Below the pieces are notes generated by a model. The model searched no databases, was not told where the DNA came from, and saw only the letters and a list, made by a program, of their open reading frames with translations. From the IMG/VR virus record IMGVR_UViG_3300001533_000890, positions 449 through 64,448 of that record: a DNA stretch of 64,000 nucleotides; one strand, written 5' to 3'. The translations under genes were made by a program, and so were the position numbers. The DNA is from a virus (Duplodnaviria; Heunggongvirae; Uroviricota; Caudoviricetes). How positions within the stretch are numbered: position 1 is the stretch's first letter; each line of letters starts with the position of its first letter. Shown piece by piece: positions 1 to 64,000 of the stretch.

Positions 1-159
1 GATTACGCCACCGATGAAGTAGCGCCGGGTGCAAATGATCCTATGCAAGTGCATACGCTTCTAATCAAAGACCTCCGCGCCGCCGCCGAGACAGACGAAA
101 CAATTGCAACGGCAATTGGAGCTTTACTAACCGCAATTCAAGAACAGCTTGCAAGCTAA
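1..159 (+). CDS. 3' end of a gene truncated by the window start (hypothetical protein C-terminus)
   Basis: Frame 1 is open from position 1 to a TAA at 157-159. It overlaps the annotated 149 start of the next ORF, so the next gene probably starts at ATG 170. Confidence 0.35.
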   Translation, partial: DYATDEVAPGANDPMQVHTLLIKDLRAAAETDETIATAIGALLTAIQEQLAS

Positions 160-2068
160 GGGGCTTCTTATGGGGATTTATCAAAACTTTTTGAGTCACG
201 TGACTGTGATTTCTACTGAGGCTCCAATCCCTAGTCCGAGTCGACAGGGGCTTCAAGAACTTAAGTCACGGCTCCGAGATTTTGATCCCGCCACGCCTGC
301 CGTGGCTGAGCCCAGAGCAGCAATAATTGAGTTGTCGCCTTTTTCCGGGGTTGTGACTGGTGGCCAATTTTATGTGAAAGTTGACACAATTCAATACGGT
401 CCATTTGACCACGATGCCGAAGCGGGCACGCTACAAGCTCTTATTCCTAATGTTGTTGTTACAAATGGACCGCTCACTGCCCAAGCCTTTCAACTTGACT
501 TTTCAGACGAGGCGCGCCACAAAGTAGAGGTTGTTGATCTAAATCTGAGCGGAGACGGCGAAGTTGCCTCGGCGACCATGCCAACGGAGGCGGGAAGTTT
601 AAGTTTTCAAGCACCGGGGGCAGGGACAACCTATAATGGTTTTGATTTTCAATTACAGGTGGGGCCCCCGACAGTAAGTTATTCGGAGCCAGCTTTCACA
701 ATTAATTTCGACCCAGAGGGCGAGACTTCACAGGCAGCTATTGAATATCAAAATGACGTTCTTGTATTTGATGCCCAAGAAGCTGGGGCTAGCAATAATG
801 ATGTTGATTTTGTACTAGAAGCGGCCGAAATTCCGGGAGTAGTTTTTAACGGCGGGGTCTATACTCTACGGTATAATGAAGGTTCCAAAGCTTCCGCAAC
901 TTTCGACACAGAGACAGGAGCAATTACTTTTGAGGCCAAGAATACGGGGGAGGACGAAAACAACGTACAGTTTAACCTGTTAAAAGGAAGCCCGGCCGGT
1001 ATTAGCTACAGTTTGGATACTTTTGATGTCACGTTTTCGGGCGAGGGAGTCACGGCATCTGGCGATAACGGTGACGGAGCTTCTTTGCAGGGCGGGACAG
1101 AAACAGAATATGCAGTTGGCGTCCATGATACAGTCCAAGGCGAACTTACTTACACGGCAAATGAACTGGGGACCGGGGTAAATGATTTGTTTATCTGGTT
1201 ATGGGTCGCTACTTCTGGGGAACCGGGGGTTTCATGGCTGGATTACGCTAATCAATACCGTATTAAAGTGCTACGGGACACGACTACGTTATCCGAGTTA
1301 GCGCAAGTTTTCAACGATACTGTTGCCGCCAACCCTTCGTGGCCACAAGTTACCTGTCAAGTGACAGACGGTTTAGCTACGACTCACGATGACCTGCAAA
1401 CTTTTACCACCCAAGCATTTGATGATAACCCGGCGTGGCCTCAATTTGAGTGTGCTGCATCAGGCACTACCCTTACAGATGCCGATGCTGGTTTAACCGT
1501 GACAAGTATGGGGGGTGCTGACCCCACCCCAGCGGCCCAACTTAAAACTGAGTTTGAGGGTGTCATATCGACAGAGCCAACTTGGCCAGCCTTTGATTGT
1601 GCGGTAAATGGCTCATACCATGAACTTACAGTAACCAGTGAAGGGGGCAGAGATGCCACAACGCACGAATCAATAGAAGCTCTGTTCAATGCCGAGCTTT
1701 CTGCCCACCCCCTCTGGCCACAATTTACAATGAGTCAAACAGGAGGCTCAGATCCTTTGACCTCAGATGACTCTCAAGTTCAAACGAGTTCAGGTGGCAC
1801 AAACACACACGGAATGGGGGCGGTCACGACTCTTCAAGAAGGCCAAACATATAGGCACGGCTGGGATATATTAGCTAGTCTTGACTTAATCCAGGCCCCA
1901 CCCCCGCAAGGGGACTCGCTATCAAAGGAAGACATGCTTCCGGGCAGGCTGCCGAATTCAAGAAATAAGCCCGGAGCATCGCTGTTGAATGTTCTTATTG
2001 ACCAGATTGCAATAGACGAAAATAACACTGAACTCCAAAGCCAGCTACGCAGTATTTTCAACCTCTGA
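149..2068 (+). CDS. Acidic Thr/Gly/Asp-rich protein with four ~45-aa internal repeats (W-P-x-F-x-C motif). Function unknown; a virion or secreted protein is possible.
   Basis: 639-aa ORF; the true start is likely ATG 170, after an AAGGGG ribosome-binding site. The four repeat copies are NPSWPQVTCQVTDG, NPAWPQFECAASG, EPTWPAFDCAVNG and HPLWPQFTMSQTG. Confidence 0.5.
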   Translation: MQAKGLLMGIYQNFLSHVTVISTEAPIPSPSRQGLQELKSRLRDFDPATPAVAEPRAAIIELSPFSGVVTGGQFYVKVDTIQYGPFDHDAEAGTLQALIPNVVVTNGPLTAQAFQLDFSDEARHKVEVVDLNLSGDGEVASATMPTEAGSLSFQAPGAGTTYNGFDFQLQVGPPTVSYSEPAFTINFDPEGETSQAAIEYQNDVLVFDAQEAGASNNDVDFVLEAAEIPGVVFNGGVYTLRYNEGSKASATFDTETGAITFEAKNTGEDENNVQFNLLKGSPAGISYSLDTFDVTFSGEGVTASGDNGDGASLQGGTETEYAVGVHDTVQGELTYTANELGTGVNDLFIWLWVATSGEPGVSWLDYANQYRIKVLRDTTTLSELAQVFNDTVAANPSWPQVTCQVTDGLATTHDDLQTFTTQAFDDNPAWPQFECAASGTTLTDADAGLTVTSMGGADPTPAAQLKTEFEGVISTEPTWPAFDCAVNGSYHELTVTSEGGRDATTHESIEALFNAELSAHPLWPQFTMSQTGGSDPLTSDDSQVQTSSGGTNTHGMGAVTTLQEGQTYRHGWDILASLDLIQAPPPQGDSLSKEDMLPGRLPNSRNKPGASLLNVLIDQIAIDENNTELQSQLRSIFNL

Positions 2069-2082
2069 TAAAGGAGAAAACC

Positions 2083-2268
2083 ATGAAACAATGGTATCTG
2101 AGTCGAACCATTTGGGTAAACGCACTTACACTAGTCACAGGGACAATTGGCTATCTGGCCGCGCACGAGCTAGTAGCCGATAACTCCAGTCTTGTTGCAG
2201 CAATGGTTGCATTGCAAGGCGGCGTCAATATTGTTCTTCGATTCCTCACGGACAAAGCCATTAAGTAG
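2083..2268 (+). CDS. small hydrophobic membrane protein (holin-like candidate)
   Basis: 61 aa preceded by AAAGGAGAAAACC then ATG, with one or two predicted transmembrane segments. Confidence 0.4.
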   Translation: MKQWYLSRTIWVNALTLVTGTIGYLAAHELVADNSSLVAAMVALQGGVNIVLRFLTDKAIK

Positions 2269-2273
2269 TAGCC

Positions 2274-2810
2274 ATGCCAAGTTTTCCACACAAGGTCTGG
2301 GATGGACTCACGACGACAAGATCGTCACTAGACTCGGTACAGCCTCCGGGCTACCGAGACTGGTTGGCGCTTCTTAGCGAACTTCAAGCCACCCAAGAAT
2401 TTGTTCTCAAGCTAGCTAAGAATGTAGAGGTTCTTCCAGACCTTGATGGACAACTTGCGTCTGCAAAAACGCGACTCGATAAACTTCGAGAAACGGCCGA
2501 ACATCTCGCTGTTCCCGAAGATTTACGAGCCGAAGTTCAGGCTCTTGCGGCCAGAGTTGATAAGACAGATGTTAAAGAAAGTCACGAAGCACTGAGGCGA
2601 GGGGTTAAAATGCTCCTCACCCGTCTAAAGGCAATTGAGGCAGGGCATCGTGAACTTAAGAAAGACATCTACTATCAGCTTAAAGTTTTCGCCAATCAAA
2701 TGCGAAATCAGCTTGCAGAGATTGTCACAGAGCAAGAGAAACAAGGTTCACGATTGCAAGGGCAAATCAATGAGTTACAAGCCCTACTTAAAGACCCCGA
2801 CTTAGGATAA
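2274..2810 (+). CDS. coiled-coil protein with N-terminal FPxKVWDGLT motif
   Basis: 178 aa, helical, heptad-rich. Its N-terminal motif is shared with the next gene (FPFEVWDGLTP). Confidence 0.45.
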   Translation: MPSFPHKVWDGLTTTRSSLDSVQPPGYRDWLALLSELQATQEFVLKLAKNVEVLPDLDGQLASAKTRLDKLRETAEHLAVPEDLRAEVQALAARVDKTDVKESHEALRRGVKMLLTRLKAIEAGHRELKKDIYYQLKVFANQMRNQLAEIVTEQEKQGSRLQGQINELQALLKDPDLG

Positions 2811-2814
2811 TACT

Positions 2815-3510
2815 ATGGGCCGAGCAATGCCAAATCCCCGGTTCCCGTTTGAAGTGTGGGATGGTCTTACACCAAGTAACCCCGATCCCAACACAGATAA
2901 AGCACCGGATCCGGAATTTGGCGCTCGTTACCGTGCCGAAATCCGTGCATTAGAAGAGGCATTACTGCCACTTCTTGAGCCATTACAACGGATTGTAAGT
3001 TACGGACCGGGTAATAGTATCCTCGGAGTAACCGATGATGGAACTGAGCTTGAATACAAGGTTATTGTCGGCGGCGACGGGGTAACTGTTAACCATGATG
3101 AGGGCACAATTACAATAAGCGCTGTCGGTGCTGAGGGACTTTTACTCGAAGCTACGGCTGGGGCCGATATTGTTCAAGGTCAACCTGTCCACCTTAATGG
3201 GGGAGGAGAGTTGGTGCCTGCCTTTGCTGCTGACTCACGCTTCCAGGTTATTGGCATTTCTACTGAATCAGTTGTAAGCGGCGAAACATGCAAGTATAAC
3301 CCTGACGGACGTGTTGGCCGGGCTGACTGGACTCCTATTACGGGTTCAACGCTTCTTGAACCTGGCAAACGTTATTACCTGTCACCGGACGACGTCGGTC
3401 AGCTTACGACGGTCGCCCCCGCCGACCCGGGGCAGTTTTTGGTAAAAGTGGGGCGAGCGGCTAGCACCTCGGTGTTAGATATTGAGATTGGTCAGTCCAT
3501 TTTACTCTAA
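2815..3510 (+). CDS. beta-rich structural protein, DUF2190-like (decoration- or fibre-like), paralog A
   Basis: C-terminal ~110 aa reads G.PV.L..GG.L.PA.A......VIGIS.ESV..GE...YYLSPDDVGQLTT.AP...L.IEI..LL, resembling phage DUF2190/beta-tulip decoration proteins. It is a paralog of 3522-4004. Confidence 0.4.
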   Translation: MGRAMPNPRFPFEVWDGLTPSNPDPNTDKAPDPEFGARYRAEIRALEEALLPLLEPLQRIVSYGPGNSILGVTDDGTELEYKVIVGGDGVTVNHDEGTITISAVGAEGLLLEATAGADIVQGQPVHLNGGGELVPAFAADSRFQVIGISTESVVSGETCKYNPDGRVGRADWTPITGSTLLEPGKRYYLSPDDVGQLTTVAPADPGQFLVKVGRAASTSVLDIEIGQSILL

Positions 3511-3521
3511 GGAGGTAACAA

Positions 3522-4004
3522 ATGGCACTACGGAAACCCCTGGTCCTTGTTGATGGTCAACTTCAACGGCTACAATCTGGCGATCTTTTGGATGCGCCTA
3601 TTGCAGCAGTTAATACCATCGTGATGACCAACGCAGATGAGGTAGAGGCACTCGTTAAGTGCGAGCCTGTCTATGTCAGCGCCGCTGGTGAAGTTTCACC
3701 CGCCCAGGCTGACGCCGAGGCTACAACTCGTATCCTTGGTCTTGCCCAGGAAGAGATTGCGGCCGACGGTGAAGGCGCTATTCAGTTTGAGGGTTTGCTT
3801 GAAGCAACCACAGGCGAATGGGATATTGTTACTGGTCTAACCGGCGGTCTGGTTGTGGGTGATGTCTATTACCTTGACCCCGATAACGTTGGTCAGCTTG
3901 TGGGCACGGCCCCCGATACGGCCGGTGATTACGTGACTGAGGTCGGTCACGCGGTTTCAAGCACAGAGCTGCGCATCGAGATTCGACGCCCAGTCCTACT
4001 GTAA
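3522..4004 (+). CDS. DUF2190-like structural protein, paralog B
   Basis: 160 aa. The C-terminus YYLDPDNVGQLVGTAPDTAGDYVTEVGHAVSSTELRIEIRRPVLL aligns with the end of 2815-3510. Preceded by a GGAGG ribosome-binding site. Confidence 0.4.
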   Translation: MALRKPLVLVDGQLQRLQSGDLLDAPIAAVNTIVMTNADEVEALVKCEPVYVSAAGEVSPAQADAEATTRILGLAQEEIAADGEGAIQFEGLLEATTGEWDIVTGLTGGLVVGDVYYLDPDNVGQLVGTAPDTAGDYVTEVGHAVSSTELRIEIRRPVLL

Positions 4005-4067
4005 CTTATTTCGGTGGGGCGGCTTACTGCCGCCCCACCGGCTGTATCATCGAGAATGAGGGAGAAT

Positions 4068-4883
4068 ATGAAACGCTTTCAAACACAGTATGGGAAACTA
4101 ATTGGTACTTTGGTACTTGTGACGGCTCTGGCTGTTGGGCTGGGAATGGGCTTCACCAACCAAACGGCCTCAGAGAGCCAGGCACCCCTGACAGTGAACT
4201 ACACCGCTTTGACAACGGACTACGACTTAACGTCAACAGATGGTCAAGCTACAATTATCATCCACGCGCCTGAGGTGGGCGAAGTTGGAGAATTGGTTCG
4301 GTTTGATGTCTCTGAAAGTGTCGCTGAATCTTTTCGGTGGCTTGTCGTACCAGAAACCGGCGACTTTGAAGTTTATAACGACGGTAAGAATGCTGTCTTC
4401 AGCGCGCGACGGCCCGGGGAGTATATGTTTATTGTTGCTTGTGCGTTTAAGGGTACCGTAGACGTAGCAACCCATGTTATCACAATCCAGGGTCAGGAAC
4501 CGCTACCGCCAGACGATAATAAACCAACGCCCGAAGTACCCGAGCCAGAGGAAGGAAGTTCTTTGGATACTTGGGTAACATATTGGTGCGCAAGTTTACA
4601 GCTTCCTAAACATGAAGCTCGACAGCTTGCAGAAAGTTTTGAAAGTGTGGCAGCTATGATTTCTGCAGATGTTGGTCTTAAGCCCCAGGATATTATCGAG
4701 GCAACAAGCAAAGCAAATCGGGCAGCATTAGGGGATTCTATTGACCAATGGGTGCCGCTTCTTCAACAACTCCAGGGTGCGTTGCAAAAACAGGCAGAGG
4801 AAGGTAACCTGGTAACGGTAGATCAGCATACCGAGGTTTGGCGTCTAGTTGCGACCGGCTTGAATAACTACGCCAGCCTATAA
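4068..4883 (+). CDS. signal-anchored secreted or periplasmic protein
   Basis: Start ATG 4068 follows a GAGGGAG ribosome-binding site. The N-terminus KLIGTLVLVTALAVGLGMGF is a signal peptide or transmembrane anchor. Pro/Glu-rich linker. Confidence 0.45.
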   Translation: MKRFQTQYGKLIGTLVLVTALAVGLGMGFTNQTASESQAPLTVNYTALTTDYDLTSTDGQATIIIHAPEVGEVGELVRFDVSESVAESFRWLVVPETGDFEVYNDGKNAVFSARRPGEYMFIVACAFKGTVDVATHVITIQGQEPLPPDDNKPTPEVPEPEEGSSLDTWVTYWCASLQLPKHEARQLAESFESVAAMISADVGLKPQDIIEATSKANRAALGDSIDQWVPLLQQLQGALQKQAEEGNLVTVDQHTEVWRLVATGLNNYASL

Positions 4884-4898
4884 GTAAAGGAGTTTACT

Positions 4899-5918
4899 AT
4901 GAATCGTCGGGATGCACTTAAATATCTGGCCGCAAGTATTGGAGTCAGTGCTGGTTTTATTTCATCCCGCTTTACAAGCGGGATGCCGACAAATCTTTAC
5001 GGAGACTTGCAGCCAATTTACGGAGGCTGGGTTGATCGTTTTTGGGATCGTGTTGCATTCATCCGTAAAAATCAGTACCCATTCTTGAGCCAACAAAATA
5101 GTCAAATTCGCGGCACCGGAAAAGGGAAGCGAGTTCTACTGTGGGGTGTCTATGAAAAAGTCACTGGTCAGCCGATTATTCCCCACGCCCAAGAAATTGG
5201 AGACTGTGTCGGGCATGCCTCGGCAATGGGTGTTGATGTTTTGACGCCGGTTCAAATTCTTTTACAGGGTAAGAATGAGAGATGGGTTGCAAAGTCCTCG
5301 CCAGAAATAATTTATGCCGGGTCTCGGGTTCAAGTAGGAGGTGGAACAGTACATGGTGACGGCTCTGTTGGGGTGTGGGCAGCCGAGTTTATGCGACAGT
5401 GGGGTGTTCTCCTTCGACAGTCTTACCTCGACGGAGCTTATGACTTTACTAATTATGATGGCACAGTGGCCCGAAGGTTAGGGGCCCCGCGAGCAGGGGT
5501 GCCGATTGAGTTAGAACCACTGTGTAAAGAGCACCCTGTACGTACTAGCGCTCTTGTGCGGTCCTGGGCTGAGTGCCGGGATGCTGTTGCAAATGGCTAC
5601 CCTGTTGTAATGTGCAGCAATATTGGCTTCAAAACAACGCGCGACAGCGAGGGATTTCTTGCACGGAGTCGACGACCTTGGTACCATGCCATGGTAATTA
5701 TCGGAGTTGACGATAAATCAAAAAGATCGGGGGGCTTGATTCAAAATAGCTGGGGGACAAATTGGGTTGAAGGTCCCACCCGTTTGAATCAACCAGAAGG
5801 AAGTTTTTGGTGCGATGCTAATGTAATTGACGCCGCCATGCGACAAGGAGATAGTTTTGCAATGAGCGGTTATCTTGGGTATCCGCGACAGGATATTCCC
5901 GATTACATCATTTGGTAA
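4899..5918 (+). CDS. Tat-signal papain-like cysteine peptidase (candidate exported cell-wall hydrolase or endolysin)
   Basis: Twin-arginine motif MNRRDALKYLAASIGVSAG. Candidate catalytic Cys in QEIGDCVGHASA and His in WYHAMVIIGVDD. Preceded by an AAAGGAG ribosome-binding site. Confidence 0.55.
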   Translation: MNRRDALKYLAASIGVSAGFISSRFTSGMPTNLYGDLQPIYGGWVDRFWDRVAFIRKNQYPFLSQQNSQIRGTGKGKRVLLWGVYEKVTGQPIIPHAQEIGDCVGHASAMGVDVLTPVQILLQGKNERWVAKSSPEIIYAGSRVQVGGGTVHGDGSVGVWAAEFMRQWGVLLRQSYLDGAYDFTNYDGTVARRLGAPRAGVPIELEPLCKEHPVRTSALVRSWAECRDAVANGYPVVMCSNIGFKTTRDSEGFLARSRRPWYHAMVIIGVDDKSKRSGGLIQNSWGTNWVEGPTRLNQPEGSFWCDANVIDAAMRQGDSFAMSGYLGYPRQDIPDYIIW

Positions 5919-5922
5919 TACT

Positions 5923-6531
5923 ATGAAAAAACAAATCCTACAAACAGCCGGGGGTCTTTATGTTGTCTTTGCTATCCTTATGTCGCAGTGCTTTTTCACT
6001 CGTCTTTTCTACTTGGAGAAAGCTTCGCAAAGGACTGAAAGTAAATTGGCTCTTGAAAATTCAGCAGCTAATCACGCTAATACACCGAATACTGGATTGG
6101 AGGGGGCTACCTCCAGCGCCGGAAGACTCGACAGAAACACCAGATACTACTACCGACAAGGAGACGCCCGAAACTACCGACGAGGAGACGCCCGCACCCA
6201 CTCGCCGGAGACGATTTCGGCGTTGGCTCAGGAAGACAGACTAAAGAAGCTTCCTCCTAATTGTTTAATCGTCTGGGTAGCAACCTGGTGCCATAACTGT
6301 AAGGACATGCAGCCGGTAATTCGAGAACTACAGGAGGCAGGATACAGCGTGCATATTCTTGATTACGATGAGTATGCGGCCCTGGCAAAAACCTGGAAAA
6401 TTCAAGCAGTTCCCACCTCAATCGTGTGGAATGATAGAAAAGAAGTTGCCCGCTATATCGGGCCGGTTACAACCGAAGTTGTAACGAGAACCTTGCGCAA
6501 AAACGATGTCCCAAACTATGAGCTGTGGTAA
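5923..6531 (+). CDS. membrane-anchored thioredoxin-fold thiol:disulfide oxidoreductase
   Basis: N-terminal transmembrane segment, RRGDAR repeats, and a thioredoxin active-site-like WVATWCHNC (CxxC) motif. Confidence 0.55.
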   Translation: MKKQILQTAGGLYVVFAILMSQCFFTRLFYLEKASQRTESKLALENSAANHANTPNTGLEGATSSAGRLDRNTRYYYRQGDARNYRRGDARTHSPETISALAQEDRLKKLPPNCLIVWVATWCHNCKDMQPVIRELQEAGYSVHILDYDEYAALAKTWKIQAVPTSIVWNDRKEVARYIGPVTTEVVTRTLRKNDVPNYELW

Positions 6532-6857
6532 TGAACTTATTTGACCTAATGCTACTTGCGATGTCCTTGACTTCATTATCCCTGACAGTAAGTATTTCAG
6601 AAGCAGGTAAACCCCTAAGGCGGCTAGTTTCTAAAGCTGGTACTTGGGCAGAAAAATTGATTCACTGTCCGTATTGTCTGAGTCATTGGCTAGCGGCGGC
6701 AGGGGTTATTTCGCTGTCTCCGAGTTCCTTGCTGCATCAATTTTTAGAAGTTTTTGCCTGCGTGACTTTAACTAGCATCTTTTCAAGGCTTGTTGTTGGG
6801 TTTTTCCTGACTCTTAGTGATCTTGAAAATGAAGGAGGTTACGATGAGAAACTTTAG
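6525..6857 (+). CDS. small membrane protein with CPYC (CxxC) motif
   Basis: 110 aa with 3-4 hydrophobic helices and an HCPYCLSHW motif. Confidence 0.4.
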   Translation: MVMNLFDLMLLAMSLTSLSLTVSISEAGKPLRRLVSKAGTWAEKLIHCPYCLSHWLAAAGVISLSPSSLLHQFLEVFACVTLTSIFSRLVVGFFLTLSDLENEGGYDEKL

Positions 6858-7233
6858 GAGACGTGTACAGCGGGTGGCAGACCGACAACTTCGTAAGGGA
6901 CGCTTGACGCCTGTTGAATATAAACGAGTGCAGGATGCACTACGGGATCCCGTTCTAATGAAGAAGTGGGAGGCAGAGGTTGAACGGCAACTCGTGCCAA
7001 AAACCGAAAGTCGTGAAAGCCGAATTGATTGGCTAGCAATTCGTCAATGGTTTATTGATAACTGGCCCACCATCCTGCGAATTTTACTATCATTGTTGGT
7101 TTTACTTGATACATCGCAGGTTGAGGCATCAGTTGAAGATAACAAGTCTGACGATGTCGAGTCTGACTACACTGAGTCTGACAGCTATTTTAGCGACGAC
7201 TCAAACCAACCTGATACGCTAACAGAGGAGTAA
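6844..7233 (+). CDS. membrane protein with basic N-terminus and acidic C-terminal tail
   Basis: AAGGAGG ribosome-binding site at 6829-6835, then ATG 6844. One transmembrane segment. Asp/Ser/Glu-rich C-terminus. Confidence 0.35.
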   Translation: MRNFRRRVQRVADRQLRKGRLTPVEYKRVQDALRDPVLMKKWEAEVERQLVPKTESRESRIDWLAIRQWFIDNWPTILRILLSLLVLLDTSQVEASVEDNKSDDVESDYTESDSYFSDDSNQPDTLTEE

Positions 7234-7238
7234 TCAAT

Positions 7239-7700
7239 ATGCTACTTACTTGCCCTTTCACCCAATGGCCCAAGTATACTCTGCATGTTCACTTACAGAG
7301 TGGAAAAACATTCAATAAGCGAGGCGATACCACACACCCAATTAACTTGAATATCGATGCAGAAGATATTCAAGCTGTGGTTGGACACGGTTGCGATGCT
7401 AGTGGCTCGGTATGTGTGTCAAAGGTCTGGCAGGATGGAATTTGGACAGCATATAGTCCCGACGACTTGGCAAAGATTTTGTGTCCGAAGAAGATTGAAC
7501 CAGTCACGCCAAAGTCAAAGTCAAAATCAAAGGTAAAGCGGGTCACACGGAAGCCGGAGCCCGTGCCGGAACCCATGCCGGAGTCCATGCCGGAGTCCAT
7601 GCCGGAGCCCACGCCGGAGCCTATGCCGGAGCCCACGCCGGAGCCCACGCCGGAGCCCACGCCGGAGCCCGTGGCAGGCTGCGACGACCAAGCTGAATAA
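7239..7700 (+). CDS. protein with C-terminal (M/T)PE(S/P) tetrapeptide tandem repeats
   Basis: The repeats are encoded by a 12-nt tandem DNA repeat. Lys-rich linker [10 protein letters not shown]. Confidence 0.4.
7553..7672 (+). repeat. 12-nt tandem repeat (ccaYgccggagY), about 9-10 copies, coding
   Basis: Direct reading: ccatgccggagtccatgccggagtccatgccggagcccacgccggagcc... Confidence 0.7.
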
Positions 7701-7722
7701 ACCTAAGTGGTAAGATACCCCC

Positions 7723-9390
7723 ATGATTGAACTAGCAGATGCGTTTCGGGAGGCAGTTGCAGAAGGAATTAGGAGTCGAACATTGACTTCTTGTTCTCGT
7801 TGGTCAACCCACCGGCGGGTCATGGGGGAGCCCTTTCCAGGTGCATACAGCTATGAGCGCCATCCGTGGTGCCAGGGGATTGCAGATTCGGAAGCAGTTT
7901 ATAATACTGCTATGAAAGCCGCCCAAATGGGTGTTACCGAAGTAGCCATCAACCGAGCTTTTTACACAATTGATGTCCTGCGGAAAGATGTTTTGTACGT
8001 GCTGCCAACTTTGAATAATGCGAGCGACTTTGCTAAAGCGCGGTTCAATACGGCGTTACAGCTAAGTCCGTACCTCAAAGGTTTGTTTACTGACACCAAT
8101 ACAATTGGTCTTAAGCAGGCTGGCGGTGTAAACTTGTATATTAGGGGTTCACGCGGCGACTCCAACCTCAAGTCCATACCAGTTTCTACTTTGATCCTTG
8201 ACGAAGTAAATGAAATGGACCAAAAGCAAATCTGGTTGGCACTTGAACGACTATCAGGACATGTACGTAAGGCAGTTTGGGCGATTTCAACACCAACTAT
8301 TCCCAAGTATGGCGTTCATAAGTTGTTTCAACAGGGTACGCAAGAACATTATATGTTCAAGTGTCCTAAGTGTGGTCGATGGACAGAACTTATTTGGCCT
8401 GATTGTGTCGAGATTTGTGGCGAGGGCGTCTCTGATCCGCGTTGTAAAGAGTCATTCCTTAAATGTAAAGAGTGTAAGAACAGGCTCGATCACGAGACTA
8501 AACACGAGTGGCTTACAGTTGATAATTGTCAATGGGAATCAACGGAAAAGGGTTCAACAGAACATCGGAGTTTTTTGATAAATCAACTCTACAGCTACAC
8601 GGTGTCGCCACCTGAAATTGTTACTGCACATTTCCGGGGGCTGGGTGACGAGGCTGCTATGGTTGAATTTCATAACTCCAAACTTGGGATACCCTATATC
8701 CCTGCGGGCGGTCTGGTTACCGACACAGAAATTGAGGAGGCTGTTGCAAATCATACAAAAAATGATCCACGGCCAAAAGTAGGCGGTGAACGTTGTATTT
8801 GTATGGGGGTCGACCAAGGAAAGTTCAACTACGTCGTAGTTGCGGAATTTTTATTCGATCAGTATAGCTCAGATCTGAACGTGGCCGCATTTGAACGAAT
8901 TCTTTGGGAAGGTAAGTTACCGGGAGATTGTTTTGAAGACCTCGACCTTCTAATGCGGGAGTGGCAGGTGTTGGGGTGTGTTATTGATGCTGACCCCCAG
9001 ATAAATGATGCGAGACGGTTTGCCAGGAGATTTCCTGGGTACGTACATCTATGCCGCTACAGACGGGGTGTGACGGGGCGTGAGGTACAAGTATCAGAAG
9101 AAGATGGTGGAGCCCCGGTAGCAACAGTAGACCGAACAAACTGGATGGACGCAACTTTAGGCCGCTATCACAATAGTCGCGTGGCTTTGCCCCGGGATAT
9201 TAGCTTTGAGTTTCGCGAGCATCTAAAGAACGTAGTGCGAACATACGAAAAGGACGACCAAAATAACCCCCGAGCTGTCTATGTAAATACGGGCGCAGAT
9301 CACTTTGTACACGCCCAAACTTACACGGAAATTGCGTTGCCGCTTGCGGCACGAATTGTTACCGGCCGGGATATTGGAACTTTCTTATAA
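7723..9390 (+). CDS. terL: terminase large subunit (GpA-like ATPase/nuclease with internal Cys4 zinc ribbon)
   Basis: 555 aa, immediately upstream of the portal. Walker-B-like LILDEVNEMD. Zinc ribbon CPKCGRW...CKECKN. Confidence 0.55.
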   Translation: MIELADAFREAVAEGIRSRTLTSCSRWSTHRRVMGEPFPGAYSYERHPWCQGIADSEAVYNTAMKAAQMGVTEVAINRAFYTIDVLRKDVLYVLPTLNNASDFAKARFNTALQLSPYLKGLFTDTNTIGLKQAGGVNLYIRGSRGDSNLKSIPVSTLILDEVNEMDQKQIWLALERLSGHVRKAVWAISTPTIPKYGVHKLFQQGTQEHYMFKCPKCGRWTELIWPDCVEICGEGVSDPRCKESFLKCKECKNRLDHETKHEWLTVDNCQWESTEKGSTEHRSFLINQLYSYTVSPPEIVTAHFRGLGDEAAMVEFHNSKLGIPYIPAGGLVTDTEIEEAVANHTKNDPRPKVGGERCICMGVDQGKFNYVVVAEFLFDQYSSDLNVAAFERILWEGKLPGDCFEDLDLLMREWQVLGCVIDADPQINDARRFARRFPGYVHLCRYRRGVTGREVQVSEEDGGAPVATVDRTNWMDATLGRYHNSRVALPRDISFEFREHLKNVVRTYEKDDQNNPRAVYVNTGADHFVHAQTYTEIALPLAARIVTGRDIGTFL

Positions 9391-9403
9391 AGAGGAGTGT
9401 GGC

Positions 9404-11215
9404 GTGGCAAAAGCATTTTCAATTATTGAAGCAAGGCATCCTCGATACTTCAAAGATATGAGTTATTGGCCCATTTGGCGTGAAGTTTATGAGGGCGGCG
9501 AAGATTATGCAATGTCGACCTTGCAAAAGTTTACGGAGCGGGAGTCAGATACCGACTTTAATATACGCCGCTCAATCACGCCTACACCAACGTACGCAAA
9601 AACAGCTATCAATGATATTCGCAACGCTATCTTTCAGCGGATGCGGGATATTACCCGTCGCGGCGGCTCAACAAGTTATTCCAAAGCAATCAGCGGAGAA
9701 GAGGGAGGCGTTGATCTTAAAGGGAGTACGATGAACGGTTTCTTTGGTATTGATGTTCTTACCGACCTTCTGGTGATGGGGAAGGTGGGCGTATATGTTG
9801 ATATGCCACCACTAGCCGGGCCAACACTCGCGGATGTTGGCGGCGCACGCCCGTATCTCTACCGGTACCAAGTTGAAGATATTTTGTCATGGTCAGTTTC
9901 TAAGCCCTATGATCCTAGTGAATTTCAAGCAATCTTACTCCGGGATAAAGGAGTTGATTTCTCTCAGTACGATATGTCTGGAATCCCGCTTCCTTCGGGG
10001 GAGTTTGAACGTTACAGACTGATTTGGGTTGATGAAGATACCGGGTTTGTTAACGTGCAATTTTATGACACAAGCGGTGCCACCATCACACCAGAAGGAT
10101 TTCCGTCCGACGGGACACCAATTACCTTGGGGCTTACACGAATTCCTTTCGTACTGCTTGATATTGGTGACAGTCTTCTGAAAGATGTAGCCAAACACCA
10201 AGCGGCACTTCTTAACCTAACATCAAGTGACGTGGCCTACGCCCTTAAGGCAAACTATCCATTCTATGTTGAACAGCAAGATTTACGTGCGGTTGGGGAC
10301 CATCTTAAGCACCAAGTAAATCCAGATGGTACCGCTATGGCTGGGGGCCAACCAGGCTCGAACAAGGAAATTACTACCGGCCCGACACACGGCCGTATTT
10401 ATGACATTCGCGCCGAAACACCATCTTTTATCCATCCTTCGCCCGAGCCCCTTGAAGCATCCTTGAAGCTTCAAGAGAAGCTTGAAGATGATATTCGGAA
10501 ACTTGTCAACTTGGCTGTGACTAACAAAATCGGAAAGAGGGCCACGTCGGCGGATGCAATGAAGTTGAGTGACCAGGGTCTTGAAGCCGGTCTGTCCTTC
10601 ATTGGGTTGGTACTGGAAAATGCCGAACGACGTGTGGCACATCATTGGGGTGCGTATGAGGAGCGTAATATTGCAAAGCGACAGGTCGCCCTTATCAAGT
10701 ATCCAGAACGCTACAGTCTGAAAACAGACAGTGATCGAATTACCGAGGCCAAAAGCTTATCTGAGCTTATGACGACGGTGCCCGGCAACACTGTCAAGAA
10801 GGAATTAGCCAAGAATATTGTGACGGCCTTGCTAGCAGGGCGGGTCGAGGTTGCAACTTTGGATACAATCTTTGAGGAGATTGACAAGGCAAAATACGTG
10901 ACAAGTGACGTTGAAACAATTATCAAAGCCCGGGATGCTGGGCTAGTAGGCGAACAACTAGCCTCAGTTGCATTAGGGTTCCCTGCCACAGAGTATCTTA
11001 CGGCCCGAGAGGATCATCTGGCCCGAGTTTTACGAGTAAAGGAAGCTCAAACGGCCCCGGGTGATGAATCAAACCTTGCGGCAAGAGGTGTTCCAGACTT
11101 AGATGCGGAGGCCGCGTCCGGGAAAATCGAACGGGCCGAAGCCACAGACACCACACTACGGGACACGTCGGAAAAACCGACACGCGGCTCGGGTCAAGCA
11201 CAGGAGAATAACTAA
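9404..11215 (+). CDS. portal protein (candidate)
   Basis: 603 aa. GTG start 9404 lies 6 nt after an AGAGGAG ribosome-binding site. Assigned by size and synteny after the terminase. Confidence 0.5.
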   Translation: MAKAFSIIEARHPRYFKDMSYWPIWREVYEGGEDYAMSTLQKFTERESDTDFNIRRSITPTPTYAKTAINDIRNAIFQRMRDITRRGGSTSYSKAISGEEGGVDLKGSTMNGFFGIDVLTDLLVMGKVGVYVDMPPLAGPTLADVGGARPYLYRYQVEDILSWSVSKPYDPSEFQAILLRDKGVDFSQYDMSGIPLPSGEFERYRLIWVDEDTGFVNVQFYDTSGATITPEGFPSDGTPITLGLTRIPFVLLDIGDSLLKDVAKHQAALLNLTSSDVAYALKANYPFYVEQQDLRAVGDHLKHQVNPDGTAMAGGQPGSNKEITTGPTHGRIYDIRAETPSFIHPSPEPLEASLKLQEKLEDDIRKLVNLAVTNKIGKRATSADAMKLSDQGLEAGLSFIGLVLENAERRVAHHWGAYEERNIAKRQVALIKYPERYSLKTDSDRITEAKSLSELMTTVPGNTVKKELAKNIVTALLAGRVEVATLDTIFEEIDKAKYVTSDVETIIKARDAGLVGEQLASVALGFPATEYLTAREDHLARVLRVKEAQTAPGDESNLAARGVPDLDAEAASGKIERAEATDTTLRDTSEKPTRGSGQAQENN

Positions 11216-11547
11216 TGCTACCTATTCAAATTGGTCAAGAGTCATACGAAGCAAGAGATGTTCACCACGGCTGCACGGAAGTTGGAACAACAGAAGTTGG
11301 CCTTATTAACCCCGACCTCCATTTTCACACTGGAATTGTAGTTCGGGCACCAGGGGCAGATGACCCAACTCCAAATACTGCGCCGGTTTGGATTGGGCGC
11401 AAGGGCGTGACAGCAAACAATAACGAACAAACAGGAGGTTTTCCCGTGATGCCGGGAGCAGTTTTAACTATCCCAGTTGACCGCCCAGCCGCCCTTTACT
11501 GTATTTCAACGGCCGCTGGCCAGACTCTTGCTTGGATGGGGGTGTAA
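11215..11547 (+). CDS. hypothetical protein (head module)
   Basis: 110-aa ORF with an ATGA overlap onto the portal stop. Confidence 0.35.
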   Translation: MLPIQIGQESYEARDVHHGCTEVGTTEVGLINPDLHFHTGIVVRAPGADDPTPNTAPVWIGRKGVTANNNEQTGGFPVMPGAVLTIPVDRPAALYCISTAAGQTLAWMGV

Positions 11548-11548
11548 A

Positions 11549-12541
11549 ATGCGTTTCAATTACTCCTACAGTCCTGGCAGGGGCAGCAGTTCTGAATTAC
11601 CGCTTGTCCCGGTAACTAAGGTTCTCTATGTTGACCAAAATAGAAGTGATACTTACACCGAGGACGGGTCTCCTTCGCGGCCGTTCAAAACAATTTCGGC
11701 CGCAGTTGCCGTCGCAACCTCCAGCACAACAATTAGGGTGATCCCGGGGACCACTTATGTAGAAGATATTACCCTGCCCGCAAATGTTTCCCTTGAAGGG
11801 TTCGGGGCAAATTACTTGACTTTGGATGGTGACCTGACCGTGTCATCTGGCGGGCAAACAAGTCTTCGGTTCCTCCGGGTTATCGGCACAGGAAACTCGG
11901 TAACAATTGATTCCAACTGCATCCTTTGGGACACCTATTTTAGCTGTGCCACAGTCGTGGGCGGTTCGGCAACAATTCAAAGTTACAATGCACATATCGT
12001 TCCCCCGGCCGGTGTGACCGCCCTTACCATGAACTCGACGGGTAAGTTTCATTCGCTGATTTCGACGATTGCATCGACCGATGATGTTCCAACAATCCAT
12101 CAAACAGCAGGGACTTTGGTCCTGAACACTGTTTTAGTTTCTGGGAGTCGCGTCGGACCAGTTATTTTGTCGGAGGGCGGGACTGTAGCTATCCTCAACA
12201 CACAAGCCCTGAATATGGCGGGCGGGATTGCAATTGATGGCAGCGCAAACTCAGCTACAGGTTCAAATCCAAACTTGATTTCCAGTGTTCTAGCAATTGG
12301 CAATATTGATTTTGCAGCAAAGCCCGTACTGTCAGATGGCGCTCAATTTTTAGGGGTTGGAAGTTTGTTAGGTACAGCAGTAACGCATCGTGCCGCCAGC
12401 CAGATTGATAATGACTCAAGCCTTACGGGTAGCACAGTTAAGGATGCTTTAGACTCTGTTGCATGGGTTCCCGACATGCCCGCTGACGGTGATTGGGTGC
12501 TGCGGGTTTCTGGCGGCGTTGCAACATGGGTATCCGCATAA
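11549..12541 (+). CDS. parallel beta-helix-like repeat protein in the head morphogenesis module
   Basis: Gly/Thr/Val/Asn-rich repeats such as IRVIPGTTYVEDITLPANVSLEGFGANYLTLDGDLTVSSGG are typical of right-handed beta-helix proteins. Confidence 0.4.
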   Translation: MRFNYSYSPGRGSSSELPLVPVTKVLYVDQNRSDTYTEDGSPSRPFKTISAAVAVATSSTTIRVIPGTTYVEDITLPANVSLEGFGANYLTLDGDLTVSSGGQTSLRFLRVIGTGNSVTIDSNCILWDTYFSCATVVGGSATIQSYNAHIVPPAGVTALTMNSTGKFHSLISTIASTDDVPTIHQTAGTLVLNTVLVSGSRVGPVILSEGGTVAILNTQALNMAGGIAIDGSANSATGSNPNLISSVLAIGNIDFAAKPVLSDGAQFLGVGSLLGTAVTHRAASQIDNDSSLTGSTVKDALDSVAWVPDMPADGDWVLRVSGGVATWVSA

Positions 12542-12548
12542 GGAGTGA

Positions 12549-13073
12549 ATGATGTACAGTTTTTACGGCACAATTAGCGAAGCGAATGAATACTTCATGC
12601 ACCGATTGCATGAAAGTGCGTGGTCAGATTCATCTCCCGATGATAGACGCAAAGCACTTATTCGCGCAACTGCTTTAATTGACCGTTTAAACTTTAAGGG
12701 AGAGAAAGCGGCTGTCTATGCTTTAATGCACGCGGACGGCACGGAACGCAGGCCGACACCTGCGGAACGAAGGGAAGCAGAAGTATCGCAGGAGTTGGAA
12801 TTCCCGCGTGGCACGGATACGGAAGTACCTCAGGAAATTAAGATTGCCTGCTGGGAACTTTCGCATGCTTTATTAGACGGAATTGATCCTGACCTTGAAA
12901 TTGATAACCTGGGAGTGGTCAGCCAGGGCATTGTGTCGGTCCGTACAACTTACAGCCGGGAGCAAACTCAAAACGAGCATATCCTGCATGGTATTGTAAG
13001 TGCCTCAGCGTGGAGATACCTACGCCCATTTCTGAGGGACGGCGGCATAATCAAACTTAGTAGGGTTGACTAA
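12549..13073 (+). CDS. hypothetical head-morphogenesis protein
   Basis: 174 aa with an AAGGAG ribosome-binding site, lying between the beta-helix protein and the scaffold. Confidence 0.4.
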   Translation: MMYSFYGTISEANEYFMHRLHESAWSDSSPDDRRKALIRATALIDRLNFKGEKAAVYALMHADGTERRPTPAERREAEVSQELEFPRGTDTEVPQEIKIACWELSHALLDGIDPDLEIDNLGVVSQGIVSVRTTYSREQTQNEHILHGIVSASAWRYLRPFLRDGGIIKLSRVD

Positions 13074-13091
13074 CTGTGTTAGGAGTAAATC

Positions 13092-14042
13092 ATGGCGTCG
13101 AATCTTAATTGGTACAACTTTTTTCTCTCGAACCCTGTTCTAGCCTGCTTTGAGGGCGACGACGGTGGCGACGATGATGGTGGTGGTGGCGACAACGGTG
13201 GTGATAACGGCGGCGATGGCGGCGATGACGATGTTAAGGCAGCCGAGCGTGAAGCTCAGCAAGCCAAAGAGGCAGCCGAAGCTAAGGCTCAGCGGGCGCG
13301 CGAGGCAGCAGAGGAAGCCCGAAAGCGTCGAGAAAAGGCATTTTCTCAAGAGGACCTTAACCGAACTCTTGCAGAAGATCGTCGTAAGCACCAGGAAAAA
13401 TACAAAACCCTGGAAGAAAGCTACAAGCAAATCCTCGCGGACAAAAATCTGCAACGGGAGCAGCGGACGCGGCTAGAAGCTGAGCTTGCCGACCTACAAA
13501 AGTCATTCCGTACTAAAGAGCAACAAGCTGAGTACGAACGAAAGCAAGAGCGTGAGCGATTTAAGTCCGAACTTGAAGGCACCAAAGAGTCCGCCATTCG
13601 GTGGGAGAACCTTTATAAGAAGTCTGTAATTGATCGGTCACTTCAAGACGCTGCGGTCAGTGCAGATGCCTTCAACCCGGGCCAGATTACAGGTTTGCTT
13701 CGTCCTATGACCAAGATGGTTGAAAAAACGGACGAGAATGGCGAACCTATTGATGAATTTTCACCTATGATTGACTTCCCCGATATTGATGAAAAGACGG
13801 GGGAGCAAGTCATTACGTTACGAACCCCTGCTGAGGCTGTTCAGCGTATGAAAGAGTTGCCGGAGCTTTTTGGTAACCTCTTCCGTGCGAATGTTGTGAG
13901 CGGTATTGGCTCTGGTTCCGCCACCGGCGGCGTACAGTCGGGAGAGGGCGGTCGTATTGATCCAACGAAACTGTCACCTGAGCAGTATCGAAAGCTTCGC
14001 AGGGAGAACCCTGAGGCCCTGGGGCTTCGACGACGACCGTAG
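13092..14042 (+). CDS. scaffolding protein
   Basis: Gly/Asp low-complexity N-terminus, long K/E/R-rich coiled coil, immediately upstream of the major capsid gene. Confidence 0.55.
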   Translation: MASNLNWYNFFLSNPVLACFEGDDGGDDDGGGGDNGGDNGGDGGDDDVKAAEREAQQAKEAAEAKAQRAREAAEEARKRREKAFSQEDLNRTLAEDRRKHQEKYKTLEESYKQILADKNLQREQRTRLEAELADLQKSFRTKEQQAEYERKQERERFKSELEGTKESAIRWENLYKKSVIDRSLQDAAVSADAFNPGQITGLLRPMTKMVEKTDENGEPIDEFSPMIDFPDIDEKTGEQVITLRTPAEAVQRMKELPELFGNLFRANVVSGIGSGSATGGVQSGEGGRIDPTKLSPEQYRKLRRENPEALGLRRRP

Positions 14043-14051
14043 GAAAGACAG

Positions 14052-14130
14052 GGGTTTGTCGGTCACCCTTTGTCGGGGACCATTAGTTTGACTGCCCTGA
14101 CAAAGGGCGTAACAACACCAAGACTAGGAG
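14052..14130 (+). promoter_or_regulatory. intergenic stem-loop between scaffold and capsid genes
   Basis: CCCTTTGTC ... GACAAAGGG inverted repeat (9 bp) with a ~25-nt loop. Confidence 0.3.
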
Positions 14131-14137
14131 TAGCGAG

Positions 14138-15562
14138 ATGAATCTACTTTGCAGTGATCCAGTATTGGCATGCTATGTCAATGACAATGATGCTATGACC
14201 CCCGAACTATGGGCACAAGAAGGTCTGGCCATTCTTGAAGAGAATATGGTCATGGCTCAACTGGTCCACCGGGATTTCAGCCTTGACGTCGCTAACTTTG
14301 GCGATGTGGTAAACACCCGGCGACCCGGGACATTCCAAGCAAAACGTAAGACTGATGCCGACGATGTCATCAGCCAAGCGGCTAACACAACGAATGTCCA
14401 GGTTCCGTTGAACCAGCACATTTACGTAACCTTCACCATCAAAGATGGTGAGGCTAGCAAGTCATTCCAAGACTTGGTGGAAATGTTCCTGACCCCCGGG
14501 GCCCAGGAAATTGCTAGCTCGGTTGATCGTATTCTGTGCGGCCAAGCACACCGTTATCTGGCCAACCGCGCTGGTCGCCTTGGTGAGATGACTGGTACTA
14601 ACGCCAAAGCATTCATGCTTGCGGCCCGAGAAAAGATGAACGTCAACAAGGCGTATCCTTCTGGCCGTAACATGATTCTTACACCGAGTTCAGAAACCGA
14701 GTGTTTGAACACTGAACTGTTTGTCAGTGCGGACAAACGAGGCGATGACGGCACAGCTCTGCGTGAGGCTAGTCTAGGCCGCGTGCTGGGCTTCGATACG
14801 TTCATGGACCAGAACATGCTGGGCGTTAGTAAAGAGAGCGTCGACTATGTCGACGGTACTACTACGTCCTCAGTGGCTCGTGGCGTGTCAACTATTCCTG
14901 TTGATATTGCCGGTCACGTTGTGGTTGCCGGAGAGTACGTGTGGCTAGAAGGCGAGGGTCAACCCCACGTAGTGGCATCGGCCACCGACGATGGTACGGA
15001 TACCAGTGAGATTGTTCTTGTTAGCCCGCTGGAAGCGGCCGTTGCTAACGGTGCAGTTGTGACCGTATCAAAGGCTTGTTTTGTTGATAATGCGGCTGGC
15101 TACGCTGCCGGTTATTCAAAAGGAATCCGCCTTGATGACGGTGCTGGTACTTCTTTCCCAGTGCCTCAGCGTGGTCAGTTGCTTGCCTTTGGAACGGGTG
15201 CTGGTCGGCGGGTTTATTCCGTTATTGATGCCGGGGTTGATCCAGACGATGCTAACAAGGTAATCGTTCTACTGGATCGTCCGCTTGAAGTTGGCTTATC
15301 CAACAATGACGAGGCGTACCCCGGTCCAGCCGGATCGTTCAACCTGGCATTCCATCGGAACGCTTTGGCTCTCGTATCACGTCCGCTGGTGCTTCCGAAC
15401 ACCGCCCTTGGTGTCCGGTCGGCCGTTGGAACCTACAACGATGTAACCATGCGTGTTTCCATGCAGTATAACATCAACTCACAGGGTACGGTGGTCACTC
15501 TCGACCTGCTCTGCGGTGTTGCTTTGCTGGATGAGAATCTTGGCTGCGTTATGCTAGGCTAA
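14138..15562 (+). CDS. major capsid protein (candidate)
   Basis: 474 aa, directly after the scaffold and followed by a strong intrinsic terminator. N-terminal DPVLAC motif is shared with the scaffold. Confidence 0.55.
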   Translation: MNLLCSDPVLACYVNDNDAMTPELWAQEGLAILEENMVMAQLVHRDFSLDVANFGDVVNTRRPGTFQAKRKTDADDVISQAANTTNVQVPLNQHIYVTFTIKDGEASKSFQDLVEMFLTPGAQEIASSVDRILCGQAHRYLANRAGRLGEMTGTNAKAFMLAAREKMNVNKAYPSGRNMILTPSSETECLNTELFVSADKRGDDGTALREASLGRVLGFDTFMDQNMLGVSKESVDYVDGTTTSSVARGVSTIPVDIAGHVVVAGEYVWLEGEGQPHVVASATDDGTDTSEIVLVSPLEAAVANGAVVTVSKACFVDNAAGYAAGYSKGIRLDDGAGTSFPVPQRGQLLAFGTGAGRRVYSVIDAGVDPDDANKVIVLLDRPLEVGLSNNDEAYPGPAGSFNLAFHRNALALVSRPLVLPNTALGVRSAVGTYNDVTMRVSMQYNINSQGTVVTLDLLCGVALLDENLGCVMLG

Positions 15563-15572
15563 CCCCTGTTGA

Positions 15573-15600
15573 GCTGGGCGGGCTTCGGCCCGCCCGGCTT
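15573..15600 (+). terminator. rho-independent terminator after the capsid gene
   Basis: GGGCGGGCttcgGCCCGCCC hairpin followed by a T-run. Confidence 0.7.
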
Positions 15601-15615
15601 ACTTTTGGAGATTTT

Positions 15616-15933
15616 ATGATGATTCTTTTCGCAGGGTTTGGCACGGATATGTGGGTCGATTTATTGGCTAATTTTGGCCCGCTTGTTGGCGTTGTACTGT
15701 TTTTTATTTGGCGTGATTGGAAGCGAGAGGACGCCTTGTCAGCGAGGGTAGAGCGACTAGAGCAATACCAGCATGAAACACTACTTAATCTCGTGGAACG
15801 GTCAACAACAGTTTTAGCTCAAAATGCCGAGTGTTTAAGCTGGGTTGCCCGCGTCATGGAACGTCTTTGTAGCCGATGTCCTTTTGTAGAGTCCCGAGAT
15901 ATGCCAGAGGGGGTTCGTGATGGCCACCGGTAA
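15616..15933 (+). CDS. small membrane protein
   Basis: 105 aa, N-terminal hydrophobic helices. Confidence 0.35.
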   Translation: MMILFAGFGTDMWVDLLANFGPLVGVVLFFIWRDWKREDALSARVERLEQYQHETLLNLVERSTTVLAQNAECLSWVARVMERLCSRCPFVESRDMPEGVRDGHR

Positions 15934-16420
15934 CACATGGATGAATAGCTTCATCTGGCGCACGCTTTACAGTCTTAAACGACAGTATGGTGGGCCGGTT
16001 GATGTCTACAAGTTACTATCTGCCGGCACGGACTATAAAACAGGGGTTAAGACTAGTAGTAAATCCGTGGTGTCGATCCGTCGTTGTATTGTCTTACCCG
16101 TGAAAATTCAACGAGAAGCTATCCGATCAATTGCACACCTATCGGCCAACAAAATGTTTTCAATGGGCGGGACATTCGATGCGGGGGTCCGTATATTTGT
16201 AATTGACCGCCGAGATGTTCCTAAAGACTTTGAGATAGCCCAAGATGACTGGCTCGTTTACGACGCACGTCGCTATGAAATCAAAGATCTTCAAGAACTG
16301 GAACAAAGAACAGCTTGGATTATCACCGGTAAGGAAGTCAAAGGATGCAGACCTGAGCAAGTTATCTCGAAACAAGTAGAAAGCTTCATGGACTTGTCCC
16401 ACGGTGAGGGGGATGACTAA
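15917..16420 (+). CDS. hypothetical head-tail joining module protein
   Basis: 167 aa, located between the capsid and tail genes. Confidence 0.4.
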   Translation: MMATGNTWMNSFIWRTLYSLKRQYGGPVDVYKLLSAGTDYKTGVKTSSKSVVSIRRCIVLPVKIQREAIRSIAHLSANKMFSMGGTFDAGVRIFVIDRRDVPKDFEIAQDDWLVYDARRYEIKDLQELEQRTAWIITGKEVKGCRPEQVISKQVESFMDLSHGEGDD

Positions 16421-16905
16421 TGCAAGAAAATATCGCACGTTGGATTACTGCCTCAGTTGCCGACTATTTCAAAGCTAAAGCTGACGGTATTCCGTTGCCT
16501 TTTCTTGTGGAAGGTGTAGATGAACGAACTGGCGAGGACATGACCGAAAGTCATGCTGAACTCCGAGTTAGCGGTCCTTTTGTGAAAGAGGTTAGCAAAA
16601 ATTACTGGCGGGCCCATGTTGACATCAATGTTATGTTGACAAGCTTTATGCAAATGACGCGCGAAAATGCCTACGATCTTAATAGGTGGGGAGGTATTTT
16701 TTTGGCGGCTATGATGGTGCCTATACCAATTTTCAGGTATGGTATTGGAGCAGGGGATGATGAAACTCTAATCGGCTGTTTGACACAGCGAAAAGGTTTT
16801 AGCGAACCGGCAAGATTAATTTCTTTCGGCCAAATAAGCCAGGTTGAACGTGTTCGACAGGCGGTGGTTGACGGTAAGTTTGAAATCTTTGTTAGTACGG
16901 GGTAG
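16420..16905 (+). CDS. hypothetical head-tail joining module protein
   Basis: 161 aa, ATGA overlap with the previous gene. Confidence 0.4.
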   Translation: MQENIARWITASVADYFKAKADGIPLPFLVEGVDERTGEDMTESHAELRVSGPFVKEVSKNYWRAHVDINVMLTSFMQMTRENAYDLNRWGGIFLAAMMVPIPIFRYGIGAGDDETLIGCLTQRKGFSEPARLISFGQISQVERVRQAVVDGKFEIFVSTG

Positions 16906-17026
16906 CAGGCCCTGGGTGGCCATTGAACGGCCGTGATAGTAAGTCGGAACTGCGAGCTAGCAATAGCTGCCGACTGTTTTGGGTACAAACCCTTTTTAGT
17001 TTACCTTTGAGTAACAGGAGGCTGAC

Positions 17027-17779
17027 ATGGCCAGAATTGAATTGAGGCACACTACCATCCGGATGAAAGATGGGCTAGCGGGATCCGCCACAGTTGATAC
17101 AGCCGCCCCAGACGCGGCTGATACAAGTGTAGCGGTGGCAAATGTTGATCTTAACACCGACGTTACAGACCTTGTCCCTATCGGGGCCCGCTTCACGGTA
17201 AGTACCGCATTGAATGATACGGTATATGTTGTGACCGGCAGAACCCCCTCAACAGACGGGCCAACGACTGAGATTGAGTTTTCACCGGCTTGGGGTTCCG
17301 TAACACCGGCAGAGGACGATGTCCTCACCTTCCTGCCGCAGCAGATTGACATTAAGATTGGAGAGGGGAACCTTACTTGGACGGAGAGTAAGGAATATGA
17401 ATACCTTCTTGATCGGGGTGATCTGGACACCGTTCGCGAAATGGATGAACAACCCCTGGACCTGTCATTAAACTTTGTCTACGAACATGTAATGTCAGGC
17501 ACGGGGGAGTCTATTTCTCCGGTTGAAGCTGTGAAAGGAATTGGAGCCGCTGCTGAATGGGTTAACAGTGCCGCTGATCCGTGTGAACCGTACAGCGTAG
17601 ACTTGGAAATTCTACACTGTGTTCCGTGCGGTCCAATTGATGACGAGCGTGTTATCTTCCCAGAGTTTCGATTCGAGAGCCTGGAATATGATCTAGGCGA
17701 AGCGGCAATTGCGGTCTCTGGCCGTTGTAACGTGAGTGAGGCAGTTGTTACTCGCGGCGACTTTGACGACTGTGCTTAG
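17027..17779 (+). CDS. major tail (tube) protein candidate
   Basis: 250 aa with a GGAGG ribosome-binding site, followed by a strong terminator. Lies upstream of the chaperone and tape measure genes. Confidence 0.4.
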   Translation: MARIELRHTTIRMKDGLAGSATVDTAAPDAADTSVAVANVDLNTDVTDLVPIGARFTVSTALNDTVYVVTGRTPSTDGPTTEIEFSPAWGSVTPAEDDVLTFLPQQIDIKIGEGNLTWTESKEYEYLLDRGDLDTVREMDEQPLDLSLNFVYEHVMSGTGESISPVEAVKGIGAAAEWVNSAADPCEPYSVDLEILHCVPCGPIDDERVIFPEFRFESLEYDLGEAAIAVSGRCNVSEAVVTRGDFDDCA

Positions 17780-17794
17780 TCCGTGAGTCTGTTA

Positions 17795-17823
17795 AGGGGC
17801 GGGGAAACCCGCCCCGTTTTTAC
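17795..17823 (+). terminator. rho-independent terminator
   Basis: GGGGCGGGgaaaCCCGCCCC followed by TTTTT. Confidence 0.7.
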
Positions 17824-17843
17824 CTTGTTCTTTTAGAGGGAGA

Positions 17844-18374
17844 ATGATTATGAGAATTGGTGGTGTTGAACTGACTGGTCCGAACGAAGAAATTCTAGTC
17901 CTACCCCGTTTGTCGGGTGATATTGTAATTCGAGCACGGGCGGTTTCTGATATGTCGGACTTTGAAAAACTCGTGCCAGAACCAAAGGCTCCCGGAAAAC
18001 TTACCAAGGATGGTTGGGTGCCGCAGCTTGATGATGAAACTTTTAAGCAACGTATGGAAGCTTACCACACCCAACGTTTTGCTTACATGGTAATTAAGTC
18101 CCTTGCTCCCAGTGAGATTGAATGGGATAAGGTTCGACTTGATAACCCCCAGACATGGAAGCACTGGGACAAGGAGCTTCGTGAGGCAGGGCTGGCTGAG
18201 ACCGAAGTCAACCGAATCACGGTGTGCGTCATGCAGGCAAATTCACTGGATGAACGAAAACTTAAGGAAGCCCGCGAGCTTTTTCTACGTGGGATGGCGG
18301 AGGAAGTAAGCTCGTCCTCTGGCCACCCAACCGAACCGGAGAATATGCCGTCTGGCGAGCTTGCGACCGATTAG
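17844..18374 (+). CDS. tail assembly chaperone candidate (G-like)
   Basis: 176 aa, two genes upstream of the tape measure protein. The -1 frame stays open from 18266 to 18547. Confidence 0.4.
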   Translation: MIMRIGGVELTGPNEEILVLPRLSGDIVIRARAVSDMSDFEKLVPEPKAPGKLTKDGWVPQLDDETFKQRMEAYHTQRFAYMVIKSLAPSEIEWDKVRLDNPQTWKHWDKELREAGLAETEVNRITVCVMQANSLDERKLKEARELFLRGMAEEVSSSSGHPTEPENMPSGELATD

Positions 18375-18546
18375 GTGTTCGCCCGCCCGGGGTGAAAGAG
18401 TCTTGGGATGACTGCACAACCTGGGTACAAGCCTTGATAATTGCTTACGATCAAACAAGGCAACATGAGGAAGTTGAAGAAATAAAAGCATTAGCAGGTA
18501 GCGGCGGGAAAGCAGCACCAGCGGCAAGAAAGGCTCGGCGTAAGTA

Positions 18547-19071
18547 ATGAGATTTACGTACAAGTTTACAGCGCTGGACTTTGATCTTGAGGCGTACCGA
18601 CGATACCTAAATGATTACATGCTCGATTGGCTGAAACAAGCGGGTCGAGAATGGCTTAATGCGACAGTTCTTGCAACTCCAACCTTGATCCCAACCTGGT
18701 CCAGAGCCTCCCGGGCAACCTTTGAAAAGTTAGCCCGGGAGCTAGGGACATCAATTCCTTACGGCCCGTTGAAAAGTCGCAAAAACCGAAAACCCCTGGG
18801 TCTTGCGAGTGGGAGTGGCAGCCGCTTAATTATTGACCCAAAAGGATCTCGGTGGCACTTTCGGTACGAGAACACCCTACGGTATCTTGCGTACAACGAG
18901 TATAATGTTGTGGTACCCGGGGTGGCTCCAAATGTTTTTCACGGGCTTATTCATCCGACACCATACCGTTTCCAAGATAAAGGTCGAAAAGCGTTTGAAG
19001 AGTTTATCCGCTTTACCCGGCTACCAAACCCGCTACAACGACAGTTCCTCCGCCGTGTGAAAGTAAACTAA
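18547..19071 (+). CDS. hypothetical tail protein immediately upstream of the tape measure gene
   Basis: 174 aa, TAATG overlap, ends at the tape measure start. Confidence 0.4.
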   Translation: MRFTYKFTALDFDLEAYRRYLNDYMLDWLKQAGREWLNATVLATPTLIPTWSRASRATFEKLARELGTSIPYGPLKSRKNRKPLGLASGSGSRLIIDPKGSRWHFRYENTLRYLAYNEYNVVVPGVAPNVFHGLIHPTPYRFQDKGRKAFEEFIRFTRLPNPLQRQFLRRVKVN

Positions 19072-22000
19072 TGTCTGAGCAAATTACCCAACAGCTTGGT
19101 TTTGATGCGTCTAAAGCAATCACTGAGTTAGCGCGTCTGCGGGGTGAGCTGAATAACTTTAAGCAATCTCTCCAAAGCACCGCCGGGCATTTACGAAAGT
19201 TTCCCGGGGCCGCTACCCCGGCTATTCAAACACTGCGACAAATAACTACAGATGCAAGACATGCCGCATCGGCATTACAAACTGTTGGTGCAAATGTTAC
19301 CATAGGTCCCCTCCAGGCATCGAGCCAGGCGGCTGGAAAGGCTATGGGAACCCTGTCAACACAAGCAAAAGCGGCGGGAGGGGCAATACAAACTGCCATC
19401 CCTGCGGGTGCTAAAACTTCTACGGTGGCTTTGCGTGACCTTACAGCTTCTCTAAGAGCGTCCGCGACGGGGGCATCCTCTAGCACGAGAGCCGTCGCAG
19501 GTAATTTGGCTCAAGTAAGCTCTTCGGCGGCAAAAACCGCTAAAAGCGGCAAAGAGCTTGCGGGAGAGTGGACGGCATCTTGGGCAACAATGGCCCGGGT
19601 GGTTCAAACACAGATCATTGTGCGTACACTTGGTTCTGTTATCCGGGCCTTGCAAGAAGGTCGAGAAGAAGCAAAGCAATTTTCACTGGCAATTTCAGAG
19701 GCTTTAACTATCGCGGGCGGTAAGTTAGGAGATGCGGAATCATTATCTTCGGAAGTTCTTGAATTGTCCCGTGCAATGGGAGTGGCTCCCCTTGAAATGA
19801 CTGCTGGTCTGTATCAAACACTATCAAACCAAGTAGTGGATGCCACGGATGCAATGCAGTTTAATGCTGAGGCAACAAAACTTGCTATTACAACCCAGAC
19901 TGAGTTATCAACAGTTGTCAATGCACTGTCATCAGTAGTTAATAGTTACAACCTAAGTGTTGGTGAAACTGATAGAGTTTCTAACGTCCTCTTCAAAACA
20001 ATTGAACATGGGCGACTTCGTTTAGAAGCTTTCGGGGATGTAATTGGTCGGGTGTCGCCATTGACGGCTGCTCTTGGAATTCGCTATGAAGAGATGTCGG
20101 CCGCTATTGCAGCAATTACACAAAAAGGTGTGCCCGCGCACACTGCGATCACACAATTAACACAGATTACTCAGAAACTTTTGCGGCCAACAACTGGTCT
20201 TATGAAGTTATACCGCGAGTGGGGTGTTGAAACCGGGGCCCAGGCAATTCAACGTTTTGGTGGGCTGGCCGGGGTTCTTGTAAAGATGCAAGATGCAACG
20301 GCAGGCAATGATACTGAGTTTGCTAATTTGCTTGGAACAGTCCGCGCTGTTGTGGGTGCTTTGAACCTCGCCGAAGGGGGTGCCGAATCATTACAAGCAA
20401 TCTTAGCCGACATGGATTCGGATATAAGTGCTGCTAACCGTGGCTTTGAAGAAATGGAAAACTCGGCAGGACGCCGTGCTGAACGTGCAATGAATGATTT
20501 GCACGTAACAATGACCGAGTTAGGTAAAACAAGTCTGGCGGTGACAACCCCGATGCTTGAAGCCTTCAATAGCCTTACAAAACAAACTCAACTACTGCAG
20601 GCTGCATTTATTGCGGCAGGGTTTGGGGCGGCACTTTTAACTGTCAAACTAATTACGCTGAAAATAGCAACTCTTGCTGCTGCGAAAGCAGCACTAGTAG
20701 CTACTGCAAGTGTTTCTTGGCCCCTTCTAGTCGCGGCTGCATCAGCCTATGCCACCCTAAAGATTATTGAGATGGGCGAGGAAACGCAGCGCGTTATAGA
20801 TGAGCAGATAGGAGCGGCTGAGGAAGCAGAGAAGAAGCTGGTAGAAGTTTCTGACCAAGCAACAGCCGCACGAATCCGTCATATCAAACAGGAAATGGAT
20901 GAGCGTACGGCAATTACCGCTGCTTATATTAAACAAGCTGCGGATGCCTACAATGAGGATGCTGCAAAGTTTGCAGACCGGAGTAAGGTCATTCAAACTG
21001 TTGCAGAGCAGACAATGACGTCGGCTGAAAACTCGCGAAAGAAGCTGATAAAAAGTATCCAAGATGCTGTCGAAGGAGCCGATGGAGCAATAAAAGCGTC
21101 CACCGAAGCAATCCGAAAGTCCCAAGAAGAGGTGGCAGAAACAGTTTTCCAGCATACTCTTAAGGGTCTTAATGAAGTCCAACAAGCACAAGCGCACCTA
21201 AATCGAGCACTAGGTACGGGTGCGCAGGCGCGCCGTGCTCTTGCCGAGGCGGGCGGTAACGAAGAGGAGATGCGAATAGCCCGCGAGTTGGCCCAGTTAG
21301 CTTTAAAACGAACACAAGAAGCCCGCGCACAAGCTGAGCGAGCAGGTCACCATCGTGCCGCTAGTCAAGCTTTAGAACTTGAACTAACTTTACAGCAACA
21401 AATTCAGGATGCTGAGAGCAGGCATATAAGGGAACGGAAGAAGTTGCAATCAACAACCCACCGGGAAGAACTTCACAATCTTAAAGAACTCCAAGAAGAA
21501 GGTAAACAACTCCAAGAAACATTCAAGGAGCTTGTCAGTCCTGTTACCTCTGAGGGTTTACCCAAGCCAACGGCAACGCTTGAGCAGGATATGGAGCAGG
21601 CTCGTGGTGTCTTTAAAGACTTCCTACAAAATGCGCGTGAGCAAGTTGAAAGCGCAAAGTTGTTTGAGGAAATTATTGATCCAACTGAACTGGGTCGGCT
21701 ATTAGTCGAAACCGGCAAGGCTATGTCACAGGCTCAGATTGATTGGAGTAAAGCCCGCGATGATTTAGCAGCGATGATTAAGAGTCGTGAATACTCAGCA
21801 ACAGTTAAATTAATTCTCGACGATGCTGAACTGCGTACGCAGCTAGAAAAAGTTCTAGGGCCCATTGATGAGTTTACAGCGCCGGGTGCCATCTTCGATC
21901 AAATGGATAAAGAAGCACGTGCCGCCGCAGAGAGTGCGAGCGACCTGGGGATAGCAATTGGAGCGGCGGCCGATAAAGCTAGAGGTGCGGCCGGGGCAAT

Positions 22001-23189
22001 TGGTAAGCTACTGTCCGATCAAACATTCTTGGGACCACTTCGTGAGTCCCTGCGAATGATTGATAATCTAGCCCCTACAAGAACCACAGGTGTGACCGAA
22101 CAGAAACGTGAAGTTGCTCAAGGAATGGTTATTGAGATTGAAAAGTTTAGACTCGCGGCACTTAAAAGTGCCAACGCTCTACAAGAGGCTGCGGACGCAG
22201 GACGTGTATTAACTCAAGAAGAAGAAAAAACAGTTGAGGTGGCGGGCCAAGCTTTAGAGCAGCTTAAAGAACGCAAGCTCTTGAGCGAGGCTCAGGTAAT
22301 CGCTGCTGAGGCTGCTACCTCGCAACTTAAAAGTGGCGTTGAAGCCCTTAAAAACATGCAGGGATTAGAAGTCATTCGTCAGGGCGACGTAGACCGGAGT
22401 GCTAGGCTTGAAGAACGTCTTAACGGTATCCGAGCTGCGGCCGAACTAAACGTGGATGCGGCAAGTCGATTGGGTGACGGTACCGATGAGAATACTCGTA
22501 AGACTCGTCTCCTTGAAGAAACCGCTGAGGAAGCAACGCGACGAATTGAAGAAGGTCGTAAAGCTTTTGAAGATTCAAGTCAAGCCGTGAATCCTTTGAA
22601 TACTAGCTTAAAGGAAACGGCCGCTAATACGGGGGAGATGGCTCAAAAGTTTCCCGGAGTTAGAACAGGTTTGGACCAGGCTAAACAAGGGGCTGATGCC
22701 CTTGCAAACGCCCAAAAAACTGGCGTTGCTCAGACTAACCAGTTGTCATCAAGTGTTGGTGGTATTTCGACGGGGTTATCTCAGGCGGTTACTATGGCAA
22801 ACTCCTTGACCGCCGCGATGAATGCGGCAGCCCAAGCTGCTCAACAAGCTGCGGTAGCATCCAGAGCTGCTGCTGCCACCGGGAGCGCTACAGCAGTTCA
22901 TGGTGGTCGATACTTTGCTACTGGTGGACGTGGTACTGACCAAATTCCTGCGATGCTTTCTCGTGGTGAATTTGTTATGAATGCAAAATCAGCACGTCAA
23001 TTTTTCCCGCAGCTACAAGCCATGAACGCCGGAGTACGGCCCACGTATCGCGACCAAGGTGGTCCGGTTACCAATGTCGGTGACATCAATGTATCCGTCA
23101 ACGGTGGCGAGACTTCACAGAAAACTATTCGAGAAATTGCAACCGGTCTTCGTCGCGAGCTACGAAGGGGTACGATTAAATTGAGTTAG
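19071..23189 (+). CDS. tail tape measure protein
   Basis: 1372 aa, Ala/Gln/Glu-rich and helical, with transmembrane-like segments in the middle, at the typical position. Confidence 0.75.
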   Translation: MSEQITQQLGFDASKAITELARLRGELNNFKQSLQSTAGHLRKFPGAATPAIQTLRQITTDARHAASALQTVGANVTIGPLQASSQAAGKAMGTLSTQAKAAGGAIQTAIPAGAKTSTVALRDLTASLRASATGASSSTRAVAGNLAQVSSSAAKTAKSGKELAGEWTASWATMARVVQTQIIVRTLGSVIRALQEGREEAKQFSLAISEALTIAGGKLGDAESLSSEVLELSRAMGVAPLEMTAGLYQTLSNQVVDATDAMQFNAEATKLAITTQTELSTVVNALSSVVNSYNLSVGETDRVSNVLFKTIEHGRLRLEAFGDVIGRVSPLTAALGIRYEEMSAAIAAITQKGVPAHTAITQLTQITQKLLRPTTGLMKLYREWGVETGAQAIQRFGGLAGVLVKMQDATAGNDTEFANLLGTVRAVVGALNLAEGGAESLQAILADMDSDISAANRGFEEMENSAGRRAERAMNDLHVTMTELGKTSLAVTTPMLEAFNSLTKQTQLLQAAFIAAGFGAALLTVKLITLKIATLAAAKAALVATASVSWPLLVAAASAYATLKIIEMGEETQRVIDEQIGAAEEAEKKLVEVSDQATAARIRHIKQEMDERTAITAAYIKQAADAYNEDAAKFADRSKVIQTVAEQTMTSAENSRKKLIKSIQDAVEGADGAIKASTEAIRKSQEEVAETVFQHTLKGLNEVQQAQAHLNRALGTGAQARRALAEAGGNEEEMRIARELAQLALKRTQEARAQAERAGHHRAASQALELELTLQQQIQDAESRHIRERKKLQSTTHREELHNLKELQEEGKQLQETFKELVSPVTSEGLPKPTATLEQDMEQARGVFKDFLQNAREQVESAKLFEEIIDPTELGRLLVETGKAMSQAQIDWSKARDDLAAMIKSREYSATVKLILDDAELRTQLEKVLGPIDEFTAPGAIFDQMDKEARAAAESASDLGIAIGAAADKARGAAGAIGKLLSDQTFLGPLRESLRMIDNLAPTRTTGVTEQKREVAQGMVIEIEKFRLAALKSANALQEAADAGRVLTQEEEKTVEVAGQALEQLKERKLLSEAQVIAAEAATSQLKSGVEALKNMQGLEVIRQGDVDRSARLEERLNGIRAAAELNVDAASRLGDGTDENTRKTRLLEETAEEATRRIEEGRKAFEDSSQAVNPLNTSLKETAANTGEMAQKFPGVRTGLDQAKQGADALANAQKTGVAQTNQLSSSVGGISTGLSQAVTMANSLTAAMNAAAQAAQQAAVASRAAAATGSATAVHGGRYFATGGRGTDQIPAMLSRGEFVMNAKSARQFFPQLQAMNAGVRPTYRDQGGPVTNVGDINVSVNGGETSQKTIREIATGLRRELRRGTIKLS

Positions 23190-23292
23190 GTTAGTGCCAG
23201 TTAGTCGGGTTTCTGCGGAACCTTGTGGGCTTTCCGCTTACCACCTGGCACTGGTGTTTGTAAGGCAAGGCCCACACTTCAAGGAGAAATTC

Positions 23293-23766
23293 ATGGAACT
23301 AGCACTAAAGGGTTGGCACGTTATTCAGCATGTTCGTGACGGGAAAGTTCTTCAAAGCTTTCGGGTTCCAAATGGAATTGTCGACGAAGGTCTAAATGAC
23401 TTATTGGACACCAACTTCAATGATGGCACTCAAAAGCCAGCCTGGTATATTGGTCTTATTGACAACAGCGGCTATACCGGTGTTGCAAATACCGATACCC
23501 TCACAAGTCACCCGGGCTGGTCAGAGGGTACACCCTACTCTGGTAACCGAAAACTGTGGGATGTTGATGCCCCAACTGGACGGGCTATCGCTAACGGGAC
23601 CCCGGCTGAATTTTCCATTACTTCGACGGCTTCAATTCGAGGGATTATGGTCACGAGTGCAGAAACCGGAACAACAGGTGTGTTATGGTCAACCGCCTTA
23701 TTTAGCTCCCCTGTTTCTGTTGAGAGTGGGGATACTTTGAAGATTACATACACAGTCAGTGGGTAG
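23293..23766 (+). CDS. hypothetical tail protein
   Basis: 157 aa with an AAGGAG ribosome-binding site, followed by a terminator. Confidence 0.4.
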   Translation: MELALKGWHVIQHVRDGKVLQSFRVPNGIVDEGLNDLLDTNFNDGTQKPAWYIGLIDNSGYTGVANTDTLTSHPGWSEGTPYSGNRKLWDVDAPTGRAIANGTPAEFSITSTASIRGIMVTSAETGTTGVLWSTALFSSPVSVESGDTLKITYTVSG

Positions 23767-23775
23767 TCTCTCCCT

Positions 23776-23810
23776 CGGGCCCCGGCGTGAGAGCGTCGGG
23801 GCTCTCTTTT
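23776..23810 (+). terminator. rho-independent terminator
   Basis: GCCCCGgcgtgagagcgtCGGGGC followed by TCTCTTTT. Confidence 0.6.
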
Positions 23811-23820
23811 ACTGGAGAAT

Positions 23821-24873
23821 GTGATGGCATTGCTTTGGATTGACGGTTTCGAGAATTACGGTACGACCGTTAGTACAGGTACTTCTGGTCGACCCGCCCC
23901 GACGGGAGTGGTGAGCCGACGCTACGCCATCGCTGACGACAGTTATCTGCGCATCCAAGATGGACGTTTTGATGGCCGAAGTCTTCGACTTTGGTATTCT
24001 AGTAGCGAGTCATTGCGTACACCTTCAATTACGACGGATACAACAATAGTGGTAGGGGCCGCTATAAAACGAATGGGGGCCGATAACCAGTATATTCACC
24101 GGCTTTTCGACGACGATAATTTAGGCATCAATATCTTGCTCCCAGGTGATTCAACAGACCTTATCGTGCGTAACGGTGCAACGGTGCTTGAACGTATTAG
24201 AGCGGATATTCGTATTAATCGGTGGTATTTCGTCGAATTGAAAGTTGTCGCCCACGCAACGACAGGGTCCTATGAAGTCAGAGTAAACGGTTCGACCGTT
24301 GCAAGTGATTCCGGTCTCGACACCACCGCCTCGGGTGGATTAGGGTACTATGACCAAGTGGGCTTCACAACAGTTAACTTATTAGGGTCAGTTCTTCATC
24401 TTGATGACTTGTATATCTGTGATGGGAGTGGCACGCTAAATACCAGCTTCCTGGGCAACAAACGAGTTGTAACAATTCGGCCCAACGATGACTACGCCGC
24501 TACTTTTACAACTGTTGAGCCATCTGGTGACCACTACGCAACAGTTGATGAAGCTGAATGTGACGATGCTACGAGCTATATTGAAGGCGCTACCGGCGAC
24601 AAGGATCTCTTTGAATATGCCGACTTGCCCGCCGACTTCAACAGTATTACCGGTCTCGAAGTCAACACTCAAGTGCGAGAAACTGATGCTACCAGCTTTG
24701 ATATAATCACCGTCGTCCGGTCGGACGGGACTGAGTATCCGGACAGTGGTCAAGCTGTGGGAGACTCTGACTATACATCCCGGCGACAGCTCCTTGAAAC
24801 CGACCCCGATACATCATCTGCGTGGCTCCGGGCTGACGTGAATGCCGCCCAATTTGGTTTGGAGGCAAGCTAA
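23821..24873 (+). CDS. distal tail protein, paralog A
   Basis: 350 aa. The start MALLWIDGFENYG and an internal block LDDLYICDGSGTLNTSFLGNKRVVTIRPNDD are shared with the next gene. Confidence 0.45.
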   Translation: MMALLWIDGFENYGTTVSTGTSGRPAPTGVVSRRYAIADDSYLRIQDGRFDGRSLRLWYSSSESLRTPSITTDTTIVVGAAIKRMGADNQYIHRLFDDDNLGINILLPGDSTDLIVRNGATVLERIRADIRINRWYFVELKVVAHATTGSYEVRVNGSTVASDSGLDTTASGGLGYYDQVGFTTVNLLGSVLHLDDLYICDGSGTLNTSFLGNKRVVTIRPNDDYAATFTTVEPSGDHYATVDEAECDDATSYIEGATGDKDLFEYADLPADFNSITGLEVNTQVRETDATSFDIITVVRSDGTEYPDSGQAVGDSDYTSRRQLLETDPDTSSAWLRADVNAAQFGLEAS

Positions 24874-25925
24874 TGGCTCTATGTTGGATTGATGGTTTTG
24901 ATGCGTATGGCGCGGCGACAACCGAAGTATGTGATTCGGGTCGACTGGGTATGCGGTACCCCCGCATATCTTACGAAGGAACTTACAATAATGCCCACGT
25001 TGTAGTAGGGCGACAGCTAGGGAATGCCTTGCAGCTATCTCAGTATCTCTCGTACTGTGAAACGCCCCCCTGCACAACTGGGGACACAGTTATTATTGGC
25101 ATTGCAGCAAAGCGTGGGCACACCGATCAGTTTCATATTTGTCGCCTGCGAAACGCCGAAAATAGTAGCTTTTACCTTAGAAGTCCAAACGGTGGTACCG
25201 AACTTGAAGCTTATCGCGGGGCCACACTTTTAGGGACTACCAGCGGGGCAAATATTGATGTAGGAGTCTGGAGGTACATCGAACTAAAAGTCCGGTGGGG
25301 CATAAATGCAGGCACTTTTGAAGTAAAGGTTGACGGTACCACACTACTTGCTGAGACTGGGCAGCAAACTGGAGAGATTGGCGAGTCCTACTACGACCGG
25401 GTGGCTCTTCTATCTGGCTTTCGGCATGGAATGCCGAGTGAACCAAATCCTCAATTTGATGACTTTTATATCTGTGATACCTCTGGAAGTGTAAATACTG
25501 ACTTTCTAGGGGACAGAAAAGTTGTGACATTATTCCCGGCGTCAGACGAAAGCGTCAACTTTGAAACGGTGCTACCGGCAGGGGACCACTACGAGGCGGT
25601 AAATGACCAAGCCTTAGACGACAGCAGCTATGTCGAAAGTAGTGTCGTCGACACAAAGGACATATATGCACTCGATGCGCTGCCACCCAACCTCGGGGAT
25701 CCCAACGGTATCCAGGTAGTCACAACTAGTCGCTCAACAGGTCACACCTTCTATGATCTGGTGCCCACTATTAAAACAAATGGCAGCGAGTTTGATCGAG
25801 ATTCAATCAGAACAAATAGTCAGTATCAGGGCTACAATTATCTGGTTGAAATAAATCCAAGTACCGAACTTCCTTGGACTCTTTCTGACTTAGACAATTT
25901 GCAAGCCGGGCTAAAGGTGGGCTAA
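24873..25925 (+). CDS. distal tail protein, paralog B
   Basis: 350 aa. MALCWIDGFDAYG ... FDDFYICDTSGSVNTDFLGDRKVVTLFPASDE. Tandem duplicate of 23821-24873. Confidence 0.45.
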   Translation: MALCWIDGFDAYGAATTEVCDSGRLGMRYPRISYEGTYNNAHVVVGRQLGNALQLSQYLSYCETPPCTTGDTVIIGIAAKRGHTDQFHICRLRNAENSSFYLRSPNGGTELEAYRGATLLGTTSGANIDVGVWRYIELKVRWGINAGTFEVKVDGTTLLAETGQQTGEIGESYYDRVALLSGFRHGMPSEPNPQFDDFYICDTSGSVNTDFLGDRKVVTLFPASDESVNFETVLPAGDHYEAVNDQALDDSSYVESSVVDTKDIYALDALPPNLGDPNGIQVVTTSRSTGHTFYDLVPTIKTNGSEFDRDSIRTNSQYQGYNYLVEINPSTELPWTLSDLDNLQAGLKVG

Positions 25926-27317
25926 ATGCTTCGAGCTACCCAACAATTTGTAGATGTACTCGGCACCGGCGACGGAAAACTTCGAGCTACCCAACAATTT
26001 GTAGATGTACTTGGCTCCGGCGATGCGGGCGCATTACGAGCTTGTCAGCAATACGTGATGGTTCTTGTGCCGGCGCCTTCTACGTTTCGTCTTGAACTTG
26101 AAAGTATGCTATCATTGTCACAAGATGTGAGGATGATCGACCCGCATTTACGGCTTTATCAAACGCTTTCCCTGGACCACAAGGCCCCGGCCGAGTTTCG
26201 ACTTTCCGCAGACAGCGTTCTCGACTTTAGTGGTATTGCGACCCGTGTTTATCTTGAAGACCTGGTAGACGAGCTTGAATTATTCTCGGCCGAGGCACAA
26301 CTATTGGTGCCGCAGGAACACAGTGTTTTTGGCCATACACTGGAACTCACGCAGACTCTTCATTTTGAAGCCGGTCTATTTATGCTGGTAGTTTCAACGC
26401 TGGCTTTAAATGACTCGCTTGTTTTTCGGGGGCCAGTATCCCGTACAGTTAGAAGTAAGCTACGACTCAATGGGGTTATTCCTTACCAGGATCATTTTGC
26501 CAAAGTAGCTTCGACACTAAACTTTCTCCAGGTGGCAGGCAGGTTTTTTCAAGAAGATGTTAGCAGTTTACTAAGTATTGTTGATGAAGTCTTCCGAACG
26601 CTCACCCCCTCACAATTTCTATCGCTAGTACAGTCAGTTGATTTCCAAAGAATACGCGGTTTACTCGAAAGTCTTTTGCTTAACCAAGAACTTGATTTGT
26701 CGATTATTCGGGCGCGTTTAACCGAACACGACATGGCATTAGGGCATGCAATTCTGATGCAACTGCGTGATATTTGTGATACAAAAGCATACCGACCGCT
26801 TACAAGTGAATCAACGATTCCTAATCAACCTAGCCCACCGCCTGAGACTCTTACTGAGGGGCCCGGCACTCCGGCACCTGCCCGAGTTTTACTGGCCTAC
26901 CCAGAGACGGGGGCCGCGTGCAGCACAGTCGCTCTTAGAGCCCCTAACATGGACAATAAAGATCGACAAAACTTTACCAGGATTAATCGAGAGACGGCCG
27001 GTGGTAAACTTACAGTTTTTGCCGACCCCACGTGGCCGAAAAAACACACTTTATTATTGAGTTTCACCGGGCTAAAAATTCAAGATGTCGAGGAATTGAC
27101 CGAATTTTTACTGGTGAGTTTAGGTAAAAAGATTGCCCTTTATGACTGGGAAGGCCGACACTGGGTGGGAATCATTACAACTCCCGGGGACCAAATTGTC
27201 GAAGACGGGCCACAAGGCTTTACGGCGACATTCGAGTTTCAAGGCGAACAAGTTGAGAGGCCAGGTATGGGGGCATGTTTAAGTTTCAGTCAATCAGTAA
27301 ATGTAACAGTGGAGTAG
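25926..27317 (+). CDS. tail protein with a duplicated N-terminal 17-aa segment
   Basis: 463 aa. LRATQQFVDVLGTGDGK appears twice, encoded by a 51-nt tandem repeat. Confidence 0.45.
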   Translation: MLRATQQFVDVLGTGDGKLRATQQFVDVLGSGDAGALRACQQYVMVLVPAPSTFRLELESMLSLSQDVRMIDPHLRLYQTLSLDHKAPAEFRLSADSVLDFSGIATRVYLEDLVDELELFSAEAQLLVPQEHSVFGHTLELTQTLHFEAGLFMLVVSTLALNDSLVFRGPVSRTVRSKLRLNGVIPYQDHFAKVASTLNFLQVAGRFFQEDVSSLLSIVDEVFRTLTPSQFLSLVQSVDFQRIRGLLESLLLNQELDLSIIRARLTEHDMALGHAILMQLRDICDTKAYRPLTSESTIPNQPSPPPETLTEGPGTPAPARVLLAYPETGAACSTVALRAPNMDNKDRQNFTRINRETAGGKLTVFADPTWPKKHTLLLSFTGLKIQDVEELTEFLLVSLGKKIALYDWEGRHWVGIITTPGDQIVEDGPQGFTATFEFQGEQVERPGMGACLSFSQSVNVTVE

Positions 27318-27321
27318 TATC

Positions 27322-27705
27322 ATGTTCCTAATGTCCGCCCCGTACCCAGGAATCCAAACTGCTATTATTTTACCATCTCCGAGGTGGGGTGACTCCACAA
27401 AACTTACAGCTACATTGCAGCTAAGCTACGGAATGGACGGGACCCCTTATACATACGTTAAGTCAAGAGGGGGTCGTAAGAAATACCAATGGGATTTTCG
27501 GCTTGCACGTCATAAGGCCCTGGAATTACGAGCTTTCATCGCCGCCTATCACGCTTCAACCCTCCGAATTATAGATCACCGAGATCGGATCTATACTGGG
27601 GTTCTAGTGGTCAACCCTTTTGAGTATACCGGTAGTGGTCGGGCACGAGGTTTTCCGGGCGGTGAGACAATGGATATTACATTAGAACTTGAAGAGACAG
27701 CCTAA
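27322..27705 (+). CDS. small tail-module protein
   Basis: 127 aa, ATGA overlap into the next large gene. Confidence 0.4.
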   Translation: MFLMSAPYPGIQTAIILPSPRWGDSTKLTATLQLSYGMDGTPYTYVKSRGGRKKYQWDFRLARHKALELRAFIAAYHASTLRIIDHRDRIYTGVLVVNPFEYTGSGRARGFPGGETMDITLELEETA

Positions 27706-30644
27706 TGAAAGAACTTTCAGCAGCTTTGCGAGAAAAACTTCAACAAAAGAACGGTCTTGAACCTGTCATTTTAGTTGAGGTTCAGTGGACCGACGACGGG
27801 CAGCGTTTCTTGTACTCAGACCGTATGTTTGGGGATGCGCTTCCTCAAGTTTTAAGCGTTGATGGGCTAGATCTATCTGTTCAGCTCGATAACGCTGGAG
27901 ACTCCCAACAGGTTTCAATCGTGCTAGATGATGTTGACGGAGCTATTAAGGATTTACTCGACAAGCACGATGTTCATCAACGCCCAATCTGGGTATATCA
28001 AAGTTTTCAGGGCCTTACAACGGCACACCGAATTCCTTTGTTTCGGGGCCAAATTGTAAGTCCGTTAGAATGGGACGAGGGCAGCCGTAGTATTTCGTTC
28101 TCAGCGCTAACCCGGTTAGAAGCAATTGAAGTTGCGTTCTCAATGGAGGAGGGTGACTTTCCAGTGGTTCCGGAAGATGCGCGGGGTGTAACGTGGCCTT
28201 TGGTATTTGGTGAAGTTTGTCACATGCCAACCGTAGAAGTACGGTCACCGATTAAAGGCGTCCTAGAACGTGGTGAAGGCATACATGACTTCACGCTGCC
28301 CAACCGAATAACCCAGGCGCAGTATGTGACCTGCCCCGATATTTCTATCGGCCACAAACTTGTCACTGGCGGGGTTGCAGGTACAGGTAGCCAATTTGCT
28401 AATTTTGTCGAAACGTATGTACCAGACAAGCAGTGTGTGTATGATCGATGGGTTGCAATATGCGAGTTGAGCTATCTTTATGAACAACAACTGTCGTTAG
28501 AAAATGATATTTTGCCAATACGAGGCGGTTCACGTTTTCCGCAAGGCCGTGAAGTAACAATAAATATTAATGGCGCGTACTTTACTGGCAGTTTTAGCGG
28601 TGATGATTTTCATGTTACCAGTCGTAAGCATCCAAAACGGGATGATATTGAACTGATTGAACCCCAAAAACCTCGTACACAAGCAATCCGACCCGTGGCG
28701 TCAAAACAACATGAAGGTTGGACACGCTTCAAGGACCTAACATGGCGGGTCCGGGCAGACGAAGATTGTGACGCGGACCCGGTGACGCGAAATCAACTTA
28801 CAGGCGGGGCCGAAGAGGCCAGGCAACTTTATCACGATATGCCCAAGGCTTCTTTTGTGTGGCTACCCGCTGGGTCAGACGTGTATCTCGAAGAAGAATC
28901 TGAAATTCTGCACGTCATCAGCCTTCTTCCCGGGGTGGTAAATCAAGTTGCAGCATACCGTAAGATGCCTAGTGGGCCCTCTTTACTAATGGAGGTTCCG
29001 TCAGAGTATTACACCGTGCATGAAACGGACTATGGGAGTTATGAGGTACTTGAGTTACATCTAACGAAGAAACTCAGTCAGTTTGACGAAACTTGGGAGG
29101 ATGGGCTCTATGTTTCAGTCACATCAAGTATTGGCCCCAACCCTGTTGACGTCATTGAATGGCTTGTCGGCAAATATACATCACTCACAATTGATTCAGC
29201 ATCATTTAGCCACGTGCGAACTCGCATGGAAAATTATCCAGTAAATTTCTGGGTAGATCAACGTAAGGGCGTTCTTGAATTAATCCAAGAGATTGTTTAT
29301 CAGATCCGATGCGCCAGTTATATCCGGGACAATATACTGTACCTCCGGTACCTGTCGGAAGAACCCACAAGTGTGCGAACCTTGACCAGCGCAGACATTT
29401 TAACACAGACCCTAAGAATTACACATACGCCTACCGAGGATCTTGAAACCAAGCATGCGATAACTTGGGCACCCGCAGGAGTGGCAACTGAAAGAGGGGC
29501 ACCTGTTGAACGTTCATTGATCCTTAAGTACAATGTTGCTAAGTATGGAACGCGCACAGCTTCCAAGAAATACTACACCCAAAACACCTTTGAAACAATT
29601 CTTAAATCAGCAACTTTCTGGCTTATTAGAAACTCGCAAACTTGGAAACTGTTAGAATTTGAAACAACTATCGCCCACCTGGACTTAGATCTTTTTGACT
29701 GTGTGACAGTGGATATTCCCCAGCTTGCCGGTGTTCCGATTAAGTGTGTAATAACTAAGGCCCAGGTTAATATGGAAAATAACAGCATCCAATTTGAAGC
29801 ATGGACACCACTGCTGGCCGGTACTACTGAAAGTTATCAATGGGCCTGGCCTGCGGATCAAAGTCCTGAGCTATGCTGGCCGCTGCCCGGGGACGAAAAA
29901 TATGCTGACCCCAATCCAGGTGTAAAAGTAACGCCACCATTAGGTCACGTGCTTTCAGGCGGCGGACCATTAACTGGTGCAGTTGTTTCAAGTGGAGATC
30001 CCCATCCATCAGACCTTGACGACGAGTTTCCAGAACTGCTCTGTGAGACATCTGACTTCGAGCATGTCCATGAATCTGAGCCACGATTTAAAGAACTAAA
30101 CGCCGCTGATCGAAGATTTGAACAACCTGCGCGGCTACCTGACCCGCGCATAAATGTTGAATGGCCCGAAGACGAAGAGCCGGAACCTAACGAAGAGCCC
30201 GAGGAACCAGAAGAAGAAGAAGAGGATGAAGACCGAGATGGCGCAGGATGCACCTACGAAGTTAGAGTGATGTATATTAATCCAACCAGCGTAACCAGCG
30301 GAGGCGTTTCAAAGGATGGCTGTAAAGGAGGTCCGTGCTGGTGTGGTGCTCCGGGAAAAGTTTGCACCGGCCCAACATTCTGGAAGACGCATATTTTCAG
30401 CTCAAGATACGCGGCCTCCATGTTTATTCAAGATATTAGGAATATTATTGAGGCCGCGCAGCACCCCAACGCATGTCCCCATGAATGCGGGATTGAGTAT
30501 CCCTATAGTCTTCCATGGGGGGATCCTATTAGAGTAGTTCCAGACCCTGAAAATCCCGATCAAGAATGTGAGTGGTCAGGCGAAGGAGACCCGGATCATC
30601 CGATGGCAGACATGGGTGAAACTTTTAGTCCAATTGTGGAGTAG
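27705..30644 (+). CDS. large tail tip or central fibre protein with acidic linker and Cys-rich C-terminus
   Basis: 979 aa, largest tail gene after the tape measure. EDEEPEPNEEPEEPEEEEEDEDRD stretch. C-terminal Cys cluster CKGGPCWCGAPGKVCTGP. Confidence 0.5.
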   Translation: MKELSAALREKLQQKNGLEPVILVEVQWTDDGQRFLYSDRMFGDALPQVLSVDGLDLSVQLDNAGDSQQVSIVLDDVDGAIKDLLDKHDVHQRPIWVYQSFQGLTTAHRIPLFRGQIVSPLEWDEGSRSISFSALTRLEAIEVAFSMEEGDFPVVPEDARGVTWPLVFGEVCHMPTVEVRSPIKGVLERGEGIHDFTLPNRITQAQYVTCPDISIGHKLVTGGVAGTGSQFANFVETYVPDKQCVYDRWVAICELSYLYEQQLSLENDILPIRGGSRFPQGREVTININGAYFTGSFSGDDFHVTSRKHPKRDDIELIEPQKPRTQAIRPVASKQHEGWTRFKDLTWRVRADEDCDADPVTRNQLTGGAEEARQLYHDMPKASFVWLPAGSDVYLEEESEILHVISLLPGVVNQVAAYRKMPSGPSLLMEVPSEYYTVHETDYGSYEVLELHLTKKLSQFDETWEDGLYVSVTSSIGPNPVDVIEWLVGKYTSLTIDSASFSHVRTRMENYPVNFWVDQRKGVLELIQEIVYQIRCASYIRDNILYLRYLSEEPTSVRTLTSADILTQTLRITHTPTEDLETKHAITWAPAGVATERGAPVERSLILKYNVAKYGTRTASKKYYTQNTFETILKSATFWLIRNSQTWKLLEFETTIAHLDLDLFDCVTVDIPQLAGVPIKCVITKAQVNMENNSIQFEAWTPLLAGTTESYQWAWPADQSPELCWPLPGDEKYADPNPGVKVTPPLGHVLSGGGPLTGAVVSSGDPHPSDLDDEFPELLCETSDFEHVHESEPRFKELNAADRRFEQPARLPDPRINVEWPEDEEPEPNEEPEEPEEEEEDEDRDGAGCTYEVRVMYINPTSVTSGGVSKDGCKGGPCWCGAPGKVCTGPTFWKTHIFSSRYAASMFIQDIRNIIEAAQHPNACPHECGIEYPYSLPWGDPIRVVPDPENPDQECEWSGEGDPDHPMADMGETFSPIVE

Positions 30645-30648
30645 TCCA

Positions 30649-31011
30649 ATGTTAGAAAAACGCTGTCGATACCAGTCAACTATGTTCGACCTCGGAAACT
30701 CAATCTATGTATCCTCGTGCTGCTGTACGGAAAGTCCGCGACGTTTTCAAGTTATCAGTTCCTTCCTCTGTGATAATTGCCCCCATAAGGTAGAACCTAC
30801 CCCAGAGGATATAGAAGAACACAATAGCATGTTTCCGGGTGCCGATGAGCAGCGAAGCGGCGAGGAACAGGAGACTTTGCTTGCTACTTATTGCTTTAAA
30901 TGTCGCTTCTTGGATAAGGACTATCATTTCTGTTCGGCTCGAAAAAGCAAGTTGCCAATAGAAGAGTATGTTGCCATGGCTGCCTGTCACTGTCCGTTTG
31001 ACCTCTGGTAA
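30649..31011 (+). CDS. Cys-rich protein ending in CHCPFDLW
   Basis: 120 aa, 12 Cys, candidate metal-binding protein. Confidence 0.45.
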   Translation: MLEKRCRYQSTMFDLGNSIYVSSCCCTESPRRFQVISSFLCDNCPHKVEPTPEDIEEHNSMFPGADEQRSGEEQETLLATYCFKCRFLDKDYHFCSARKSKLPIEEYVAMAACHCPFDLW

Positions 31012-31015
31012 TAAA

Positions 31016-31720
31016 ATGCGCTGCCAAAAACTAAGAACAATTGTCCGAACTGCCCGTGACGGTGCCAAGACCCACTTGTTACAGTGCGCAAACCAACAAG
31101 CAAAGACCTACGGCAAGGAAGTGCCCCAATCAACGTGCGATGGCTGCGTATTACATTGCCCATTCTCCAAAGCGGCCGGGTGCCACGGCAAGAAGTTGAA
31201 GACCCAGCCAGTTAAGGACGGGTCGGAGATAGTGTATCCAGTTGCCGTTGATGTTCAATTAGAAGGTTACACAAAACTCGATGATTACACCTACCAATCT
31301 GACTGGGGGGAGTGCCCCGCTAGAGCCTTCTACAATGAAGTAAGCCACGGTGGGGACTTGATTATCCGGGCTTATTGTGCCGTGACGAATAAAGTCACGT
31401 CATTTAAGAAGTGTCAAGCTTGCAAGGAAGGTGTACCACCGGCAGCGGCCCCCTCAAAAGAAGCACTAAATGCACCATCTCTCGCCGCAAGAGCGTGGTC
31501 GTACACAAAAGCCATGGGACGCTGGCTAAAAAGTGGAGGTCGCGTTCGGTCAAAAGTAGCAGTAGATGAAATTTACAACAACCATTGCAAACACTGTGAT
31601 TGGTTTGACAGTAAGGAACAAGCCTGCCGAGGTTGCGGATGTGTAGTTAGTACCAACAGTATGGCTATTTTCAACAAGATAAAAATGGCCACCGAACACT
31701 GTCCTAAGAATCTTTGGTAG
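31016..31720 (+). CDS. Cys-rich protein ending in EHCPKNLW (paralog of 30649-31011)
   Basis: 234 aa, many CxxC pairs, shared C-terminal HCPxxLW motif. Confidence 0.45.
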   Translation: MRCQKLRTIVRTARDGAKTHLLQCANQQAKTYGKEVPQSTCDGCVLHCPFSKAAGCHGKKLKTQPVKDGSEIVYPVAVDVQLEGYTKLDDYTYQSDWGECPARAFYNEVSHGGDLIIRAYCAVTNKVTSFKKCQACKEGVPPAAAPSKEALNAPSLAARAWSYTKAMGRWLKSGGRVRSKVAVDEIYNNHCKHCDWFDSKEQACRGCGCVVSTNSMAIFNKIKMATEHCPKNLW

Positions 31721-31729
31721 GAGACCCCA

Positions 31730-32284
31730 ATGGGTTTTGACTGGATTAATGATCTGATTCAAGCGCTGTTTAGTTTCATTCCAAGGCCGCTTATTATCCG
31801 GGCCACCCACGGCGGTGTTAAATGGCGTTGGGGCAGTCATGTCATTGAACTAAAGCCAGGCGTAACAATTTGGTGGCCCTTAACAACCGAAGTTTGTACG
31901 CTTGTTACCGCGAGGCAAACTTACAACTCTCCTACTCAAGCTCTTATGACAAAGGATAAGCGGGAGGTCGTCGCTGGCGGCGTCATTGTGTATAGCATCA
32001 AAGACGTTTTACAGGCCATTGGCAAGCGAAATTGGGACGTTGATACAACTGTCAACGACATGACCCAAGCCGCGATAGTCGAGGTAGTTACTAAACACAC
32101 ACTCGACGACCTTCTCGCTAATTTATGTGGGGACATTGCTACGAGTTTGACGCGAACATGTCGAAAAGAGCTTCGACAATTTGGCGTGTATGTTCACCGG
32201 GCGGCGGTGACAGATTTTTCTACTTGCCGAGCGTACAACATGATGGGGTCAACGTCATACGCCCCCGTTGACGAGGAGGAATAG
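31730..32284 (+). CDS. hypothetical protein
   Basis: 184-aa ORF at the end of the + strand block. Confidence 0.4.
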   Translation: MGFDWINDLIQALFSFIPRPLIIRATHGGVKWRWGSHVIELKPGVTIWWPLTTEVCTLVTARQTYNSPTQALMTKDKREVVAGGVIVYSIKDVLQAIGKRNWDVDTTVNDMTQAAIVEVVTKHTLDDLLANLCGDIATSLTRTCRKELRQFGVYVHRAAVTDFSTCRAYNMMGSTSYAPVDEEE

Positions 32285-32425
32285 TATGGGCTGCTGCATT
32301 AGTCGACGAGTACACCATAAAAAGACCGCGAAGCCTTCGGGCCCGCCGCTAAAGTGTCGCACGCAACAATCTATGCAACCCCGGGCGGGGCGACGACGTG
32401 ATAGACGTGCCCAAGGGCACCTACG

Positions 32426-33043
32426 CTAGCGGCCGAATGATGTAAGTAAGGCTTTATAGAGCTTTGCCTCGGCAAGAGCGTCCGCCAACGCATCATGCGC
32501 CTGTCCAATCTCAATCCCAAATTTCTTGCACATAGCGCCAAGCCCTACATAGTTGAAAGGGATCGGGAGGCCGTGGAACGCGGCGGCATCATTAATGCTG
32601 ATAGCCAACAGCATGGAGTCCCGTGGATGTGGGTGAAAGAATTGTCCGAGTGATTCTAACCCAAGCCAATGTGCAAGAAAACCACGTTCAAATGCCCAGT
32701 TGTGTGCCAAAGGAACAAGCTGCCGACTAAAGGGCAGGGATAGCCGGGTGAACCATTCGTCAAAGAGATCGGCCGCTTTCCAACTATCCGGACACTCTGC
32801 TTGTAGCGTTTCAAGGTCTAGCCCGTGGATACTTTGTGCGTTTTTCTCTGCCCGATGTGGGAAAGATGGCGCAATGTTCATGTAAAAAGGCTGAACATTA
32901 GGTAAAGGTGTAAGTTCGCTGGATAAGGGAACCACGGCAATTTGAATAATCTCGTGGTATCCTGATAGCCGACCCGTTGTCTCTACATCTACTGCCACTA
33001 GCATGTTACCATTTAGAGTGACGAGTCCGTTGGGAGGTGTCAT
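32426..33043 (-). CDS. DnaQ-like DEDDh 3'-5' exonuclease
   Basis: Exo I VAVDVETTG, Exo II HNWAFERGF and Exo III HDALADALAEAKLY motifs. Confidence 0.7.
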   Translation of the reverse strand: MTPPNGLVTLNGNMLVAVDVETTGRLSGYHEIIQIAVVPLSSELTPLPNVQPFYMNIAPSFPHRAEKNAQSIHGLDLETLQAECPDSWKAADLFDEWFTRLSLPFSRQLVPLAHNWAFERGFLAHWLGLESLGQFFHPHPRDSMLLAISINDAAAFHGLPIPFNYVGLGAMCKKFGIEIGQAHDALADALAEAKLYKALLTSFGR

Positions 33044-33285
33044 GTTTGCTCCTTGTTAGCTTGAAGGTCACCACGCAAGCATGAATGTAGCCACCCTTCT
33101 GTTGCTGGGTCGGCAACATCAATGCCGCGTTTAATTAGCCAGGCCGTAAAGGCATCAATGAGCTTATCATTAGGATAATTACCCCCAATTATAATTGGAC
33201 TTGGCGTATCTGAAAGATCAGAAATTAGGTCACAAAGTGCTGCCGCGATAAAACGGCGCACGCCCTCTTTAGCTTGCGCCGACAT
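33040..33285 (-). CDS. hypothetical small protein
   Basis: 81-aa ORF with ATGA overlap. Confidence 0.35.
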   Translation of the reverse strand: MSAQAKEGVRRFIAAALCDLISDLSDTPSPIIIGGNYPNDKLIDAFTAWLIKRGIDVADPATEGWLHSCLRGDLQANKEQT

Positions 33286-33764
33286 TAACTGGCCTCCTTT
33301 GTATCTTGCGAACCATTAATTTTCGCTCGAACGGCAGGGTTTCGGTCAAGATAAGCCTCCACGTCAAAGGGCTTATTAAACTCGCCTAGAAAATCCGAAA
33401 AGCCCGTGTAGTCAGCGGGGCGGTCATCACCTTCTTTGTAAGTTACGACATAATGTCGTAGCATTAGTAAATTGCAGATAGCATGGTCAAGATGGTGTTC
33501 TCCTGACTCCTGGTCAATGTCTTCTCCGAGGAACCACCACTTAATAAAGTGACGAACGGCACAGTCCATTGGAACGGACCACGGCATCCCTTTGGCCCAA
33601 TTAAACTGCGCGTACTTCAAAAGACCGCCCATGAAAACGCGAGCCACGCCCGCTAGCAGGTGGAGCGGTACCTGAGTAAAGGAAACTTTGCCAGCGTTGG
33701 CGCGGGCACCTGAGCCTTTCTCAGTGCTGTTAACATTTCCGACGGCGTACGTAAGTTTATCCAC
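33285..33764 (-). CDS. hypothetical protein, possibly an all-alpha NTP-pyrophosphohydrolase-like fold
   Basis: 159 aa. The acidic cluster GEDIDQESGEHHLDHAICNLLML resembles MazG-like metal-binding helices. This is a weak call. Confidence 0.3.
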   Translation of the reverse strand: MDKLTYAVGNVNSTEKGSGARANAGKVSFTQVPLHLLAGVARVFMGGLLKYAQFNWAKGMPWSVPMDCAVRHFIKWWFLGEDIDQESGEHHLDHAICNLLMLRHYVVTYKEGDDRPADYTGFSDFLGEFNKPFDVEAYLDRNPAVRAKINGSQDTKEAS

Positions 33765-33774
33765 GTTACAACTC

Positions 33775-34392
33775 CTAGTTTAGTACAGGAAGCGAGGTAG
33801 GGGCGAAGTCAAGAAGCAACGACTTAAATATTGGAGTCTCCCGGCGTAATTGTTTCATGTCGAAAGAGTCCCCTGTTGTTACCGGACACACTGTCCGCTG
33901 GATACCAACTGGTTCCGCAGCGGGGGAGGGGGCAGTATGGATAAAGTGTAAAGTGTTAGCAGTGACGCGGGCCGGAGCATCAGGGGCGTAAATAGTTAAG
34001 AACGGGGACTCAACCAATAGTCGAAGCTTTGACCGCGCCAAAGCGGACTCCTGGGAAAAGTCTGTATTCTCAATTAAGCCAAGTGTAGCATTATAGAGCT
34101 GTGCATTGTATCCTGTAGCAGGTTTAAGAAGCGGATCAATTCGCGCCACGGCATGTGTAAGCAATTGAGCAGCACGGCTGAAAACAGTGCGAGTTGCTTC
34201 ACAGTTTCCATGGAACAAAAGGTAAGGGGCTGGGCGGTTAGCTACTAGACAGCTAAGCCAGGCTGCCAAATAGTTCGACCCTAGATAAATACCCGACAAA
34301 GCGCAGGCGGAAGAGTTAGCTACCTTTATATCAAGGGGCTTACCTATGGCCCTTAATAAATGGCCCCATTCAGGACTCATTGTGCATGTCAT
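33775..34392 (-). CDS. degenerate paralog of the C-terminal SF3 helicase region of the primase-helicase (Walker A lost)
   Basis: NYLAAWLSCLVANRPAPYLLFHGNCEATRTVF aligns to DYLTAWISCLLREPFEPLPYLFMYGPQNSGKSIF in 34560-38279. LHFIHTA aligns to LHFVQTA. Confidence 0.45.
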   Translation of the reverse strand: MTCTMSPEWGHLLRAIGKPLDIKVANSSACALSGIYLGSNYLAAWLSCLVANRPAPYLLFHGNCEATRTVFSRAAQLLTHAVARIDPLLKPATGYNAQLYNATLGLIENTDFSQESALARSKLRLLVESPFLTIYAPDAPARVTANTLHFIHTAPSPAAEPVGIQRTVCPVTTGDSFDMKQLRRETPIFKSLLLDFAPTSLPVLN

Positions 34393-34559
34393 TTTCTAAA
34401 TCCTCAATATGGTAAAAGTCTCCCCCGTACTCGTCAACAATATCGTCAAGGTTGTCGGGAATTTCGTCAACTTCTAAACAAGTCAATGTTCGAGCTTGAA
34501 CAATTGAGCTTGCATAGCTGACACTTTGACAGATAGTTATTCGGTACATGGTGTTGCCT

Positions 34560-37500
34560 TTAGGTTGCCTTTAGGTTAATACAGCGGCCTTGGATACCGT
34601 AAGCAGGGGTATTTTCAGGCACCGTGATGTCCGTAAAACTCAAGTTACCGATGTATGTTCGGCCATGGTTAGACAAGCCAATGGGGTACTGCTCTGGCAT
34701 TGATTGTCGTAGGCGACGTTTGCTCCAATTTGCCTGCTCGAAAGCTGTTAGCGTTTCAAAGAACTTTTCGCTAAACTCTTTAAGAGTCACTTTCTCCCCG
34801 GGAACATAGTAACAATTCTCGGCCAGGAATTCTTCAAGAGGGTCCCGGTTTGCATCGGCGGCTTGGGCCTTACCTTCGGTGTCAATAATTGGCAGTCGAA
34901 GTCGGGAACCAGAAGATGGAAGTGAGAGGTCCATTAGCGTTGCCATGAAATGCGGCGCTTCTTCTTCAAGGGACCGCATCAATGCAGGCTTGGGGATTTC
35001 CTGAATCAAAGGGCTTACATACGTTGCTGTAATTCGCGTATCCCCTGGAAAGATTGGACAGTTATCCCTGCTGTTGGCAGTCTGGACAAAGTGTAAGCAG
35101 TTGCGCTGCTGGTAGACCTGCTGAAACTTCGCATGGATGCTAATGAACTGGGAGGTGGTCCATTCTTTGATCTTATTGTACACGCTAGCGCCGGCATGCG
35201 CAATATTGACTTCATCGACAACGCCGAGAACCGCGTTTGCAAGCTCCCCGTTAAAGTCGCCCGGGCTAGTAAGAGCCCGGTCTGCTTTGACAACGCCGCC
35301 CGTCACCAGCAAACTAATGGCTTCGTGAAAGATTGATTTGCCCGAGTTCTGCGGACCATACATAAACAGGTATGGAAGTGGTTCAAACGGCTCCCGCAGG
35401 AGGCATGAAATCCACGCGGTAAGATAATCTTTTCCGTTGAAAATGCCCCAGTCGCGGCACCACGAAGCATTCTGGACTCCGGGGGTTATATGCTCACCGC
35501 AGTGGGTAAGAATCATATCCCAGTGGGGGTGACGCGGCACTTCATCAGACTCAAGCTGGGCGGGCTGATGGACAAGTTGGGGTGCTCCGAGGTTCCATTG
35601 TCTACCCCCTGGGTATTCAGGGTGGAAAGGCTTGCAGACAAGTAACCACTGGTTAATAATAGCACGACCGAGAATCTGCGTCATAGCCAGCCCGGGCGGG
35701 GCCACAAGTGACAAGACACTGGCGACATTTTCTCGTGGGTGCTTAATCCACCCACCCTTTTTAACATTGACGCGCCAGCCCGCATCTGCCGCGCCCGGGG
35801 TGCGGCAAGAACGAACCAACGTATCATAGCGTGTGGCGTCATCTTCTTCGGAGTTTGTCTCTACGACAATGTTGAAGATTTTTACCCACTTGTTCTTCTT
35901 GCTCCCATTCCAGCCATCGAAACCGGTGTCGTTATCTCGTCGCGCCAGCTCAACGACCAAACGGCCGTCGGTGTTTTTTCGCAATCTTACAGCGCGGTCA
36001 GTGTACGTGTTGCCTTCCGGAAGAATGAGCTTTGAACCCAATGCTTCTACCGCAGCCTGTGCTTGGTCAGTTGACTTGAAGTGAAAACCCTTGCTGTTCT
36101 CAAGCTCAGCTCCATTAAAGGCCATGGCGGCACTTTGCAGGTCGGGGCGTTTATTGTATGCAATATGGGTCCAACCTTGACGGTCTTGCTGCCACAAGTC
36201 ATGCTCAACAGTTCCCTGCCCGAAACGAAATGCTAACCATGCTCCATCTGACTTCGGGATGAGAAAACAATTACCTGTCAGAATAAAATCTTCCAAGCAG
36301 AAACAACCCGTACCCGGCACAGTGCAGCAAAATACTTCTTCAACACCCGCTGGTTGAACGCTAACAACTCGCCAAAGTGATTGAGTTTTTCGGTTGCTTT
36401 TAGCTGCCTTAAATCGGTTTCGGTGTTTCTTAAGAAGGAAGAAGTCCTCTTTCAAAGAGGCTCGTTTTATAGTAGTCGTAAATACAGGGGTTTCAGGATT
36501 ATAGCCACTTGTATGGTGCCGCCACGTGACTTGGGTTGTTTCAATGCCTAGAATATGCGCAACATTCCGAAAATGTTCAATTGCTTCCTTATTTGTTGAC
36601 CGAATAACACAGACTCCTTCCTTGGAGACACAGCCATCGGCGGCGAAGTAACCAGCCAACCAGCCATACAGGTATGGCTTGTCGTAACTAAGGGGTACCA
36701 ATGACTTAAAATGATAAGGTAAATTAGTTACGCACACCCCGCCAATAGAATTAGTGATGGGTTGTTGAGGGTGCTCGGCAAAGAACTTCAACAACTCGGC
36801 GTCCTTTTTCCCGAATAAAGGAAGCTCTGATGTTCTGCGGTCTCCTCCATTCGACCCGTCACCCCACACCAGGCCATGTTGAATTCCGACCACACTGGGA
36901 CGGATCTTACCCCGTCGGGCAGGGGTTTGAACAAGTATATCATTAGGCTGCAAAGCCGTAGTAACCTTCTCTACTCTTTGGCCAAAATTCACTTTTGTTT
37001 TACGGTATCCCCACTTTTGGCGGCACACAAACCATCGGTGGTCACCAGTAGCTCGGAAAGTCTTAGTATGCCCGCGCCTATTTTTCAGCGTGATGGCGTA
37101 AGTCTTCTGTGGTCCGTATGACTTAAATGGGGCCTTCGTCCAAGCGCCTCGGCTTGTAACCACTTCGACTACTTTGCCAGCTAGCTCTGAGATAGGTTTA
37201 ACGCCTTCACGGGTGATGACCGGTGTGTCACCCGCAAGACAATTGGGTTGTCCAAGATCGTTGCCAGGCGACAATGTTTCAAAGAAACCCCGCATAGGTT
37301 GGCCGTGAGTTTTCCACTGGTCGTGGACCATCTTCAAGGCCCGGGTGTGCGTTTGCAGAAGGTGGTGATCTGGAATCCAAACGCAACTGGCACCAGTCAG
37401 CTCAAGGTCTGATATGATACGGCGATGGGTCTCGTCAAGGGGTACCTTTGGGTGGGCAGTGGTTAGCTCTGAAAGAGGGTCTTGTGCGTCAACTTCTTCC

Positions 37501-38279
37501 CCTGTATCTGTTACTCCAACAACGCGGACTTTGGTGGCCTTGCCCAAAATGACTTGTACTTGGTCCCTCCAATTGGGGGAAATATCGTCGCGACCCAGGT
37601 GTTCTGTTGCCGCCTTTAGCTGCATGAAGCCGGGCGTGCCAAACATTTTCTGGTGAGCCACCCACATGCAACCGCCGCACACGTCTAGGTGACTGCCAAA
37701 ATCAAACTCAGCATCGGTACTTAGCTTTCCTAAGATGACCCTAGCAATTGCTGCGTGTTCAGTATGGTTCGCTGTACGGGGCCTAGAAGCCTCGTCAAAC
37801 CACACGTAAAGATGAAGGCCCTTACCACCGGTAGACTTGATTACATCGACGTAGGGAAGCTCACAGGCAGCCCTACACACCTTCTCAAGCTGTTCCGGGG
37901 TGACCCCAGTGCCCGGGGCGTGGCTGGTAATTTCATCGAAGTCAAATCCAACAGCCACGGACTCTCTGGCAGTCCAGTTCCACCAAGTTGTGCCGACGCC
38001 CAACCAATGGCGTTCCAAGAGAAATGGTAACTCTCGATCTTTCCAGAATGGTTCGGCCATTGCGTTTTTGGGCCATCGAATATTGAACCACGTTTCGTTA
38101 CCATCTGTCCAGGTATTTCGTTTACCTTCAACCCGCGTGCCGTTACCCGGCGCAACTAAAAGCTGTGTCTCAAGGTGTCGCAGGTTGTCGAGCCATTGCT
38201 TAAAAAATGGAGGGTTGCTGTGCTTTGGCAGGACGTGATTGGTAAAGTATGTCTCAAAAGCATTAAGAATTGTTGCCAT
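34560..38279 (-). CDS. bifunctional AEP primase-polymerase / D5-like SF3 helicase, interrupted by an intein
   Basis: AEP motifs VGFDFDEITSH and STGGKGLHLYVWF. Walker A LFMYGPQNSGKS near the C-terminus. Intein boundaries QPN|CLAGDT and ILTGN|CF. Confidence 0.75.
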   Translation of the reverse strand: MATILNAFETYFTNHVLPKHSNPPFFKQWLDNLRHLETQLLVAPGNGTRVEGKRNTWTDGNETWFNIRWPKNAMAEPFWKDRELPFLLERHWLGVGTTWWNWTARESVAVGFDFDEITSHAPGTGVTPEQLEKVCRAACELPYVDVIKSTGGKGLHLYVWFDEASRPRTANHTEHAAIARVILGKLSTDAEFDFGSHLDVCGGCMWVAHQKMFGTPGFMQLKAATEHLGRDDISPNWRDQVQVILGKATKVRVVGVTDTGEEVDAQDPLSELTTAHPKVPLDETHRRIISDLELTGASCVWIPDHHLLQTHTRALKMVHDQWKTHGQPMRGFFETLSPGNDLGQPNCLAGDTPVITREGVKPISELAGKVVEVVTSRGAWTKAPFKSYGPQKTYAITLKNRRGHTKTFRATGDHRWFVCRQKWGYRKTKVNFGQRVEKVTTALQPNDILVQTPARRGKIRPSVVGIQHGLVWGDGSNGGDRRTSELPLFGKKDAELLKFFAEHPQQPITNSIGGVCVTNLPYHFKSLVPLSYDKPYLYGWLAGYFAADGCVSKEGVCVIRSTNKEAIEHFRNVAHILGIETTQVTWRHHTSGYNPETPVFTTTIKRASLKEDFFLLKKHRNRFKAAKSNRKTQSLWRVVSVQPAGVEEVFCCTVPGTGCFCLEDFILTGNCFLIPKSDGAWLAFRFGQGTVEHDLWQQDRQGWTHIAYNKRPDLQSAAMAFNGAELENSKGFHFKSTDQAQAAVEALGSKLILPEGNTYTDRAVRLRKNTDGRLVVELARRDNDTGFDGWNGSKKNKWVKIFNIVVETNSEEDDATRYDTLVRSCRTPGAADAGWRVNVKKGGWIKHPRENVASVLSLVAPPGLAMTQILGRAIINQWLLVCKPFHPEYPGGRQWNLGAPQLVHQPAQLESDEVPRHPHWDMILTHCGEHITPGVQNASWCRDWGIFNGKDYLTAWISCLLREPFEPLPYLFMYGPQNSGKSIFHEAISLLVTGGVVKADRALTSPGDFNGELANAVLGVVDEVNIAHAGASVYNKIKEWTTSQFISIHAKFQQVYQQRNCLHFVQTANSRDNCPIFPGDTRITATYVSPLIQEIPKPALMRSLEEEAPHFMATLMDLSLPSSGSRLRLPIIDTEGKAQAADANRDPLEEFLAENCYYVPGEKVTLKEFSEKFFETLTAFEQANWSKRRLRQSMPEQYPIGLSNHGRTYIGNLSFTDITVPENTPAYGIQGRCINLKAT
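36270..37241 (-). mobile_element. intein (324 aa) with LAGLIDADG homing endonuclease in the primase-helicase
   Basis: Begins CLAGDTPV. Contains LAGYFAADGCV (LAGLIDADG-type block). Ends with Asn followed by a +1 Cys (TGN|C). Confidence 0.75.
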
Positions 38280-38289
38280 GTGGTCCTCT

Positions 38290-38800
38290 ATGCCAAGGAA
38301 TGAATCAGTAGCGGTAGGTATACTGTGCAGTTAGCGTGCCAATCTCTATTATTATGGTAGCTCAATCCGGATAATATGCTCAGGAATTAAGCGGGGCAGG
38401 GCTGATACCCCGTAATGTGTGTTGTCGGCAGGCTTGGAAACAACACACATATTGGGGGATACGTCAACACTGTTCCTTGCCGCAAAGTCTTACTATATCT
38501 ATACTTAAGTTAAGAGTGTTGACGAGTTGATTAAGAGTTAAGGGTAAGAGAAGCTAGAGAGAAGTTAATTAAAAAGTACAGTAGGGGTAAATAGGGCCAG
38601 TCAACCCGTCAACACTCAACCTTTGCCCTAACTTCTTGCGGCTAAACAAGTTACGTCGACCTCACCACCCCAAAGGTGGTGTTGCGACACTGTTTTTAAT
38701 CAACCCTTCGCGCGCCCCCTAATAGGGGTGTCAACACTACCACTACCTCTTTATAAGGATTGACAAACGACGTGCCGATTCGCAGCACGCTGCCGCTTTT
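38290..38800. promoter_or_regulatory. iteron-rich divergent intergenic region (candidate origin of replication and/or parS, plus divergent promoters)
   Basis: Four copies of cGTCAACACTc (one inverted). 9-bp inverted repeat GTGTGTTGT(14 nt)ACAACACAC. CACCACC/GGTGGTG hairpin. AT-rich TTAATTAAAAAG. Lies between the primase-helicase and ParB starts. Confidence 0.45.
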
Positions 38801-38809
38801 CCACTTTAA

Positions 38810-39796
38810 ATGAGCAGATTTGTGAAAATGAGCTACCATAAGTATAGCATGCAATTGCAGGTTCTTTCACTTGACCGGGTTCGCCCGCCCAGCTTTTTAC
38901 TCCGCCCAGTTCGTACTGACTCGGTAGAGTTCTTAGAAATGCTGGATTCAATCCGGGATAATGGACTTTGGCAGCCAATCCTAGTCCGCTCCGTGGGCGA
39001 TTACTTTGAAATCGTAGAGGGCAACTACCGATACACCTGCTGTAAACAGCTTCGCTACACAGAAATCCCCGCCGTAGTTCGCGTTCTCAGTGACTCCGAA
39101 GTTTTGGTCGCTCAATTACAGGCAAATGGTATTCGGCCCGAGACAACACCGGTCGAGTTTGGCGAGCGGTTGGCACGGCTTTTGCACCTTAATCCTGACA
39201 TAACTATTTCGCGACTGTCTATCTTGATTAGGAAGAGTCCAACATGGATTCGCAAAATTCTCAGCCTTCGGCGTTTACACGCAGACTGTCAACCCCTGGT
39301 GAAAGCTGGACAAATTCCACTCGAATCGGCCCACACGCTATCACGGCTGCCGCATGCAAGTCAGCCAGCTTACTTGGACCTGGCGGCAACACTCCCAGTC
39401 AGGGAGTTCAAGCCTCTGATACACGCCGAAATTAAACGGCTGAGAGAAAATTGTCAGGGTCGCTATATTGAGAACCACCCGGTCAACCAAGAGAAACCTG
39501 TTCCGTATCTTCGGAAAGTTACAGACATAAAGGCTGAATACAGAAACCCCCAAGTCGCTGGCCCGGTGTTGATTAAAACAAACGCCAAAACAGTAATGGA
39601 CGGCTGGAAAGCTTGTTTGGCATGGATTTTGCACCTTGATCCGGATGGTCTTGCAGCCCAAGAAAAGATGATCGTTGCCCGTCGCGGTCAACAGCAACGT
39701 GCTGAGGAACGACGGAGAGCAGAGCGTCAGCAGCTACGAAAGCTAAGACAGGCTGAGGCTGATTTTCAACCCCCTAATCCGAGGACCGATTTATGA
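38810..39796 (+). CDS. ParB/Srx-domain protein (ParB-like nuclease or partition protein)
   Basis: ParB N-terminal domain LQVLSLDRVRPP...QPILVRSVGDYFEIVEGNYRYTCCKQL. Start may be an internal ATG at 38828 or 38849. Confidence 0.6.
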   Translation: MSRFVKMSYHKYSMQLQVLSLDRVRPPSFLLRPVRTDSVEFLEMLDSIRDNGLWQPILVRSVGDYFEIVEGNYRYTCCKQLRYTEIPAVVRVLSDSEVLVAQLQANGIRPETTPVEFGERLARLLHLNPDITISRLSILIRKSPTWIRKILSLRRLHADCQPLVKAGQIPLESAHTLSRLPHASQPAYLDLAATLPVREFKPLIHAEIKRLRENCQGRYIENHPVNQEKPVPYLRKVTDIKAEYRNPQVAGPVLIKTNAKTVMDGWKACLAWILHLDPDGLAAQEKMIVARRGQQQRAEERRRAERQQLRKLRQAEADFQPPNPRTDL

Positions 39797-40500
39797 GTAC
39801 AGAGATGATGCCTTTCGATGTTTCCAATCTTCCTATCCCCGCCACAATGTCTGCCGAGGACCTGAACGAGCTGTCCAAGGGTGTTGACCACCTGCAACGT
39901 ATTCAGCTCGTAACCAAGGGCAAGTACGTTGACACTGGAAAGATTTCGCCCGGCCACTACGGGGTGCCGCAGCCGGGCGGGGAAGAGATTCACGACCTGG
40001 GCCCAGAGATTGATGTACTTCCTCTCTGTGTGCGGCCTAAGGCTTTGGATGTTCGAGACCGCGATGCTATCGTAGCCGTCTACGATATGAGTGACCCTAA
40101 GTTTAAGGAAATTCAGGAAACCTCAGCACTTCCCGGAGAGCAGGGTTGTATGTGGGGTCCCTCTTTCCTGCTTGTGGAGCGTAATACCGGGATGCTTTAT
40201 GAGTTGTTCCTGGGTAACAAATCCGGCCGGGCCGAGTCTGGAAAGCTAGTCAAGTTTCTGCCGGTAACAGGGGATGAGGCTCGTGGTCCGTTGCCCTGTA
40301 CTTTGAAAGCACGCTACGCACGACGTGGCCAAATCGGCTGGCACGTGCCTGTTGTTACTCAATGTTCGGAGCCGTTTACTAACGTGCCTTCTAACGAAAA
40401 GCTGCGGGCCGAAATTACCAAGTTTGTCGAAGTCAAGGTTGAAGGTCCTGAAACTGTCTCAACGGACGAAGCAACCACAACCCGACGACGAGCGCGATAG
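39793..40500 (+). CDS. hypothetical protein
   Basis: 235-aa ORF with ATGA overlap onto the ParB stop, followed by a strong terminator. Confidence 0.4.
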   Translation: MSTEMMPFDVSNLPIPATMSAEDLNELSKGVDHLQRIQLVTKGKYVDTGKISPGHYGVPQPGGEEIHDLGPEIDVLPLCVRPKALDVRDRDAIVAVYDMSDPKFKEIQETSALPGEQGCMWGPSFLLVERNTGMLYELFLGNKSGRAESGKLVKFLPVTGDEARGPLPCTLKARYARRGQIGWHVPVVTQCSEPFTNVPSNEKLRAEITKFVEVKVEGPETVSTDEATTTRRRAR

Positions 40501-40514
40501 AGGTTTCGCAACTG

Positions 40515-40548
40515 GGACCGCCCATTGGGCGGTCCCTCTTTTACTTAG
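40515..40548 (+). terminator. rho-independent terminator
   Basis: GGGACCGCCCAttGGGCGGTCCC followed by TCTTTT. Confidence 0.7.
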
Positions 40549-40558
40549 GGTACTTATA

Positions 40559-40999
40559 ATGTTACGTTTTGGACCTGTCACTTGGGCTCGATCTTTGGTA
40601 GCCGGTTTTTGCAACTTTTTCTCTCGACGCCCCACTCAAGTTCCGGGTAAGAAAGAAACTTTCTCGCCCAAAACCAGTATCGACGAACTTAAGCATGCGC
40701 GGGCAAGCTTTCGGATGCTGGAAGCGCAGTCAAAGGCCCAAGCTGCGCAATTTATGATGCGCCAAACTCTACAAGCTTTTCGACCTAGCCGCTCACTACC
40801 CACCCTTATGTACCATGACGGTTTTCGGTGGGTTTGTTCGTACGGTGTAGCTCCGGGAGGAATGGATGAGTTTTTACCGACTTGCACAGGCGGTTCAACT
40901 GGGGTTGAAGCCTACGGAGAGAACCCAGAAGAAGCTTCAAAGAACTTCGATGAAATGTGGCTTGGAACCACGCCCGGGGATAAGACAAATGAAAAGTAA
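40559..40999 (+). CDS. hypothetical protein
   Basis: 146 aa. ATG 40559 immediately follows a TATAAT-like element. Confidence 0.35.
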   Translation: MLRFGPVTWARSLVAGFCNFFSRRPTQVPGKKETFSPKTSIDELKHARASFRMLEAQSKAQAAQFMMRQTLQAFRPSRSLPTLMYHDGFRWVCSYGVAPGGMDEFLPTCTGGSTGVEAYGENPEEASKNFDEMWLGTTPGDKTNEK

Positions 41000-41459
41000 A
41001 CGCCACGCCCTTAGTGAATTTTATTACCGTGGCACCGTTCTAAACATCGTGCCCGGCAGCGTACTTTCAATAATCACAGACGAAGGCCCTGTGGGTGTAT
41101 GCGGGCAGTCAATGTCAATTACCAGCCCACACACAACGATACATTGGTACCCGTCAGAAGATGGATACCGTGCGAGGCCACCACAACCACGCCCTGGCAA
41201 GAATACACGGGAGCGAGTGGTTGTAGTTGGTGATTGGTCTTCCCCAGGTCCAATTAGTTTAGTCGAGCATCGTGACACGCGGGAGGACGGTTGCCAAAGA
41301 GCATCCTTTGTTGATTTAATGAACACGTATTGTCGCGAAGAGGGCGTGCCTGAATGTTTTCATCTTTCTGATGACTTGCGACCGTATCTTGATAGGCTGG
41401 TGTCCAAGCTAAGGCAGCGCGCAGTTGTAACAAAACCCAAAGGCCGGGAGGGTATTTAG
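40989..41459 (+). CDS. hypothetical protein
   Basis: 156-aa ORF from ATG 40989 that overlaps the previous gene's stop. Confidence 0.35.
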   Translation: MKSKRHALSEFYYRGTVLNIVPGSVLSIITDEGPVGVCGQSMSITSPHTTIHWYPSEDGYRARPPQPRPGKNTRERVVVVGDWSSPGPISLVEHRDTREDGCQRASFVDLMNTYCREEGVPECFHLSDDLRPYLDRLVSKLRQRAVVTKPKGREGI

Positions 41460-41987
41460 ATGGCGGGCGCATGTCTCATTGCACAGACAAAACTTAGTTT
41501 GGACGCTTTTTTGCCGCTGGCACGCGACCTTGTTGGGTACAGCGTGGCTCAAGCGGCCGACAGTGTCCCCGTGCCACTGCCACCCATGGCCCATAACCTT
41601 GCTTGCTATTCGTCATTTAAGGACCGAAAAGCATCGCCCTCGGTACGGTTAGCTGAGCCATTCTATGGACTTTTCTCGACAACCTTTCTGGTAGCAACCT
41701 TTGAAAATGATATGGCCGAGGTTCTCGAAACTGCGGGCGGCATGGAATTTGCGATAGTTGATACGGTAGAGCGACGAATCCAGGCCGCAATTATCCATGG
41801 AACACTGGCTCAATGGCGTAGAGCAATTTTAAGGGCTTGCGGCCCTAAAACAAAACTTGAACAGGAAGCCAGGCAGGTTTACACTTTGGTCTTTAATAAA
41901 CTGTGTCAACTAGGTTTACGTGAAATGTTCGATACGTTGAAGGTTGGGGCGCGGCAGGACAGGACACTTTTGTTGGAGTCAAAGTAG
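41460..41987 (+). CDS. hypothetical protein
   Basis: 175 aa ORF. Confidence 0.35.
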   Translation: MAGACLIAQTKLSLDAFLPLARDLVGYSVAQAADSVPVPLPPMAHNLACYSSFKDRKASPSVRLAEPFYGLFSTTFLVATFENDMAEVLETAGGMEFAIVDTVERRIQAAIIHGTLAQWRRAILRACGPKTKLEQEARQVYTLVFNKLCQLGLREMFDTLKVGARQDRTLLLESK

Positions 41988-42178
41988 TGTTTTACATCAC
42001 CGTATTGGCCGGGCGTCGTCCCGCTGTTGTGACCGACGGTCGTGGTCGTGCCAGAAGTTTTCCGAAAGCCAAGAAAGCTTACAATTTTGTCGAAGGCAGA
42101 CCCTATCTACGGGCAATGAAACCACGCGTAGTGGAAAGTCTTAACTCGCAACTAGCTACTTTCAAGGTTGACCTATGA
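41987..42178 (+). CDS. hypothetical small protein
   Basis: 63-aa ORF, ATGA-coupled to the methyltransferase gene. Confidence 0.25.
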   Translation: MFYITVLAGRRPAVVTDGRGRARSFPKAKKAYNFVEGRPYLRAMKPRVVESLNSQLATFKVDL

Positions 42179-42954
42179 ACCAGCCGCCATCGACTCTCGA
42201 TATTTTCCAAGGCGACAACCTCAAAATCTTGTCTCGTTTCGACCGACCATGTTTTGATTTGATTTACATGGATCCGCCTTTTAATACGGGCCGTACTCAA
42301 AAGGCTGCCGAGGGTACGTATGCCGATACTTTTGAGGACTACTCAGCGTTTCTTGAACCACGTCTTAAAGCGGCCTTTGAGCTACTTGATGCGGCGGGGA
42401 CTTTGTGTGTTCATTTGGACTACCGGGAAGTCCACTACGTAAAAGTCTTGCTGGACCGGCTTGTTGGCCGCGAGTGTTTTCTTAACGAAATTATCTGGGC
42501 GTATGACTTTGGTGGTCGGGCAAAGAAGCGCTGGTCTGCCAAACACGACACTCTTTTACTCTATGTAAAGGACGCGAAGGAGTATACATTTCGCTTTGAT
42601 GACATGGAACGCATCCCCTACATGGCCCCCGGGCTGGCGGGTCCGGAAAAAGCTGCGAGGGGGAAAACTCCGACCGACGTGTGGTGGCACACAGTTGTCC
42701 ACACCCGGGGGAAAGAACGTTGCGGCTACCCCACTCAGAAACCAGTCGGCTTGCTTAATCGATTGATAACAGTCCACACACATCCCGGCGACCTTGTGTT
42801 GGATTGTTTTGCCGGGTCTGGCACAACCGGCGAAGCAGCTCTTAAAAACGGACGCAGCGCCGTACTCATTGACTCAAATCCGGACGCGATTAAAGTAATG
42901 ATGCGCCGTCTTGAAGAATATTCTCCTCGCCTCCACCCGGAATCCCATGCCTGA
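42175..42954 (+). CDS. DNA methyltransferase, beta-class (N6-adenine or N4-cytosine)
   Basis: Motif IV LIYMDPPFNTGR occurs before motif I CFAGSGTTGEAALKNGRSAVLIDSNPDA. Confidence 0.7.
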   Translation: MNQPPSTLDIFQGDNLKILSRFDRPCFDLIYMDPPFNTGRTQKAAEGTYADTFEDYSAFLEPRLKAAFELLDAAGTLCVHLDYREVHYVKVLLDRLVGRECFLNEIIWAYDFGGRAKKRWSAKHDTLLLYVKDAKEYTFRFDDMERIPYMAPGLAGPEKAARGKTPTDVWWHTVVHTRGKERCGYPTQKPVGLLNRLITVHTHPGDLVLDCFAGSGTTGEAALKNGRSAVLIDSNPDAIKVMMRRLEEYSPRLHPESHA

Positions 42955-45724
42955 ACTTCAAACACTTAAACTGATAACTGAAACGGCTTCTGGCACACTT
43001 GTTAAGCAGCCCGTCACTATTCGTGTTGTAAGAAACCGGATTGAATTTGTCAAGTCTCCCTTTGGTTTGAAGGATGAGATTAAGGCAATGAAGGGTTCAA
43101 AGTGGCATGGTTTTGAAGACCCGCCACGAAAGATTTGGAGTGTAGCAGACTGCGACCGCAACCGTTTTCAACTCGCCTACATGGCGGGTGAAAATCCTTA
43201 TGAATGGTGGGACCGCCCTCTTATCGAGCATGAGTATGAGCGGCCACTGCGTGAACACCAGAAGTTGATGGCAAACTTCGGCCTTACGTACCATTTTGGT
43301 ATCTTTGCGGCCGAGATGGGATGTATTGCCGGGGATGCAACCGTCCATGTGAATCGCGCGGGCAAGAGTTTTTCAATAACTCTTGCAGAGCTATGTTACA
43401 AGTTTCATGGCGGGGCCACTTACAACGGACCTACAACGCTAAATCGCCCTTCTAAACGAGTCTGGGATACATCTATCGACACCTTTGTACGGGGGTTTCG
43501 GGGCGAAGCGTTTGGTCTAACAAAGATCATTGATGTAGTTTTCCAGGGCCACAAGAAAGTTAAGTTGTTGAGGACTAAATCCGGCAAAGTGCTGCGGCTT
43601 ACTCCTGACCACGAGCTGTGCATCAATGCTTACCGGTATGGCACATTCAAACCTCTCAATGAATTGATGCCCGGGGATTATATCATGGTGGCCGCTCCTG
43701 ATGGATTTGCCCGGCAGTCGCGGGCCGTGCCGCAAACGCCTCCTAGCCGGTTGACAAAAACAACGCAACAAGGTCTGGGGCATTTTATTGACAACGACGG
43801 GTATGTTCGTGTTGGAGGTTTGAAAGGCCACCCCCGCGCCAACCGATCGAATCAGGTGTATGAACACATTCTCGTAGTAGAGGAACTGTTAGGTCGACGG
43901 GTCACAGTAAAAGAGCAGATTCACCATTTGAATCAGCAGCGGTGGGATAATCGGCCGGAGAACTTGGTGGTCTGCACAGCAAGAGAGCATGCAGACTTTC
44001 ATAGTGGTAATAAGGTTCACTTACACAATGGTACTAACTCATCTGCGTTCTGTTTTTGTTTTGACCCAATCGCGTCAATCGAGGATGGTGGCACCGTTGA
44101 TGTATACGACATAAAGTGTGAGGGGCCCTACCACAACTTCATCGCTAATGGTATTGTAGTACACAATTGCGGCAAGACCCTTAGTGCTATAGAGGTTATG
44201 GAACAGTCGGGCTACAATGATTGGATTTGGGTTGGCCCCAAGGCGGGCCTCCGCGCGGTTGAACGTGAGTTTCATAAGTGGGGACTTACTGATGTAAACC
44301 TCGATCTATTTACGTATGAAGCTCTGACCTCTAAGATGAAGAATTGGACACCAGGCGACCTTCCCCCTCACGGTGTCATCTTTGACGAGTCAAGCAGACT
44401 TAAGAATCACCATAGCCAACGGGCCCAGGCCGCGCAGGCATTAGCTGACGGCATCCGGGCCGAGTATGGTCGCGATGGGTTCGTTATTCTAATGACCGGC
44501 ACTCCATCCCCTAAGTCTCCTGTAGATTGGTGGTCCCAGGCTGAGATTGCGTGCCCTGGTTTTCTGCGCGAAGGTGACATGAGGGCTTTTGAACGAAGGC
44601 TGGGCATCTTTGTAGAGAAAGAAACATCTCAAGGCAAGCACCTTCAACGTGTAACATGGTTGGATACAGAAGAAAAGTGTGCTATTTGCGGTGGCCTTGA
44701 GGATGAAGAACAGCATCAATTTGAATACGCCGAGGATTACCACCGATGGAAACCAAGCGTCAATGAAGTTGCGTTACTGCACGAACGCCTGGACGGATTG
44801 GCCCTTGTAATGCACAAGAAGGATTGGCTCGACCTTCCCGAGAAACAATACCGAGTTGTGCAGTGTGAAGTTACACCCACTATTGACCGCGTAGCCAAGG
44901 CTCTGGTTAAACTGGCGCCTAATGCCATGACAGGTTTGACGTGGTTGCGGGAGCTAAGCGATGGATTTCAATATAGAGAAGAGGTTCAGGGGACGGAGCC
45001 CTGCCCCGCATGCGCGAACACAGATACCCCGGGTAAGTTGCCAGTTTGGGTTGATCCAGATGATCCTGACCGAACTTTTGAAATGGTAGACATGCTGGAC
45101 CCTGAGTATGTTTCGACCTTATCAAAAGAACTGCAAACCTGCAAAACATGCGATGGTACATTAGAAGTGCCTCATAAGGTGCGAGTTATTCGAGAGGTTC
45201 CGACGCCTAAAGAGAAGGCCACAATTGAACTGCTAGAAGAGAACGAAGAAACCGGACGCTTGGTTATTTTTGCAGGGTTCACCGGCTCTCTTGATCGGCT
45301 GGGAAAGCTATGCCAAAAGCAGCGCTGGGCAGTGATCCGGGTGGATGGCCGTGGGTGGAAAGTTTGGGATAGCGCTGGCAACCCAATAGTCGTTGAAAAT
45401 CCACTGGATTATTGGGCCGACTTAGAACACAACCCTCGTGTTGTTTTTGTCGCACACCCAAAGTCAGGCGGTATGAGTTTAACTCTCACCGAAGCGTCTA
45501 TGGCGGTATTCTACTCCAATGATTTCTCACCAGAGTCGAGATCCCAGGCGGAAGATCGAATTCATAGAATTGGTGTGGATGAGAACAAAGGTGCCACTAT
45601 TGTTGACCTTATCCATTTACCTACTGATGAGCATGTACGTAGTATTCTCCGTGAGAATCGCAGGCTTGAATTAATGACTCTTGGCGATATTGCCGCAACC
45701 GTTGGCGTGGAGACTGATGAATGA
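42946..45724 (+). CDS. SNF2-family helicase/ATPase with an intein inserted in the Walker A P-loop
   Basis: The exteins AAEMG|...|CGKTLSA rejoin as GCGKT. DExH box VIFDESSRLKNHH. C-terminal helicase domain with a Zn-ribbon. Confidence 0.7.
43322..44167 (+). mobile_element. intein (282 aa) with HNH homing endonuclease, inserted in the helicase P-loop
   Basis: Starts CIAGDATV, ends IVVHN with a +1 Cys. HNH motif EQIHHLNQQRWDNRPENLVVCTAREHADFH. Confidence 0.75.
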
Positions 45725-46218
45725 AGACCCTTATTATGACGGTGGGTTTACCTCGATCAGGTAAAAGTACATGGGCAAGAACGCAGCGACACCCAATAGT
45801 TAATGGGGACTCGATTCGATTGGCATTACATGGGCAGCCCTATGTTTTGGAGGCTGAGCCAATGGTTTCATGTGTTAAGCACCTGATGGTAAAGGCTTTA
45901 CTCCTTGCGGGCCATGACACGGTTATTCTCGACGGTACACACACAACGCAGGCTAACCGTGATAGATGGCTTTCACCTGATTGGGACCGGGTATTTATCA
46001 CGTTTGGGGGCCCCGAGATGTTGGACGTATGCTTAGAGCGTGCCTTGAAAACTTGTATCGGCCGCAAGCATGTTGAAGACCTTACAATGTCTATTCGACG
46101 CATGGCCCGGGGGTACGAACGCCCTACATCTTTTGAGAAGACAGTGGGTATTTATACCCACTCCGAACACCCGGTACAGGGAGAACTTACACCTTTTCCG
46201 GAGATTAGAAATGCCTGA
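45721..46218 (+). CDS. P-loop kinase, polynucleotide-kinase-like
   Basis: Walker A GLPRSGKST, VILDGTH, RDRW. 165 aa, small Pnk or AAA_33-like. Confidence 0.5.
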   Translation: MKTLIMTVGLPRSGKSTWARTQRHPIVNGDSIRLALHGQPYVLEAEPMVSCVKHLMVKALLLAGHDTVILDGTHTTQANRDRWLSPDWDRVFITFGGPEMLDVCLERALKTCIGRKHVEDLTMSIRRMARGYERPTSFEKTVGIYTHSEHPVQGELTPFPEIRNA

Positions 46219-46630
46219 TGATGGACTAATTGTCGCAGTTGACTTTGATGGTACCTGTGTTACACATGAGTTTCCGGCCGTTGGACGATCTATCGGTGCC
46301 GAACCCGTGCTACGTCGCATGCTCAGCGAGGGGGCAAAGTTAATCCTTTGGACAATGAGGAGCGGCAAAGAATTGCGTGATGCAGTTCGCTGGTTTACAG
46401 ACCGTCGTATCCCTCTTTTTGGCGTCAATCAAAATCCGGACCAGCACAACTGGACACAGAGTCCAAAAGCCTATGCACACGTTTACATCGATGACCTGTC
46501 GGTTGGAGTACCGCTTACCCTTGGGCTAAGTGACCGGCCGTACATTGATTGGCCCGCAGTTGAGGCCCTGCTATTCGGGCGGGGTGGCATATTTAACAAA
46601 AGGAGAAGTAATGAATCCTTACAAGATTAA
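46211..46630 (+). CDS. HAD-superfamily phosphatase (polynucleotide 3'-phosphatase-like)
   Basis: HAD motif I VAVDFDGTCV, motif II WTMRSG, motif IV YIDDLSVG. Overlaps the kinase stop. Confidence 0.5.
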   Translation: MPDDGLIVAVDFDGTCVTHEFPAVGRSIGAEPVLRRMLSEGAKLILWTMRSGKELRDAVRWFTDRRIPLFGVNQNPDQHNWTQSPKAYAHVYIDDLSVGVPLTLGLSDRPYIDWPAVEALLFGRGGIFNKRRSNESLQD

Positions 46631-46832
46631 TCGGTGGTGCTACATGGCAGCGATGGGGTGTATTGTGGCAGCAGCAACTCTCGGCCTATCGGCAATTTGG
46701 GTGGATGCTATTTGGAATAGCCCCCTTATGCCCCGTTGTTGGTATTCAATCGGGCTACTATTTGTTACCTCATTTGCTGGCGTCAGTGTAACCTACCTTT
46801 TAACTCCCGAGATGAAGAATGATCGCACGTAA
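46611..46832 (+). CDS. small membrane protein
   Basis: AAAGGAGAAG ribosome-binding site, then ATG. Two hydrophobic helices. Confidence 0.35.
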   Translation: MNPYKINRWCYMAAMGCIVAAATLGLSAIWVDAIWNSPLMPRCWYSIGLLFVTSFAGVSVTYLLTPEMKNDRT

Positions 46833-46919
46833 TGTTGCCACCGAATCCCGGCCCCTGTTGTTGAGTCTTGAAGACTGTATTCATTATTTGGCGACACATT
46901 GTCAGCCTGAAAGGAAGCT

Positions 46920-47111
46920 ATGAAAACGAGTTTACGTGCCCCTGCACTTTTCCTGTCTCTCACACTCCTAGCCGTTACCACTACTGTTATGGCGGCGGTA
47001 GGTTTCTGGGGCGAAGTGACGCAATTCTCGCTACTGGCAACAGGCGCGGGAGGGGCGACAGCAGTTGTGACACTTCTTCGTCTTGGAATACCTCCACGAG
47101 CTAATCAGTAA
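46920..47111 (+). CDS. small membrane protein
   Basis: AAGGAAG ribosome-binding site, then ATG. 63 aa, hydrophobic. Confidence 0.35.
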   Translation: MKTSLRAPALFLSLTLLAVTTTVMAAVGFWGEVTQFSLLATGAGGATAVVTLLRLGIPPRANQ

Positions 47112-47132
47112 CATTTAACCGAGAGAAATGCC

Positions 47133-47474
47133 ATGAACTTTGATTTTATTCCATTGATGATTGTGCTCGCCCTAATTTTGACGGGGTACCTGTGTCGATA
47201 CACTTTGTTATACGCAGTACGCCGGGCGGGGCCACAGTCGGGGTCGGAGTGGCCTGAATTGGACGAGTGTATTCAACTTTTAGCTCGACACCGAGGTACC
47301 TTGCGTTTTGAAGATGACCCTGAGAGCCCGGATATAATCCACGGCTCAATTCGGGTTGGAACCCCGGCGAAGCGACGTGTCGCTCATTTTACGTTTTCGC
47401 GCGACAAGATTCCTTCGGCCGCGAGTTACTCCTTGATTCCACTTTGTGATGCCCTCAAGTTGGAGGGGTATTGA
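47133..47474 (+). CDS. hypothetical membrane-anchored protein
   Basis: 113 aa, N-terminal transmembrane segment. Confidence 0.35.
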   Translation: MNFDFIPLMIVLALILTGYLCRYTLLYAVRRAGPQSGSEWPELDECIQLLARHRGTLRFEDDPESPDIIHGSIRVGTPAKRRVAHFTFSRDKIPSAASYSLIPLCDALKLEGY

Positions 47475-47725
47475 TGCTTTTTCACAACCTTTCTAAGGTA
47501 AACACAATGATTCCTGAGCATGAATTTGACGACCCATTTGAAGAGCCCTTTGACTTTGATGACCTTGATTACGACCCCGCCGACGTTGTTCGTTTTACGG
47601 GCGACGAGTTGCGGGTAATTGGGCGATTGGCACAGAACTTGCTCTCCAATGCTGTTGAAGTGGGCATTAACCCAGACTTGCTTGAGGACATTTACTTGAA
47701 AACCTACTCATTTATTGATGCGTGA
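47471..47725 (+). CDS. small acidic protein
   Basis: 84 aa, Asp/Glu-rich. Confidence 0.3.
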   Translation: MMLFHNLSKVNTMIPEHEFDDPFEEPFDFDDLDYDPADVVRFTGDELRVIGRLAQNLLSNAVEVGINPDLLEDIYLKTYSFIDA

Positions 47726-47736
47726 CCCTTGAAAAC

Positions 47737-47765
47737 CTTGACAAGACCCAAAACACATGGTACAA
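47737..47765 (+). promoter_or_regulatory. sigma70 consensus promoter (TTGACA, 17-nt spacer, TACAAT) driving the tRNA-like ncRNA
   Basis: TTGACAagacccaaaacacatggTACAAT. The predicted transcription start lies about 7 nt downstream, at roughly 47772-47775. Confidence 0.6.
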
Positions 47766-47774
47766 TAGAATATA

Positions 47775-47897
47775 GGACCCCGTGGTGTAATGGTAACACA
47801 CGTTTATGCTTCACCACACCTTGCCTTAACGGGCCGACGGTAAAGCGTTATTGAACTGTTAATTCCGTAATCCAGGTTCGAGTCCTGGCGGGGTCGT
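47775..47897 (+). ncRNA. tRNA-like non-coding RNA (YrlA/Y RNA-like candidate). It has acceptor, D and T arms, but about 70 nt replace the anticodon arm.
   Basis: 5' GACCCCG pairs with 3' CGGGGTC. D-arm GTGTaatggtaACAC. T-arm CCAGGttcgagtCCTGG. No canonical anticodon stem. Internal helix GCTTCACC/GGTAAAGC. Confidence 0.5.
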
Positions 47898-48045
47898 TTG
47901 TCGGGCCGCTTGCAATGGGTTATCGTTTTGGATAAGACCCCATTGCAAACACTTGTCCGCCACCTTACAAACGGGCCGCTTGTGTCGGGTTATTGGTTAA
48001 TATTATCCCGACCCAGTTACTTGCCCGTTGTTCTTTAACTGGAGA
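47898..48045 (+). promoter_or_regulatory. two stem-loops sharing a GGGCCGCTTG direct repeat, in the leader of the Ro60 gene or the 3' part of the ncRNA
   Basis: Hairpins TTGCAATGGG(loop)CCCATTGCAA (47910-47948) and GTCGGG(loop)CCCGAC. Confidence 0.35.
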
Positions 48046-48050
48046 ATAGA

Positions 48051-49655
48051 ATGGCAAACTATGCGAGTCACCTTGTTACGGCAACCCAGCGGGAACCCTT
48101 GTTTGATCGTAAACAGATTAAGAACGATGCTGGAGGTTACGTTTTTAAGGTTGAGCCCTTTCAGGTTCTCCAACGGTTTCTCATTCTAGGCTGTGACGGC
48201 GGAACTTATTACACGGGCGAGGCGCAGATGACTCGCCGCATGGCGAAAGTTTTACAAGAATGCGCCCGACGGTCTGTTGAGTCAACTATCACCACCATAC
48301 TTCAAGCGCTGCCCCGCGCAATTAAGCCAACCCCTGCGGTTTTTTGTCTTGCTTACTTGTCTAGTGGTAAGTGCGGCCCGCAGGCGGCGCGGGCGGCTTT
48401 GGCCGAAGTTAACACGGTTTGTCGCACCGCTTCGCATCTCTTTACGTTCGTGGAGCAAACAACGAAATTCCGGGGCTGGGGACGCGGCCTGCGGAAAGCC
48501 GTGGCGGGCTGGTATACGGCTAAGGACCCACAGTCTTTGATGTATCAGGTTACGAAGTATGGTCAACGAGAGGGCTACACGCATCGTGACCTCCTTCGTT
48601 TGGCACATCCTTACTCCCCTGAGTTGAATGAAGTTTTTCGGTACATTTGCAGCGGAGAGTACACCAAGAATGACACCCTTGGTTCATGGCTATCCGTGAT
48701 TAATAGTCTGTCCGAAGCCACAAGTGCCAAGTCTGTTGCGAAGCATATCCGGGCTTGGCGATTGGTTCGCGAAGTTATTCCAACCAAGTGGCTCAATTCT
48801 TCCTTGGTGTGGGAGGCGCTGCTTGATAGGATGCCATATACAGCCTTGGTTCGCAACCTTGGGAAGATGACCGCTGTTGGGCTACTAACGCCTTTTAGCG
48901 ATGCTTCTAAACTGGTTTGTGAGCGGCTGCGGTCGGCGGGGCAGGCTCTTCATCCTGCTGCATTGTTGCTGGCAAGCACCACCTATCAAAAAGGTCAAGG
49001 CGTCAGGGGCAACTTGTCTTGGAACCCTGACCAGAATATTTGTGAGGCACTTGAGGACGCATTTTACGGCGCTTTCGACACTGTGACACCCGCTGGCAAG
49101 AACTTTATGCTGGCAATCGACGTTTCTGGCTCCATGGGCTGGCGCGGTTTTGACTTCCTGGGTTCTATTGCTGGCACACACCTTAAAGCTTACCAAGCCG
49201 CCGCTGTTATGGCGCTGGCACAGACGCGGTCCGAGCCATGGTGCCTTACGACGGCATTTACTGGCCGGCAGGGTAACAGACGCGCCGGTGGTCTTAAGCT
49301 CGTGGAAAATTTCGGCCGACACTGCCGTTTACAGCCCGCTTTGGATGAGCTTAGGCGAATTCCGGTTGGTCCAACAGACTGCGCACTTCCAATGATTTAC
49401 GCCCGGGAAAATAAATTACCGGTTGACACTTTTGTTGTCTACACTGATAACGAAAGCTGGCAGGGTAAAACGCACCCTTGTCGAGCCCTCGAAGATTATC
49501 GGCAAGCCACGGGTCGCGATGCCAAATTGGTTGTTTGTGCATTGACTGCTACTGAGTATTCGGTAGCTGACCCGGATGATCCCGGAATGCTTGATGTTGT
49601 AGGTTTTGACCCCACTTGCCCATCCGTTATCTCTCGTTTTGCAGGAGAACTTTAA
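48051..49655 (+). CDS. rsr: Ro60/Rsr-like ribonucleoprotein (TROVE domain with C-terminal vWA/MIDAS)
   Basis: 534 aa, the typical Ro60 size. vWA MIDAS motif FMLAIDVSGSMGW near residue 360. An adjacent tRNA-like ncRNA is characteristic of Rsr and Y RNA loci. Confidence 0.65.
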   Translation: MANYASHLVTATQREPLFDRKQIKNDAGGYVFKVEPFQVLQRFLILGCDGGTYYTGEAQMTRRMAKVLQECARRSVESTITTILQALPRAIKPTPAVFCLAYLSSGKCGPQAARAALAEVNTVCRTASHLFTFVEQTTKFRGWGRGLRKAVAGWYTAKDPQSLMYQVTKYGQREGYTHRDLLRLAHPYSPELNEVFRYICSGEYTKNDTLGSWLSVINSLSEATSAKSVAKHIRAWRLVREVIPTKWLNSSLVWEALLDRMPYTALVRNLGKMTAVGLLTPFSDASKLVCERLRSAGQALHPAALLLASTTYQKGQGVRGNLSWNPDQNICEALEDAFYGAFDTVTPAGKNFMLAIDVSGSMGWRGFDFLGSIAGTHLKAYQAAAVMALAQTRSEPWCLTTAFTGRQGNRRAGGLKLVENFGRHCRLQPALDELRRIPVGPTDCALPMIYARENKLPVDTFVVYTDNESWQGKTHPCRALEDYRQATGRDAKLVVCALTATEYSVADPDDPGMLDVVGFDPTCPSVISRFAGEL

Positions 49656-49852
49656 TGTCAACCACTGCACCAGAAATTGGAGACGTCGCCGCCTGTCAAA
49701 GTGGGACCCTTGGAGTGGTTAAGTCAATTCGCATCCAAGGAAACGGGCGAATTCTCTATGAGGGTACAACTGTGGATGGAAGTCGCCCGTGGCAAAGTGT
49801 GCGCCCGGCTCGGGTTGATACTTGGGAGCAGTGGAAAACGCGCCACGCATGA
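49656..49852 (+). CDS. hypothetical small protein
   Basis: 65-aa ORF, TAATG-coupled to rsr and ATGA-coupled to the next gene. Confidence 0.3.
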
Positions 49853-50451
49853 TTTGGTTTATAAGTGACACACACTTTGGGCATGCACGTTTGATGGAGT
49901 CGCCCGAGCGCGCCGGGCGGTTCCCATCTCTTGCTGACCTGGACGCGGCAATTATTGACGGTATTAATCAATACGTCGGCCGCAATGACGTCCTTTATCA
50001 CCTTGGCGACTTTTGTTGGGGTGCCCGTTTGATAGGGCACTATCGGCAGCGCCTTAAAGTACGGACCCTGCACGTTATCCGTGGGAACCACGACCCGGCC
50101 AGTCTTGGGAGGCATTGCTCTACAATGCGTGATATGGCCGTGGTGAAGTTTCGACAGCCGGGGTGGTCGCACTCGATTAAATTTCACCTGTGTCATTTTC
50201 CCATCGTTAATTGGGCGTCGATGCACCGTGGCGGCGGGCATTTGTACGGCCACTGTCACGGCCGGTCGGAAGCTGACTTGAACCGCATCCACCCGGGTCG
50301 TCGCGCCCTCGATGTTAGCGCGGACAATCTTTATCGGTTGTTTGGTAGCTATCGACCAATCAGTTTGGATGATCTAATTGAACGGTGGGACTTGGCAGAA
50401 ACCCGTGATTATTTCCCCGGCCCGTTTGAACACAATAAGGATACACAATGA
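49849..50451 (+). CDS. calcineurin-like metallophosphoesterase (candidate RNA 2',3'-cyclic-phosphate or 3'-phosphate end-healing enzyme)
   Basis: Motifs ISDTHFGH, LGDFCWG, IRGNHD and GHCHGR. Confidence 0.6.
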   Translation: MIWFISDTHFGHARLMESPERAGRFPSLADLDAAIIDGINQYVGRNDVLYHLGDFCWGARLIGHYRQRLKVRTLHVIRGNHDPASLGRHCSTMRDMAVVKFRQPGWSHSIKFHLCHFPIVNWASMHRGGGHLYGHCHGRSEADLNRIHPGRRALDVSADNLYRLFGSYRPISLDDLIERWDLAETRDYFPGPFEHNKDTQ

Positions 50452-51524
50452 GTAATACCCCTGTTGAAATCACCCCTGTCTTAGCTGTTGAACAGCACCC
50501 CAACGCGGACCGTTTGGAATTGGTGCGCGTTATTACCACGCAGTTCATCTCCCAAAAAGGTATTTACCAACAGGGTGATCTTTGTGTCTATTTCCCGCCA
50601 GATGTTATGATTCCTGAAACATTGGCGGAAGAGCTAGGTGTTGCTGCCTACTTAAAGCACTCAATCTACCCCGGCGATTCGTTCAAATCAAAGTGTCGCG
50701 TTGGTGCCATCCGACTTCGTAGCATTGCATCATTTGGTTTCGGACTACCCGTGGATAAAGTGTCCGCGGCGCGGCCGGGTTGTTATGACGATGGAGCAGA
50801 CGTGTCCGAGCTTGTCGGGGCCGTTAAATATCAACCTCCCGAACTAGAAACAATGCGTGGCTCCGACACGGTACGGTCTCCCGAGGCGTTTCACAAGTAC
50901 ACCAGTATCGAACACTATTACCGTAATGCCATCGCGCTGCCAGAAGGCACGCCCGTCCGCGTGACCGAGAAGCTACACGGAACGAACTCCCGAGTCGGCC
51001 TAATCTACGACAACGGTTGGGAGTTCATGTGTGGCACCCACCACCGACGGGTCAAGTCGGAGAATGCTCGCGGACGGAAGTCCATCTACTGGAAGCCCTT
51101 AACTGACGGGATGAAAGCTCTCTTATCGCACCTGTCACAAGAGACAAACAATGTTATTGTCTTTGGCGAGATTTTCGGGCGCAAGGTCCAGCCAATGGAC
51201 TACGGGGCTGGACCGGCCGAGGGTTATCGAGTTTTTGACATTTCAGTAAACGGGGACTACCTGGATTGGCACAGTATTTGCACCTTTTGTAGGAAGTTCG
51301 GCATCCCAGTCGTGCCGCTACTACACTCCGGACCATTTTATACGGGCCTGGTCGATGAATTTGTAAGCGGGCCAACATCTGTTGCCCACTCCGAGAATAT
51401 TGCGTGCAAATTCAAAGGACGAGAGGGGATTGTGATAACCCCCTTGACTGAAACTTATAGTCCCGAACTTTGTGGCCGTTTGATTCTGAAAGCCGTCAGT
51501 CCTGATTACTATGAGGCTATGTAA
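50448..51524 (+). CDS. ATP-dependent RNA ligase (Rnl2-like KxHGxN nucleotidyltransferase) with an N-terminal Trbp111/EMAP-like tRNA-binding OB domain
   Basis: The N-terminus AVEQHPNADRLELVRV...GDLCVYFPPDV resembles the tRNA-binding domain of MetRS C-terminus/Trbp111. Ligase motif I VTEKLHGTNSRVG. Confidence 0.6.
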   Translation: MSNTPVEITPVLAVEQHPNADRLELVRVITTQFISQKGIYQQGDLCVYFPPDVMIPETLAEELGVAAYLKHSIYPGDSFKSKCRVGAIRLRSIASFGFGLPVDKVSAARPGCYDDGADVSELVGAVKYQPPELETMRGSDTVRSPEAFHKYTSIEHYYRNAIALPEGTPVRVTEKLHGTNSRVGLIYDNGWEFMCGTHHRRVKSENARGRKSIYWKPLTDGMKALLSHLSQETNNVIVFGEIFGRKVQPMDYGAGPAEGYRVFDISVNGDYLDWHSICTFCRKFGIPVVPLLHSGPFYTGLVDEFVSGPTSVAHSENIACKFKGREGIVITPLTETYSPELCGRLILKAVSPDYYEAM

Positions 51525-52198
51525 TGAAGCTTAAACCTTTCTTTACCATGTTTGGAGCGAAATGGCGGGCCGCTCCCCGGTATCCCAAGCCTCAGTATAG
51601 CACCATTGTAGAGCCCTTTGCTGGGGCTGCTGGCTACTCCGTGCGGTATGCGGACAGAAACATACGCCTGTACGAACTTAATCCGGCTTTCTATGGTGTA
51701 TGGCACTATCTTATCCATGTTCGGCCCTCAGAAGTGATGCGAATTCCCGTTGATCTTTTCCATGTCGACGAGCTTGTAGGCTGGCCCTAGGAAACAAAGT
51801 GGCTTATAGGTTTATGGTTCAATAAAGGTGCCGCACATCCCTGTAAACAACGCACACGCTGGTCAGATGTAAGCCCAAAATCGCACTGGGGTGAATCAAT
51901 CAGGGCACGTATTGCGGACCAAGTTGAAGCCATTCGACACTGGAAGATTTACAATGCGTCTTATGAAACTGCCCCGCCCGATGTCGCCACTTGGTTCATT
52001 GACCCGCCCTACCAAGAATGGGGCAAAGCTTATCGAACCTCAAAGATTGACTACGAGCAACTTGCAACTTTCTGCAAAACTCGCCAAGGACAAGTAACAG
52101 TTTGTGAGCAACGGGGCGCCAATTGGTTGCCCTTTCAACTATTTGGTGAGGTAAAAGCTAAACGTGGTAAATCCACGGAAGTAACCTGGACCAACTAA
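51524..52198 (+). pseudogene. Dam-like N6-adenine DNA methyltransferase interrupted by an in-frame TAG at 51788-51790 (pseudogene or read-through)
   Basis: Motif I EPFAGAAGYS lies upstream of the TAG. Motif IV FIDPPYQEW lies downstream in the same frame. Confidence 0.55.
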
Positions 52199-52218
52199 TT
52201 AACACCAAGGAGCCCCCC

Positions 52219-53538
52219 ATGTCCAAGCTTTCAGAGAATCAAGTCCGACAAATCAAGCTCTTGCTTGCCGAGGACAAGAAAACTCAGCTCGAGATTGCGA
52301 AGAAGTTTAAGATTAGTCGTTCAATGGTGTCTGATATTGCAACTGGGCGGGCTTATTCTAAAGTCCCGGGGCCAGCCACCCCTCCGAAGATGGCGAAAGG
52401 ACAGCGACGAAAGCTTCTGGACGTGGACCCGACCAATGAACAGGTTCTTGAGTTGGAAGCCGAGGTAACGCATCTCCGTGAGGAACGCAACCATGCTCGG
52501 AGCCAACTTAAGGTTGCGGCCAAAACTCGGGGACTGTATCAAGCAATTACCGCTGAAATGGATAGGGTTGTTAAGCCATTTCGAGCACTTCCAAAAGCAC
52601 GCCCAGCCGCCGCGCGAGCAACAAAGTCCGCTATCACGGAACATCTTGTGCTGCATTTGAGCGACGGTCACCACGACCAAATTATTACGCCCGAGGAGTG
52701 TGGCGGTTTGGAATCTCATGATTTTCCAGTTAGCATGTGTCGCGCAGAACACTTGATCGACACGGTTTTGAAGTGGACCCAAGTTAGCCTCGCGCCACAG
52801 TTTCGCTTCCCTAACTTGACGGTGTTAGCTTACGGCGACCATACAAGTGGAGAAATTCACGGGCATGTAAACCGCTCTTACTTTAAGAATCAGTTCAAGA
52901 ACTGTTTTGCAATTGGACAGCTTCATGCCCTAATGTTTCGGGACCTGGCACCTTATTTTGACAACGTAAACATTGTCTATGTCCCAGGTAACCATGGTCG
53001 TAGGTCGATTAAGAAGGACTACCACGGGGCCCACGACAACTGGGATTACCTGATTGCAAAAACAGCGGAGATGTACTGCCGCGACCTAGAAAACGTTTTC
53101 TTCACGATTCCTGATTCCTTCAGCGCGAACGTTGACATTAATGGAGTAGGCTTCTGCATTTTCCACGGCGATGACGTTCGGTCTTCAATGGGGATCCCTT
53201 GGTACGGTTTAGAGCGGCGGCAACGGCGTTTCATGGCGGTTAACCGAGTACAGTCTGGCCCGCGCGTCCGGTACTATTGTTGCGGACATTTTCACCGCCC
53301 GGGAAGTGTTTCTGAGCTGGACGGTGAGATGATGATTAACGGGCCCTGGGTTGCAACGGACGCATTTGCGTTCAATGCGCTTTCTGTATACTCAGAGCCA
53401 ACGCAGCTTCTACACGGCGTAAACCCGCAATACGGGGTGACTTGGAGGCTGCCCATTAAGCTCCGAACAGACAAGGAAGCCAAAGGTCCCCAGCGGTACA
53501 AGATTGACATTGCCCGAGAGGTTGGCGTATGCCATTAA
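52219..53538 (+). CDS. helix-turn-helix DNA-binding domain fused to a calcineurin-like metallophosphoesterase (Mre11/SbcD-like or phosphatase)
   Basis: N-terminal HTH KKTQLEIAKKFKISRSMVSDIATGRA. Phosphoesterase motifs LSDGHHD, AYGDHTSG, VPGNHGRR and GHFHRPG. Confidence 0.55.
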   Translation: MSKLSENQVRQIKLLLAEDKKTQLEIAKKFKISRSMVSDIATGRAYSKVPGPATPPKMAKGQRRKLLDVDPTNEQVLELEAEVTHLREERNHARSQLKVAAKTRGLYQAITAEMDRVVKPFRALPKARPAAARATKSAITEHLVLHLSDGHHDQIITPEECGGLESHDFPVSMCRAEHLIDTVLKWTQVSLAPQFRFPNLTVLAYGDHTSGEIHGHVNRSYFKNQFKNCFAIGQLHALMFRDLAPYFDNVNIVYVPGNHGRRSIKKDYHGAHDNWDYLIAKTAEMYCRDLENVFFTIPDSFSANVDINGVGFCIFHGDDVRSSMGIPWYGLERRQRRFMAVNRVQSGPRVRYYCCGHFHRPGSVSELDGEMMINGPWVATDAFAFNALSVYSEPTQLLHGVNPQYGVTWRLPIKLRTDKEAKGPQRYKIDIAREVGVCH

Positions 53539-53918
53539 AGACCTGCCCAAAGTGTAAGAAAGGCTGCGGCCCGCGACTTAAAGTTTGCAAGTGTGGCCAC
53601 GTATTTGAAGGCACCAAGGCAACTGGTCGGCGTCGTCGCGGCACCAAGGGTAGTAGTCACGCCCACCCATTGGTGCCCGAGCCGGGGGCGTGGGTGCTTG
53701 ACAGCTATCATGGTCTACCAGAGTTAAGTTGTCCCGAGTCCCTACCCCCGGGAAAGCTTGATGCTGAAACTTTGAAGGAACAGGTTCAGTACGAGGGCCT
53801 CGGTTTTTGTATTTACCACCTTGTGCCGCCAGAAAGAGTAAAGGACCCGAAACTACAAAAGCTCTGGAAAGAGGCCGGGGACGCCATGCGCGGGGTTATC
53901 AATTATCTTTACGATTAG
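53529..53918 (+). CDS. zinc-ribbon protein
   Basis: N-terminal CPKCKKGC...CKCGH motif. Confidence 0.4.
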   Translation: MPLKTCPKCKKGCGPRLKVCKCGHVFEGTKATGRRRRGTKGSSHAHPLVPEPGAWVLDSYHGLPELSCPESLPPGKLDAETLKEQVQYEGLGFCIYHLVPPERVKDPKLQKLWKEAGDAMRGVINYLYD

Positions 53919-53921
53919 GGC

Positions 53922-53950
53922 TTGACTTTCGTCGCTGGTGTGGTATACTT
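53922..53950 (+). promoter_or_regulatory. sigma70-like promoter (TTGACT, 16-nt spacer, TATACT)
   Basis: cTTGACTttcgtcgctggtgtggTATACTtgtag. Confidence 0.45.
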
Positions 53951-53968
53951 GTAGTATTGGAGGGCAAA

Positions 53969-54205
53969 ATGTTGAAAGTTGTCAGAGGCATTGGTCTAGA
54001 CTCACGTGTTAGTACGACAGTATTTTCGCAGGGGTCACCCGTTTTCCACTGGGAGGACCCTGTGGCGCGCCCAGATGCAACCAAGTCTGAGCGTGCTCTT
54101 GTCAAACGTCTTACATGGGAGGGAGGTATCCGTGAAGTATTCGAGCTAGGATTTGCAACGGGCAGGCTGGCCACAGAGGCGCAGCAGGAACTAACACCTA
54201 GTTGA
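53969..54205 (+). CDS. hypothetical small protein
   Basis: 79-aa ORF downstream of the promoter, GGAGGG ribosome-binding site. Confidence 0.25.
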   Translation: MLKVVRGIGLDSRVSTTVFSQGSPVFHWEDPVARPDATKSERALVKRLTWEGGIREVFELGFATGRLATEAQQELTPS

Positions 54206-54294
54206 GGGGAAGGACCCCGCTGGCGGCTAGGAACCAGATGTTCTTTATATCGGTGGTGGAGACTTTGCGAGAAATACTGTCCCTGCCACCACGA

Positions 54295-54367
54295 TGCGCG
54301 GTAGCTCAATTGGTAGAGCGTCCGACTGTTAATCGGATGGTTGCAGGTTCGAGCCCTGCCCGCGCAG
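54295..54367 (+). tRNA. tRNA-Asn (anticodon GTT)
   Basis: Cloverleaf: acceptor TGCGCGG/CCGCGCA, D-arm GCTCaattggtaGAGC, anticodon arm TCCGAcTGTTAaTCGGA, T-arm GCAGGttcgagcCCTGC. 73 nt, no encoded CCA. Confidence 0.85.
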
Positions 54368-54825
54368 TTTTCACTAATCGAGGAGCCATGTTTTGAAAAA
54401 CTTAAGTCCAGAGTTCATTAGCGCCTTCGCTTTGGAGATTTCTCGCCTTTCCAAAGCCATCCGAGCGGTGCAAAAACTCGATTCGTCGCTGCCCAAGAAT
54501 TTCCCCCCGCCGTCTTCTATTAGAAGCAGCCGGAAACCCTTTGATTTGGTTCTTACGTGGGAGCCTTCTTCACGGGCAGAGGTTACCAGGCTCCAGGAAA
54601 GGTTGTGCGCAGCCTACGGAGTTCTGTACCATTCTTGGCGACCAGCTCCAGCCGGGCTACAATACAACGGACGAATTAAACTAAGAGGCAAGGATTCTTT
54701 GAACCTCTCCTTGGTTATCAAAATCCCGGTTCAGGGCCCGTAGCTCTGCGCCTGCCGGGGAGAGAGCCTTACTGCATCATAAGCGTCGAAAAGGCTGACG
54801 CCCCCGGTTTTTACAGAAAGGCAGA

Positions 54826-55212
54826 ATGAAACCCATCTCTTGCCACCGCGCCGACATCTCGCTATCGCGGCCCTCAACATATGAAATGACTATCAACCTC
54901 AGGTTGAAATCTTTTGCGAAGATTGACACTGAACGCCTCAGGTCTTGTCTCCAAACGGTTTTAACCGACGAGGTCAGACACTTTGAAGCTCAGTTATTTT
55001 TCCACGGGCTTCAACAGTGTATGGCCGAGGCTTTTAGCCATGCCCGTGACGCGGCAATGCAGGAGCTTTATGGGGACGCGAGGGTGCCGTATTCGGATGG
55101 TTCGGGGTGGGTATCTCGCTGGTGCCTAGAGTCCGAGAAGCTAAATAGTAACCCGCTGCCTTATCGTGACGGGGCACCGATTGTTACCCTTCACGAGGTT
55201 CCTAATGCCTAA
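54826..55212 (+). CDS. hypothetical protein
   Basis: 128 aa ORF. Confidence 0.3.
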   Translation: MKPISCHRADISLSRPSTYEMTINLRLKSFAKIDTERLRSCLQTVLTDEVRHFEAQLFFHGLQQCMAEAFSHARDAAMQELYGDARVPYSDGSGWVSRWCLESEKLNSNPLPYRDGAPIVTLHEVPNA

Positions 55213-55996
55213 GTATCCGGCCCTGGCTGATTACTCTGCGGTAAGAGTTCCTATACCAGTTGTCTACTTTGACTCGTTGTTTAATTGTCGCGGGGTTTTT
55301 ACGCCCCAGTCGTGCTTAGAGTTGGCCGAAAGTATCCGGAAGCACGGGCTAAAAATCCCCGTCATGTTACAACCTGGTACAGATGTTCCGAATCTTCCGG
55401 AGGGGTTCGAGTTTCGGATTGTCGCGGGACACCGACGTTTTACGGCGGCTAAGTATCTTTTATCTTGGACCACGATCCCGGCAATTGTGATTGAAGGGCT
55501 TACGGAGCAGGACGCGAGGCTCCTTAATTTGCTCGAAAATCTCGAACGCAAAAATCTCTCACTTATTCAACAGGCAAAGGCCCTGCATCAAAGTTTCCCC
55601 CCAACCACCCCTGTTACAACAATTGCGAAAGCAATAAATCGTTCAAAGGGTTGGGTACACATACGCTGGCGATTGTTCGACTTGCCCGACGAAGTTGTCC
55701 AGCGAGTTGAGACTGGTGTCCTTGGTGAGCGAGACTTGCAGTTTATCTACCCCAAAACAACAAAAGAGCAGAAGGCACTCGCGGCCGAAATCGAAACCGC
55801 CAAGTTAAACGGCATGAGCGGTAATCGTTTCCACACCATGAAGGGCCACAGGAAGGTTACTAGGTCGTACCGTGACATAAACAAGATGATAACACGCCTG
55901 GTGGCCGAAGGTCGCTATCCTGACCCCTTTCAAGCTCTGCTATGGGCCTCGGGCCAGATTTCTGACGACGCCCTGTTACAGGGCCCGGAAGTTTGA
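55205..55996 (+). CDS. ParB/Srx-domain protein, second copy (ParB-like nuclease)
   Basis: LAESIRKHGLKIPVMLQP...FRIVAGHRRFTAAKYL, with a C-terminal HTH-like region. Confidence 0.55.
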   Translation: MPKYPALADYSAVRVPIPVVYFDSLFNCRGVFTPQSCLELAESIRKHGLKIPVMLQPGTDVPNLPEGFEFRIVAGHRRFTAAKYLLSWTTIPAIVIEGLTEQDARLLNLLENLERKNLSLIQQAKALHQSFPPTTPVTTIAKAINRSKGWVHIRWRLFDLPDEVVQRVETGVLGERDLQFIYPKTTKEQKALAAEIETAKLNGMSGNRFHTMKGHRKVTRSYRDINKMITRLVAEGRYPDPFQALLWASGQISDDALLQGPEV

Positions 55997-56424
55997 CCGC
56001 TTTGGCACAGAACTTGCACTATTCTTACTACATGAGAACTACTATGAAACCTGAACTAACGGCGATTCAACAACGACTCTTGGCGGAGCACCAAGAAGAG
56101 GGATGTATTAATGTACGGGCCCTTGACCCGGGTGTTCGGATTTCCTTTGACACAGAAAACGAGCAGTTTGAGCTGGAAGTTGGCACCCCTAAACTGGGGG
56201 TAGTTTTGCTAGCCAGCGACAAGCGATTTTTTCAAAGGGAGAAAGCCGTTGTACGCGGCAGCATCGACCTGCAGGAGCGTGTCTTGTTGCCCTCCATTAT
56301 TGGACATGGTACCTGCGTCGTTTTCCATGTCCAAGATGTAGGCGTTGTCCGGACTCGTCCAATCTTGGGGGCCACGGTTCGGGGCAAGGGCGACAGCTAC
56401 GAATATCAGATGTGGCGGGGTTAA
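55993..56424 (+). CDS. hypothetical protein
   Basis: 143-aa ORF, ATGA overlap onto the ParB-like stop. Confidence 0.35.
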   Translation: MTALAQNLHYSYYMRTTMKPELTAIQQRLLAEHQEEGCINVRALDPGVRISFDTENEQFELEVGTPKLGVVLLASDKRFFQREKAVVRGSIDLQERVLLPSIIGHGTCVVFHVQDVGVVRTRPILGATVRGKGDSYEYQMWRG

Positions 56425-56633
56425 TCATGCAAAATGTTTTCAGGTTAAGCAAGGATTGTTACCTTGAACATAGTGAAAGCATCGGGCTTACACTGTGCTA
56501 CACAGAGCACTCATCGGACCACTGGCACCAAGATAGCGAAACGGAAGTAGACGTTGATTTTGACACGTTGTCGGAGCTGATTGGGTGGTTATCCAAAAGA
56601 TACCCGGCACTGAGCCTGGAAGCAGCCCCTTGA
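56412..56633 (+). CDS. hypothetical small protein
   Basis: 73 aa ORF. Confidence 0.3.
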   Translation: MAGLIMQNVFRLSKDCYLEHSESIGLTLCYTEHSSDHWHQDSETEVDVDFDTLSELIGWLSKRYPALSLEAAP

Positions 56634-56692
56634 AAAGGCGAAAAGTCTAAAGCATTTTCTTGAATCAGGCATCCAAATTATCAAAGGACACG

Positions 56693-59212
56693 ATGAAGAA
56701 TTGCTTCCTTGATACCGAAACTTGCGGCTTTCACGGCCTCCCTACGTTGGTGCAGTATGCCATTGACGACGGCCCGATAACGTTATTTGACCCGTGGCTA
56801 CGACCGGCTAGGGAAAGCGTCGAGCTGATTGAAAGATTGATGGAGCATTGTTTTGTTGGCTTTAATTGCAGCTTTGACATGTTTCATCTTTGCAAACTGT
56901 ACACTATCTGGCGGCTGCTACCGCCTGACTTGCTGCCAGTTAATGATGTCAACCTGGTGGCCCGTAAAGAACCAGAAGGCCGAGACGGTCCGTGTGTTAA
57001 ACCGGCATCATGTGTGGATATTTTACTACACTCTAGGAAGGGTGAGTATCAATGTCTAATGAATCGGGATGACGTTAGAATCCGGAAAGTTCCAACCATT
57101 CTTGCCGGGGCCTTAGCCCAGGAGCTTGAAAAGCGTGTGGAATTGGACGGGATTTTATTTGCAAAACGCAGCGACCCCAATCTTCCAAAGTGGCAAGTTT
57201 ATGACAGACGAAACAATGACGGCGAAGTTGACCCCAGCTTCAAAGACGTTGTTCTGAAATTCAATCCTGGCGGTGGTCTAAAGTTTCTCGCAGAGCATGT
57301 TTTAGGCTATACGCCACGGTTTCATTTCAAAGACATTGCCCATGCTAGTAAACCCTACGAGCTTGGTTACGTGCCATTTGCACTTGGCGTGTCGAAACCA
57401 GAAACGGACTGGGAAGTCTTTGATAAAGTTGGTAAGTCGCTAGGTCGAACTTGGCCTGCACACATTATTCAGCATGTCAAGCATTGGGCAGAAGATAAAG
57501 ACGCGCGAGAATACGCGACCGACGATGTTGTCTATACACGGGAACTATGGGAGCACTTTGGGCAGCCCCAACCTGACGTAGACAGCTCGTTAGCTTGCAT
57601 GGTTGCAGCGGTCCGTTGGCACGGGTTTATCATTGATGAAGGACAAACTCAGGAGCTTCTAGCAAAGGCCAGGAGTGTTTTAGAGCGGTCCCCCGTTAAT
57701 GTTAACAAACCGCCTCAAGTAAGGAAGTACATTCGTGATTGCATGGATGACACTGAATCGCTTCTTATTGACGACTCAACCAAGAAGAGCAACCTTGAAC
57801 AAATTCGCGACAAGATGGTAGTGACCGAGGCAGGGGAGCTTTGTATAAAGTGTATGGGCGCTGGCTGTCTAAGATGCCGTGGCAAGGGCACTCTCGATGA
57901 AGGACCAATGCTTGCGTCGGAGCGCGCTGATGAAGTTCTGAAAATTAAGTTTGCATCGAAAGAAGTTGAGCTTCATAGCAAGTTGATTAAAGCGGGCAGG
58001 TTTCATGCCAGTTTTAATGTCATTGGTACACTATCATCGCGCATGTCCGGGGGCGATGGCTTAAATGCTCAAGGCATCAAGCACTCAACGGAGGTGCGCC
58101 AAATGTTCCCGCTGGCGTGGCCTGGTATGGTATTATGTGGCGGCGACTTTGACTCCTTTGAAGTGACGTTGGCGGACGCCGTTTTCAAGGACCCCGCCCT
58201 GCGAAGAGATTTGCTAAGTGGCAAGAAGTTACATGCCGTTATGGGCACAGCTCTATACCCTGGAAAGACTTACGAAGAAATTGTCGCATCTTCCGGCACT
58301 GACTTTGATATGTATGTTAGGGGTAAGCAGGCTGTTTTTGCGTTGCTTTACGGGGGCGACCATAATACAATTCACAGCAAACTTGCCATTCCTCTTGTTA
58401 CTGCTGAGGAAGCATTTACAAAGTTCCAACGAATGTACCCCGGAATTAAAGCATCCCGGGAGGAGGTTTTTAATCGTTTTCAAGCACTGCGGCAAGCGGG
58501 AGGAATTGGGACGGCTGTTAGCTGGCACGACCCGGATGACTACGCAGAAACCTTCTTGGGTTTTCGTCGTTACTTTACGCTCGAAAACAGAATAACAAAA
58601 GAACTGTTTAATCTTGCCCGAAATCTTCCGAAACACTGGCGGCAGCTTGACATTAAAGTAGTCCGCCGCGACCGGGTTCAGCAAATTGGCGGGGCTGTAT
58701 CTTCGGCATTGTACGGCGCGGCCTTTCAACTTCAAGCCGCAAACACCCGGGCAGCGAACAATCACTTAATTCAAAGCCCCGGTGCTGAAATTACTAAAGA
58801 TGTACAAGCATGTATCTGGACTCTTCAACCTTCCGGAGTGTCCGAGTGGGTTGTCGCGCCTATGAATGTACACGATGAAATTATGGCCGTAACCCACCCC
58901 GACTACGTAGATGAAGTAGCCAAGGTTGTTATCGACGCGGTAGAGCGATACCGCGACCGAGTACCTTTGATCGGTATGAAGTGGGCGAAGTCCATGAAAA
59001 ACTGGGCCGAGAAAGGCGCTGGCTCTGAGGTTATTCACATTAAACCCCCTGAGGACCAAGATGAACAACGACCGAAAGACATGGCTGATGACATTGACGA
59101 ATCCACAGTTGATGGCTTTGGCGTCACAGAACAATATTGCGACCTGGAACAAGCTGCCCAGGAAGAAGCTGATCTCGACGTTATGCTCAATCAATGGGGC
59201 CTTGGCACATGA
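56693..59212 (+). CDS. family A DNA polymerase (PolI-like) with 3'-5' exonuclease domain
   Basis: Exo I FLDTETCG. Pol motif B RGKQAVFALLYGG. Motif C NVHDEIMAV. Start ATG 56693 after an AAAGGA ribosome-binding site. Confidence 0.8.
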   Translation: MKNCFLDTETCGFHGLPTLVQYAIDDGPITLFDPWLRPARESVELIERLMEHCFVGFNCSFDMFHLCKLYTIWRLLPPDLLPVNDVNLVARKEPEGRDGPCVKPASCVDILLHSRKGEYQCLMNRDDVRIRKVPTILAGALAQELEKRVELDGILFAKRSDPNLPKWQVYDRRNNDGEVDPSFKDVVLKFNPGGGLKFLAEHVLGYTPRFHFKDIAHASKPYELGYVPFALGVSKPETDWEVFDKVGKSLGRTWPAHIIQHVKHWAEDKDAREYATDDVVYTRELWEHFGQPQPDVDSSLACMVAAVRWHGFIIDEGQTQELLAKARSVLERSPVNVNKPPQVRKYIRDCMDDTESLLIDDSTKKSNLEQIRDKMVVTEAGELCIKCMGAGCLRCRGKGTLDEGPMLASERADEVLKIKFASKEVELHSKLIKAGRFHASFNVIGTLSSRMSGGDGLNAQGIKHSTEVRQMFPLAWPGMVLCGGDFDSFEVTLADAVFKDPALRRDLLSGKKLHAVMGTALYPGKTYEEIVASSGTDFDMYVRGKQAVFALLYGGDHNTIHSKLAIPLVTAEEAFTKFQRMYPGIKASREEVFNRFQALRQAGGIGTAVSWHDPDDYAETFLGFRRYFTLENRITKELFNLARNLPKHWRQLDIKVVRRDRVQQIGGAVSSALYGAAFQLQAANTRAANNHLIQSPGAEITKDVQACIWTLQPSGVSEWVVAPMNVHDEIMAVTHPDYVDEVAKVVIDAVERYRDRVPLIGMKWAKSMKNWAEKGAGSEVIHIKPPEDQDEQRPKDMADDIDESTVDGFGVTEQYCDLEQAAQEEADLDVMLNQWGLGT

Positions 59213-59246
59213 AGAAGAGGCCAACTAAACTAGGTACTTCGCAACC

Positions 59247-59268
59247 GAGGGTTACTTAAGTAGCCCTC
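59247..59268. promoter_or_regulatory. near-perfect 22-bp palindrome (GAGGGTTACTTAAGTAGCCCTC)
   Basis: Hairpin downstream of the polymerase gene, followed by a U-rich tract. Terminator or protein-binding site. Confidence 0.4.
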
Positions 59269-59300
59269 TGATTGTGTATTTACTTTGAAAGGGCAAGTAA

Positions 59301-59528
59301 ATGGGAATGACCTACGACGGTGCGATTGACGGCTGTGATTGTGAGTGTTGTCAGCGATGTCGGGCAGTGGGCATTGGGAGTTGCTGTGCCACCTGTCGAC
59401 ACCTTTGCCACAATGACGTCGGCGGGGGATATTGCCCTGTGACGAACCGCCTGTTTGTGGACACGGAGCAATTTTCATGGTGGTGCGCCAGTTGGGAGGC
59501 TGACAGTGAAACGTCCGAGAATACGTGA
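59301..59528 (+). CDS. small Cys-rich zinc-binding protein
   Basis: 75 aa, CDCECCQRC...CCATCRHLC. Confidence 0.35.
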   Translation: MGMTYDGAIDGCDCECCQRCRAVGIGSCCATCRHLCHNDVGGGYCPVTNRLFVDTEQFSWWCASWEADSETSENT

Positions 59529-59904
59529 AGCACATGGACCAGAATGGCGCATTCAGCAGAAGATTATACGTTTCTTGCGGGCGCGGCAGTGGCTAGTTGA
59601 GGTCACCCAGGGAAACCAATATCAAGTTGGAATCCCCGACCTGTACCTGGCCCACAAGAAGTTTGGACAACGGTGGGTCGATGTAAAAAATCCGGCCAGT
59701 TACACCTTTACCAAGGCCCAGAAACGCAAATGGCCTATTTGGGACCGTTTCGGTGTTGGCATTTGGATATTAGTAGCACCAACCGAAGAAGAGTACGACA
59801 AACTCTTTCAGCCCCCAAATTGGAATGAGTATTGGAAACCATCGTGGGACACTGAACCAACTATTGAAGAGCTACTTGATGAACTTACCTTTGAGGATTA
59901 TTAG
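59455..59904 (+). CDS. VRR-NUC-like PD-(D/E)xK nuclease
   Basis: IQQKIIRFLRA...GIPDLYLAHKK...WVDVKNP. The start may be GTG 59506. Confidence 0.45.
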   Translation: MWTRSNFHGGAPVGRLTVKRPRIREAHGPEWRIQQKIIRFLRARQWLVEVTQGNQYQVGIPDLYLAHKKFGQRWVDVKNPASYTFTKAQKRKWPIWDRFGVGIWILVAPTEEEYDKLFQPPNWNEYWKPSWDTEPTIEELLDELTFEDY

Positions 59905-60073
59905 GTTTACCCCTGTAACCAGGACCGAGAATGGGGCTCAAGTTGCATTACAAGCCCAATTTGAAGAAGAAGTTATCGGGGCTTCCCACGCCCACCTGGC
60001 CGCTGGATCGTATCTAATTGACGTCCCTGAAAACACAACGTTACAAGTAACTGTAAATGCCCTCACTAGCTAA
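59825..60073 (+). CDS. hypothetical small protein
   Basis: 82 aa ORF. Confidence 0.25.
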   Translation: MSIGNHRGTLNQLLKSYLMNLPLRIIRFTPVTRTENGAQVALQAQFEEEVIGASHAHLAAGSYLIDVPENTTLQVTVNALTS

Positions 60074-60419
60074 ACACTTTCGACTGGCTAAGCAAGTTGC
60101 TTGCTCCGGGGACAAGAATGGGCGGCGACGTACCTACCGGCTAGGGGCTGTTGGTTGTCGGTCTGACGGGGCCGTGGTGACAGCGAGCAACCTGCCGTGT
60201 CGTACCTGTACGCCGTCGGCCCACGCTGAGGCTCGTGTTTCGCGAAAACTTGATTATGGGTCTACTGTTTTCGTGGTACGAATTTTGCACAGTGGTAAGC
60301 TTGCGATGGCACGACCTTGTCAACGTTGTCAAACCGCAATGCGTCTTAGAGGGGTTAAAAAGTGTTACTACTCAATAAGTGACAACGAATATGGAACTTT
60401 AATTTTTCCCACACTCTAA
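60057..60419 (+). CDS. cytidine/deoxycytidylate-deaminase-fold zinc deaminase
   Basis: Zinc-binding signature CTPSAHAEARV ... PCQRCQTAM (H-A-E and PCxxC). Confidence 0.55.
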   Translation: MPSLAKHFRLAKQVACSGDKNGRRRTYRLGAVGCRSDGAVVTASNLPCRTCTPSAHAEARVSRKLDYGSTVFVVRILHSGKLAMARPCQRCQTAMRLRGVKKCYYSISDNEYGTLIFPTL

Positions 60420-60433
60420 AAGGAGGGTGAGCT

Positions 60434-60595
60434 ATGCCGGTTAAGCGTTGTCAAAAGAACGGAAAACCTGGGTACAAGTGGGGTGATGAGGGATTTTGCT
60501 ATACCTACACTCCAGGTGACGCTAGAAGTCTAGAGCGAGCCAAGAAGAAAGCCGCAGAACAAGGGGCTGCAATTAAAGCCCGTCGGAGTAGCTGA
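60434..60595 (+). CDS. small basic protein (53 aa), not on the ORF track
   Basis: AAGGAGGGTGAGCT followed by ATG. MPVKRCQKNGKPGYKWGDEGFCYTYTPGD... Confidence 0.35.
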   Translation: MPVKRCQKNGKPGYKWGDEGFCYTYTPGDARSLERAKKKAAEQGAAIKARRSS

Positions 60596-60596
60596 A

Positions 60597-61100
60597 ATGA
60601 AAATCCAGACAAATCCAAACGGGTGGTCCTGCCTCCCAACTGCTTTTGCTATGGTGGCAGGAATTTCTGTCACGGAGTTTATAAAAGCGGTCGGCCACGA
60701 TGGAGGCGCTGAGCCTTATGAACTACCGGGAGTTAAAGCAGGTTTCCACGAGCAAGAGTGTATCGAAGTTATTTTATCCTTGGGGTATTCTTGCACACCA
60801 ATTGAGTTTATACCGCGAATCTCAGCCCGGTTAGACGGAACAGACGTGCGCTCAATTTTATTTGGCGCGGAACCCCGGGACAACTGGCGGCGATTTGTTC
60901 GGCACCTGACCCAGGGTCCAGGGGTTATCACGGGCTATTATTGCGGTAAACCACCTGTACGCGGCCATGCGGTGGCTTGGGACTCTAAAGACGGTAAAGT
61001 TTACGATCCGCGTGGTGGCCGTCGTTATTCTCTTGAAAGCGTGCGTGACTATTCTTTTATTCCACGATGTTTCTGGAAGGTGCAAAAGGTGTGTCAATGA
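60597..61100 (+). CDS. papain-like (C39-like) cysteine peptidase
   Basis: QTNPNGWSCLPTAFAMVAGI (Gln and Cys), then GHAVAW (His). Confidence 0.5.
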   Translation: MKIQTNPNGWSCLPTAFAMVAGISVTEFIKAVGHDGGAEPYELPGVKAGFHEQECIEVILSLGYSCTPIEFIPRISARLDGTDVRSILFGAEPRDNWRRFVRHLTQGPGVITGYYCGKPPVRGHAVAWDSKDGKVYDPRGGRRYSLESVRDYSFIPRCFWKVQKVCQ

Positions 61101-61798
61101 GTACAGCAATGGTTAAGCTTCGACCGCATCACCGGGCTGCTCGTCCGATTTACCATGAGTTTTTAGCACAGGTCCCGCCTCCCTTAACTTCCGATGAGTT
61201 GGAATCAATCAGGAATACTTGGCAGACAAATAATGGAGCCGCACGGCAGCAGCTAATTTTGGGGCATCTTGCTATGCTGCGGCATACCGTCGGACGGTAC
61301 ACATACCATTGGCCTGTATGTAGACGGTTTGTCGATGAAATGGTTTCAGCCGGGCTTTTGGCGTTGGTCAGGGCAGCCGCGCGGTTGTCAAAAATTGAGT
61401 GGCCCACGTTGGTGGGAATTTACTTGCTCAATAATGTTTGCGCAGAAATTGAGGACGAAGTTGCCAGGTTACGCGGACTTTGTCCAGCAGCCCCAAGTAC
61501 CAATCGAAGGCGTGTAAATAAAGGAGCCGCCCCCGTTTACGGAGAGGCAGAGTCAAATTTGGCAAGCCAGGTTTTCCTTGGTGGGGCTTATGCAGACCTT
61601 GGCTTTGATGTGGTTGACACGCTTGATACATTATCCCAGCTCCGTAGAGAAGTGCCACAGTTATCGCACCTTCTTGATGTAGATGCTTGGGGTCTTTCTG
61701 ATCGTGCTTTGGCAGACCAGCTAGGTGTTTCACGCCAAACTGTCCAAAGAAATCGTGTGCGGTTACTAACCCGTTATTTTGAACTAGCAGGAGACTAA
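61097..61798 (+). CDS. sigma-70 family (ECF-like) sigma factor
   Basis: Region 2-like ILGHLAMLRHTVGRY. Region 4 HTH LSDRALADQLGVSRQTVQRNRVRLL. Confidence 0.6.
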   Translation: MSTAMVKLRPHHRAARPIYHEFLAQVPPPLTSDELESIRNTWQTNNGAARQQLILGHLAMLRHTVGRYTYHWPVCRRFVDEMVSAGLLALVRAAARLSKIEWPTLVGIYLLNNVCAEIEDEVARLRGLCPAAPSTNRRRVNKGAAPVYGEAESNLASQVFLGGAYADLGFDVVDTLDTLSQLRREVPQLSHLLDVDAWGLSDRALADQLGVSRQTVQRNRVRLLTRYFELAGD

Positions 61799-61799
61799 A

Positions 61800-62294
61800 A
61801 TGAGTAAGTATTATGCAGTCATTTTTCGTACCATCCTCTTTGCGTGCTTAGGAGTTGTCGCCGTTCAGATGGCTAGGTTTGATGCCCGGCTGTCAGGGAT
61901 TGACCGGGAGTACGAACAGCTTGCTGCAATCAGGCAGGCCCAGGAATACGCTCAGCCTATTGTGCAACTTTCGGAGCAACTTGCTGCTGAAAATGCAACG
62001 TTTACACAGGTTATTAACAGGGCTAGAACACTCCTCAGGGACAAGGACTCTGAGCTAGCTGCTAGCCGTGAAGCACTTCAACAGGCAGTGGCGTCCCTTC
62101 GAGAGCAAGCTGAGGATTTTTATGCTGTTCAAGAGCAACTTAAACTTGCCTTAGAGCGTGTCTCACAGCTTCAAGCGGAGGGTACAAAATTACGAGAATT
62201 GCTTCGCGAGCAACAGCGTCTTATTGAGGAATTACGTCAACGGCTAGACGAAACAACTTCCCAGCAACATGACGTTTGTGCGACGGTGCTATGA
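61800..62294 (+). CDS. membrane-anchored coiled-coil protein
   Basis: N-terminal transmembrane segment, then Q/E/L/R-rich heptads. Confidence 0.4.
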   Translation: MSKYYAVIFRTILFACLGVVAVQMARFDARLSGIDREYEQLAAIRQAQEYAQPIVQLSEQLAAENATFTQVINRARTLLRDKDSELAASREALQQAVASLREQAEDFYAVQEQLKLALERVSQLQAEGTKLRELLREQQRLIEELRQRLDETTSQQHDVCATVL

Positions 62295-63082
62295 TCTTGC
62301 CAAGTTATCACAGCCACGGAATCACGGTGTATAACTGTAGTTGTCTTGAGCTACTTCCACAGCTCGTCGTTCGTGCTAGCTTGGTACTGACTGACCCGCC
62401 GTTTGGGATTGGGTATCAAAATCACCACACTCAAGCTCGACGCGATGTCATTACAGGGGACGAGCAGTTTTTTTCTTACGCCGACTGGGCTGCGGAGTCA
62501 TACCGGGTTCTTGAAGAGGACTCGGCCGTGTTTGCTTACACCGGGTGGAGTGAGTATGGGCACCATCGGGACGAGCTAAAGACGGTTGGATTCCGCGCCC
62601 GGGAACCTTTGATTGTACAAAAGCGCCCGGCCGGAGGTAGCCTGTACTCAAGCTTCCAACCGAATAGTGACTGGCTTTTATTTGCCACTAAAGGCAAGTT
62701 TCGTTTTCAACGAACGCAGCTACTAAGAAACAAGCGAGCAGGCACCCGTCCAAATAAAGGAAGCCCACCGGTTGCTGAGTTTAAGACTAGGTTCCCGTCT
62801 TGTTGGTTTGGTCCCGAGTTTCCTTATTCGACTGCCAACCCACAAACACCCGAGGCCAGGGCCCACCCAACTGCAAAAACGGTCGAATTGATGTCTTGGC
62901 TTATTTTGCTAACAACAAAGCCCGGGGATATTGTTATTGATCCTTTTGCGGGCAGCGGACCCGTTTTAGTGGCGGCACTTAGGAAGGGCCGCCGTGCGAT
63001 TGGCATAGAAATTGCACCTACACACTGTGACACAATTATTAAAAGACTCAAAAATGAGGTACGTTATGCTTCCTCGTCGTGA
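62276..63082 (+). CDS. DNA methyltransferase, beta-class (N6A or N4C)
   Basis: Motif IV LVLTDPPFGIGYQ occurs before motif I DPFAGSGPVLVAALRKGRRAIGIEI. Confidence 0.7.
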   Translation: MCDGAMILPSYHSHGITVYNCSCLELLPQLVVRASLVLTDPPFGIGYQNHHTQARRDVITGDEQFFSYADWAAESYRVLEEDSAVFAYTGWSEYGHHRDELKTVGFRAREPLIVQKRPAGGSLYSSFQPNSDWLLFATKGKFRFQRTQLLRNKRAGTRPNKGSPPVAEFKTRFPSCWFGPEFPYSTANPQTPEARAHPTAKTVELMSWLILLTTKPGDIVIDPFAGSGPVLVAALRKGRRAIGIEIAPTHCDTIIKRLKNEVRYASSS

Positions 63083-64000
63083 CTTCTTGATGTTAGCCAA
63101 AACTTACAACCCGGAAAAGCATCAAGTAGGGGGTTTTTATCTTAGCGAAAAGTTGGATGGGACGCGGGTTTTTTGGGATGGTGGCTTGAGCCGTGGGCAG
63201 CCGACGGAGTCTGTACCTTATGCCAATGTACTAGACCCTAAAACGGGGGGCCGAAAGAAAAAAATCAAGCCAATGGCCACGGGGCTGTGGTCCCGTTACG
63301 GAAATCCTATAATCGCGCCTGATTGGTTTCTCAATCAACTTCCAGCCATCCCTTTGGATGGTGAAGTTTGGGCGGGACGTGGAAATTTCCAACTTGCCCG
63401 ATCAATTTGCAGCGGAGATACGGCCGGGGCTGACTGGTATAAGGCTGAGTTTGCCATTTTTGGGTGCCCCCCTATTGACGTTATTTTCAAGGACGGTTCA
63501 ATTCGAGGTCCAAATCAGACTCTCGACCTGCTTTACGCCAACTTTGAATTGTGGGTAAATAAATGCCAACCAGCGGTGTTGGAAGACTTTCTGTGTCTAC
63601 GCGCGTCAAAGAAGGCCGTTCCCTTTGAACAAGAACTTCTAACTTTGAGAGATGCGGTCCCATCTGAGGGGCGTATTTACTTGCACCTGCAGCGAAAGTT
63701 GCCAGAAGATGAAGAGCTAGCCCGGCAAACTGTTAACCGGGAGTTGGATCGTATCCTTGCAGCGGGAGGGGAGGGCGTAGTTCTCAGGGACCCGACAAGC
63801 TCATGGCAGCCAAGTCGGTGTGGCACGTTATTGAAGTATAAGCCATTCAAAGATGCAGAGGGAGTGGTTGTGGGGTATACCTCTGGCCGTGAAACAGCCA
63901 GGGGCTCGAAGTACCGAGGGAAAATCGGCGCTCTCATCCTTGACTACTGTGGTAAGCGCCTTGAGTTGTCTGGGTTAAATGACCCGGAGCGGGAGTTTTT
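63066..64000 (+). CDS. ATP-dependent DNA ligase (3' end truncated by the window)
   Basis: Motif I SEKLDGTRVF. Motif IV EGVVLRD. Motif V LLKYKPF. The frame is open to the end of the window. Confidence 0.65.
   Translation, partial: MLPRRDFLMLAKTYNPEKHQVGGFYLSEKLDGTRVFWDGGLSRGQPTESVPYANVLDPKTGGRKKKIKPMATGLWSRYGNPIIAPDWFLNQLPAIPLDGEVWAGRGNFQLARSICSGDTAGADWYKAEFAIFGCPPIDVIFKDGSIRGPNQTLDLLYANFELWVNKCQPAVLEDFLCLRASKKAVPFEQELLTLRDAVPSEGRIYLHLQRKLPEDEELARQTVNRELDRILAAGGEGVVLRDPTSSWQPSRCGTLLKYKPFKDAEGVVVGYTSGRETARGSKYRGKIGALILDYCGKRLELSGLNDPEREF

What the first reader, a model, noticed from the sequence alone, without database searches (positions are those of the whole stretch)
36270..37241. LAGLIDADG intein inside the AEP primase / SF3 helicase gene
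Canonical splice junctions are present (N-extein ...QPN, intein CLAGDT...ILTGN, +1 Cys). An internal LAGYFAADG block marks a homing endonuclease. The intein lies between the primase-polymerase and helicase modules of the main replication protein.
Basis: seen in the sequence. Interest (0 to 1): 0.6.

Follow-up and report, generated by a model that had tools for sequence, protein, structure and literature searches.

The report
Mobile intein in phage primase-helicase
The phage's main replication gene carries a real 324-residue self-splicing intein with its own homing endonuclease; this is an ordinary kind of selfish element, and its one unusual feature is a catalytic-residue pattern that mixes two known intein classes.

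Summary
Window 36270-37241 (minus strand) encodes a 324-aa in-frame insert, ...GQPN|CLAGDT...ILTGN|CFLIP..., in a 1239-aa ORF (34560-38279).

It is an intein:
- TIGR01445 intein_Nterm and Pfam LAGLIDADG_3 both score above their curated cut-offs.
- An AlphaFold model (pLDDT 90) matches PI-SceI and PI-PfuI.
- 107 of 120 homologues of the host protein lack the insert and read ...KPN|CF... without a break.
- Presence or absence changes at least 12 times on the extein tree. Decayed copies (133/139-aa mini-inteins, a 42-aa endonuclease deletion) occupy the same site.

The host is an AEP primase fused to a D5/SF3-like helicase, in a tailed phage probably infecting Planctomycetota.

- There are two LAGLIDADG motifs, not one.
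- The penultimate residue is Gly, not the usual His.
- The intein keeps the class 1 residues (Cys1, Thr B:7, Cys+1) and also carries the complete Trp/Cys/Thr triplet that marks class 3 inteins. All 72 family members examined, in varied host proteins, carry Cys1, Trp B:12 and Cys F:4; 66 of 72 have Thr G:5.

I file it as class 1 type. Which cysteine starts splicing cannot be settled from sequence.

It is a new member of a known kind, of modest interest.

The parts
34560..38279 (-). Host gene: 1239-aa precursor (139.1 kDa) of an AEP primase / D5-SF3-like helicase
   Evidence: Single ORF. DUF5906 at aa 973-1080, 53 bits. A profile of the family hits the NrS-1 primase C-terminal region in PDB. The AF2 model of the spliced protein matches NrS-1 CTR, ASFV PrimPol, MPXV E5 and the SaPI5 primase-helicase.
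37242..38279 (-). N-extein, aa 1-346, AEP primase region ending in the invariant Asn346
   Evidence: Invariant D113, D115, S149, G152, G154, H156, D199 and N346 in 53 homologues. Weak LigD_Prim-Pol and AEP-TOTE Pfam hits in 14 and 3 family members.
37932..37955 (-). AEP motif I (AVGFDFDE)
   Evidence: Coordinates; D113 and D115 invariant. Naming it motif I rests on established AEP knowledge.
37806..37838 (-). AEP motif II (KSTGGKGLHLY)
   Evidence: Coordinates; S149, G152, G154 and H156 invariant.
37662..37694 (-). AEP motif III (SHLDVCGGCMW). A relative (L044) carries a different intein at this point; the site is empty in the window.
   Evidence: Coordinates; D199 invariant. L044 reads ..KVDI|CVPSDT...FVAHN|CGGNMW.
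36270..37241 (-). Intein, 324 aa (36.3 kDa, pI 9.8), precursor aa 347-670
37203..37241 (-). Splicing block A (CLAGDTPVITREG) with the Cys1 nucleophile
   Evidence: TIGR01445 match to intein residues 1-71. Cys1 is invariant in 72 of 72 family members.
37026..37067 (-). Splicing block B (TKTFRATGDHRWFV): Thr B:7, His B:10, Trp B:12
   Evidence: T65, H68 and W70 invariant.
36387..36914 (-). LAGLIDADG homing endonuclease domain (approximately intein residues 110-285)
   Evidence: LAGLIDADG_3 34.2 bits and Hom_end 19.8 bits. The AF2 secondary structure shows helix-strand repeats. Foldseek hits to PI-SceI, PI-PfuI and I-DmoI. pN 0.177 against pS 0.797 versus L002.
36855..36893 (-). LAGLIDADG motif 1 / block C (VVGIQHGLVWGDG), catalytic Asp128
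   Evidence: G123, G127 and G129 invariant; D128 at least 90%.
36633..36680 (-). LAGLIDADG motif 2 / block E (KPYLYGWLAGYFAADG), catalytic Asp202
   Evidence: L195, A196, G197, A200, D202 and G203 invariant.
36291..36338 (-). Splicing block F (EVFCCTVPGTGCFCLE) with Cys305 at F:4
   Evidence: Aligns to the Ssp DnaB intein block F, with Cys opposite its Asp. C305 is invariant in 72 of 72.
36267..36290 (-). Splicing block G plus the +1 residue (DFILTGN|C): Thr G:5, Gly G:6, Asn324 G:7, Cys+1
34560..36269 (-). C-extein, aa 671-1239 plus stop: middle domain, P-loop helicase and C-terminal domain
35334..35357 (-). Walker A (GPQNSGKS)
   Evidence: Coordinates; G656 and K657 (spliced numbering) invariant.
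35211..35225 (-). Walker B (GVVDE)
   Evidence: Coordinates; E699 invariant.

Best explanation
Window 36270-37241 encodes a bifunctional class 1 type intein, made of a Hint splicing domain and a double-motif LAGLIDADG homing endonuclease. It is inserted in frame in the AEP primase / D5-like helicase gene of a tailed phage. The gene is translated as a 139-kDa precursor. The inferred steps are as follows. Cys1 forms a thioester at the N-terminal junction, assisted by Thr65 and His68 of block B. The N-extein is passed to Cys+1. Asn324 cyclises and releases the 36-kDa intein. An S-to-N shift then leaves a native Asn346-Cys347 peptide bond in a 103-kDa primase-helicase. The penultimate Gly, and Cys305 at block F position 4 in place of the usual Asp, are conserved family traits rather than damage. 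Cys305 most likely fills the coordinating role that Asp plays in other class 1 inteins. The freed intein is inferred to cut intein-less alleles of the same gene around ...AAGCCGAAT|TGCTTT... during co-infection or in prophages, and repair copies the intein in (homing). Shown here: the insert, its domains, its precise absence from most homologues, its patchy distribution, and purifying selection on it. Inferred: that it splices, which cysteine starts the reaction, and that the endonuclease is active.
For: - Profiles: intein_Nterm and LAGLIDADG_3 both score above their curated cut-offs, and blocks F and G align to the Ssp DnaB intein.
- Fold: the AF2 model has pLDDT 90.2 and pTM 0.88. Its best Foldseek matches are PI-SceI, PI-PfuI and the TliVMA intein (E 1e-11 to 1e-12), followed by I-DmoI and DnaB mini-inteins.
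- Empty sites: 107 of 120 homologues read ..KPN|CF.. without a break, and 13 carry an insert at exactly this bond. Filled and empty alleles can share 92.9% (P0117/P0088) or 90.2% (P0042/P0039) extein identity. At least 12 presence/absence changes are needed on the extein tree.
- Homing-cycle stages at the same site: full-length inteins, an Asp-to-Ala change in motif 1 (P0022), a 42-aa endonuclease deletion (P0117), and 133- and 139-aa mini-inteins (P0029, P0041).
- Transfer: the intein is more conserved than the extein between distant hosts, for example 71.8% against 40.5%.
- Selection: pN/pS is about 0.2 across the intein, including the endonuclease domain, against the syntenic phage L002.
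- Catalytic residues C1, T65, H68, N324, C+1, D128 and D202 are all present. C1, T65, H68 and D202 are invariant across the family; N324, D128 and Cys+1 are nearly so.
- Class 1 reading: Cys1 is invariant in 72 of 72 relatives at 35-45% identity, Thr B:7 in 72 of 72 and Cys+1 in 71 of 72. Class 3 inteins lack a position-1 nucleophile, generally lack Thr B:7, and have Ser/Thr at +1 (PMC2807308, PMC6195587).
- Precedent: the mycobacteriophage Bethlehem RDF intein reads C1...EVWCLRVP...HLTGN|S. It splices experimentally, and mutating its penultimate Gly to His made splicing worse (PMC5050341).
- The family HMM scores a canonical class 1 intein (L044) at 42 bits but the class 3 prototype at only 9.5 bits.
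Against: - No experiment: splicing and DNA cleavage are inferred from sequence and models only.
- The penultimate His that usually assists Asn cyclisation is missing.
- Pfam Intein_splicing scores 23.9 bits, below its 35.8 cut-off.
- The complete WCT triplet (Trp70, Cys305, Thr322) is the published signature of class 3 inteins. Cys305 and Trp70 are as invariant as Cys1, so a role for Cys305 as a nucleophile is not excluded.
- The insertion site is not a recognised catalytic motif of the host protein, although Asn346 is invariant.
Confidence: 0.8

Rival explanations
1. The element is an intein, but it splices by a class 3 or hybrid route. Cys305 (F:4) attacks the N-terminal junction to form a block F branched thioester, either directly or after Cys1, and then hands the N-extein to Cys+1.
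For: The full WCT triplet is present: Trp at B:12, Cys at F:4, Thr at G:5. Trp and Cys are invariant in 72 of 72 relatives and Thr is present in 66 of 72. In 2009 the triplet co-varied very strongly with the class 3 mechanism, and three WCT inteins with Ser1 or Cys1 were left unresolved (PMC2807308). One proven class 3 intein (Bvi IcmO) has Cys+1 (PMC5222942). The C-terminus ILTGN resembles the class 3 prototype's ILTHN.
Against: Cys1, Thr B:7 and Cys+1 are class 1 features and are essentially invariant. If Cys1 were dispensable it should drift, as position 1 does in class 3 inteins. Operational definitions of class 3 require no Cys at position 1 (PMC7891396). [quoted passage not shown] Grafting WCT onto a class 1 intein did not confer class 3 splicing (PMC7664689). 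The family HMM gives the class 3 prototype only 9.5 bits.
Confidence: 0.13
2. The splicing domain works but the homing endonuclease is dead. The intein would then persist in this lineage only by vertical descent.
For: Endonuclease decay is seen at this same site in relatives: D-to-A in P0022, a deletion in P0117, and mini-inteins in P0029 and P0041. Between the window and L002 the intein has diverged about as much as the extein (68.6% against 73.3% nucleotide identity), which fits vertical descent within this sub-lineage.
Against: Both catalytic Asp residues and both motifs are intact in the window copy. The endonuclease domain is under purifying selection, with pN 0.177 against pS 0.797. The endonuclease domain is modelled with high confidence.
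Confidence: 0.2
3. The insert is a decayed, non-splicing intein, or a domesticated internal domain retained in the mature protein.
For: There is no penultimate His, Pfam Intein_splicing is below its cut-off, and non-splicing intein pseudogenes exist (PMC3196547).
Against: All nucleophiles and assisting residues are conserved. The Hint halves are under strong purifying selection, with pN 0.065 in the C-terminal splicing region. No other primase-helicase was identified among the window ORFs annotated. A 36-kDa insert at an invariant residue would probably disable the protein. Gly-penultimate phage inteins are known to splice (PMC5050341).
Confidence: 0.05
4. The region is not mobile at all but an ordinary lineage-specific domain of these primase-helicases.
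For: None beyond the fact that the frame is continuous.
Against: The region is absent from 107 of 120 homologues, with exact junction continuity. It sits at the same bond in patchily related alleles. Its closest relatives are inserts in unrelated proteins: DnaG primases, ribonucleotide reductases, RtcB, terminase and Cas4-like nucleases.
Confidence: 0.01

Closest known systems
Class 1 inteins with a LAGLIDADG endonuclease, e.g. PI-SceI (yeast VMA1) and PI-PfuI (Pyrococcus RNR)
   Same: Architecture is the same: a Hint domain split by a double-motif LAGLIDADG endonuclease, with Cys1, block B TxxH, C-terminal Asn and Cys+1. These are the best structural matches to the AF2 model (TM-score on the query 0.63-0.74).
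   Different: Only 11-13% sequence identity. The window intein is smaller (324 aa against 454), has Gly rather than His as the penultimate residue, and has Cys rather than Asp at F:4.
Mycobacteriophage Bethlehem RDF (gp52 in AY500153) intein, an experimentally splicing class 1 phage intein
   Same: It also has Cys1, Cys at F:4 (EVWCLRVP) and the C-terminus ..LTGN with a penultimate Gly. It is also a phage intein with a LAGLIDADG endonuclease, and its Gly is functional, since G316H impairs splicing (PMC5050341).
   Different: B:12 is Val rather than Trp, +1 is Ser rather than Cys, and the host protein is different. Overall similarity is negligible (8 bits to the family HMM).
Class 3 inteins (prototype: MP-Be 'DnaB' intein in Bethlehem gp11; Msm DnaBi1)
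   Same: The complete Trp B:12 / Cys F:4 / Thr G:5 triplet, a phage replication or packaging host gene, and a similar ..ILT(G/H)N C-terminus.
   Different: Class 3 inteins lack a position-1 nucleophile, generally lack Thr B:7 and have Ser/Thr at +1 (PMC2807308, PMC6195587). The window intein has Cys1, Thr B:7 and Cys+1. There is no specific sequence affinity (9.5 bits).
Uncharacterised metagenomic inteins of the same family in DnaG-type primases, ribonucleotide reductases, RtcB, terminase and Cas4-like proteins (P0121-P0240)
   Same: 35-43% identity over the whole 324 aa, the same block pattern C1/T/H/W/C/T/(G or H)/N/C+1, and the same endonuclease.
   Different: The host genes and insertion sites differ, and many come from Actinobacteria-labelled contigs. 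None is in an AEP/D5-like primase-helicase. The best hit among cultured phages is only 31.5% (Thermobifida phage P318 RNR).
Host protein: NrS-1 phage primase-polymerase/helicase, poxvirus D5/E5, ASFV C962R PrimPol, SaPI5 primase-helicase
   Same: An N-terminal AEP domain followed by an SF3-type P-loop helicase. Foldseek E 4e-13 to 1e-7 and an HMM hit to the NrS-1 helicase region.
   Different: 9-15% identity. The N-terminal half has no Pfam family above threshold. The family appears largely confined to Planctomycetota prophages and uncultured viral contigs.

Membership tests
Intein (protein-splicing Hint element) | In-frame insert at a precise peptide bond that is absent from orthologues, which are contiguous across the site | tested here: met
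   107 of 120 homologues read ..KPN|CF.., and 13 carry an insert at the same bond. Filled and empty pairs reach 93% extein identity.
Intein (protein-splicing Hint element) | N-terminal Cys/Ser nucleophile and block A | tested here: met
   Cys1. TIGR01445 intein_Nterm scores 28.4 bits against a cut-off of 24.5. Invariant in 72 of 72.
Intein (protein-splicing Hint element) | Block B Thr-x-x-His | tested here: met
   T65-G-D-H68, invariant.
Intein (protein-splicing Hint element) | C-terminal Asn followed by Cys/Ser/Thr at +1 | tested here: met
   Asn324|Cys. Asn in 71 of 72 and Cys+1 in 71 of 72.
Intein (protein-splicing Hint element) | Penultimate His (G:6). This is typical but not defining: documented inteins splice without it. 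| tested here: not met
   Gly323; Gly in 54 of 72 family members and His in 12 of 72. Phage inteins with Gly, Lys or Ser at this position are known, and the Bethlehem RDF intein splices better with Gly than with His (PMC5050341).
Intein (protein-splicing Hint element) | Hint fold | tested here: met
   AF2 pLDDT 90.2. Foldseek matches to PI-SceI, PI-PfuI, Ssp and Npu DnaB, and Mxe GyrA inteins.
Intein (protein-splicing Hint element) | Autocatalytic excision with ligation of the exteins | not testable with these tools
   Requires expression and detection of the 102.9-kDa and 36.3-kDa products from the 139.1-kDa precursor (masses).
LAGLIDADG homing endonuclease (monomeric, double-motif) | Two LAGLIDADG motifs, each ending in an acidic catalytic residue | tested here: met
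   GLVWGD128G and AGYFAAD202G. D202 is invariant and D128 is at least 90% conserved.
LAGLIDADG homing endonuclease (monomeric, double-motif) | Profile match above the curated threshold | tested here: met
   PF14528 LAGLIDADG_3 scores 34.2 bits against a cut-off of 22.5.
LAGLIDADG homing endonuclease (monomeric, double-motif) | Endonuclease fold | tested here: met
   Foldseek matches to I-DmoI (E about 1e-5) and to the endonuclease domains of PI-SceI and PI-PfuI.
LAGLIDADG homing endonuclease (monomeric, double-motif) | Site-specific cleavage of the intein-less allele | not testable with these tools
   A candidate target is available from L001...GGCAAGCCGAAT|TGCTTTATGATC....
Class 3 inteins | No Cys/Ser/Thr nucleophile at intein position 1 | tested here: not met
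   Cys1, invariant in 72 of 72. Definitions in PMC2807308 and PMC7891396.
Class 3 inteins | Trp B:12 / Cys F:4 / Thr G:5 triplet | tested here: met
   W70, C305, T322.
Class 3 inteins | Ser or Thr at +1 (one known exception has Cys) | tested here: not met
   Cys+1. The exception is Bvi IcmO (PMC5222942).
Class 3 inteins | Membership of the monophyletic class 3 clade | tested here: inconclusive
   Only a crude test was run. The family HMM scores the class 3 prototype at 9.5 bits against 42 bits for a canonical class 1 intein. No phylogeny of splicing blocks was built.
Class 3 inteins | Obligate Cys F:4 nucleophile and a block F branched intermediate | not testable with these tools
   Needs C1A and C305A mutants and a thiol-lability assay.
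AEP primase + SF3/D5-like helicase (host protein) | AEP catalytic motifs I (DxD/E), II (sGxGxH) and III (hD) | tested here: met
   GFDFDE, STGGKGLH and LDV, with D113, D115, S149, G152, G154, H156 and D199 invariant. Pfam support is only weak: LigD_Prim-Pol in 14 of 53 members, best E 0.007.
AEP primase + SF3/D5-like helicase (host protein) | P-loop NTPase of the D5/SF3 type | tested here: met
   DUF5906 scores 53 bits. HMM hit to the NrS-1 helicase at E 4e-8. Foldseek matches to NrS-1 CTR, MPXV E5 and ASFV PrimPol.

The most novel reading that the evidence does not exclude
This intein, together with the other family members examined (72 full-length in all), represents an uncharacterised clade that keeps every class 1 residue (Cys1, Thr B:7, Cys+1) and also has the full class 3 WCT triplet, usually with a penultimate Gly. 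The clade could splice through a three-cysteine relay (Cys1 to Cys F:4 to Cys+1). It could also be the surviving form of the phage-borne class 1 ancestor from which class 3 inteins are proposed to have arisen. With six cysteines near the active site (C1, C305, C306, C313, C315, C+1), splicing might also be gated by redox state, making activation of the phage primase conditional.
Probability: 0.12. Interest if true: 0.6.

Novelty: new member of a known kind. Interest (0 to 1): 0.33.

Why it matters
For annotation, the mature replication protein is the 915-aa spliced product, not the 1239-aa ORF. The same phage has a second intein in its helicase, so two replication enzymes need splicing before they can work.

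For intein biology, this gene family offers a compact natural series at one site: empty sites, full inteins, damaged endonucleases and 133/139-aa mini-inteins. A second, independent insertion site lies in AEP motif III. All of this occurs in phages and prophages of Planctomycetota, for which I know of no described inteins.

The conserved combination of Cys1, WCT and Cys+1 with a penultimate Gly makes this a convenient test of whether the WCT triplet alone predicts mechanism. The natural mini-inteins could be of practical interest as splicing tools. None of this overturns current understanding.

Tried and rejected
- No close relative among cultured phages. Megablast of 15 kb of the window found nothing. 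tblastn with the spliced protein found only a 27% match over 14% of the query, in Serratia phage JS26. The intein's best cultured-phage hit is 31.5%, in the Thermobifida phage P318 RNR.
- Sequence search of PDB with the intein profile was nearly empty. The fold search was needed instead.
- I tried three ways to read Tori & Perler 2011 and Brace et al. 2010, and the supplement of Tori et al. 2010. [quoted passage not shown]
- The literature search for 'TOPRIM intein', 'Tfu2914' and 'JS614' found nothing. My recollection that those are the WCT inteins with a position-1 nucleophile is therefore unverified and is not used as evidence.
- dN/dS could not be computed because synonymous sites are saturated (pS 0.7-0.87). 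I report pN and pS only.
- L116 and L118 looked like extra-long, possibly intein-bearing alleles in the viral scan, but both proved to be ordinary 917-aa genes.
- I could not measure distances between Cys1, Cys305 and Asn324 in the model, because model coordinates are not exposed.
- I could not identify the middle domain (spliced residues 347 to about 560) that the intein interrupts.
- The idea that the insert is a normal domain of the family was rejected.
Full report
**1. Observation**

The window has one long ORF on the minus strand, 34560..38279, of 1239 aa. Residues 347-670 map exactly to window 37241..36270, the coordinates of the finding. The junctions read ...DLGQPN|CLAGDTPV... and ...EDFILTGN|CFLIPK.... 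The insert is 324 aa with 47.7% GC, against 51.7% for the rest of the gene.

**2. It is an intein**

Profile evidence:
- TIGR01445 intein_Nterm matches intein residues 1-71 at 28.4 bits (cut-off 24.5).
- Pfam LAGLIDADG_3 matches residues 193-243 at 34.2 bits (cut-off 22.5).
- Pfam Intein_splicing is below its cut-off, at 23.9 against 35.8 bits.
- The C-terminal 35 residues align to blocks F and G of the Synechocystis DnaB intein.

Structural evidence:
- An AlphaFold2 model built on 26 family sequences is confident (pLDDT 90.2, pTM 0.88).
- Its best Foldseek matches in PDB are the bifunctional inteins PI-SceI, PI-PfuI and TliVMA (E 7e-12 to 3e-11, TM-score on the query up to 0.74).
- Next come the free-standing LAGLIDADG enzyme I-DmoI and the mini-inteins Ssp DnaB, Npu DnaB and Mxe GyrA.

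**3.

I searched with the in-silico spliced protein (915 aa) and examined the 120 best homologues.
- 107 are about 905-940 aa, lack the insert, and read ...(K/T)PN|CF... without a break.
- 13 carry an insert at exactly this bond.
- Asn346 is invariant, and Pro345 and Phe348 are nearly invariant, in 53 aligned homologues. The intein therefore sits at a strongly conserved point, as inteins usually do.

**4. Mobility**

- Almost every intein-bearing allele has an intein-less allele as its nearest extein relative. Examples are P0117/P0088 at 92.9% and P0042/P0039 at 90.2%.
- Parsimony on a neighbour-joining extein tree needs at least 12 presence/absence changes for the 13 filled alleles.
- Between distantly related hosts the intein is far more conserved than the extein, for example 71.8% against 40.5% for P0040/P0120. 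The means over 45 pairs are 67% and 54%.
- The same site holds successive stages of the homing cycle:
  - full inteins of 319-324 aa;
  - a copy with the motif 1 Asp changed to Ala (P0022);
  - a copy with a 42-aa endonuclease deletion (P0117);
  - two natural mini-inteins of 133 and 139 aa (P0029, P0041).
- Two syntenic relatives were retrieved. L001 has an empty site (...GGCAAGCCGAAT|TGCTTTATG...) and L002 has a filled site.
- Against L002, synonymous sites are saturated but non-synonymous change is low throughout the intein: pN 0.167 overall, 0.177 in the endonuclease domain and 0.065 in the C-terminal splicing region, with pS about 0.8. This indicates purifying selection on both functions.

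**5. Anatomy and the unusual residue pattern**

The 13 same-site inteins share these blocks:

| Block | Sequence | Key residues |
|---|---|---|
| A | C1-L-A-G-D-T | Cys1 |
| B | A-T-x-D-H-R-W-F | Thr B:7, His B:10, Trp B:12 |
| C | GIQHGLVWGDG | LAGLIDADG motif 1, Asp128 |
| E | YGWLAGYFAADG | LAGLIDADG motif 2, Asp202 |
| F | EEVFCCTVP | Cys at F:4, where DnaB inteins have Asp |
| G | EDFILTGN\|C | Thr G:5, Gly G:6, Asn G:7, Cys+1 |

The Trp/Cys/Thr combination is the 'WCT triplet' published as the signature of class 3 inteins. In those inteins the block F Cys, rather than residue 1, attacks the N-terminal junction (PMC2807308, PMC5222942). Class 3 inteins, however:
- lack a nucleophile at position 1;
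- generally lack the block B Thr (PMC6195587);
- have Ser or Thr at +1, with one exception.

The window intein has Cys1, Thr B:7 and Cys+1.

A search with the intein alone found full-length relatives at 35-43% identity. They are inserted in unrelated proteins: DnaG-type primases, class I and class III ribonucleotide reductases, RtcB, terminase, a PHP-domain polymerase and Cas4-like nucleases. Counts over 72 full-length family members:

| Position | Residue counts (of 72) |
|---|---|
| 1 | Cys 72 |
| B:7 | Thr 72 |
| B:10 | His 72 |
| B:12 | Trp 72 |
| F:4 | Cys 72 |
| G:5 | Thr 66 |
| G:6 | Gly 54, His 12 |
| G:7 | Asn 71 |
| +1 | Cys 71 |

The pattern is therefore a stable family trait, not decay.

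**6. Class 1 or class 3?**

I favour class 1, for these reasons.
- Cys1 is invariant across 72 sequences at only 35-45% identity. That argues it is needed, whereas position 1 is free to vary in class 3 inteins.
- Thr B:7 and Cys+1 are class 1 features.
- Operational definitions of class 3 require no Cys at position 1 (PMC7891396).
- Cys is the second most common residue at F:4 overall (PMC4031507).
- Grafting WCT onto a class 1 intein did not produce class 3 splicing (PMC7664689).

I also read the mycobacteriophage Bethlehem genome directly.
- Its class 3 prototype, in gp11, reads P1...SHGW...VKCIGI...ILTHN|T.
- Its RDF intein, in gp52, reads C1...EVWCLRVP...HLTGN|S, that is Cys1, Cys at F:4 and Thr-Gly-Asn.
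- The RDF intein was shown experimentally to splice, and mutating its penultimate Gly to His made splicing worse (PMC5050341).

This gives a tested precedent for Cys1, Cys F:4 and the Thr-Gly-Asn C-terminus; it lacks Trp at B:12 and has Ser at +1.

The family HMM scores a canonical class 1 intein (from L044) at 42 bits, but the class 3 prototype at 9.5 bits and the RDF intein at 8 bits. There is thus no specific affinity to class 3.

A class 3 or relay mechanism is not excluded. I give it about 0.13.

**7. The host protein and the insertion site**

- Pfam finds only DUF5906, a P-loop domain (aa 973-1080 of the precursor).
- A profile of 53 intein-less homologues hits the helicase region of the NrS-1 phage primase in PDB (E 4e-8).
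- An AF2 model of the spliced protein (pLDDT 86.8) matches the NrS-1 C-terminal region, full-length ASFV PrimPol, monkeypox E5 and the SaPI5 primase-helicase.
- The N-terminal third has the AEP motifs GFDFDE, STGGKGLH and LDV, with all key residues invariant. Pfam support is weak: LigD_Prim-Pol in 14 of 53 members and AEP-TOTE in 3.
- The intein lies 147 residues after motif III and about 305 residues before Walker A. It sits at the end of a 22-residue coil (325-346) and the first residue of strand 347-351, which opens a middle domain whose function I could not identify.

'Between the primase and helicase modules' is a fair summary.

One relative (L044) carries a different, fully canonical class 1 LAGLIDADG intein at a second site, inside AEP motif III..KVDI|C...FVAHN|CGGNMW. 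The gene family therefore has at least two insertion points.

**8. Genome context**

- The window is a tailed-phage genome, with portal, major head, tape-measure, sheath-like, DNA polymerase and helicase genes.
- It has no close cultured relative.
- Homologues of the host protein lie mostly in Planctomycetota MAGs (Pirellulales, Thermoguttaceae, Planctomycetaceae), often inside contigs of megabase size. A further 418 lie in IMG/VR viral contigs. The likely hosts are therefore Planctomycetota, and many relatives are prophages.

**9. Verdict**

The finding is correct: this is a genuine, probably active and mobile intein. Inteins in phage replication genes are well known, so it is a new member of a known kind. 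Points of modest interest:
- the conserved hybrid class 1 plus WCT residue pattern with a penultimate Gly;
- the full series of homing-cycle stages at one site, including natural mini-inteins;
- a second insertion site in the same gene family;
- the Planctomycetota phage setting, with two inteins in one genome.

Splicing, the initiating nucleophile and endonuclease activity all remain to be tested experimentally.

Noticed in passing
window 43322-44167 (+), inside ORF 42911-45724: There is a second intein in the same phage. It is a 282-aa insert in the SNF2-like helicase...AAEMG|CIAGDAT...GIVVHN|CGKT..., splitting the Walker A GxGKT motif. It carries an HNH_3 endonuclease (aa 317-361) rather than LAGLIDADG. 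Pfam Intein_splicing scores 50.2 bits (cut-off 35.8). The relative L002 also has it; in L001 the helicase gene runs off the locus and no intein domain is on record for the part seen.
   Followed up: partly
L044 (genome contigs CALKWP010000106.1), ORF 1910-5699: A homologue of the primase-helicase carries a different, canonical class 1 LAGLIDADG intein (363 aa; F:4 Asp...FVAHN|C) at a second site, inside AEP motif III (..KVDI|CGGNMW). The contig is binned as a Methanomassiliicoccales MAG, which may be a misbinning of a viral contig.
   Followed up: partly
window 47897-48031 (+) and ORF 48051-49655 (+): The phage encodes a Ro60/TROVE protein (TROVE plus vWA_Ro60; phrog_850). Immediately upstream are two tandem sub-threshold Rfam hits to RF01656, nematode stem-bulge sRNAs, which to my knowledge are Y-RNA homologues: 31.4 bits (E 0.0018) and 24.6 bits (E 0.12), against a gathering score of 38. 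The second folds better than shuffled controls (z -2.8). These are candidate phage Y-like RNAs. An RNA ligase gene follows at 50448-51524.
   Followed up: partly
window 33285-33764 (-): The gene cluster downstream of the primase includes a PF18909 dATP/dGTP diphosphohydrolase N-terminal domain protein (87 bits). To my knowledge this family includes MazZ of phages with 2-aminoadenine genomes. No PurZ-like gene was seen among the window ORFs I scanned, and the window covers only 64 kb of a 78.7-kb contig.
   Followed up: no
window 54295-54367 (+): A single tRNA-Asn (GTT) gene lies in the replication and nucleotide-metabolism region.
   Followed up: no
L001 9797-10285 (+): In the intein-less relative, a free-standing HNH_3 endonuclease gene sits between the dGTP_diPhyd and RNase_T genes. 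The window has no such gene at that position. This suggests a further mobile endonuclease in the module.
   Followed up: no
window 38810-39796 (+), 42175-42954 (+), 32426-33043 (-): A ParB_N-domain protein lies just upstream of the primase gene on the opposite strand, an N6/N4 DNA methylase precedes the helicase, and an RNase_T-family exonuclease lies downstream of the primase gene. The order is conserved in L001 and L002, except that no methylase is on record in L001.
   Followed up: no

What the first reader, a model, noticed from the sequence alone, without database searches (positions are those of the whole stretch)
45721..51524. Phage-encoded RNA/tRNA repair cassette: Pnk-like kinase, HAD phosphatase, Y-RNA-like ncRNA, Ro60/Rsr, metallophosphoesterase and tRNA-binding RNA ligase
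Six adjacent elements together supply every activity needed to heal and seal broken RNA. A P-loop kinase (GLPRSGKST) could add the 5' phosphate. A HAD phosphatase (DFDGT) and a calcineurin-type phosphoesterase (GNHD/GHxH) could each resolve a 3'-phosphate or 2',3'-cyclic phosphate end. The RNA ligase carries the KLHGTN motif and is fused to a Trbp111-like tRNA-binding domain, which would direct sealing to tRNA. A Ro60 homologue (TROVE + vWA MIDAS DVSGSM) sits beside a promoter-driven tRNA-like RNA. Bacterial Rsr and Y RNA loci are known to neighbour RtcB ligase, and T4 Pnk plus Rnl1 repairs tRNA cut by PrrC. Here the activities are split across separate genes, use an Rnl2-type ligase, and are combined with Ro60. 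That suggests a counter-defence against host anticodon nucleases (PrrC, RloC, colicin-like or VapC-type enzymes) and has not, to my knowledge, been described as one unit.
Basis: partly seen in the sequence, partly recalled or inferred. Interest (0 to 1): 0.85.

Follow-up and report, generated by a model that had tools for sequence, protein, structure and literature searches.

The report
Phage RNA-repair genes around Ro60–Y RNAs
A bacteriophage carries, side by side, genes for mending broken RNA and a Ro60 protein with three partner 'Y' RNAs; the gene kinds are already known from phages and bacteria, but one Y RNA has a tRNA-shaped layout I could not find described, and the tight clustering is unusual.

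Summary
All six elements exist at the stated coordinates. Profile searches give a T4-Pnk-type polynucleotide kinase, a BT0820-type HAD phosphatase, Ro60 (TROVE+vWA), a small metallophosphoesterase (MPE) and an RNA ligase with intact motifs.

Corrections:
- The ligase is Rnl5 (DraRnl/NgrRnl), not Rnl2. Its "tRNA-binding" N-domain is the OB domain that defines all Rnl5 ligases.
- Five small ORFs interrupt the "cassette".
- It is not a conserved unit. Sister phages scatter the same genes over about 5-20 kb, and most phage Ro60 loci lack them.

Neighbourhood counts support three recurrent modules: kinase-HAD (also crAss001 gp61/gp60); Rnl5 with this MPE, the kinase and RlaP; and promoter-Y RNAs-Ro60.

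The ncRNA is three RNAs. Two are metazoan-like Y hairpins. The third is a 120-nt "tRNA-order" Y RNA with an open 7-bp acceptor stem, D and T arms, and the Ro-binding helix closed by a loop in the anticodon-arm position. This is a circular permutation of canonical YrlA. Covariation supports it. It occurs in 25 of 79 viral Ro60 loci and in many Myxococcota loci. ARAGORN misses it.

Repair as counter-defence is plausible but inferred, and the concept is already published. Verdict: new variant of a known kind.

The parts
45721..46218 (+). Polynucleotide 5'-kinase (165 aa), T4 Pnk clade. Its start overlaps the stop of the SNF2 helicase gene (ATGA).
   Evidence: P-loop GLPRSGKST. NGDSIR aligns to T4 NRDDYR (D35, R38). 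G9, G14, K15, D30, R33 and R107 are invariant in 44 homologues. The profile hits T4 Pnk at 6e-14, Pnkp1 at 2e-10, PSTK at 7e-10 and CthPnkp kinase at 4e-8. PHROG 505.
46211..46630 (+). Capless HAD phosphatase (139 aa), BT0820 family. Overlaps the kinase gene by 8 nt. Inferred to be a 3'-phosphatase, making a split Pnkp.
   Evidence: DFDGT motif plus YIDD. NF046079 3e-22; PDB 2obb 9e-14. 51% identical to crAss001 gp60, which follows gp61 'polynucleotide kinase'. About 18 of 80 viral HAD loci have a Pnk-like kinase directly adjacent.
46611..47725 (+). Four small ORFs of unknown function (46611-46832, 46920-47111, 47133-47474, 47474-47725). By eye, the first three have hydrophobic, membrane-like segments. 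They lie physically inside the 'cassette' but are not assigned to it.
   Evidence: Called as genes on the Logan copy of the contig. No Pfam, PHROG or PADLOC hits. Only the last ORF has a syntenic homologue, in L004/L005 just upstream of the Y array.
47738..47766 (+). Sigma-70-type promoter with an extended -10 element, driving the Y RNA array and probably Ro60-MPE-ligase.
   Evidence: TTGACA-17-TACAAT, 11 of 12 positions, TG extension. The -35 TTGACA is invariant, and a -10-like element lies at the same spacing, in sister phages L002, L004 and L006. The scan found no convincing intrinsic terminator before 51524, only one weak 5-bp site inside the MPE gene.
47776..47895 (+). tRNA-order Y RNA ('tY'). 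It has a 7-bp open acceptor stem, a D arm and a 2-bp remnant of the anticodon stem. A Y stem follows, made of an 8-bp upper stem and the Ro-binding helix (CUUGCCU at 47820-47826, CGGGCCGA at 47830-47837), closed by a small loop (UAAC, 47827-47830, by my pairing). Then come GUUAUU, a small hairpin (loop CUGUUAA) and a T arm.
   Evidence: Read directly from the sequence. CM R2 scores it 94.2 bits, against 58 bits or less for true tRNAs. Covariation over 35 homologues: 87.9% of cells paired against 34-47% when the partners are slid; 7 of 7 acceptor pairs and 8 of 8 upper-stem pairs show compensatory changes. A test that did not use acceptor pairing for selection found 21 of 24 elements with 7/7 acceptor pairing. 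Levitt pair: G15:C48 18 times, A15:U48 13 times, of 35.
47900..47963 (+). Y RNA hairpin Y-a: lower Ro-binding helix GGGCCG.../...CUUGUCC, upper stem, GGUUAUC loop.
   Evidence: CM R1 54.1 bits. Sub-threshold Rfam hit to nematode sbRNA family RF01656, 31.4 bits, E 0.0019; sbRNAs are Y RNA homologues (PMC4726728). Fold z-score -3.3. 11 of 15 consensus pairs show compensatory changes.
47970..48031 (+). Y RNA hairpin Y-b, with the same architecture. It ends 19 nt before the Ro60 start codon.
   Evidence: CM R1 56.9 bits. RF01656 24.6 bits. Fold z-score -3.4.
48051..49655 (+). Ro60/Rsr orthologue (534 aa): TROVE HEAT-repeat ring plus a vWA domain with a MIDAS motif.
   Evidence: PF05731 2e-34 and PF25045 5e-52. 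NF041674 Rsr 9e-118. 2741 homologues at E<=1e-10; the closest are 55-64% identical and lie on long (38-113 kb) metagenomic contigs, the examined ones phage-like.
49655..49852 (+). 65-aa ORF of unknown function between Ro60 and the MPE.
   Evidence: Called as a gene on L001. A 40%-identical homologue lies downstream of Ro60 in L004/L005. No family hits.
49849..50451 (+). Small calcineurin-type metallophosphoesterase (200 aa). Inferred to be a 2',3'-cyclic phosphodiesterase or 3'-phosphatase.
   Evidence: All MPE motifs can be read in the translation. PF00149 1.2e-8; PHROG 547 9e-38. The best PDB match is the uncharacterised aq_1665, 9e-6. The same family lies downstream of Ro60 in L002, L004, L006, L089, L008, L035 and L038 and near Rnl5 in 11 of 80 viral loci.
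50448..51524 (+). Rnl5-family ATP-dependent nick-sealing RNA ligase (358 aa): N-terminal OB domain plus NTase domain, no C-terminal domain. Its start overlaps the MPE stop (ATGA).
   Evidence: TIGR02306 7.6e-40 over residues 11-355. PF21189 plus PF09414. NgrRnl 3e-6 over both domains. Motif I TEKLHG is identical to DraRnl (PMC1807946). Motif residues are invariant or nearly so in 21 homologues. N-domain model pLDDT 92.7; Foldseek NgrRnl E 5e-9, TM about 0.8.

Best explanation
The region is the compact form of a variable accessory region of a tailed phage. It sits between the SNF2 helicase and a conserved exonuclease gene and holds three separable modules that recur elsewhere.

Module 1 is a split Pnkp: a T4-Pnk-type 5'-kinase and a capless HAD phosphatase encoded by overlapping genes.

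Module 2 is a self-contained Ro60 RNP unit. A strong sigma-70-type promoter starts transcription 1-3 nt before a tRNA-order Y RNA. Two Y RNA hairpins follow, then the Ro60 mRNA. The tRNA-like element supplies RNase P and 3'-processing sites that would release the RNAs. Each RNA carries a Ro-binding helix.

Module 3 is a small metallophosphoesterase translationally coupled to an Rnl5 nick-sealing RNA ligase. It is probably co-transcribed with Ro60.

Inferred mechanism: RNAs cut by metal-independent host nucleases carry 2',3'-cyclic-phosphate and 5'-OH ends. The MPE and/or HAD heal the 3' end and the kinase heals the 5' end. Rnl5 seals the break while the two halves are held together by base-pairing. 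Ro60 with its Y RNAs handles damaged or misfolded structured RNA in parallel, either triaging it or tethering a host effector such as PNPase. Whether Ro60 acts in the same pathway as the ligase is not shown.

Shown here: domain identities, intact catalytic motifs, RNA structures supported by covariation, and recurrent neighbourhoods. Inferred: substrates, the order of reactions, RNA processing, Ro60 binding and a counter-defence role.
For: Identities.

The window is a tailed phage, with terminase, major head protein, tape measure, primase and DNA polymerase.

Kinase-HAD pair: it recurs in crAss001 as gp61/gp60. It is directly adjacent in about 18 of 80 viral HAD loci, in both gene orders. Four HAD loci also carry Rnl5, one of them immediately downstream.

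Rnl5 neighbourhoods: 80 viral loci hold this MPE family in 11, the Pnk-like kinase in 7 and RlaP in 6. By contrast, the MPE occurs in 1 of 80 HAD loci.

Sister phages keep Ro60, MPE, Rnl5 and the kinase, plus RlaP, RtcB or NADAR, within about 5-20 kb.

Same-contig co-occurrence: 6 of the best Ro60 viral contigs are also in the Rnl5 list, and L011/L012 carry Rnl5 within 8 kb.

Bacterial Ro60 loci carry RtcB in 12 of 80 and an Rnl5-like ligase in 3 of 80.

Y modules: 139 CM hits in 71 of 84 sources, all on the Ro60 strand and almost all within about 1 kb of Ro60.

tY.

The promoter is conserved. Overlapping start and stop codons are visible.

Literature:
- Y RNAs and Rsr are processed from one precursor, and M. 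smegmatis YrlA is cut by RNase P and receives CCA (PMC4201824).
- The Salmonella rsr-yrlBA-rtcBA operon is induced by damaged tRNA (PMC7790460).
- A phage Ro60 binds phage Yrl RNAs and host PNPase in vitro (PMC12135203).
- Phage RNA-repair gene sets have been surveyed (PMC7824862).
Against: There are no expression or biochemical data.

The cluster as a whole is not conserved. Most phage Ro60 loci have no ligase, kinase or HAD within 8 kb. Sister phages lack the HAD, and there the kinase sits among sulfotransferase-like genes.

Co-occurrence on shared contigs may simply reflect common descent of related phages.

Characterised Rnl5 enzymes need a nicked duplex (PMC4408790, PMC5397189). Their physiological substrates are unknown, and loop breaks in tRNA are the speciality of Rnl1.

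The MPE's closest solved relative is uncharacterised.

The window's Y-a and Y-b read CGCUUG where the consensus is CGAAGG, so Ro binding is not guaranteed.

Single-sequence folding of the tY does not recover the cloverleaf (z-score -1.4).
Confidence: 0.6

Rival explanations
1. One reading: one integrated six-part cassette dedicated to repairing tRNAs cut by anticodon nucleases (PrrC, RloC, colicin-like, VapC). The ligase is steered to tRNA by a Trbp111-like domain, and Ro60 with a tRNA-like RNA acts as part of the same machine.
For: All healing and sealing activities are encoded within 5.8 kb, in one orientation, with overlapping genes. The ligase N-domain is a distant structural relative of PheRS-B2, Trbp111 and EMAPII OB folds (PMC1807946). 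The Y RNA is tRNA-shaped. The phage carries its own tRNA-Asn(GTT) at 54295-54367, and the small tY hairpin has the same 7-nt loop, CUGUUAA. Bacterial rsr loci neighbour RtcB (PMC7790460).
Against: The N-domain is common to all Rnl5 ligases. It has no PF01588 match, and its known role is in adenylylation and nick sealing, not tRNA targeting (PMC1807946, PMC4408790). Rnl5 enzymes prefer duplex nicks. The unit is not conserved. Five unrelated small ORFs are interspersed. No anticodon-nuclease target or host is known. Anticodon-like loops occur in only a minority of tYs.
Confidence: 0.2
2. Ro60 and its Y RNAs act independently of the repair enzymes. They capture a host effector, such as PNPase in a RYPER-like complex, to degrade or remodel structured host or phage RNAs. 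Their position next to kinase, HAD, MPE and ligase is an accident of a hypervariable accessory region.
For: The promoter-Y-Ro60 unit is the only part conserved across 71 of 84 sources. Most loci lack repair genes. The order and content of neighbouring genes vary among sister phages. A Thermus phage Ro60 forms complexes with phage Yrl RNAs and host PNPase in vitro (PMC12135203). D. radiodurans Y RNA tethers Rsr to PNPase (PMC4201824).
Against: The MPE family recurs downstream of Ro60 in several lineages (L002, L004, L006, L089, L008, L035, L038). Rnl5 lies within 8 kb of Ro60 in L008 and L011/L012, on the same contig in at least 5 more of the best Ro60 contigs, and near Ro60 in 3 Kofleriaceae genomes. 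RtcB-rsr linkage in bacteria is well known. In the window, MPE and ligase appear to be co-transcribed with Ro60.
Confidence: 0.3
3. The kinase, HAD, MPE and Rnl5 work on DNA or on RNA-DNA junctions rather than in RNA repair. Examples are sealing nicks with a ribonucleotide 3' end during replication or repair, or cleaning DNA ends.
For: The genes lie among replication genes: SNF2 helicase, exonuclease, ParB, primase and DNA polymerase. DraRnl seals nicks that need only a ribo 3'-OH side, and its loss sensitises D. radiodurans to ionising radiation (PMC5397189). T4 Pnkp also acts on DNA ends (established knowledge).
Against: The recurrent partners RlaP, RtcB and NADAR, and Ro60 with Y RNAs, are RNA-centred (PMC7824862). 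The kinase profile also matches the tRNA-dependent kinase PSTK and RNA-repair Pnkp enzymes.
Confidence: 0.1

Closest known systems
YrlA-type bacterial Y RNAs (S. Typhimurium, M. smegmatis; Chen et al. 2014, PMC4201824; Wang et al. 2018, bioRxiv 10.1101/312249)
   Same: Encoded next to Ro60 on the same strand and polycistronic with it. They carry a Ro-binding motif (GNCGA...), a YUAY/UUAU motif, conserved D and T arms, and a Levitt pair that covaries (G15:C48 or A15:U48). The Ro-binding stem extends from the anticodon-stem position.
   Different: Canonical YrlA has T before D, a closed acceptor stem-loop, its 5' and 3' ends at the Ro-binding stem, and no free acceptor end. Here the order is D before T, the 7-bp acceptor stem carries the termini, and the Ro-binding helix is closed by a loop. 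Topologically it matches RNase P-cleaved M. smegmatis YrlA, but as one piece. D. radiodurans Yrn1 is a third topology, with the Ro stem at the acceptor position.
Metazoan Y RNAs and nematode sbRNAs (PMC4726728)
   Same: Y-a and Y-b are 62-64-nt hairpins with a lower conserved helix (GGGCCG / CUUGYCC), an upper stem and a GGUUAUC motif at the start of the loop. They hit Rfam sbRNA family RF01656. A bacterial homologue even passes that family's gathering score.
   Different: They are phage-encoded and transcribed in tandem from a bacterial-type promoter, not by RNA polymerase III. The window's copies read CGCUUG instead of CGAAGG.
Phage Ro60 with Y RNA-like RNAs (mycobacteriophages, CcrColossus, Bacillus phage G; Thermus phage phiLo, PMC12135203)
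   Same: A phage Ro60 with two or more Y-like RNAs encoded just upstream.
   Different: In the accounts available to me (PMC4201824, PMC12135203) those RNAs are canonical YrlA or simple stem-bulge-stem Yrl RNAs, with no tRNA-order form mentioned. phiLo is not reported with a ligase, kinase or MPE nearby.
Salmonella rsr-yrlBA-rtcBA RNA repair operon (PMC7790460)
   Same: Ro60, Y RNAs and an RNA ligase lie in one transcription unit, linked to damaged tRNA.
   Different: That operon uses RtcB, which joins 3'-P or cyclic-P to 5'-OH and needs no healing, together with the RtcA cyclase, under sigma-54/RtcR control. Here there is a classic ATP-dependent Rnl5 ligase that needs healed ends, separate healing enzymes, a sigma-70-type promoter, and no RtcB in the 64-kb window.
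T4 Pnkp with Rnl1/Rnl2, and bacterial Pnkp-Hen1
   Same: The logic is the same: 5'-kinase, 3'-phosphatase or phosphoesterase, then an ATP-dependent ligase. The kinase is a sequence relative of T4 Pnk, Pnkp1 and CthPnkp. The gene order kinase then HAD mirrors the domain order of T4 Pnkp.
   Different: The activities are on separate polypeptides. The HAD belongs to the BT0820 family, not the T4 Pnkp phosphatase domain by any direct match. The ligase is Rnl5, not Rnl1, Rnl2 or the Pnkp ligase domain. Hen1 was not looked for.
Rnl5 ligases DraRnl and NgrRnl (PMC1807946, PMC4408790, PMC7261155)
   Same: N-terminal OB domain plus NTase domain with no C-terminal domain. [quoted passage not shown] The family match covers the full length.
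   Different: About 26% identity to NgrRnl in the N-domain. It scores 136.8 bits against TIGR02306, just under that model's equivalog cutoff of 151. It is phage-encoded. DraRnl homologues in phages were already noted in 2007.

Membership tests
Ro60/Rsr (TROVE) | TROVE HEAT-repeat ring domain plus C-terminal vWA domain with a MIDAS motif | tested here: met
   PF05731 2e-34 and PF25045 5e-52. NF041674 9e-118, below the strict equivalog cutoff. D357, S359 and S361 are invariant.
Ro60/Rsr (TROVE) | Binds Y RNA through the conserved helix | not testable with these tools
   Only the presence of the cognate RNA motifs is shown.
Y RNA (stem-loop type: metazoan Y, sbRNA, YrlB-like) | The 5' and 3' ends pair into a conserved lower helix (GGNCCGA / CUUGNCC), followed by an upper stem and a loop with UUAUC; encoded beside Ro60 | tested here: met
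   Alignment A2 gives 15 consensus pairs, 11 with compensatory changes. All 139 CM hits lie on the Ro60 strand next to Ro60. Caveat: the window's Y-a and Y-b have CGCU in place of CGAA.
YrlA (canonical) | tRNA-like D and T arms with tRNA tertiary pairs, plus GNCGAA and YUAY motifs | tested here: met
   D stem 100% paired and T stem 90% paired. Levitt pair consistent in 31 of 35. GCCGACGG and GUUAUU are present in the window.
YrlA (canonical) | Circularly permuted order: Ro stem 5' strand, V, T arm, closed acceptor stem-loop, D arm, Ro stem 3' strand; no free acceptor end | tested here: not met
   The order is acceptor 5' strand, D, Y stem closed by a loop, V, T, acceptor 3' strand. Acceptor pairing is 7/7 in 21 of 24 elements chosen without using it and 99.6% paired with compensatory changes at all 7 pairs. 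The window has no second D arm downstream.
Genuine tRNA | Cloverleaf with a 5-bp anticodon stem and 7-nt anticodon loop, recognised by tRNA finders | tested here: not met
   ARAGORN finds only tRNA-Asn at 54295 in the window and none of the tYs in the 10 loci scanned. No Rfam tRNA hit for 47776-47895 even at E<=10. Some homologues score as tRNA with an insertion of about 55 nt.
Rnl5 (DraRnl/NgrRnl) RNA ligase | Signature N-terminal OB domain plus NTase domain with motifs I-V, and no C-terminal domain | tested here: met
   PF21189 plus PF09414. TIGR02306 7.6e-40 covering residues 11-355. NgrRnl is the best PDB match by sequence and by fold. TEKLHG and the other motif residues are conserved.
Rnl5 (DraRnl/NgrRnl) RNA ligase | Seals 3'-OH/5'-PO4 nicks in duplexes with an RNA 3'-OH strand | not testable with these tools
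   Needs biochemistry.
Rnl2 RNA ligase | NTase domain followed by the Rnl2-specific C-terminal domain | tested here: not met
   TIGR02307 matches only residues 148-299, at 1.4e-6. T4 Rnl2 aligns to the NTase part only. The protein ends about 10 residues after motif V.
tRNA_bind (Trbp111, CsaA, EMAPII, PheRS-B2) domain | Match to PF01588, or close fold identity | tested here: inconclusive
   No PF01588 hit at E<=10. Foldseek gives PheRS beta at E 1e-3 and TM 0.55, and Trbp111 at E 0.02-0.03 and TM about 0.3, against NgrRnl N-domain at E 5e-9 and TM 0.8. It is a distant relative and not evidence of tRNA binding.
T4-type polynucleotide kinase | P-loop plus catalytic Asp and Arg (T4 D35, R38) and a lid Arg | tested here: met
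   Profile against T4 Pnk 6e-14 over the whole kinase domain. K15, D30, R33 and R107 are invariant.
T4 Pnkp (bifunctional) | Kinase fused to a DxDxT phosphatase domain in one polypeptide | tested here: not met
   Two overlapping genes. The HAD's only PDB sequence match is BT0820/2obb; no T4 Pnkp phosphatase domain appeared even at E<=10. The resemblance is functional, by analogy.
rsr-yrl-rtcBA operon | RtcB ligase, RtcA cyclase and RtcR/sigma-54 control | tested here: not met
   An RtcB HMM finds nothing in the window's ORFs. The promoter is of sigma-70 type. RtcA and RtcR were not searched for specifically.
Known anti-phage defence systems (PADLOC) | Match to a defence-system protein model | tested here: not met
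   No hits for any of 10 proteins.

The most novel reading that the evidence does not exclude
The tRNA-order Y RNA is a third, so far undescribed topology of tRNA-like Y RNA. It would be a one-piece molecule with genuine tRNA ends that RNase P, 3'-processing enzymes and the CCA-adding enzyme could act on, and whose anticodon arm is a Ro60 docking site. It would couple Ro60 to tRNA-handling enzymes, or act as a decoy or sensor for host tRNA-targeting nucleases, with the neighbouring healing and sealing enzymes acting on the same RNP. In evolutionary terms it would be the unpermuted intermediate between tRNA and YrlA. It may also explain why few YrlA RNAs were found in delta-proteobacteria.
Probability: 0.2. 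Interest if true: 0.85.

Novelty: new variant of a known kind. Interest (0 to 1): 0.6.

Why it matters
For phage biology: Ro60-Y RNA units are common in environmental phages. At least 260 IMG/VR contigs encode a Ro60 relative. In one lineage the unit travels with a set of RNA-healing and RNA-sealing genes: a Pnk-like kinase, a BT0820-type HAD, a small MPE, an Rnl5 ligase, and in relatives RlaP, RtcB or NADAR. This gives concrete, compact material for testing whether Ro60 takes part in RNA repair or counter-defence. That question has been open since the rsr-rtcB linkage was found.

For RNA biology: the tRNA-order Y RNA is a well-supported class, backed by covariation, the Levitt pair, and occurrence in 25 of 79 viral loci and many Myxococcota loci. 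ARAGORN did not report it in any locus scanned, and Rfam offered at best a generic tRNA match. It bears on how Y RNAs arose from tRNAs and on which effector reads the tRNA-like module.

It also suggests a function, 3'-end healing beside a Pnk-like kinase, for the uncharacterised BT0820-type HAD family. That family is annotated 'phosphoheptose isomerase' in PHROGs and RefSeq.

Tried and rejected
- INPHARED blastn of the whole region found only two tiny hits, a Daubenski Ro-like gene and the crAss001 HAD. The phage has no close relative in the INPHARED phage collection.
- An exact-peptide IMG/VR scan with the single Ro60 protein found nothing. It worked only with an alignment.
- Rfam at gathering threshold finds only tRNA-Asn. 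No Y RNA or YrlA family hits appear even at E<=10.
- Single-sequence MFE folding of the tY does not give the cloverleaf and is not significant (z-score -1.4). Only comparative analysis resolved the structure.
- Idea: the kinase is an APS or other small-molecule kinase, because it sits among sulfotransferase-like genes in sister phages. Rejected: APS kinase scores 0.035 against 6e-14 for T4 Pnk.
- Idea: the proteins of about 195 aa that follow the kinase in sister phages are the HAD. Rejected: they are sulfotransferase-like with no DxDxT motif.
- Idea: the small tY hairpin is a general anticodon-stem-loop mimic. Only a minority, about 15-20 of 67, have a YU-NNN-AA 7-nt loop, so it stays a side note.
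- Idea: tYs encode CCA. Only 9 of 67 do.
- PADLOC gave no defence-system matches.
- Burroughs & Aravind 2016 (NAR, RNA repair systems) and the Sim/Wolin reviews could not be read in the held library. Statements about them rest on citations in PMC7824862 and on my own knowledge.

Full report
**Context.** The 64-kb window is a tailed-phage genome segment. PHROGs identify a large terminase, major head protein, tape-measure protein, primase and DNA polymerase. The finding lies in a run of same-strand, tightly packed genes. On one side is an intein-containing SNF2 helicase (42911-45724; Intein_splicing, HNH_3, Helicase_C). On the other is a conserved 439-aa exonuclease-like gene (52219-53538). An identical copy of the region exists as a 6.1-kb Logan contig (L001). 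The identical ligase and kinase proteins are recorded on a 78.7-kb JGI contig. No close relative exists in INPHARED.

- *Kinase (45721-46218).* It matches AAA_33 and PHROG 505 'polynucleotide kinase'. A profile of 44 homologues (A7) matches the whole kinase domain of T4 Pnk at E 6e-14. It also matches Capnocytophaga Pnkp1 (2e-10), the tRNA-dependent kinase PSTK (7e-10) and the CthPnkp kinase domain (4e-8). APS kinase scores only 0.035. The P-loop Lys, the Asp and Arg that align to T4 D35 and R38, and a lid Arg are invariant.
- *HAD (real start 46211).* It has DFDGT and YIDD. It belongs to the BT0820 family (NF046079 3e-22; PDB 2obb 9e-14).
- *48051 ORF.* It is a full Ro60 (TROVE plus vWA_Ro60; Rsr model 9e-118).
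- *MPE (49849-50451).* It has all calcineurin-type motifs. It belongs to PHROG 547. Its only solved relative is uncharacterised (1xm7).
- *Ligase (50448-51524).* It is not Rnl2-type. It matches the DraRnl family model TIGR02306 over its full length (7.6e-40) and the Rnl2 model only weakly, on the NTase core. Its best PDB match is Naegleria NgrRnl over both domains. Motif I (TEKLHG) is identical to that of DraRnl (PMC1807946).
- *Ligase N-domain.* It is PF21189, with no tRNA_bind match even at E<=10. A confident AF2 model (pLDDT 92.7) superposes on the NgrRnl N-domain (E 5e-9, TM about 0.8). It matches PheRS-B2, YtpR, MetRS-C, Trbp111 and EMAPII folds only distantly (E 1e-3 to 0.03). The domain defines all Rnl5 ligases, where it is needed for adenylylation and nick sealing (PMC1807946, PMC4408790). 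It is not a special tRNA-targeting fusion.

**The non-coding RNA.** A near-consensus sigma-70 promoter lies at 47738-47766: TTGACA-17-TACAAT, TG-extended, 11 of 12 positions. It precedes 275 nt of non-coding sequence that ends 19 nt before the Ro60 start codon. This stretch holds three RNAs.

- *Y-a (47900-47963) and Y-b (47970-48031).* They fold into stem, internal loop, stem hairpins (z-scores -3.3 and -3.4). They give sub-threshold Rfam hits to the nematode sbRNA family RF01656. sbRNAs are the worm homologues of Y RNAs and share the UUAUC loop motif (PMC4726728).
- *Sister phages.* Three sister phages have Ro60 60-61% identical to the window's by tblastn (L002, L004, L006). They carry the same array behind a promoter with the same invariant -35 box. 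Eleven modules align to the consensus NNGGGCCGAAGG..UGGGUUAUC...CCCA..CCA..ACUUGCCCNN. The consensus structure has 15 pairs, and 11 show compensatory changes.
- *Model R1.* A covariance model built from this alignment finds 139 matches in 71 of 84 sources. All are on the Ro60 strand, and almost all lie within about 1 kb upstream or just downstream of Ro60. Forty-three sources carry two to four copies.

**The tRNA-order Y RNA (47776-47895).** The first RNA has these parts, in order:

- a perfect 7-bp acceptor stem (GACCCCG/CGGGGUC) that carries the termini;
- U8 and a D arm with GG;
- a 2-bp remnant of the anticodon stem;
- a three-way junction with two arms, followed by a variable loop and a UUCGAGU T arm.

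One arm of the junction is a Y stem. It has an 8-bp upper stem and the Ro-binding helix (CUUGCC... / ...GGGCCGA), closed by a small loop. The other arm is GUUAUU plus a small hairpin.

Canonical YrlA has T before D, a closed acceptor stem-loop, and its ends at the Ro-binding stem. The literature describes it as resembling a circularly permuted tRNA without a free CCA end (PMC4201824; bioRxiv 10.1101/312249). The element here is the unpermuted counterpart.

Evidence that it is real:

1. Elements were picked only by a D-arm motif, a Ro motif and a T arm, without using acceptor pairing. Of 24, 21 have 7/7 acceptor pairing in the exact tRNA register. Shifted controls never exceed 5.
2. Covariance model R2 separates 35 full-length matches (70.9-108.3 bits) from ordinary tRNAs (58.5 bits or less). 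The matches lie in 25 of 79 viral sources.
3. On their alignment, 87.9% of cells are paired, against 34-47% when partners are slid by 1-3 columns. Compensatory changes occur at 7 of 7 acceptor pairs, 2 of 2 junction pairs, 8 of 8 upper-stem pairs and most D and T pairs. The alignment was fitted to the model, so the percentages are somewhat favoured. The independent test in point 1 is not affected.
4. The Levitt tertiary pair covaries: G15:C48 18 times and A15:U48 13 times, of 35.

ARAGORN reports none of them. Rfam's tRNA model scores a few as tRNAs with an insertion of about 55 nt, and no other Rfam family matches the tYs.

The class is not phage-specific. About 33 matches of 70 bits or more occur in bacterial Ro60 loci. 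Most are in Myxococcota, including the complete genomes of Sorangium cellulosum So0157-2 and Minicystis rosea. Others are in Thermoguttaceae and Chloroflexia. Chen et al. 2014 found relatively few YrlA RNAs in delta-proteobacteria in their initial search. The permuted connectivity may be the reason, but this is inference.

I found no description of this topology in the papers I could search or read. Several reviews were not available.

Sister phages vary at this position. L002 has the same tY. L004 has a plain tRNA-like element. L006 has only an acceptor/T-arm minihelix. This variation suggests that one role of the element is as a processing signal.

**Is it one cassette?** No, not as a conserved unit. 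I compared 79 non-redundant viral Ro60 loci with 8-kb flanks, using tblastn and iterated HMMs.

- The kinase is found in none of them.
- The HAD is found in one (L019).
- The Rnl5 ligase is found in L008 and L011/L012.
- This MPE family is found in seven lineages.

In the sister phages the same genes exist but are dispersed and reordered across roughly 5-20 kb downstream of Ro60. They are interleaved with methyltransferase, glycosyltransferase, sulfotransferase-like, protease and endonuclease genes. Further RNA-repair genes accompany them: RlaP, a DEDD exonuclease, NADAR and RtcB. The HAD is absent there.

The window is thus the most compact arrangement in a hypervariable accessory region.

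**Recurrent modules.** Module-level linkage does recur.

- *Kinase-HAD.* The same overlapping kinase then HAD pair is present in the unrelated Crassvirales phage crAss001. Its gp61 is 33% identical to the window kinase over the N-terminal half. Its gp60 is 51% identical to the window HAD, E 3e-49. Among 80 viral loci with this HAD family, 20 have a Pnk-like kinase within 5 kb. About 18 of those are directly adjacent, in either gene order. Four also have Rnl5, one immediately downstream.
- *Rnl5 neighbourhood.* Among 80 viral Rnl5 loci, 11 have this MPE family, 7 the Pnk-like kinase and 6 RlaP. Only 1 has Ro60 within 6 kb. As a rough background, the MPE occurs in 1 of 80 HAD loci.
- *Contig-level co-occurrence.* Six of the best Ro60 viral contigs also appear in the Rnl5 list: L007/L286, L008/L288, L010/L278, L013/L262, L014/L266 and L018/L256. 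This may partly reflect shared ancestry.
- *Bacteria.* In bacterial genomes, Ro60 neighbours RtcB in 12 of 80 loci, the known linkage. It neighbours an Rnl5-like ligase in 3 Kofleriaceae loci.

**Mechanism (inference).** Start and stop codons overlap at helicase/kinase, kinase/HAD, Ro60/orf65/MPE and MPE/ligase. Between the Y promoter and the ligase stop, the scan found only one weak 5-bp terminator-like site, inside the MPE gene. Together these suggest two expression units: helicase through kinase, HAD and the small ORFs; and P(Y) through tY, Y-a, Y-b, Ro60, orf65, MPE and Rnl5.

The likely chemistry is the classic heal-and-seal pathway. A cyclic phosphodiesterase or 3'-phosphatase (MPE and/or HAD) and a 5'-kinase prepare 3'-OH and 5'-PO4 ends. 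Rnl5 seals them when the break is held in a duplex-like context.

Ro60 with three Y RNAs probably forms RNPs as in bacteria. The tRNA-like module would be available to tRNA-recognising proteins, and the RNP could tether host PNPase. Such complexes form in vitro for Thermus phage phiLo (PMC12135203).

A role against host tRNA- or RNA-cleaving defences is plausible. It is the published interpretation of such gene sets (PMC7824862), but nothing here tests it.

**Novelty.** The components and the idea are known: phage Ro60 with Y RNAs, phage PNK, HAD, phosphoesterase and ligase sets, and rsr-rtcB linkage. What appears new:

1. the tRNA-order topology of a YrlA-like RNA, and its wide distribution;
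2. the tY, Y, Y, Ro60 polycistronic layout;
3. Ro60 co-clustered with an ATP-dependent Rnl5 pathway built from single-domain healing enzymes;
4. a contextual functional hint for the BT0820-type HAD family.

I therefore class it as a new variant of a known kind, with moderate interest.

Noticed in passing
window 42911-45724 (+): The SNF2-family helicase immediately upstream carries an intein (Intein_splicing 3e-13) with an HNH_3 homing-endonuclease domain. Sister phages have intein-free helicases of 639-642 aa.
   Followed up: partly
window 51524-52195 (+), stop codon at 51788-51790: A D12-class N6-adenine DNA methyltransferase (EPFAGAAG ... FIDPPY) is interrupted by a single in-frame TAG, and the reading frame continues unchanged after it. 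It could be a nonsense mutation or pseudogene, a sequencing error, or amber read-through.
   Followed up: partly
window 54295-54367 (+) and 47853-47865: The only tRNA gene in the window is tRNA-Asn(GTT). Its 7-nt anticodon loop, CUGUUAA, is identical to the loop of the small hairpin in the tRNA-order Y RNA. L013 also has tRNA-Asn(GTT) near a tY with the same loop. Anticodon-like YU-NNN-AA loops occur in only about 15-20 of 67 tYs.
   Followed up: partly
L090, L103, L128, L138, L127, L117 (bacterial); L050, L079, L026, L009, L060 (viral): Ro60 and its Y RNAs are embedded in large same-strand tRNA gene arrays, with tens of tRNAs within 5 kb, in Myxococcota and Verrucomicrobiota genomes and in several phages.
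   Followed up: no
L128 4830-4899: A verrucomicrobial Y RNA hairpin next to Ro60 passes the Rfam gathering score of the nematode sbRNA family RF01656 (39.4 against 38 bits). In this small sample, Rfam 15 matched these bacterial and phage Y RNAs only with its tRNA model and the worm sbRNA model.
   Followed up: no
L004 6747-6816; L006 6797-6830: At the position of the tRNA-order Y RNA, sister phage L004 has a plain tRNA-like element without a Ro-binding arm. L006 has only an acceptor/T-arm minihelix. The element looks evolutionarily reducible to a processing signal.
   Followed up: partly
L087 2990-5147; L088 3775-4876; L089 12235-13837: In sister phages the Pnk-like kinase is flanked by two to three paralogous proteins of about 180-195 aa. 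They have sulfotransferase-like motifs (FLAxPxTGS ... RNPxD) and no Pfam hit. Their function and their relation to the kinase are unknown.
   Followed up: partly
L004 10152-10463; L005 7543-7854: Only short, overlapping fragments match RlaP where sister phages L006 and L089 have a full RlaP gene of 280-304 aa. This is probably a decayed RlaP.
   Followed up: no
window 47900-48031: Both Y hairpins of this phage read GCCGCUUG where all nine modules of the sister phages read GCCGAA[GU]. The change lets the upper stem extend and shrinks the internal loop that forms part of the Ro-binding site in other Y RNAs.
   Followed up: no
L170 (crAss001 gp60) and PHROG 1238: The BT0820-type HAD family is annotated 'phosphoheptose isomerase' in PHROGs and in the RefSeq crAss001 record, but 'polynucleotide kinase/phosphatase' in the GenBank record. 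Its frequent adjacency to Pnk-like kinases favours the latter.
   Followed up: partly

Follow-up and report, generated by a model that had tools for sequence, protein, structure and literature searches.

An interrupted helicase gene

The window, by which we mean the whole 64,000-nucleotide stretch of viral DNA that was analysed, encodes an SNF2-family helicase whose Walker A motif is split by an insert that is very probably a canonical class 1 intein with an I-HmuI-like HNH_3 homing endonuclease. The mechanical open reading frame (42911-45724) opens at a TTG at 42911; the likely start is instead the ATG at 42947, which overlaps the stop codon of a DNA methyltransferase gene. The resulting product is 100% identical to a database protein, P0001. 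A second, unrelated intein, about 6 kb from the first, lies in a primase gene on the other strand (Table 1).

Table 1. Genes, intein parts and key codons at the two intein-bearing loci of the window.
Feature	Position	Strand	Description
Primase/DUF5906 gene	34560-38279	-	hosts LAGLIDADG intein at residues 347-670
Second intein	36270-37241	-	324 aa, LAGLIDADG type; CLAGDTPV...FILTGN/C, penultimate Gly
DNA methyltransferase gene	42175-42954		upstream of helicase gene
Helicase precursor gene	42947-45724	+	925 aa and stop; SNF2-family SF2 ATPase, intein-interrupted
N-extein	42947-43321	+	125 aa, ends ...HFGIFAAEMG; first half of SF2 motif I (Walker A)
Class 1 intein	43322-44167	+	282 aa; HINT splicing domain with inserted HNH_3 endonuclease module
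Cys1 codon	43322-43324	+	TGT
Splicing block A	43322-43345	+	C1-IAGDATV; Cys1 is the N-terminal nucleophile
Splicing block B	43598-43618	+	L-T94-P-D-H97-E-L (TxxH motif)
HNH_3 endonuclease module	43796-44017	+	approximately residues 159-232; I-HmuI-like
Splicing blocks F and G	44096-44167	+	VDVYDIKCEGPYHNFIANG-IVVH281-N282; TIGR01443 above cut-off
Asn282 codon	44165-44167	+	AAT
Cys+1 codon	44168-44170	+	TGC; first C-extein residue
C-extein	44168-45721	+	518 aa, opens C+1-GKTLSAIE; second half of Walker A

The original prediction had placed an HNH-endonuclease intein in the P-loop of an SNF2-family helicase, with boundaries that prove exact: the codons for Cys1, Asn282 and Cys+1 lie where it put them, and the junction strings it quoted, FAAEMG/CIAGDATV ... 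IVVHN/CGKTLSAI (a slash marks the insertion or splice point throughout), are all found in the sequence together with its HNH stretch. The insert separates the first Gly of the Walker A G-X-G-K-T from the X, and its removal in silico rejoins FAAEMG/CGKT, with the junction DNA ...GCCGAGATGGGA/TGCGGCAAGACC....

That the host is an SNF2-family helicase is also borne out. The precursor matches the DNA helicase family phrog_62 (E=8e-50), and SNF2-type ATPases account for 60 of the 60 PDB sequence matches listed. The in-silico spliced protein passes the Pfam cut-off of 24.9 bits for SNF2-rel_dom (PF00176) with 31.5 bits, whereas the unspliced precursor fails it at 18.1 bits; Helicase_C (PF00271) scores 25.6 bits on the spliced protein against a cut-off of 23.5. 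The end of the N-extein aligns with 'GILADEMG' of ISW1, and across the junction AAEMGCGKT is aligned with ADEMGLGKT. The C-extein supplies motif II (VIFDESSRLKN, with DESSRLKN aligned to DEAHRIKN of ISW1), motif III (LMTGTP, with MTGTP aligned to ITGTP) and the Helicase_C lobe.

The insert spans 846 nt, which is 282 codons in the reading frame of the helicase, and bears the marks of a class 1 intein. It matches Intein_splicing (PF14890) with E=2.2e-14 and 54.0 bits (cut-off 35.8), intein_Cterm (TIGR01443; 26.7 bits against 15.6) and HNH_3 (PF13392; E=1.9e-10, 40.6 bits against 24.8), the Intein_splicing and HNH_3 matches being far beyond chance. The catalytic residues C1, T94, H97, D263, H281, N282 and C+1 are all there: the HINT domain opens on Cys1, carries TxxH in block B and closes on His-Asn before the +1 Cys. 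Across the 15 inteins at this site, the invariant residues are C1, G4, A6 and V8 in block A, T94, D96 and H97 in block B, and V261, D263, P269, N272, F273, V280 and N282 in blocks F and G. We considered class 3, whose members lack a nucleophile at position 1 and are defined instead by a triplet of Trp in block B, Cys at block F4 and Thr at block G5 (PMC5050341, PMC2807308). We rejected it because the defining triplet is absent: the insert starts with Cys, its block B (TPDHELC) has no Trp, and G5 is Val, not Thr.

Within the HNH_3 module lie DGYVRVGG and YEHILVVEELLGR, as well as the core IHHLN..WDNRPENL..REHADFH (43919-44002); intein residues 200-227 make up the HNH stretch, HHLNQQRWDNRPENLVVCTAREHADFH. 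HNH families in PHROG match with E-values down to 3.6e-17. Residues H200, H201, D209, N210, N214, H223 and H227 are kept in every HNH-bearing relative, and the catalytic positions are conserved in 11 of 11 HNH-bearing helicases, the window's own included. A confident AlphaFold2 model of the intein (pLDDT 87.7, pTM 0.86; residues 35-44 of low confidence) confirms the domain matches: the HNH core is modelled as a strand (198-202), a second strand (215-219) and a helix (220-228), the beta-beta-alpha metal finger. Each of the top 46 Foldseek matches of the model in the PDB is to the HINT domain of an intein or of Hedgehog, and the best non-HINT match is I-HmuI (1u3e). No solved structure of an HNH-containing intein was among these PDB matches.

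Intein-free alleles, insertion sites and spread

No intein is present in 102 of the 118 full-length homologues; these are up to 77% identical to the window's helicase, and they answer the question raised with the original prediction, whether related helicases have a contiguous P-loop. Their context is mostly EMG[TVLC]GK[TS], and the X position is T, V, L, C or S. The closest at the DNA level, L001 (77% identical), reads AAEMG/VGKT, and its GCTGAAATGGGC/GTTGGTAAAACT runs without a break precisely where the insert lies in the window; its junction DNA, CTGGCTGCTGAAATGGGCGTTGGTAAAACTCTGTCA, is contiguous, with flanks ...GCTGCTGAAATGGGC/GTTGGTAAAACTCTG.... A further claim, that a different intein class interrupts another replication gene within 8 kb, also holds: the primase intein matches LAGLIDADG_3 in Pfam (30.7 bits) and, weakly, Intein_splicing. 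It too is precisely absent from the L001 orthologue (GKPN/CFMIPK) and is present in L002.

The insert might in principle be no intein at all, and represent an assembly chimera, a free-standing HNH gene, an HNH ORF housed in a group I intron, or a HINT-like (BIL) insertion that does not splice and would remain part of the mature helicase. We found nothing positive for any of these, beyond the fact that the nuclease module alone is closest to free-standing HNH_3 genes. The intron, free-standing gene and chimera readings were rejected because the frame runs continuous and stop-free over both junctions, metagenome assemblies made independently show the same architecture (P0002/L002 and eleven others), and the ends of the insert fall, to the residue, at the gap in intein-free orthologues. 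At 0.49, the GC content of the insert is also the same as in the flanking sequence. The class 1 junction residues, which are typically missing from BIL domains, are all present in the insert, including the terminal His-Asn and the +1 Cys. We therefore give this whole group of explanations a vanishingly small probability.

The helicase family has three insertion sites. An intein at G/XGKT is carried by 13 homologues, P0001 included, and the site holds class 1 HNH inteins or mini-inteins; the two mini-inteins, those of P0019 and P0095, have the HNH module cleanly deleted. At GK/T, four relatives (P0057, P0059, P0105 and P0115) have a class-3-like LAGLIDADG intein with the motifs GGLP.., DHLWNV, ECICI and VTHN/T. 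The third site, WWSQ/[CA]EVAWPGF, holds a class 1 LAGLIDADG intein. Together with the orphan intein-only genes L003, P0121 and P0122, the family contains every stage of a homing cycle, from the empty site through the full intein and the mini-intein to the orphan.

Searches outside the family returned little. Those run with the intein alone, or with an intein profile, returned mainly free-standing HNH_3 proteins and, unexpectedly, did not return the intein-bearing helicases themselves; they therefore give no census of other host proteins. P0123 and P0140 alone hint at other hosts, P0123 having a different N-extein with the same AEMG/C junction. Megablast of the helicase gene against 50,697 deposited phage genomes gave no match, and tblastn gave only two distant matches to the C-lobe (32-44% identity), so that this collection offers no cultured relative or annotated precedent. 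A scan of GTDB genome contigs with the precursor yielded 15 pattern matches, of which none was confirmed.

The presence of the intein is sporadic, the nearest neighbours of intein-bearing helicases being intein-free at 77-91% identity. Moreover, in a distance-matrix analysis the pairwise identities of inteins and exteins were uncorrelated (Spearman -0.12, p=0.31); P0036 and P0038, for example, show 77% identity in their exteins and only 33% in their inteins. Sporadic presence, together with intein similarity that does not track extein similarity, points to horizontal movement of the inteins within the family.

The window and L002 present another picture at closer range. Their inteins are of identical length and 77% identical without gaps, and their exteins are 82-83% identical; divergence is thus comparable, which indicates vertical inheritance in that lineage, and recent homing is not demonstrated. 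Between these two copies pN is 0.145 against a pS of 0.83 for the whole intein, and 0.155 against 0.82 for the HNH core; since synonymous sites are saturated (pS > 0.75) between the two available intein copies, this is not a proper dN/dS, and it can only be stated that pN lies far below pS. On this comparison of sequences the intein is under purifying selection.

These data bear on whether the intein still splices but has ceased to home, being a vertically inherited, fixed passenger late in the homing cycle whose HNH module is dead or kept for some other reason. Vertical descent from the common ancestor with L002 would suit such a passenger, as would the loss of the HNH module in the two mini-inteins and the drift of the penultimate residue among relatives (H, S, K, E or A), which shows relaxed constraint on parts of the element. 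However, the HNH catalytic positions are kept in the window and in all the other HNH-bearing helicases, the low pN of the HNH core argues for continued selection on the nuclease, and the family-wide incongruence of intein and extein trees argues for repeated transfer. We consequently consider an inactive passenger unlikely, and favor an intein that retains a functional homing endonuclease.

Proposed splicing and homing

We suggest that translation would yield a 925-aa precursor with a broken ATP-binding loop, presumably inactive as an ATPase, from which the intein would excise itself by the class 1 pathway. An N-S acyl shift at Cys1, helped by Thr94 and His97 of block B, would be followed by attack of Cys+1 on the thioester to give a branched intermediate; cyclisation of Asn282, aided by His281, and a final S-N shift would then restore the peptide bond. 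This would leave a helicase of 643 aa, its P-loop contiguous as AAEMGCGKT, and release the intein-endonuclease as a separate protein of 282 aa. During co-infection, the HNH module is predicted to cut, or else nick, those alleles of the helicase gene that lack the intein. I-HmuI is itself a nicking enzyme. Repair from the intein-bearing copy would then bring in the intein and the adjacent Cys codon. Cys occupies +1 in 13 of 13 intein-bearing homologues versus 4 of 100 intein-free copies, and since it is mostly missing from intein-free alleles, successful homing should need co-conversion of at least one flanking codon. Splicing, the nuclease activity with its target, and the inactivity of the precursor are inferred, whereas the domains, catalytic residues, insertion point, intein-free alleles, purifying selection and pattern of horizontal spread are observed.

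A further possibility is that the intein has been co-opted as a conditional post-translational switch, responsive to metals, to temperature or, by way of Cys1/Cys+1 or other cysteines, to redox state. Helicase ATPase activity would then be confined to a particular stage or condition of infection, and the primase intein might act in parallel. Its position in the ATP-binding loop implies that the unspliced protein should be inactive, and two replication proteins of one module bear inteins. The intein has seven cysteines including C1, with another at +1. Conditional splicing has been reported for mycobacterial DnaB P-loop inteins (PMC6195587, PMC7360933), and it has been argued that P-loop inteins are selectively retained (PMC4760082). 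However, nothing in the sequence establishes regulation, and approximately 86% of homologues, including the closest ones, function without the intein. C1 is the sole invariant Cys within the G/XGKT-site inteins, among which the cysteines besides C1 and C+1 vary, and the inteins are distributed as a selfish mobile element would be. Such a switch therefore appears very unlikely, and the homing intein remains our preferred reading.

Relation to described inteins

P-loop, SNF2/HepA, HNH and phage inteins have all been described before, and the arrangement in the window is well documented; it is an ordinary, well-formed example of a well-known kind of intein and changes no concept. Its main value is as annotation and as a resource. 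Since the 925-aa ORF combines a mobile element with an SNF2 helicase of 643 aa, an automatic pipeline that called it 'hypothetical' or an 'HNH endonuclease' would mislabel it. The helicase family, with its three insertion sites, is a compact natural intein hot spot that could serve the study of P-loop intein invasion or supply new splicing domains, and HNH-type inteins are far less studied than LAGLIDADG ones. A literature search on HNH inteins came back nearly empty.

More speculatively, the G/XGKT HNH intein and the primase LAGLIDADG intein could make phage replication dependent on two splicing events, a conditional gate on replisome ATPases; the orphans L003, P0121 and P0122 may be free-standing HINT-HNH nucleases from the lineage of the helicase intein; and G/XGKT may represent an insertion site or allele of SNF2 inteins that has not been catalogued before. 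We regard this reading as improbable.

The closest parallels are the P-loop inteins of ATPases and helicases, namely DnaB-b, MCM-a, RFC-S-a and TerL1-a/b (Novikova et al. 2016, PMC4760082; Kelley et al. 2016, PMC5050341). Like them, the helicase intein interrupts Walker A in a replication-associated ATPase, here in a phage setting, with a +1 splice nucleophile that is itself a P-loop residue, and the penultimate His is poorly conserved among its relatives, as in phage inteins (PMC5050341). It differs in its site, G/XGKT being two residues upstream of the 'classic' GK/[TS] site, in its host, an SNF2-family SF2 protein and not DnaB, MCM or a terminase, and in its nuclease, which is HNH_3 and not LAGLIDADG.

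By host family, it resembles the 15 bacterial HepA (COG0553) inteins (PMC4760082), the HepA-related 'HEL' inteins of cluster C1 mycobacteriophages (PMC5050341) and the Snf2 intein of Deinococcus radiodurans (Brace et al. 2010, as cited in PMC6195587), all of them in SNF2-type SF2 hosts and some in phages. The D. radiodurans intein, however, is of class 3, with a block F nucleophile, whereas the window's is of class 1 with Cys1; the GK/T inteins of P0057, P0059, P0105 and P0115 may be closer counterparts of the D. radiodurans intein.

By description, it is also similar to the HNH-type inteins first reported by Dalgaard et al. (1997, NAR 25:4626, as referenced in PMC8966425), in which an HNH-family nuclease in place of LAGLIDADG lies in the HINT domain between blocks B and F. 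The window's nuclease is of the phage HNH_3, or I-HmuI, type. I-HmuI (PDB 1u3e) is a free-standing HNH homing endonuclease, encoded in a group I intron of Bacillus phage SPO1 and furnished with extra DNA-binding modules, whereas the HNH core in the window is embedded in an intein.

Identity and host of the insertion

The insertion in the phage helicase gene is very probably a class 1 HNH intein that splits the Walker A loop of an SNF2-family ATPase, in line with the original prediction. Its junctions, ...HFGIFAAEMG/CIAGDATV...NGIVVHN/CGKTLSAIE... (slashes mark insertion points throughout), occur in the window exactly as first quoted. The expected Hint and HNH domains were both found, with matches above Pfam curated cut-offs to Intein_splicing (54.0 bits, E=2e-14, cut-off 35.8) and HNH_3 (40.6 bits, E=2e-10, cut-off 24.8). 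The insert also scored above threshold with the NCBIfam intein C-terminal model, and 12 PHROG families matched it, 11 of them annotated as HNH endonuclease (best E 4e-17). The full set of class 1 catalytic positions is present: block A has Cys1, block B (LTPDHEL) has Thr94 and His97, block F reads VDVYDIKCEGPYHNF, block G reads IVV-His281-Asn282, and the +1 residue is Cys. A class 3 intein was ruled out by the Cys at position 1 and the missing Trp/Cys/Thr triplet.

An AlphaFold2 model, built from an alignment of 15 inteins that all come from the G/XGKT site, was confident (mean pLDDT 87.7, pTM 0.86) and poor only in loop 35-44. All 46 Foldseek matches of this model in the PDB at E≤1e-3 were intein or Hedgehog HINT domains. 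The modeled nuclease module contains strands 198-202 (QIHHL) and 215-219 (NLVVC) and helix 220-228 (TAREHADFH), and the HNH residues are predicted to be borne on a beta-beta-alpha metal finger. At 0.49, the GC content of the insert matches its surroundings (0.48 and 0.50 in the two flanks, 0.50 in the window).

The helicase ORF probably starts at ATG 42947, which gives a 925-aa product identical to P0001, a database protein from a 78.7-kb JGI contig; the mechanical ORF start, TTG 42911, is probably not used. With this start the helicase gene overlaps the N6/N4 DNA methyltransferase gene that precedes it by 8 nt, suggesting translational coupling. Splicing in silico yields a 643-aa product that passes the Pfam cut-offs for SNF2-rel_dom (31.5 bits, cut-off 24.9) and Helicase_C (25.6 bits, cut-off 23.5), whereas the unspliced precursor falls below the former at 18.1 bits. 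The 60 PDB sequence matches listed are all SNF2-type ATPases (e.g., ISW1, INO80, SWR1, SSO1653). In the spliced product, motif I at the junction (GIFAAEMGCGKTLSAI), motif II (VIFDESSRLKN) and motif III (LMTGTP) align with GILADEMGLGKTLQTI, IIIDEAHRIKN and LITGTP of ISW1, so the intein directly follows the first Gly of G-X-G-K-T and precedes the variable X. It is reasonable to infer that the precursor would be unable to bind ATP; failure of a precursor to do so is cited for the RadA P-loop intein in PMC6195587.

Three CxxC pairs (EEKCAICGG, EPCPACAN, QTCKTCDG) lie in the C-extein between the two RecA-like lobes. The pairs of this inter-lobe insertion are kept in relatives, which suggests that they are zinc-ribbon elements peculiar to the phage SNF2 subfamily of this helicase.

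Coordinates of the features discussed (window positions unless a locus is named)
Feature	Position	Strand	Details
Large terminase	7723-9390
Primase/DUF5906 gene	34560-38279	-
Second intein	36270-37241	-	324 aa, primase residues 347-670
DNA methyltransferase gene	42175-42954		overlaps helicase at 42947-42954
Longest ORF of region	42911-45724	+	encodes helicase precursor
Helicase intein	43322 (TGT) to 44165-44167 (AAT)	+	282 codons, then TGC
CxxC pairs	about 44900-45350	+	C-extein
Polynucleotide-kinase-like ATPase	45721-46218	+
Ro60/TROVE + vWA protein	48051-49655	+
RNA ligase	50448-51524	+
tRNA-Asn	54295-54367
Orphan intein-only gene P0122	6001-6945 (locus L003)		complete 243-aa HINT+HNH intein

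Distribution and evidence of mobility at the G/XGKT site

A search with the spliced exteins gave 1,917 relatives, of which the best 120 were taken; 118 of these were full length. No intein is present in 102 of the 118 (624-692 aa, identity up to 77%), whose P-loops carry T, V, L, C or S at X, mostly in the context EMG[TVLC]GK[TS]. The contiguous P-loop looked for in related genomes is present in the closest intein-free homologue among the best 120 (P0003), where the DNA of locus L001 reads GCTGCTGAAATGGGC/GTTGGTAAAACT (AAEMG/VGKT) with no gap or added base relative to the window exteins. The next closest intein-bearing relative, P0002 of locus L002, has an intein of equal length, 77% identical in protein to that of the window, with exteins 82-83% identical. 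Non-synonymous differences between the two are far below synonymous ones in every part, including the HNH core (pN 0.155, pS 0.82, with synonymous sites saturated so that the figures do not form a ratio), so purifying selection acts on splicing and nuclease parts alike. Judged from sequence, efficient present-day splicing and an active nuclease are both likely.

An intein lies at exactly G/XGKT in 13 of the 118 helicases, P0001 included, and each bearer has intein-free nearest neighbours (extein identity 77-91%). Pairwise intein and extein identities show no relation (Spearman -0.12, p=0.31): P0036 and P0038 are 77% identical in exteins but 33% in inteins, whereas P0038 and P0094 are 56% identical in exteins and 65% in inteins. 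At least three intein sub-lineages share the site, and those of P0019 (156-aa intein) and P0095 (161-aa intein) are mini-inteins that have lost precisely the HNH module lying between blocks B and F. The +1 residue is Cys in all 13 bearers, whereas the same position in copies without an intein is Thr in 44, Val in 28, Leu in 23, Cys in 4 and Ser in 1, a difference that fits co-conversion of the flanking codon during homing. Sporadic presence, incongruent similarity, mini-inteins and the +1 Cys are evidence that the intein is, or has been, mobile. The nearest sequence relatives of the nuclease module are free-standing HNH_3 proteins of 90-260 aa (40-60% identity over the core).

Four intein-free homologues (P0051, P0078, P0079, P0085) nevertheless carry Cys, the intein +1 residue, at X; a precise loss of the intein may have left this residue behind, or these sites may be pre-adapted for homing. 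The penultimate residue is His in the window intein and Ser, Lys, Glu or Ala in its relatives, a variability like that of phage inteins, in which loss of this His has been described (Kelley et al., PMC5050341).

Other inteins and orphan intein genes

Two intein classes had been predicted to interrupt two replication genes within 8 kb, and the second, about 6 kb away in the primase gene, is indeed of LAGLIDADG type (LAGLIDADG_3, 30.7 bits, cut-off 22.5). It has ends CLAGDTPV...FILTGN/C, with a penultimate Gly instead of His, and is precisely absent from the L001 orthologue (GKPN/CFMIPK) and present in L002.

Four helicase relatives (P0057, P0059, P0105, P0115) have another, distinct intein two residues downstream, at GK/T, about 290-340 aa long. 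It opens with Gly (GGLPSTK...) and contains the Trp of DHLWNV, the Cys of ECICI and the Thr of VTHN/T, which together make the class 3 signature. It also bears LAGLIDADG motifs and recalls the Snf2 intein of D. radiodurans, which has been studied as a class 3 intein (Brace et al. 2010, as cited in PMC6195587). P0052 shows yet another insertion site, the third for this family, at DWWSQ/CEVAWPGF, where a class 1 LAGLIDADG intein (CLAADTW...GLLAHN/C) leaves the P-loop intact.

The orphan gene P0122, on an 817-kb contig, has 11 residues before the intein (..SQMG/C) and an unrelated 60-aa tail after it (HN/CTIIL...). It follows primase, ParB and methyltransferase in the helicase's syntenic position and adjoins a phage integrase; no helicase remnant was found there by tblastn. 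P0121 is similar, with Arg at +1. The orphan resembles the Arth_1007 intein pseudogene (PMC3196547), or may be a domesticated free-standing nuclease.

Precedent and genome context

Each ingredient of the window intein has precedent. SNF2/HepA is within the top 15 bacterial intein hosts, with 15 inteins, and P-loops recur as sites of intein insertion across DnaB, MCM, RFC and many further ATPases (Novikova et al., PMC4760082). Phage inteins are known in a HepA-related helicase, and terminase P-loops have intein sites one residue apart (Kelley et al., PMC5050341). Dalgaard et al. described an intein of the HNH type in 1997 (as cited in PMC8966425). Our structure search of BFVD matched many viral terminases, polymerases and helicases that bear inteins, an SNF2-like helicase among them. 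What is new may be only the specific allele and site: a class 1, HNH_3 intein at G/XGKT in an uncultured phage helicase family.

The window belongs to a tailed phage, with portal, major head, tape-measure and family A DNA polymerase genes besides the terminase, and no close relative was found among deposited phages. Its replication module (primase on the minus strand, ParB, small ORFs, DNA methyltransferase, helicase) is syntenic in L001 and L002. At the Rfam gathering threshold no Y RNA or other family was found except the tRNA-Asn. Just downstream of the helicase lies a possible RNA-repair or RNA-quality-control cluster made up of the polynucleotide-kinase-like ATPase, the Ro60/TROVE plus vWA protein, matched by Pfam at E=5e-52, and the RNA ligase, matched to phrog_968.
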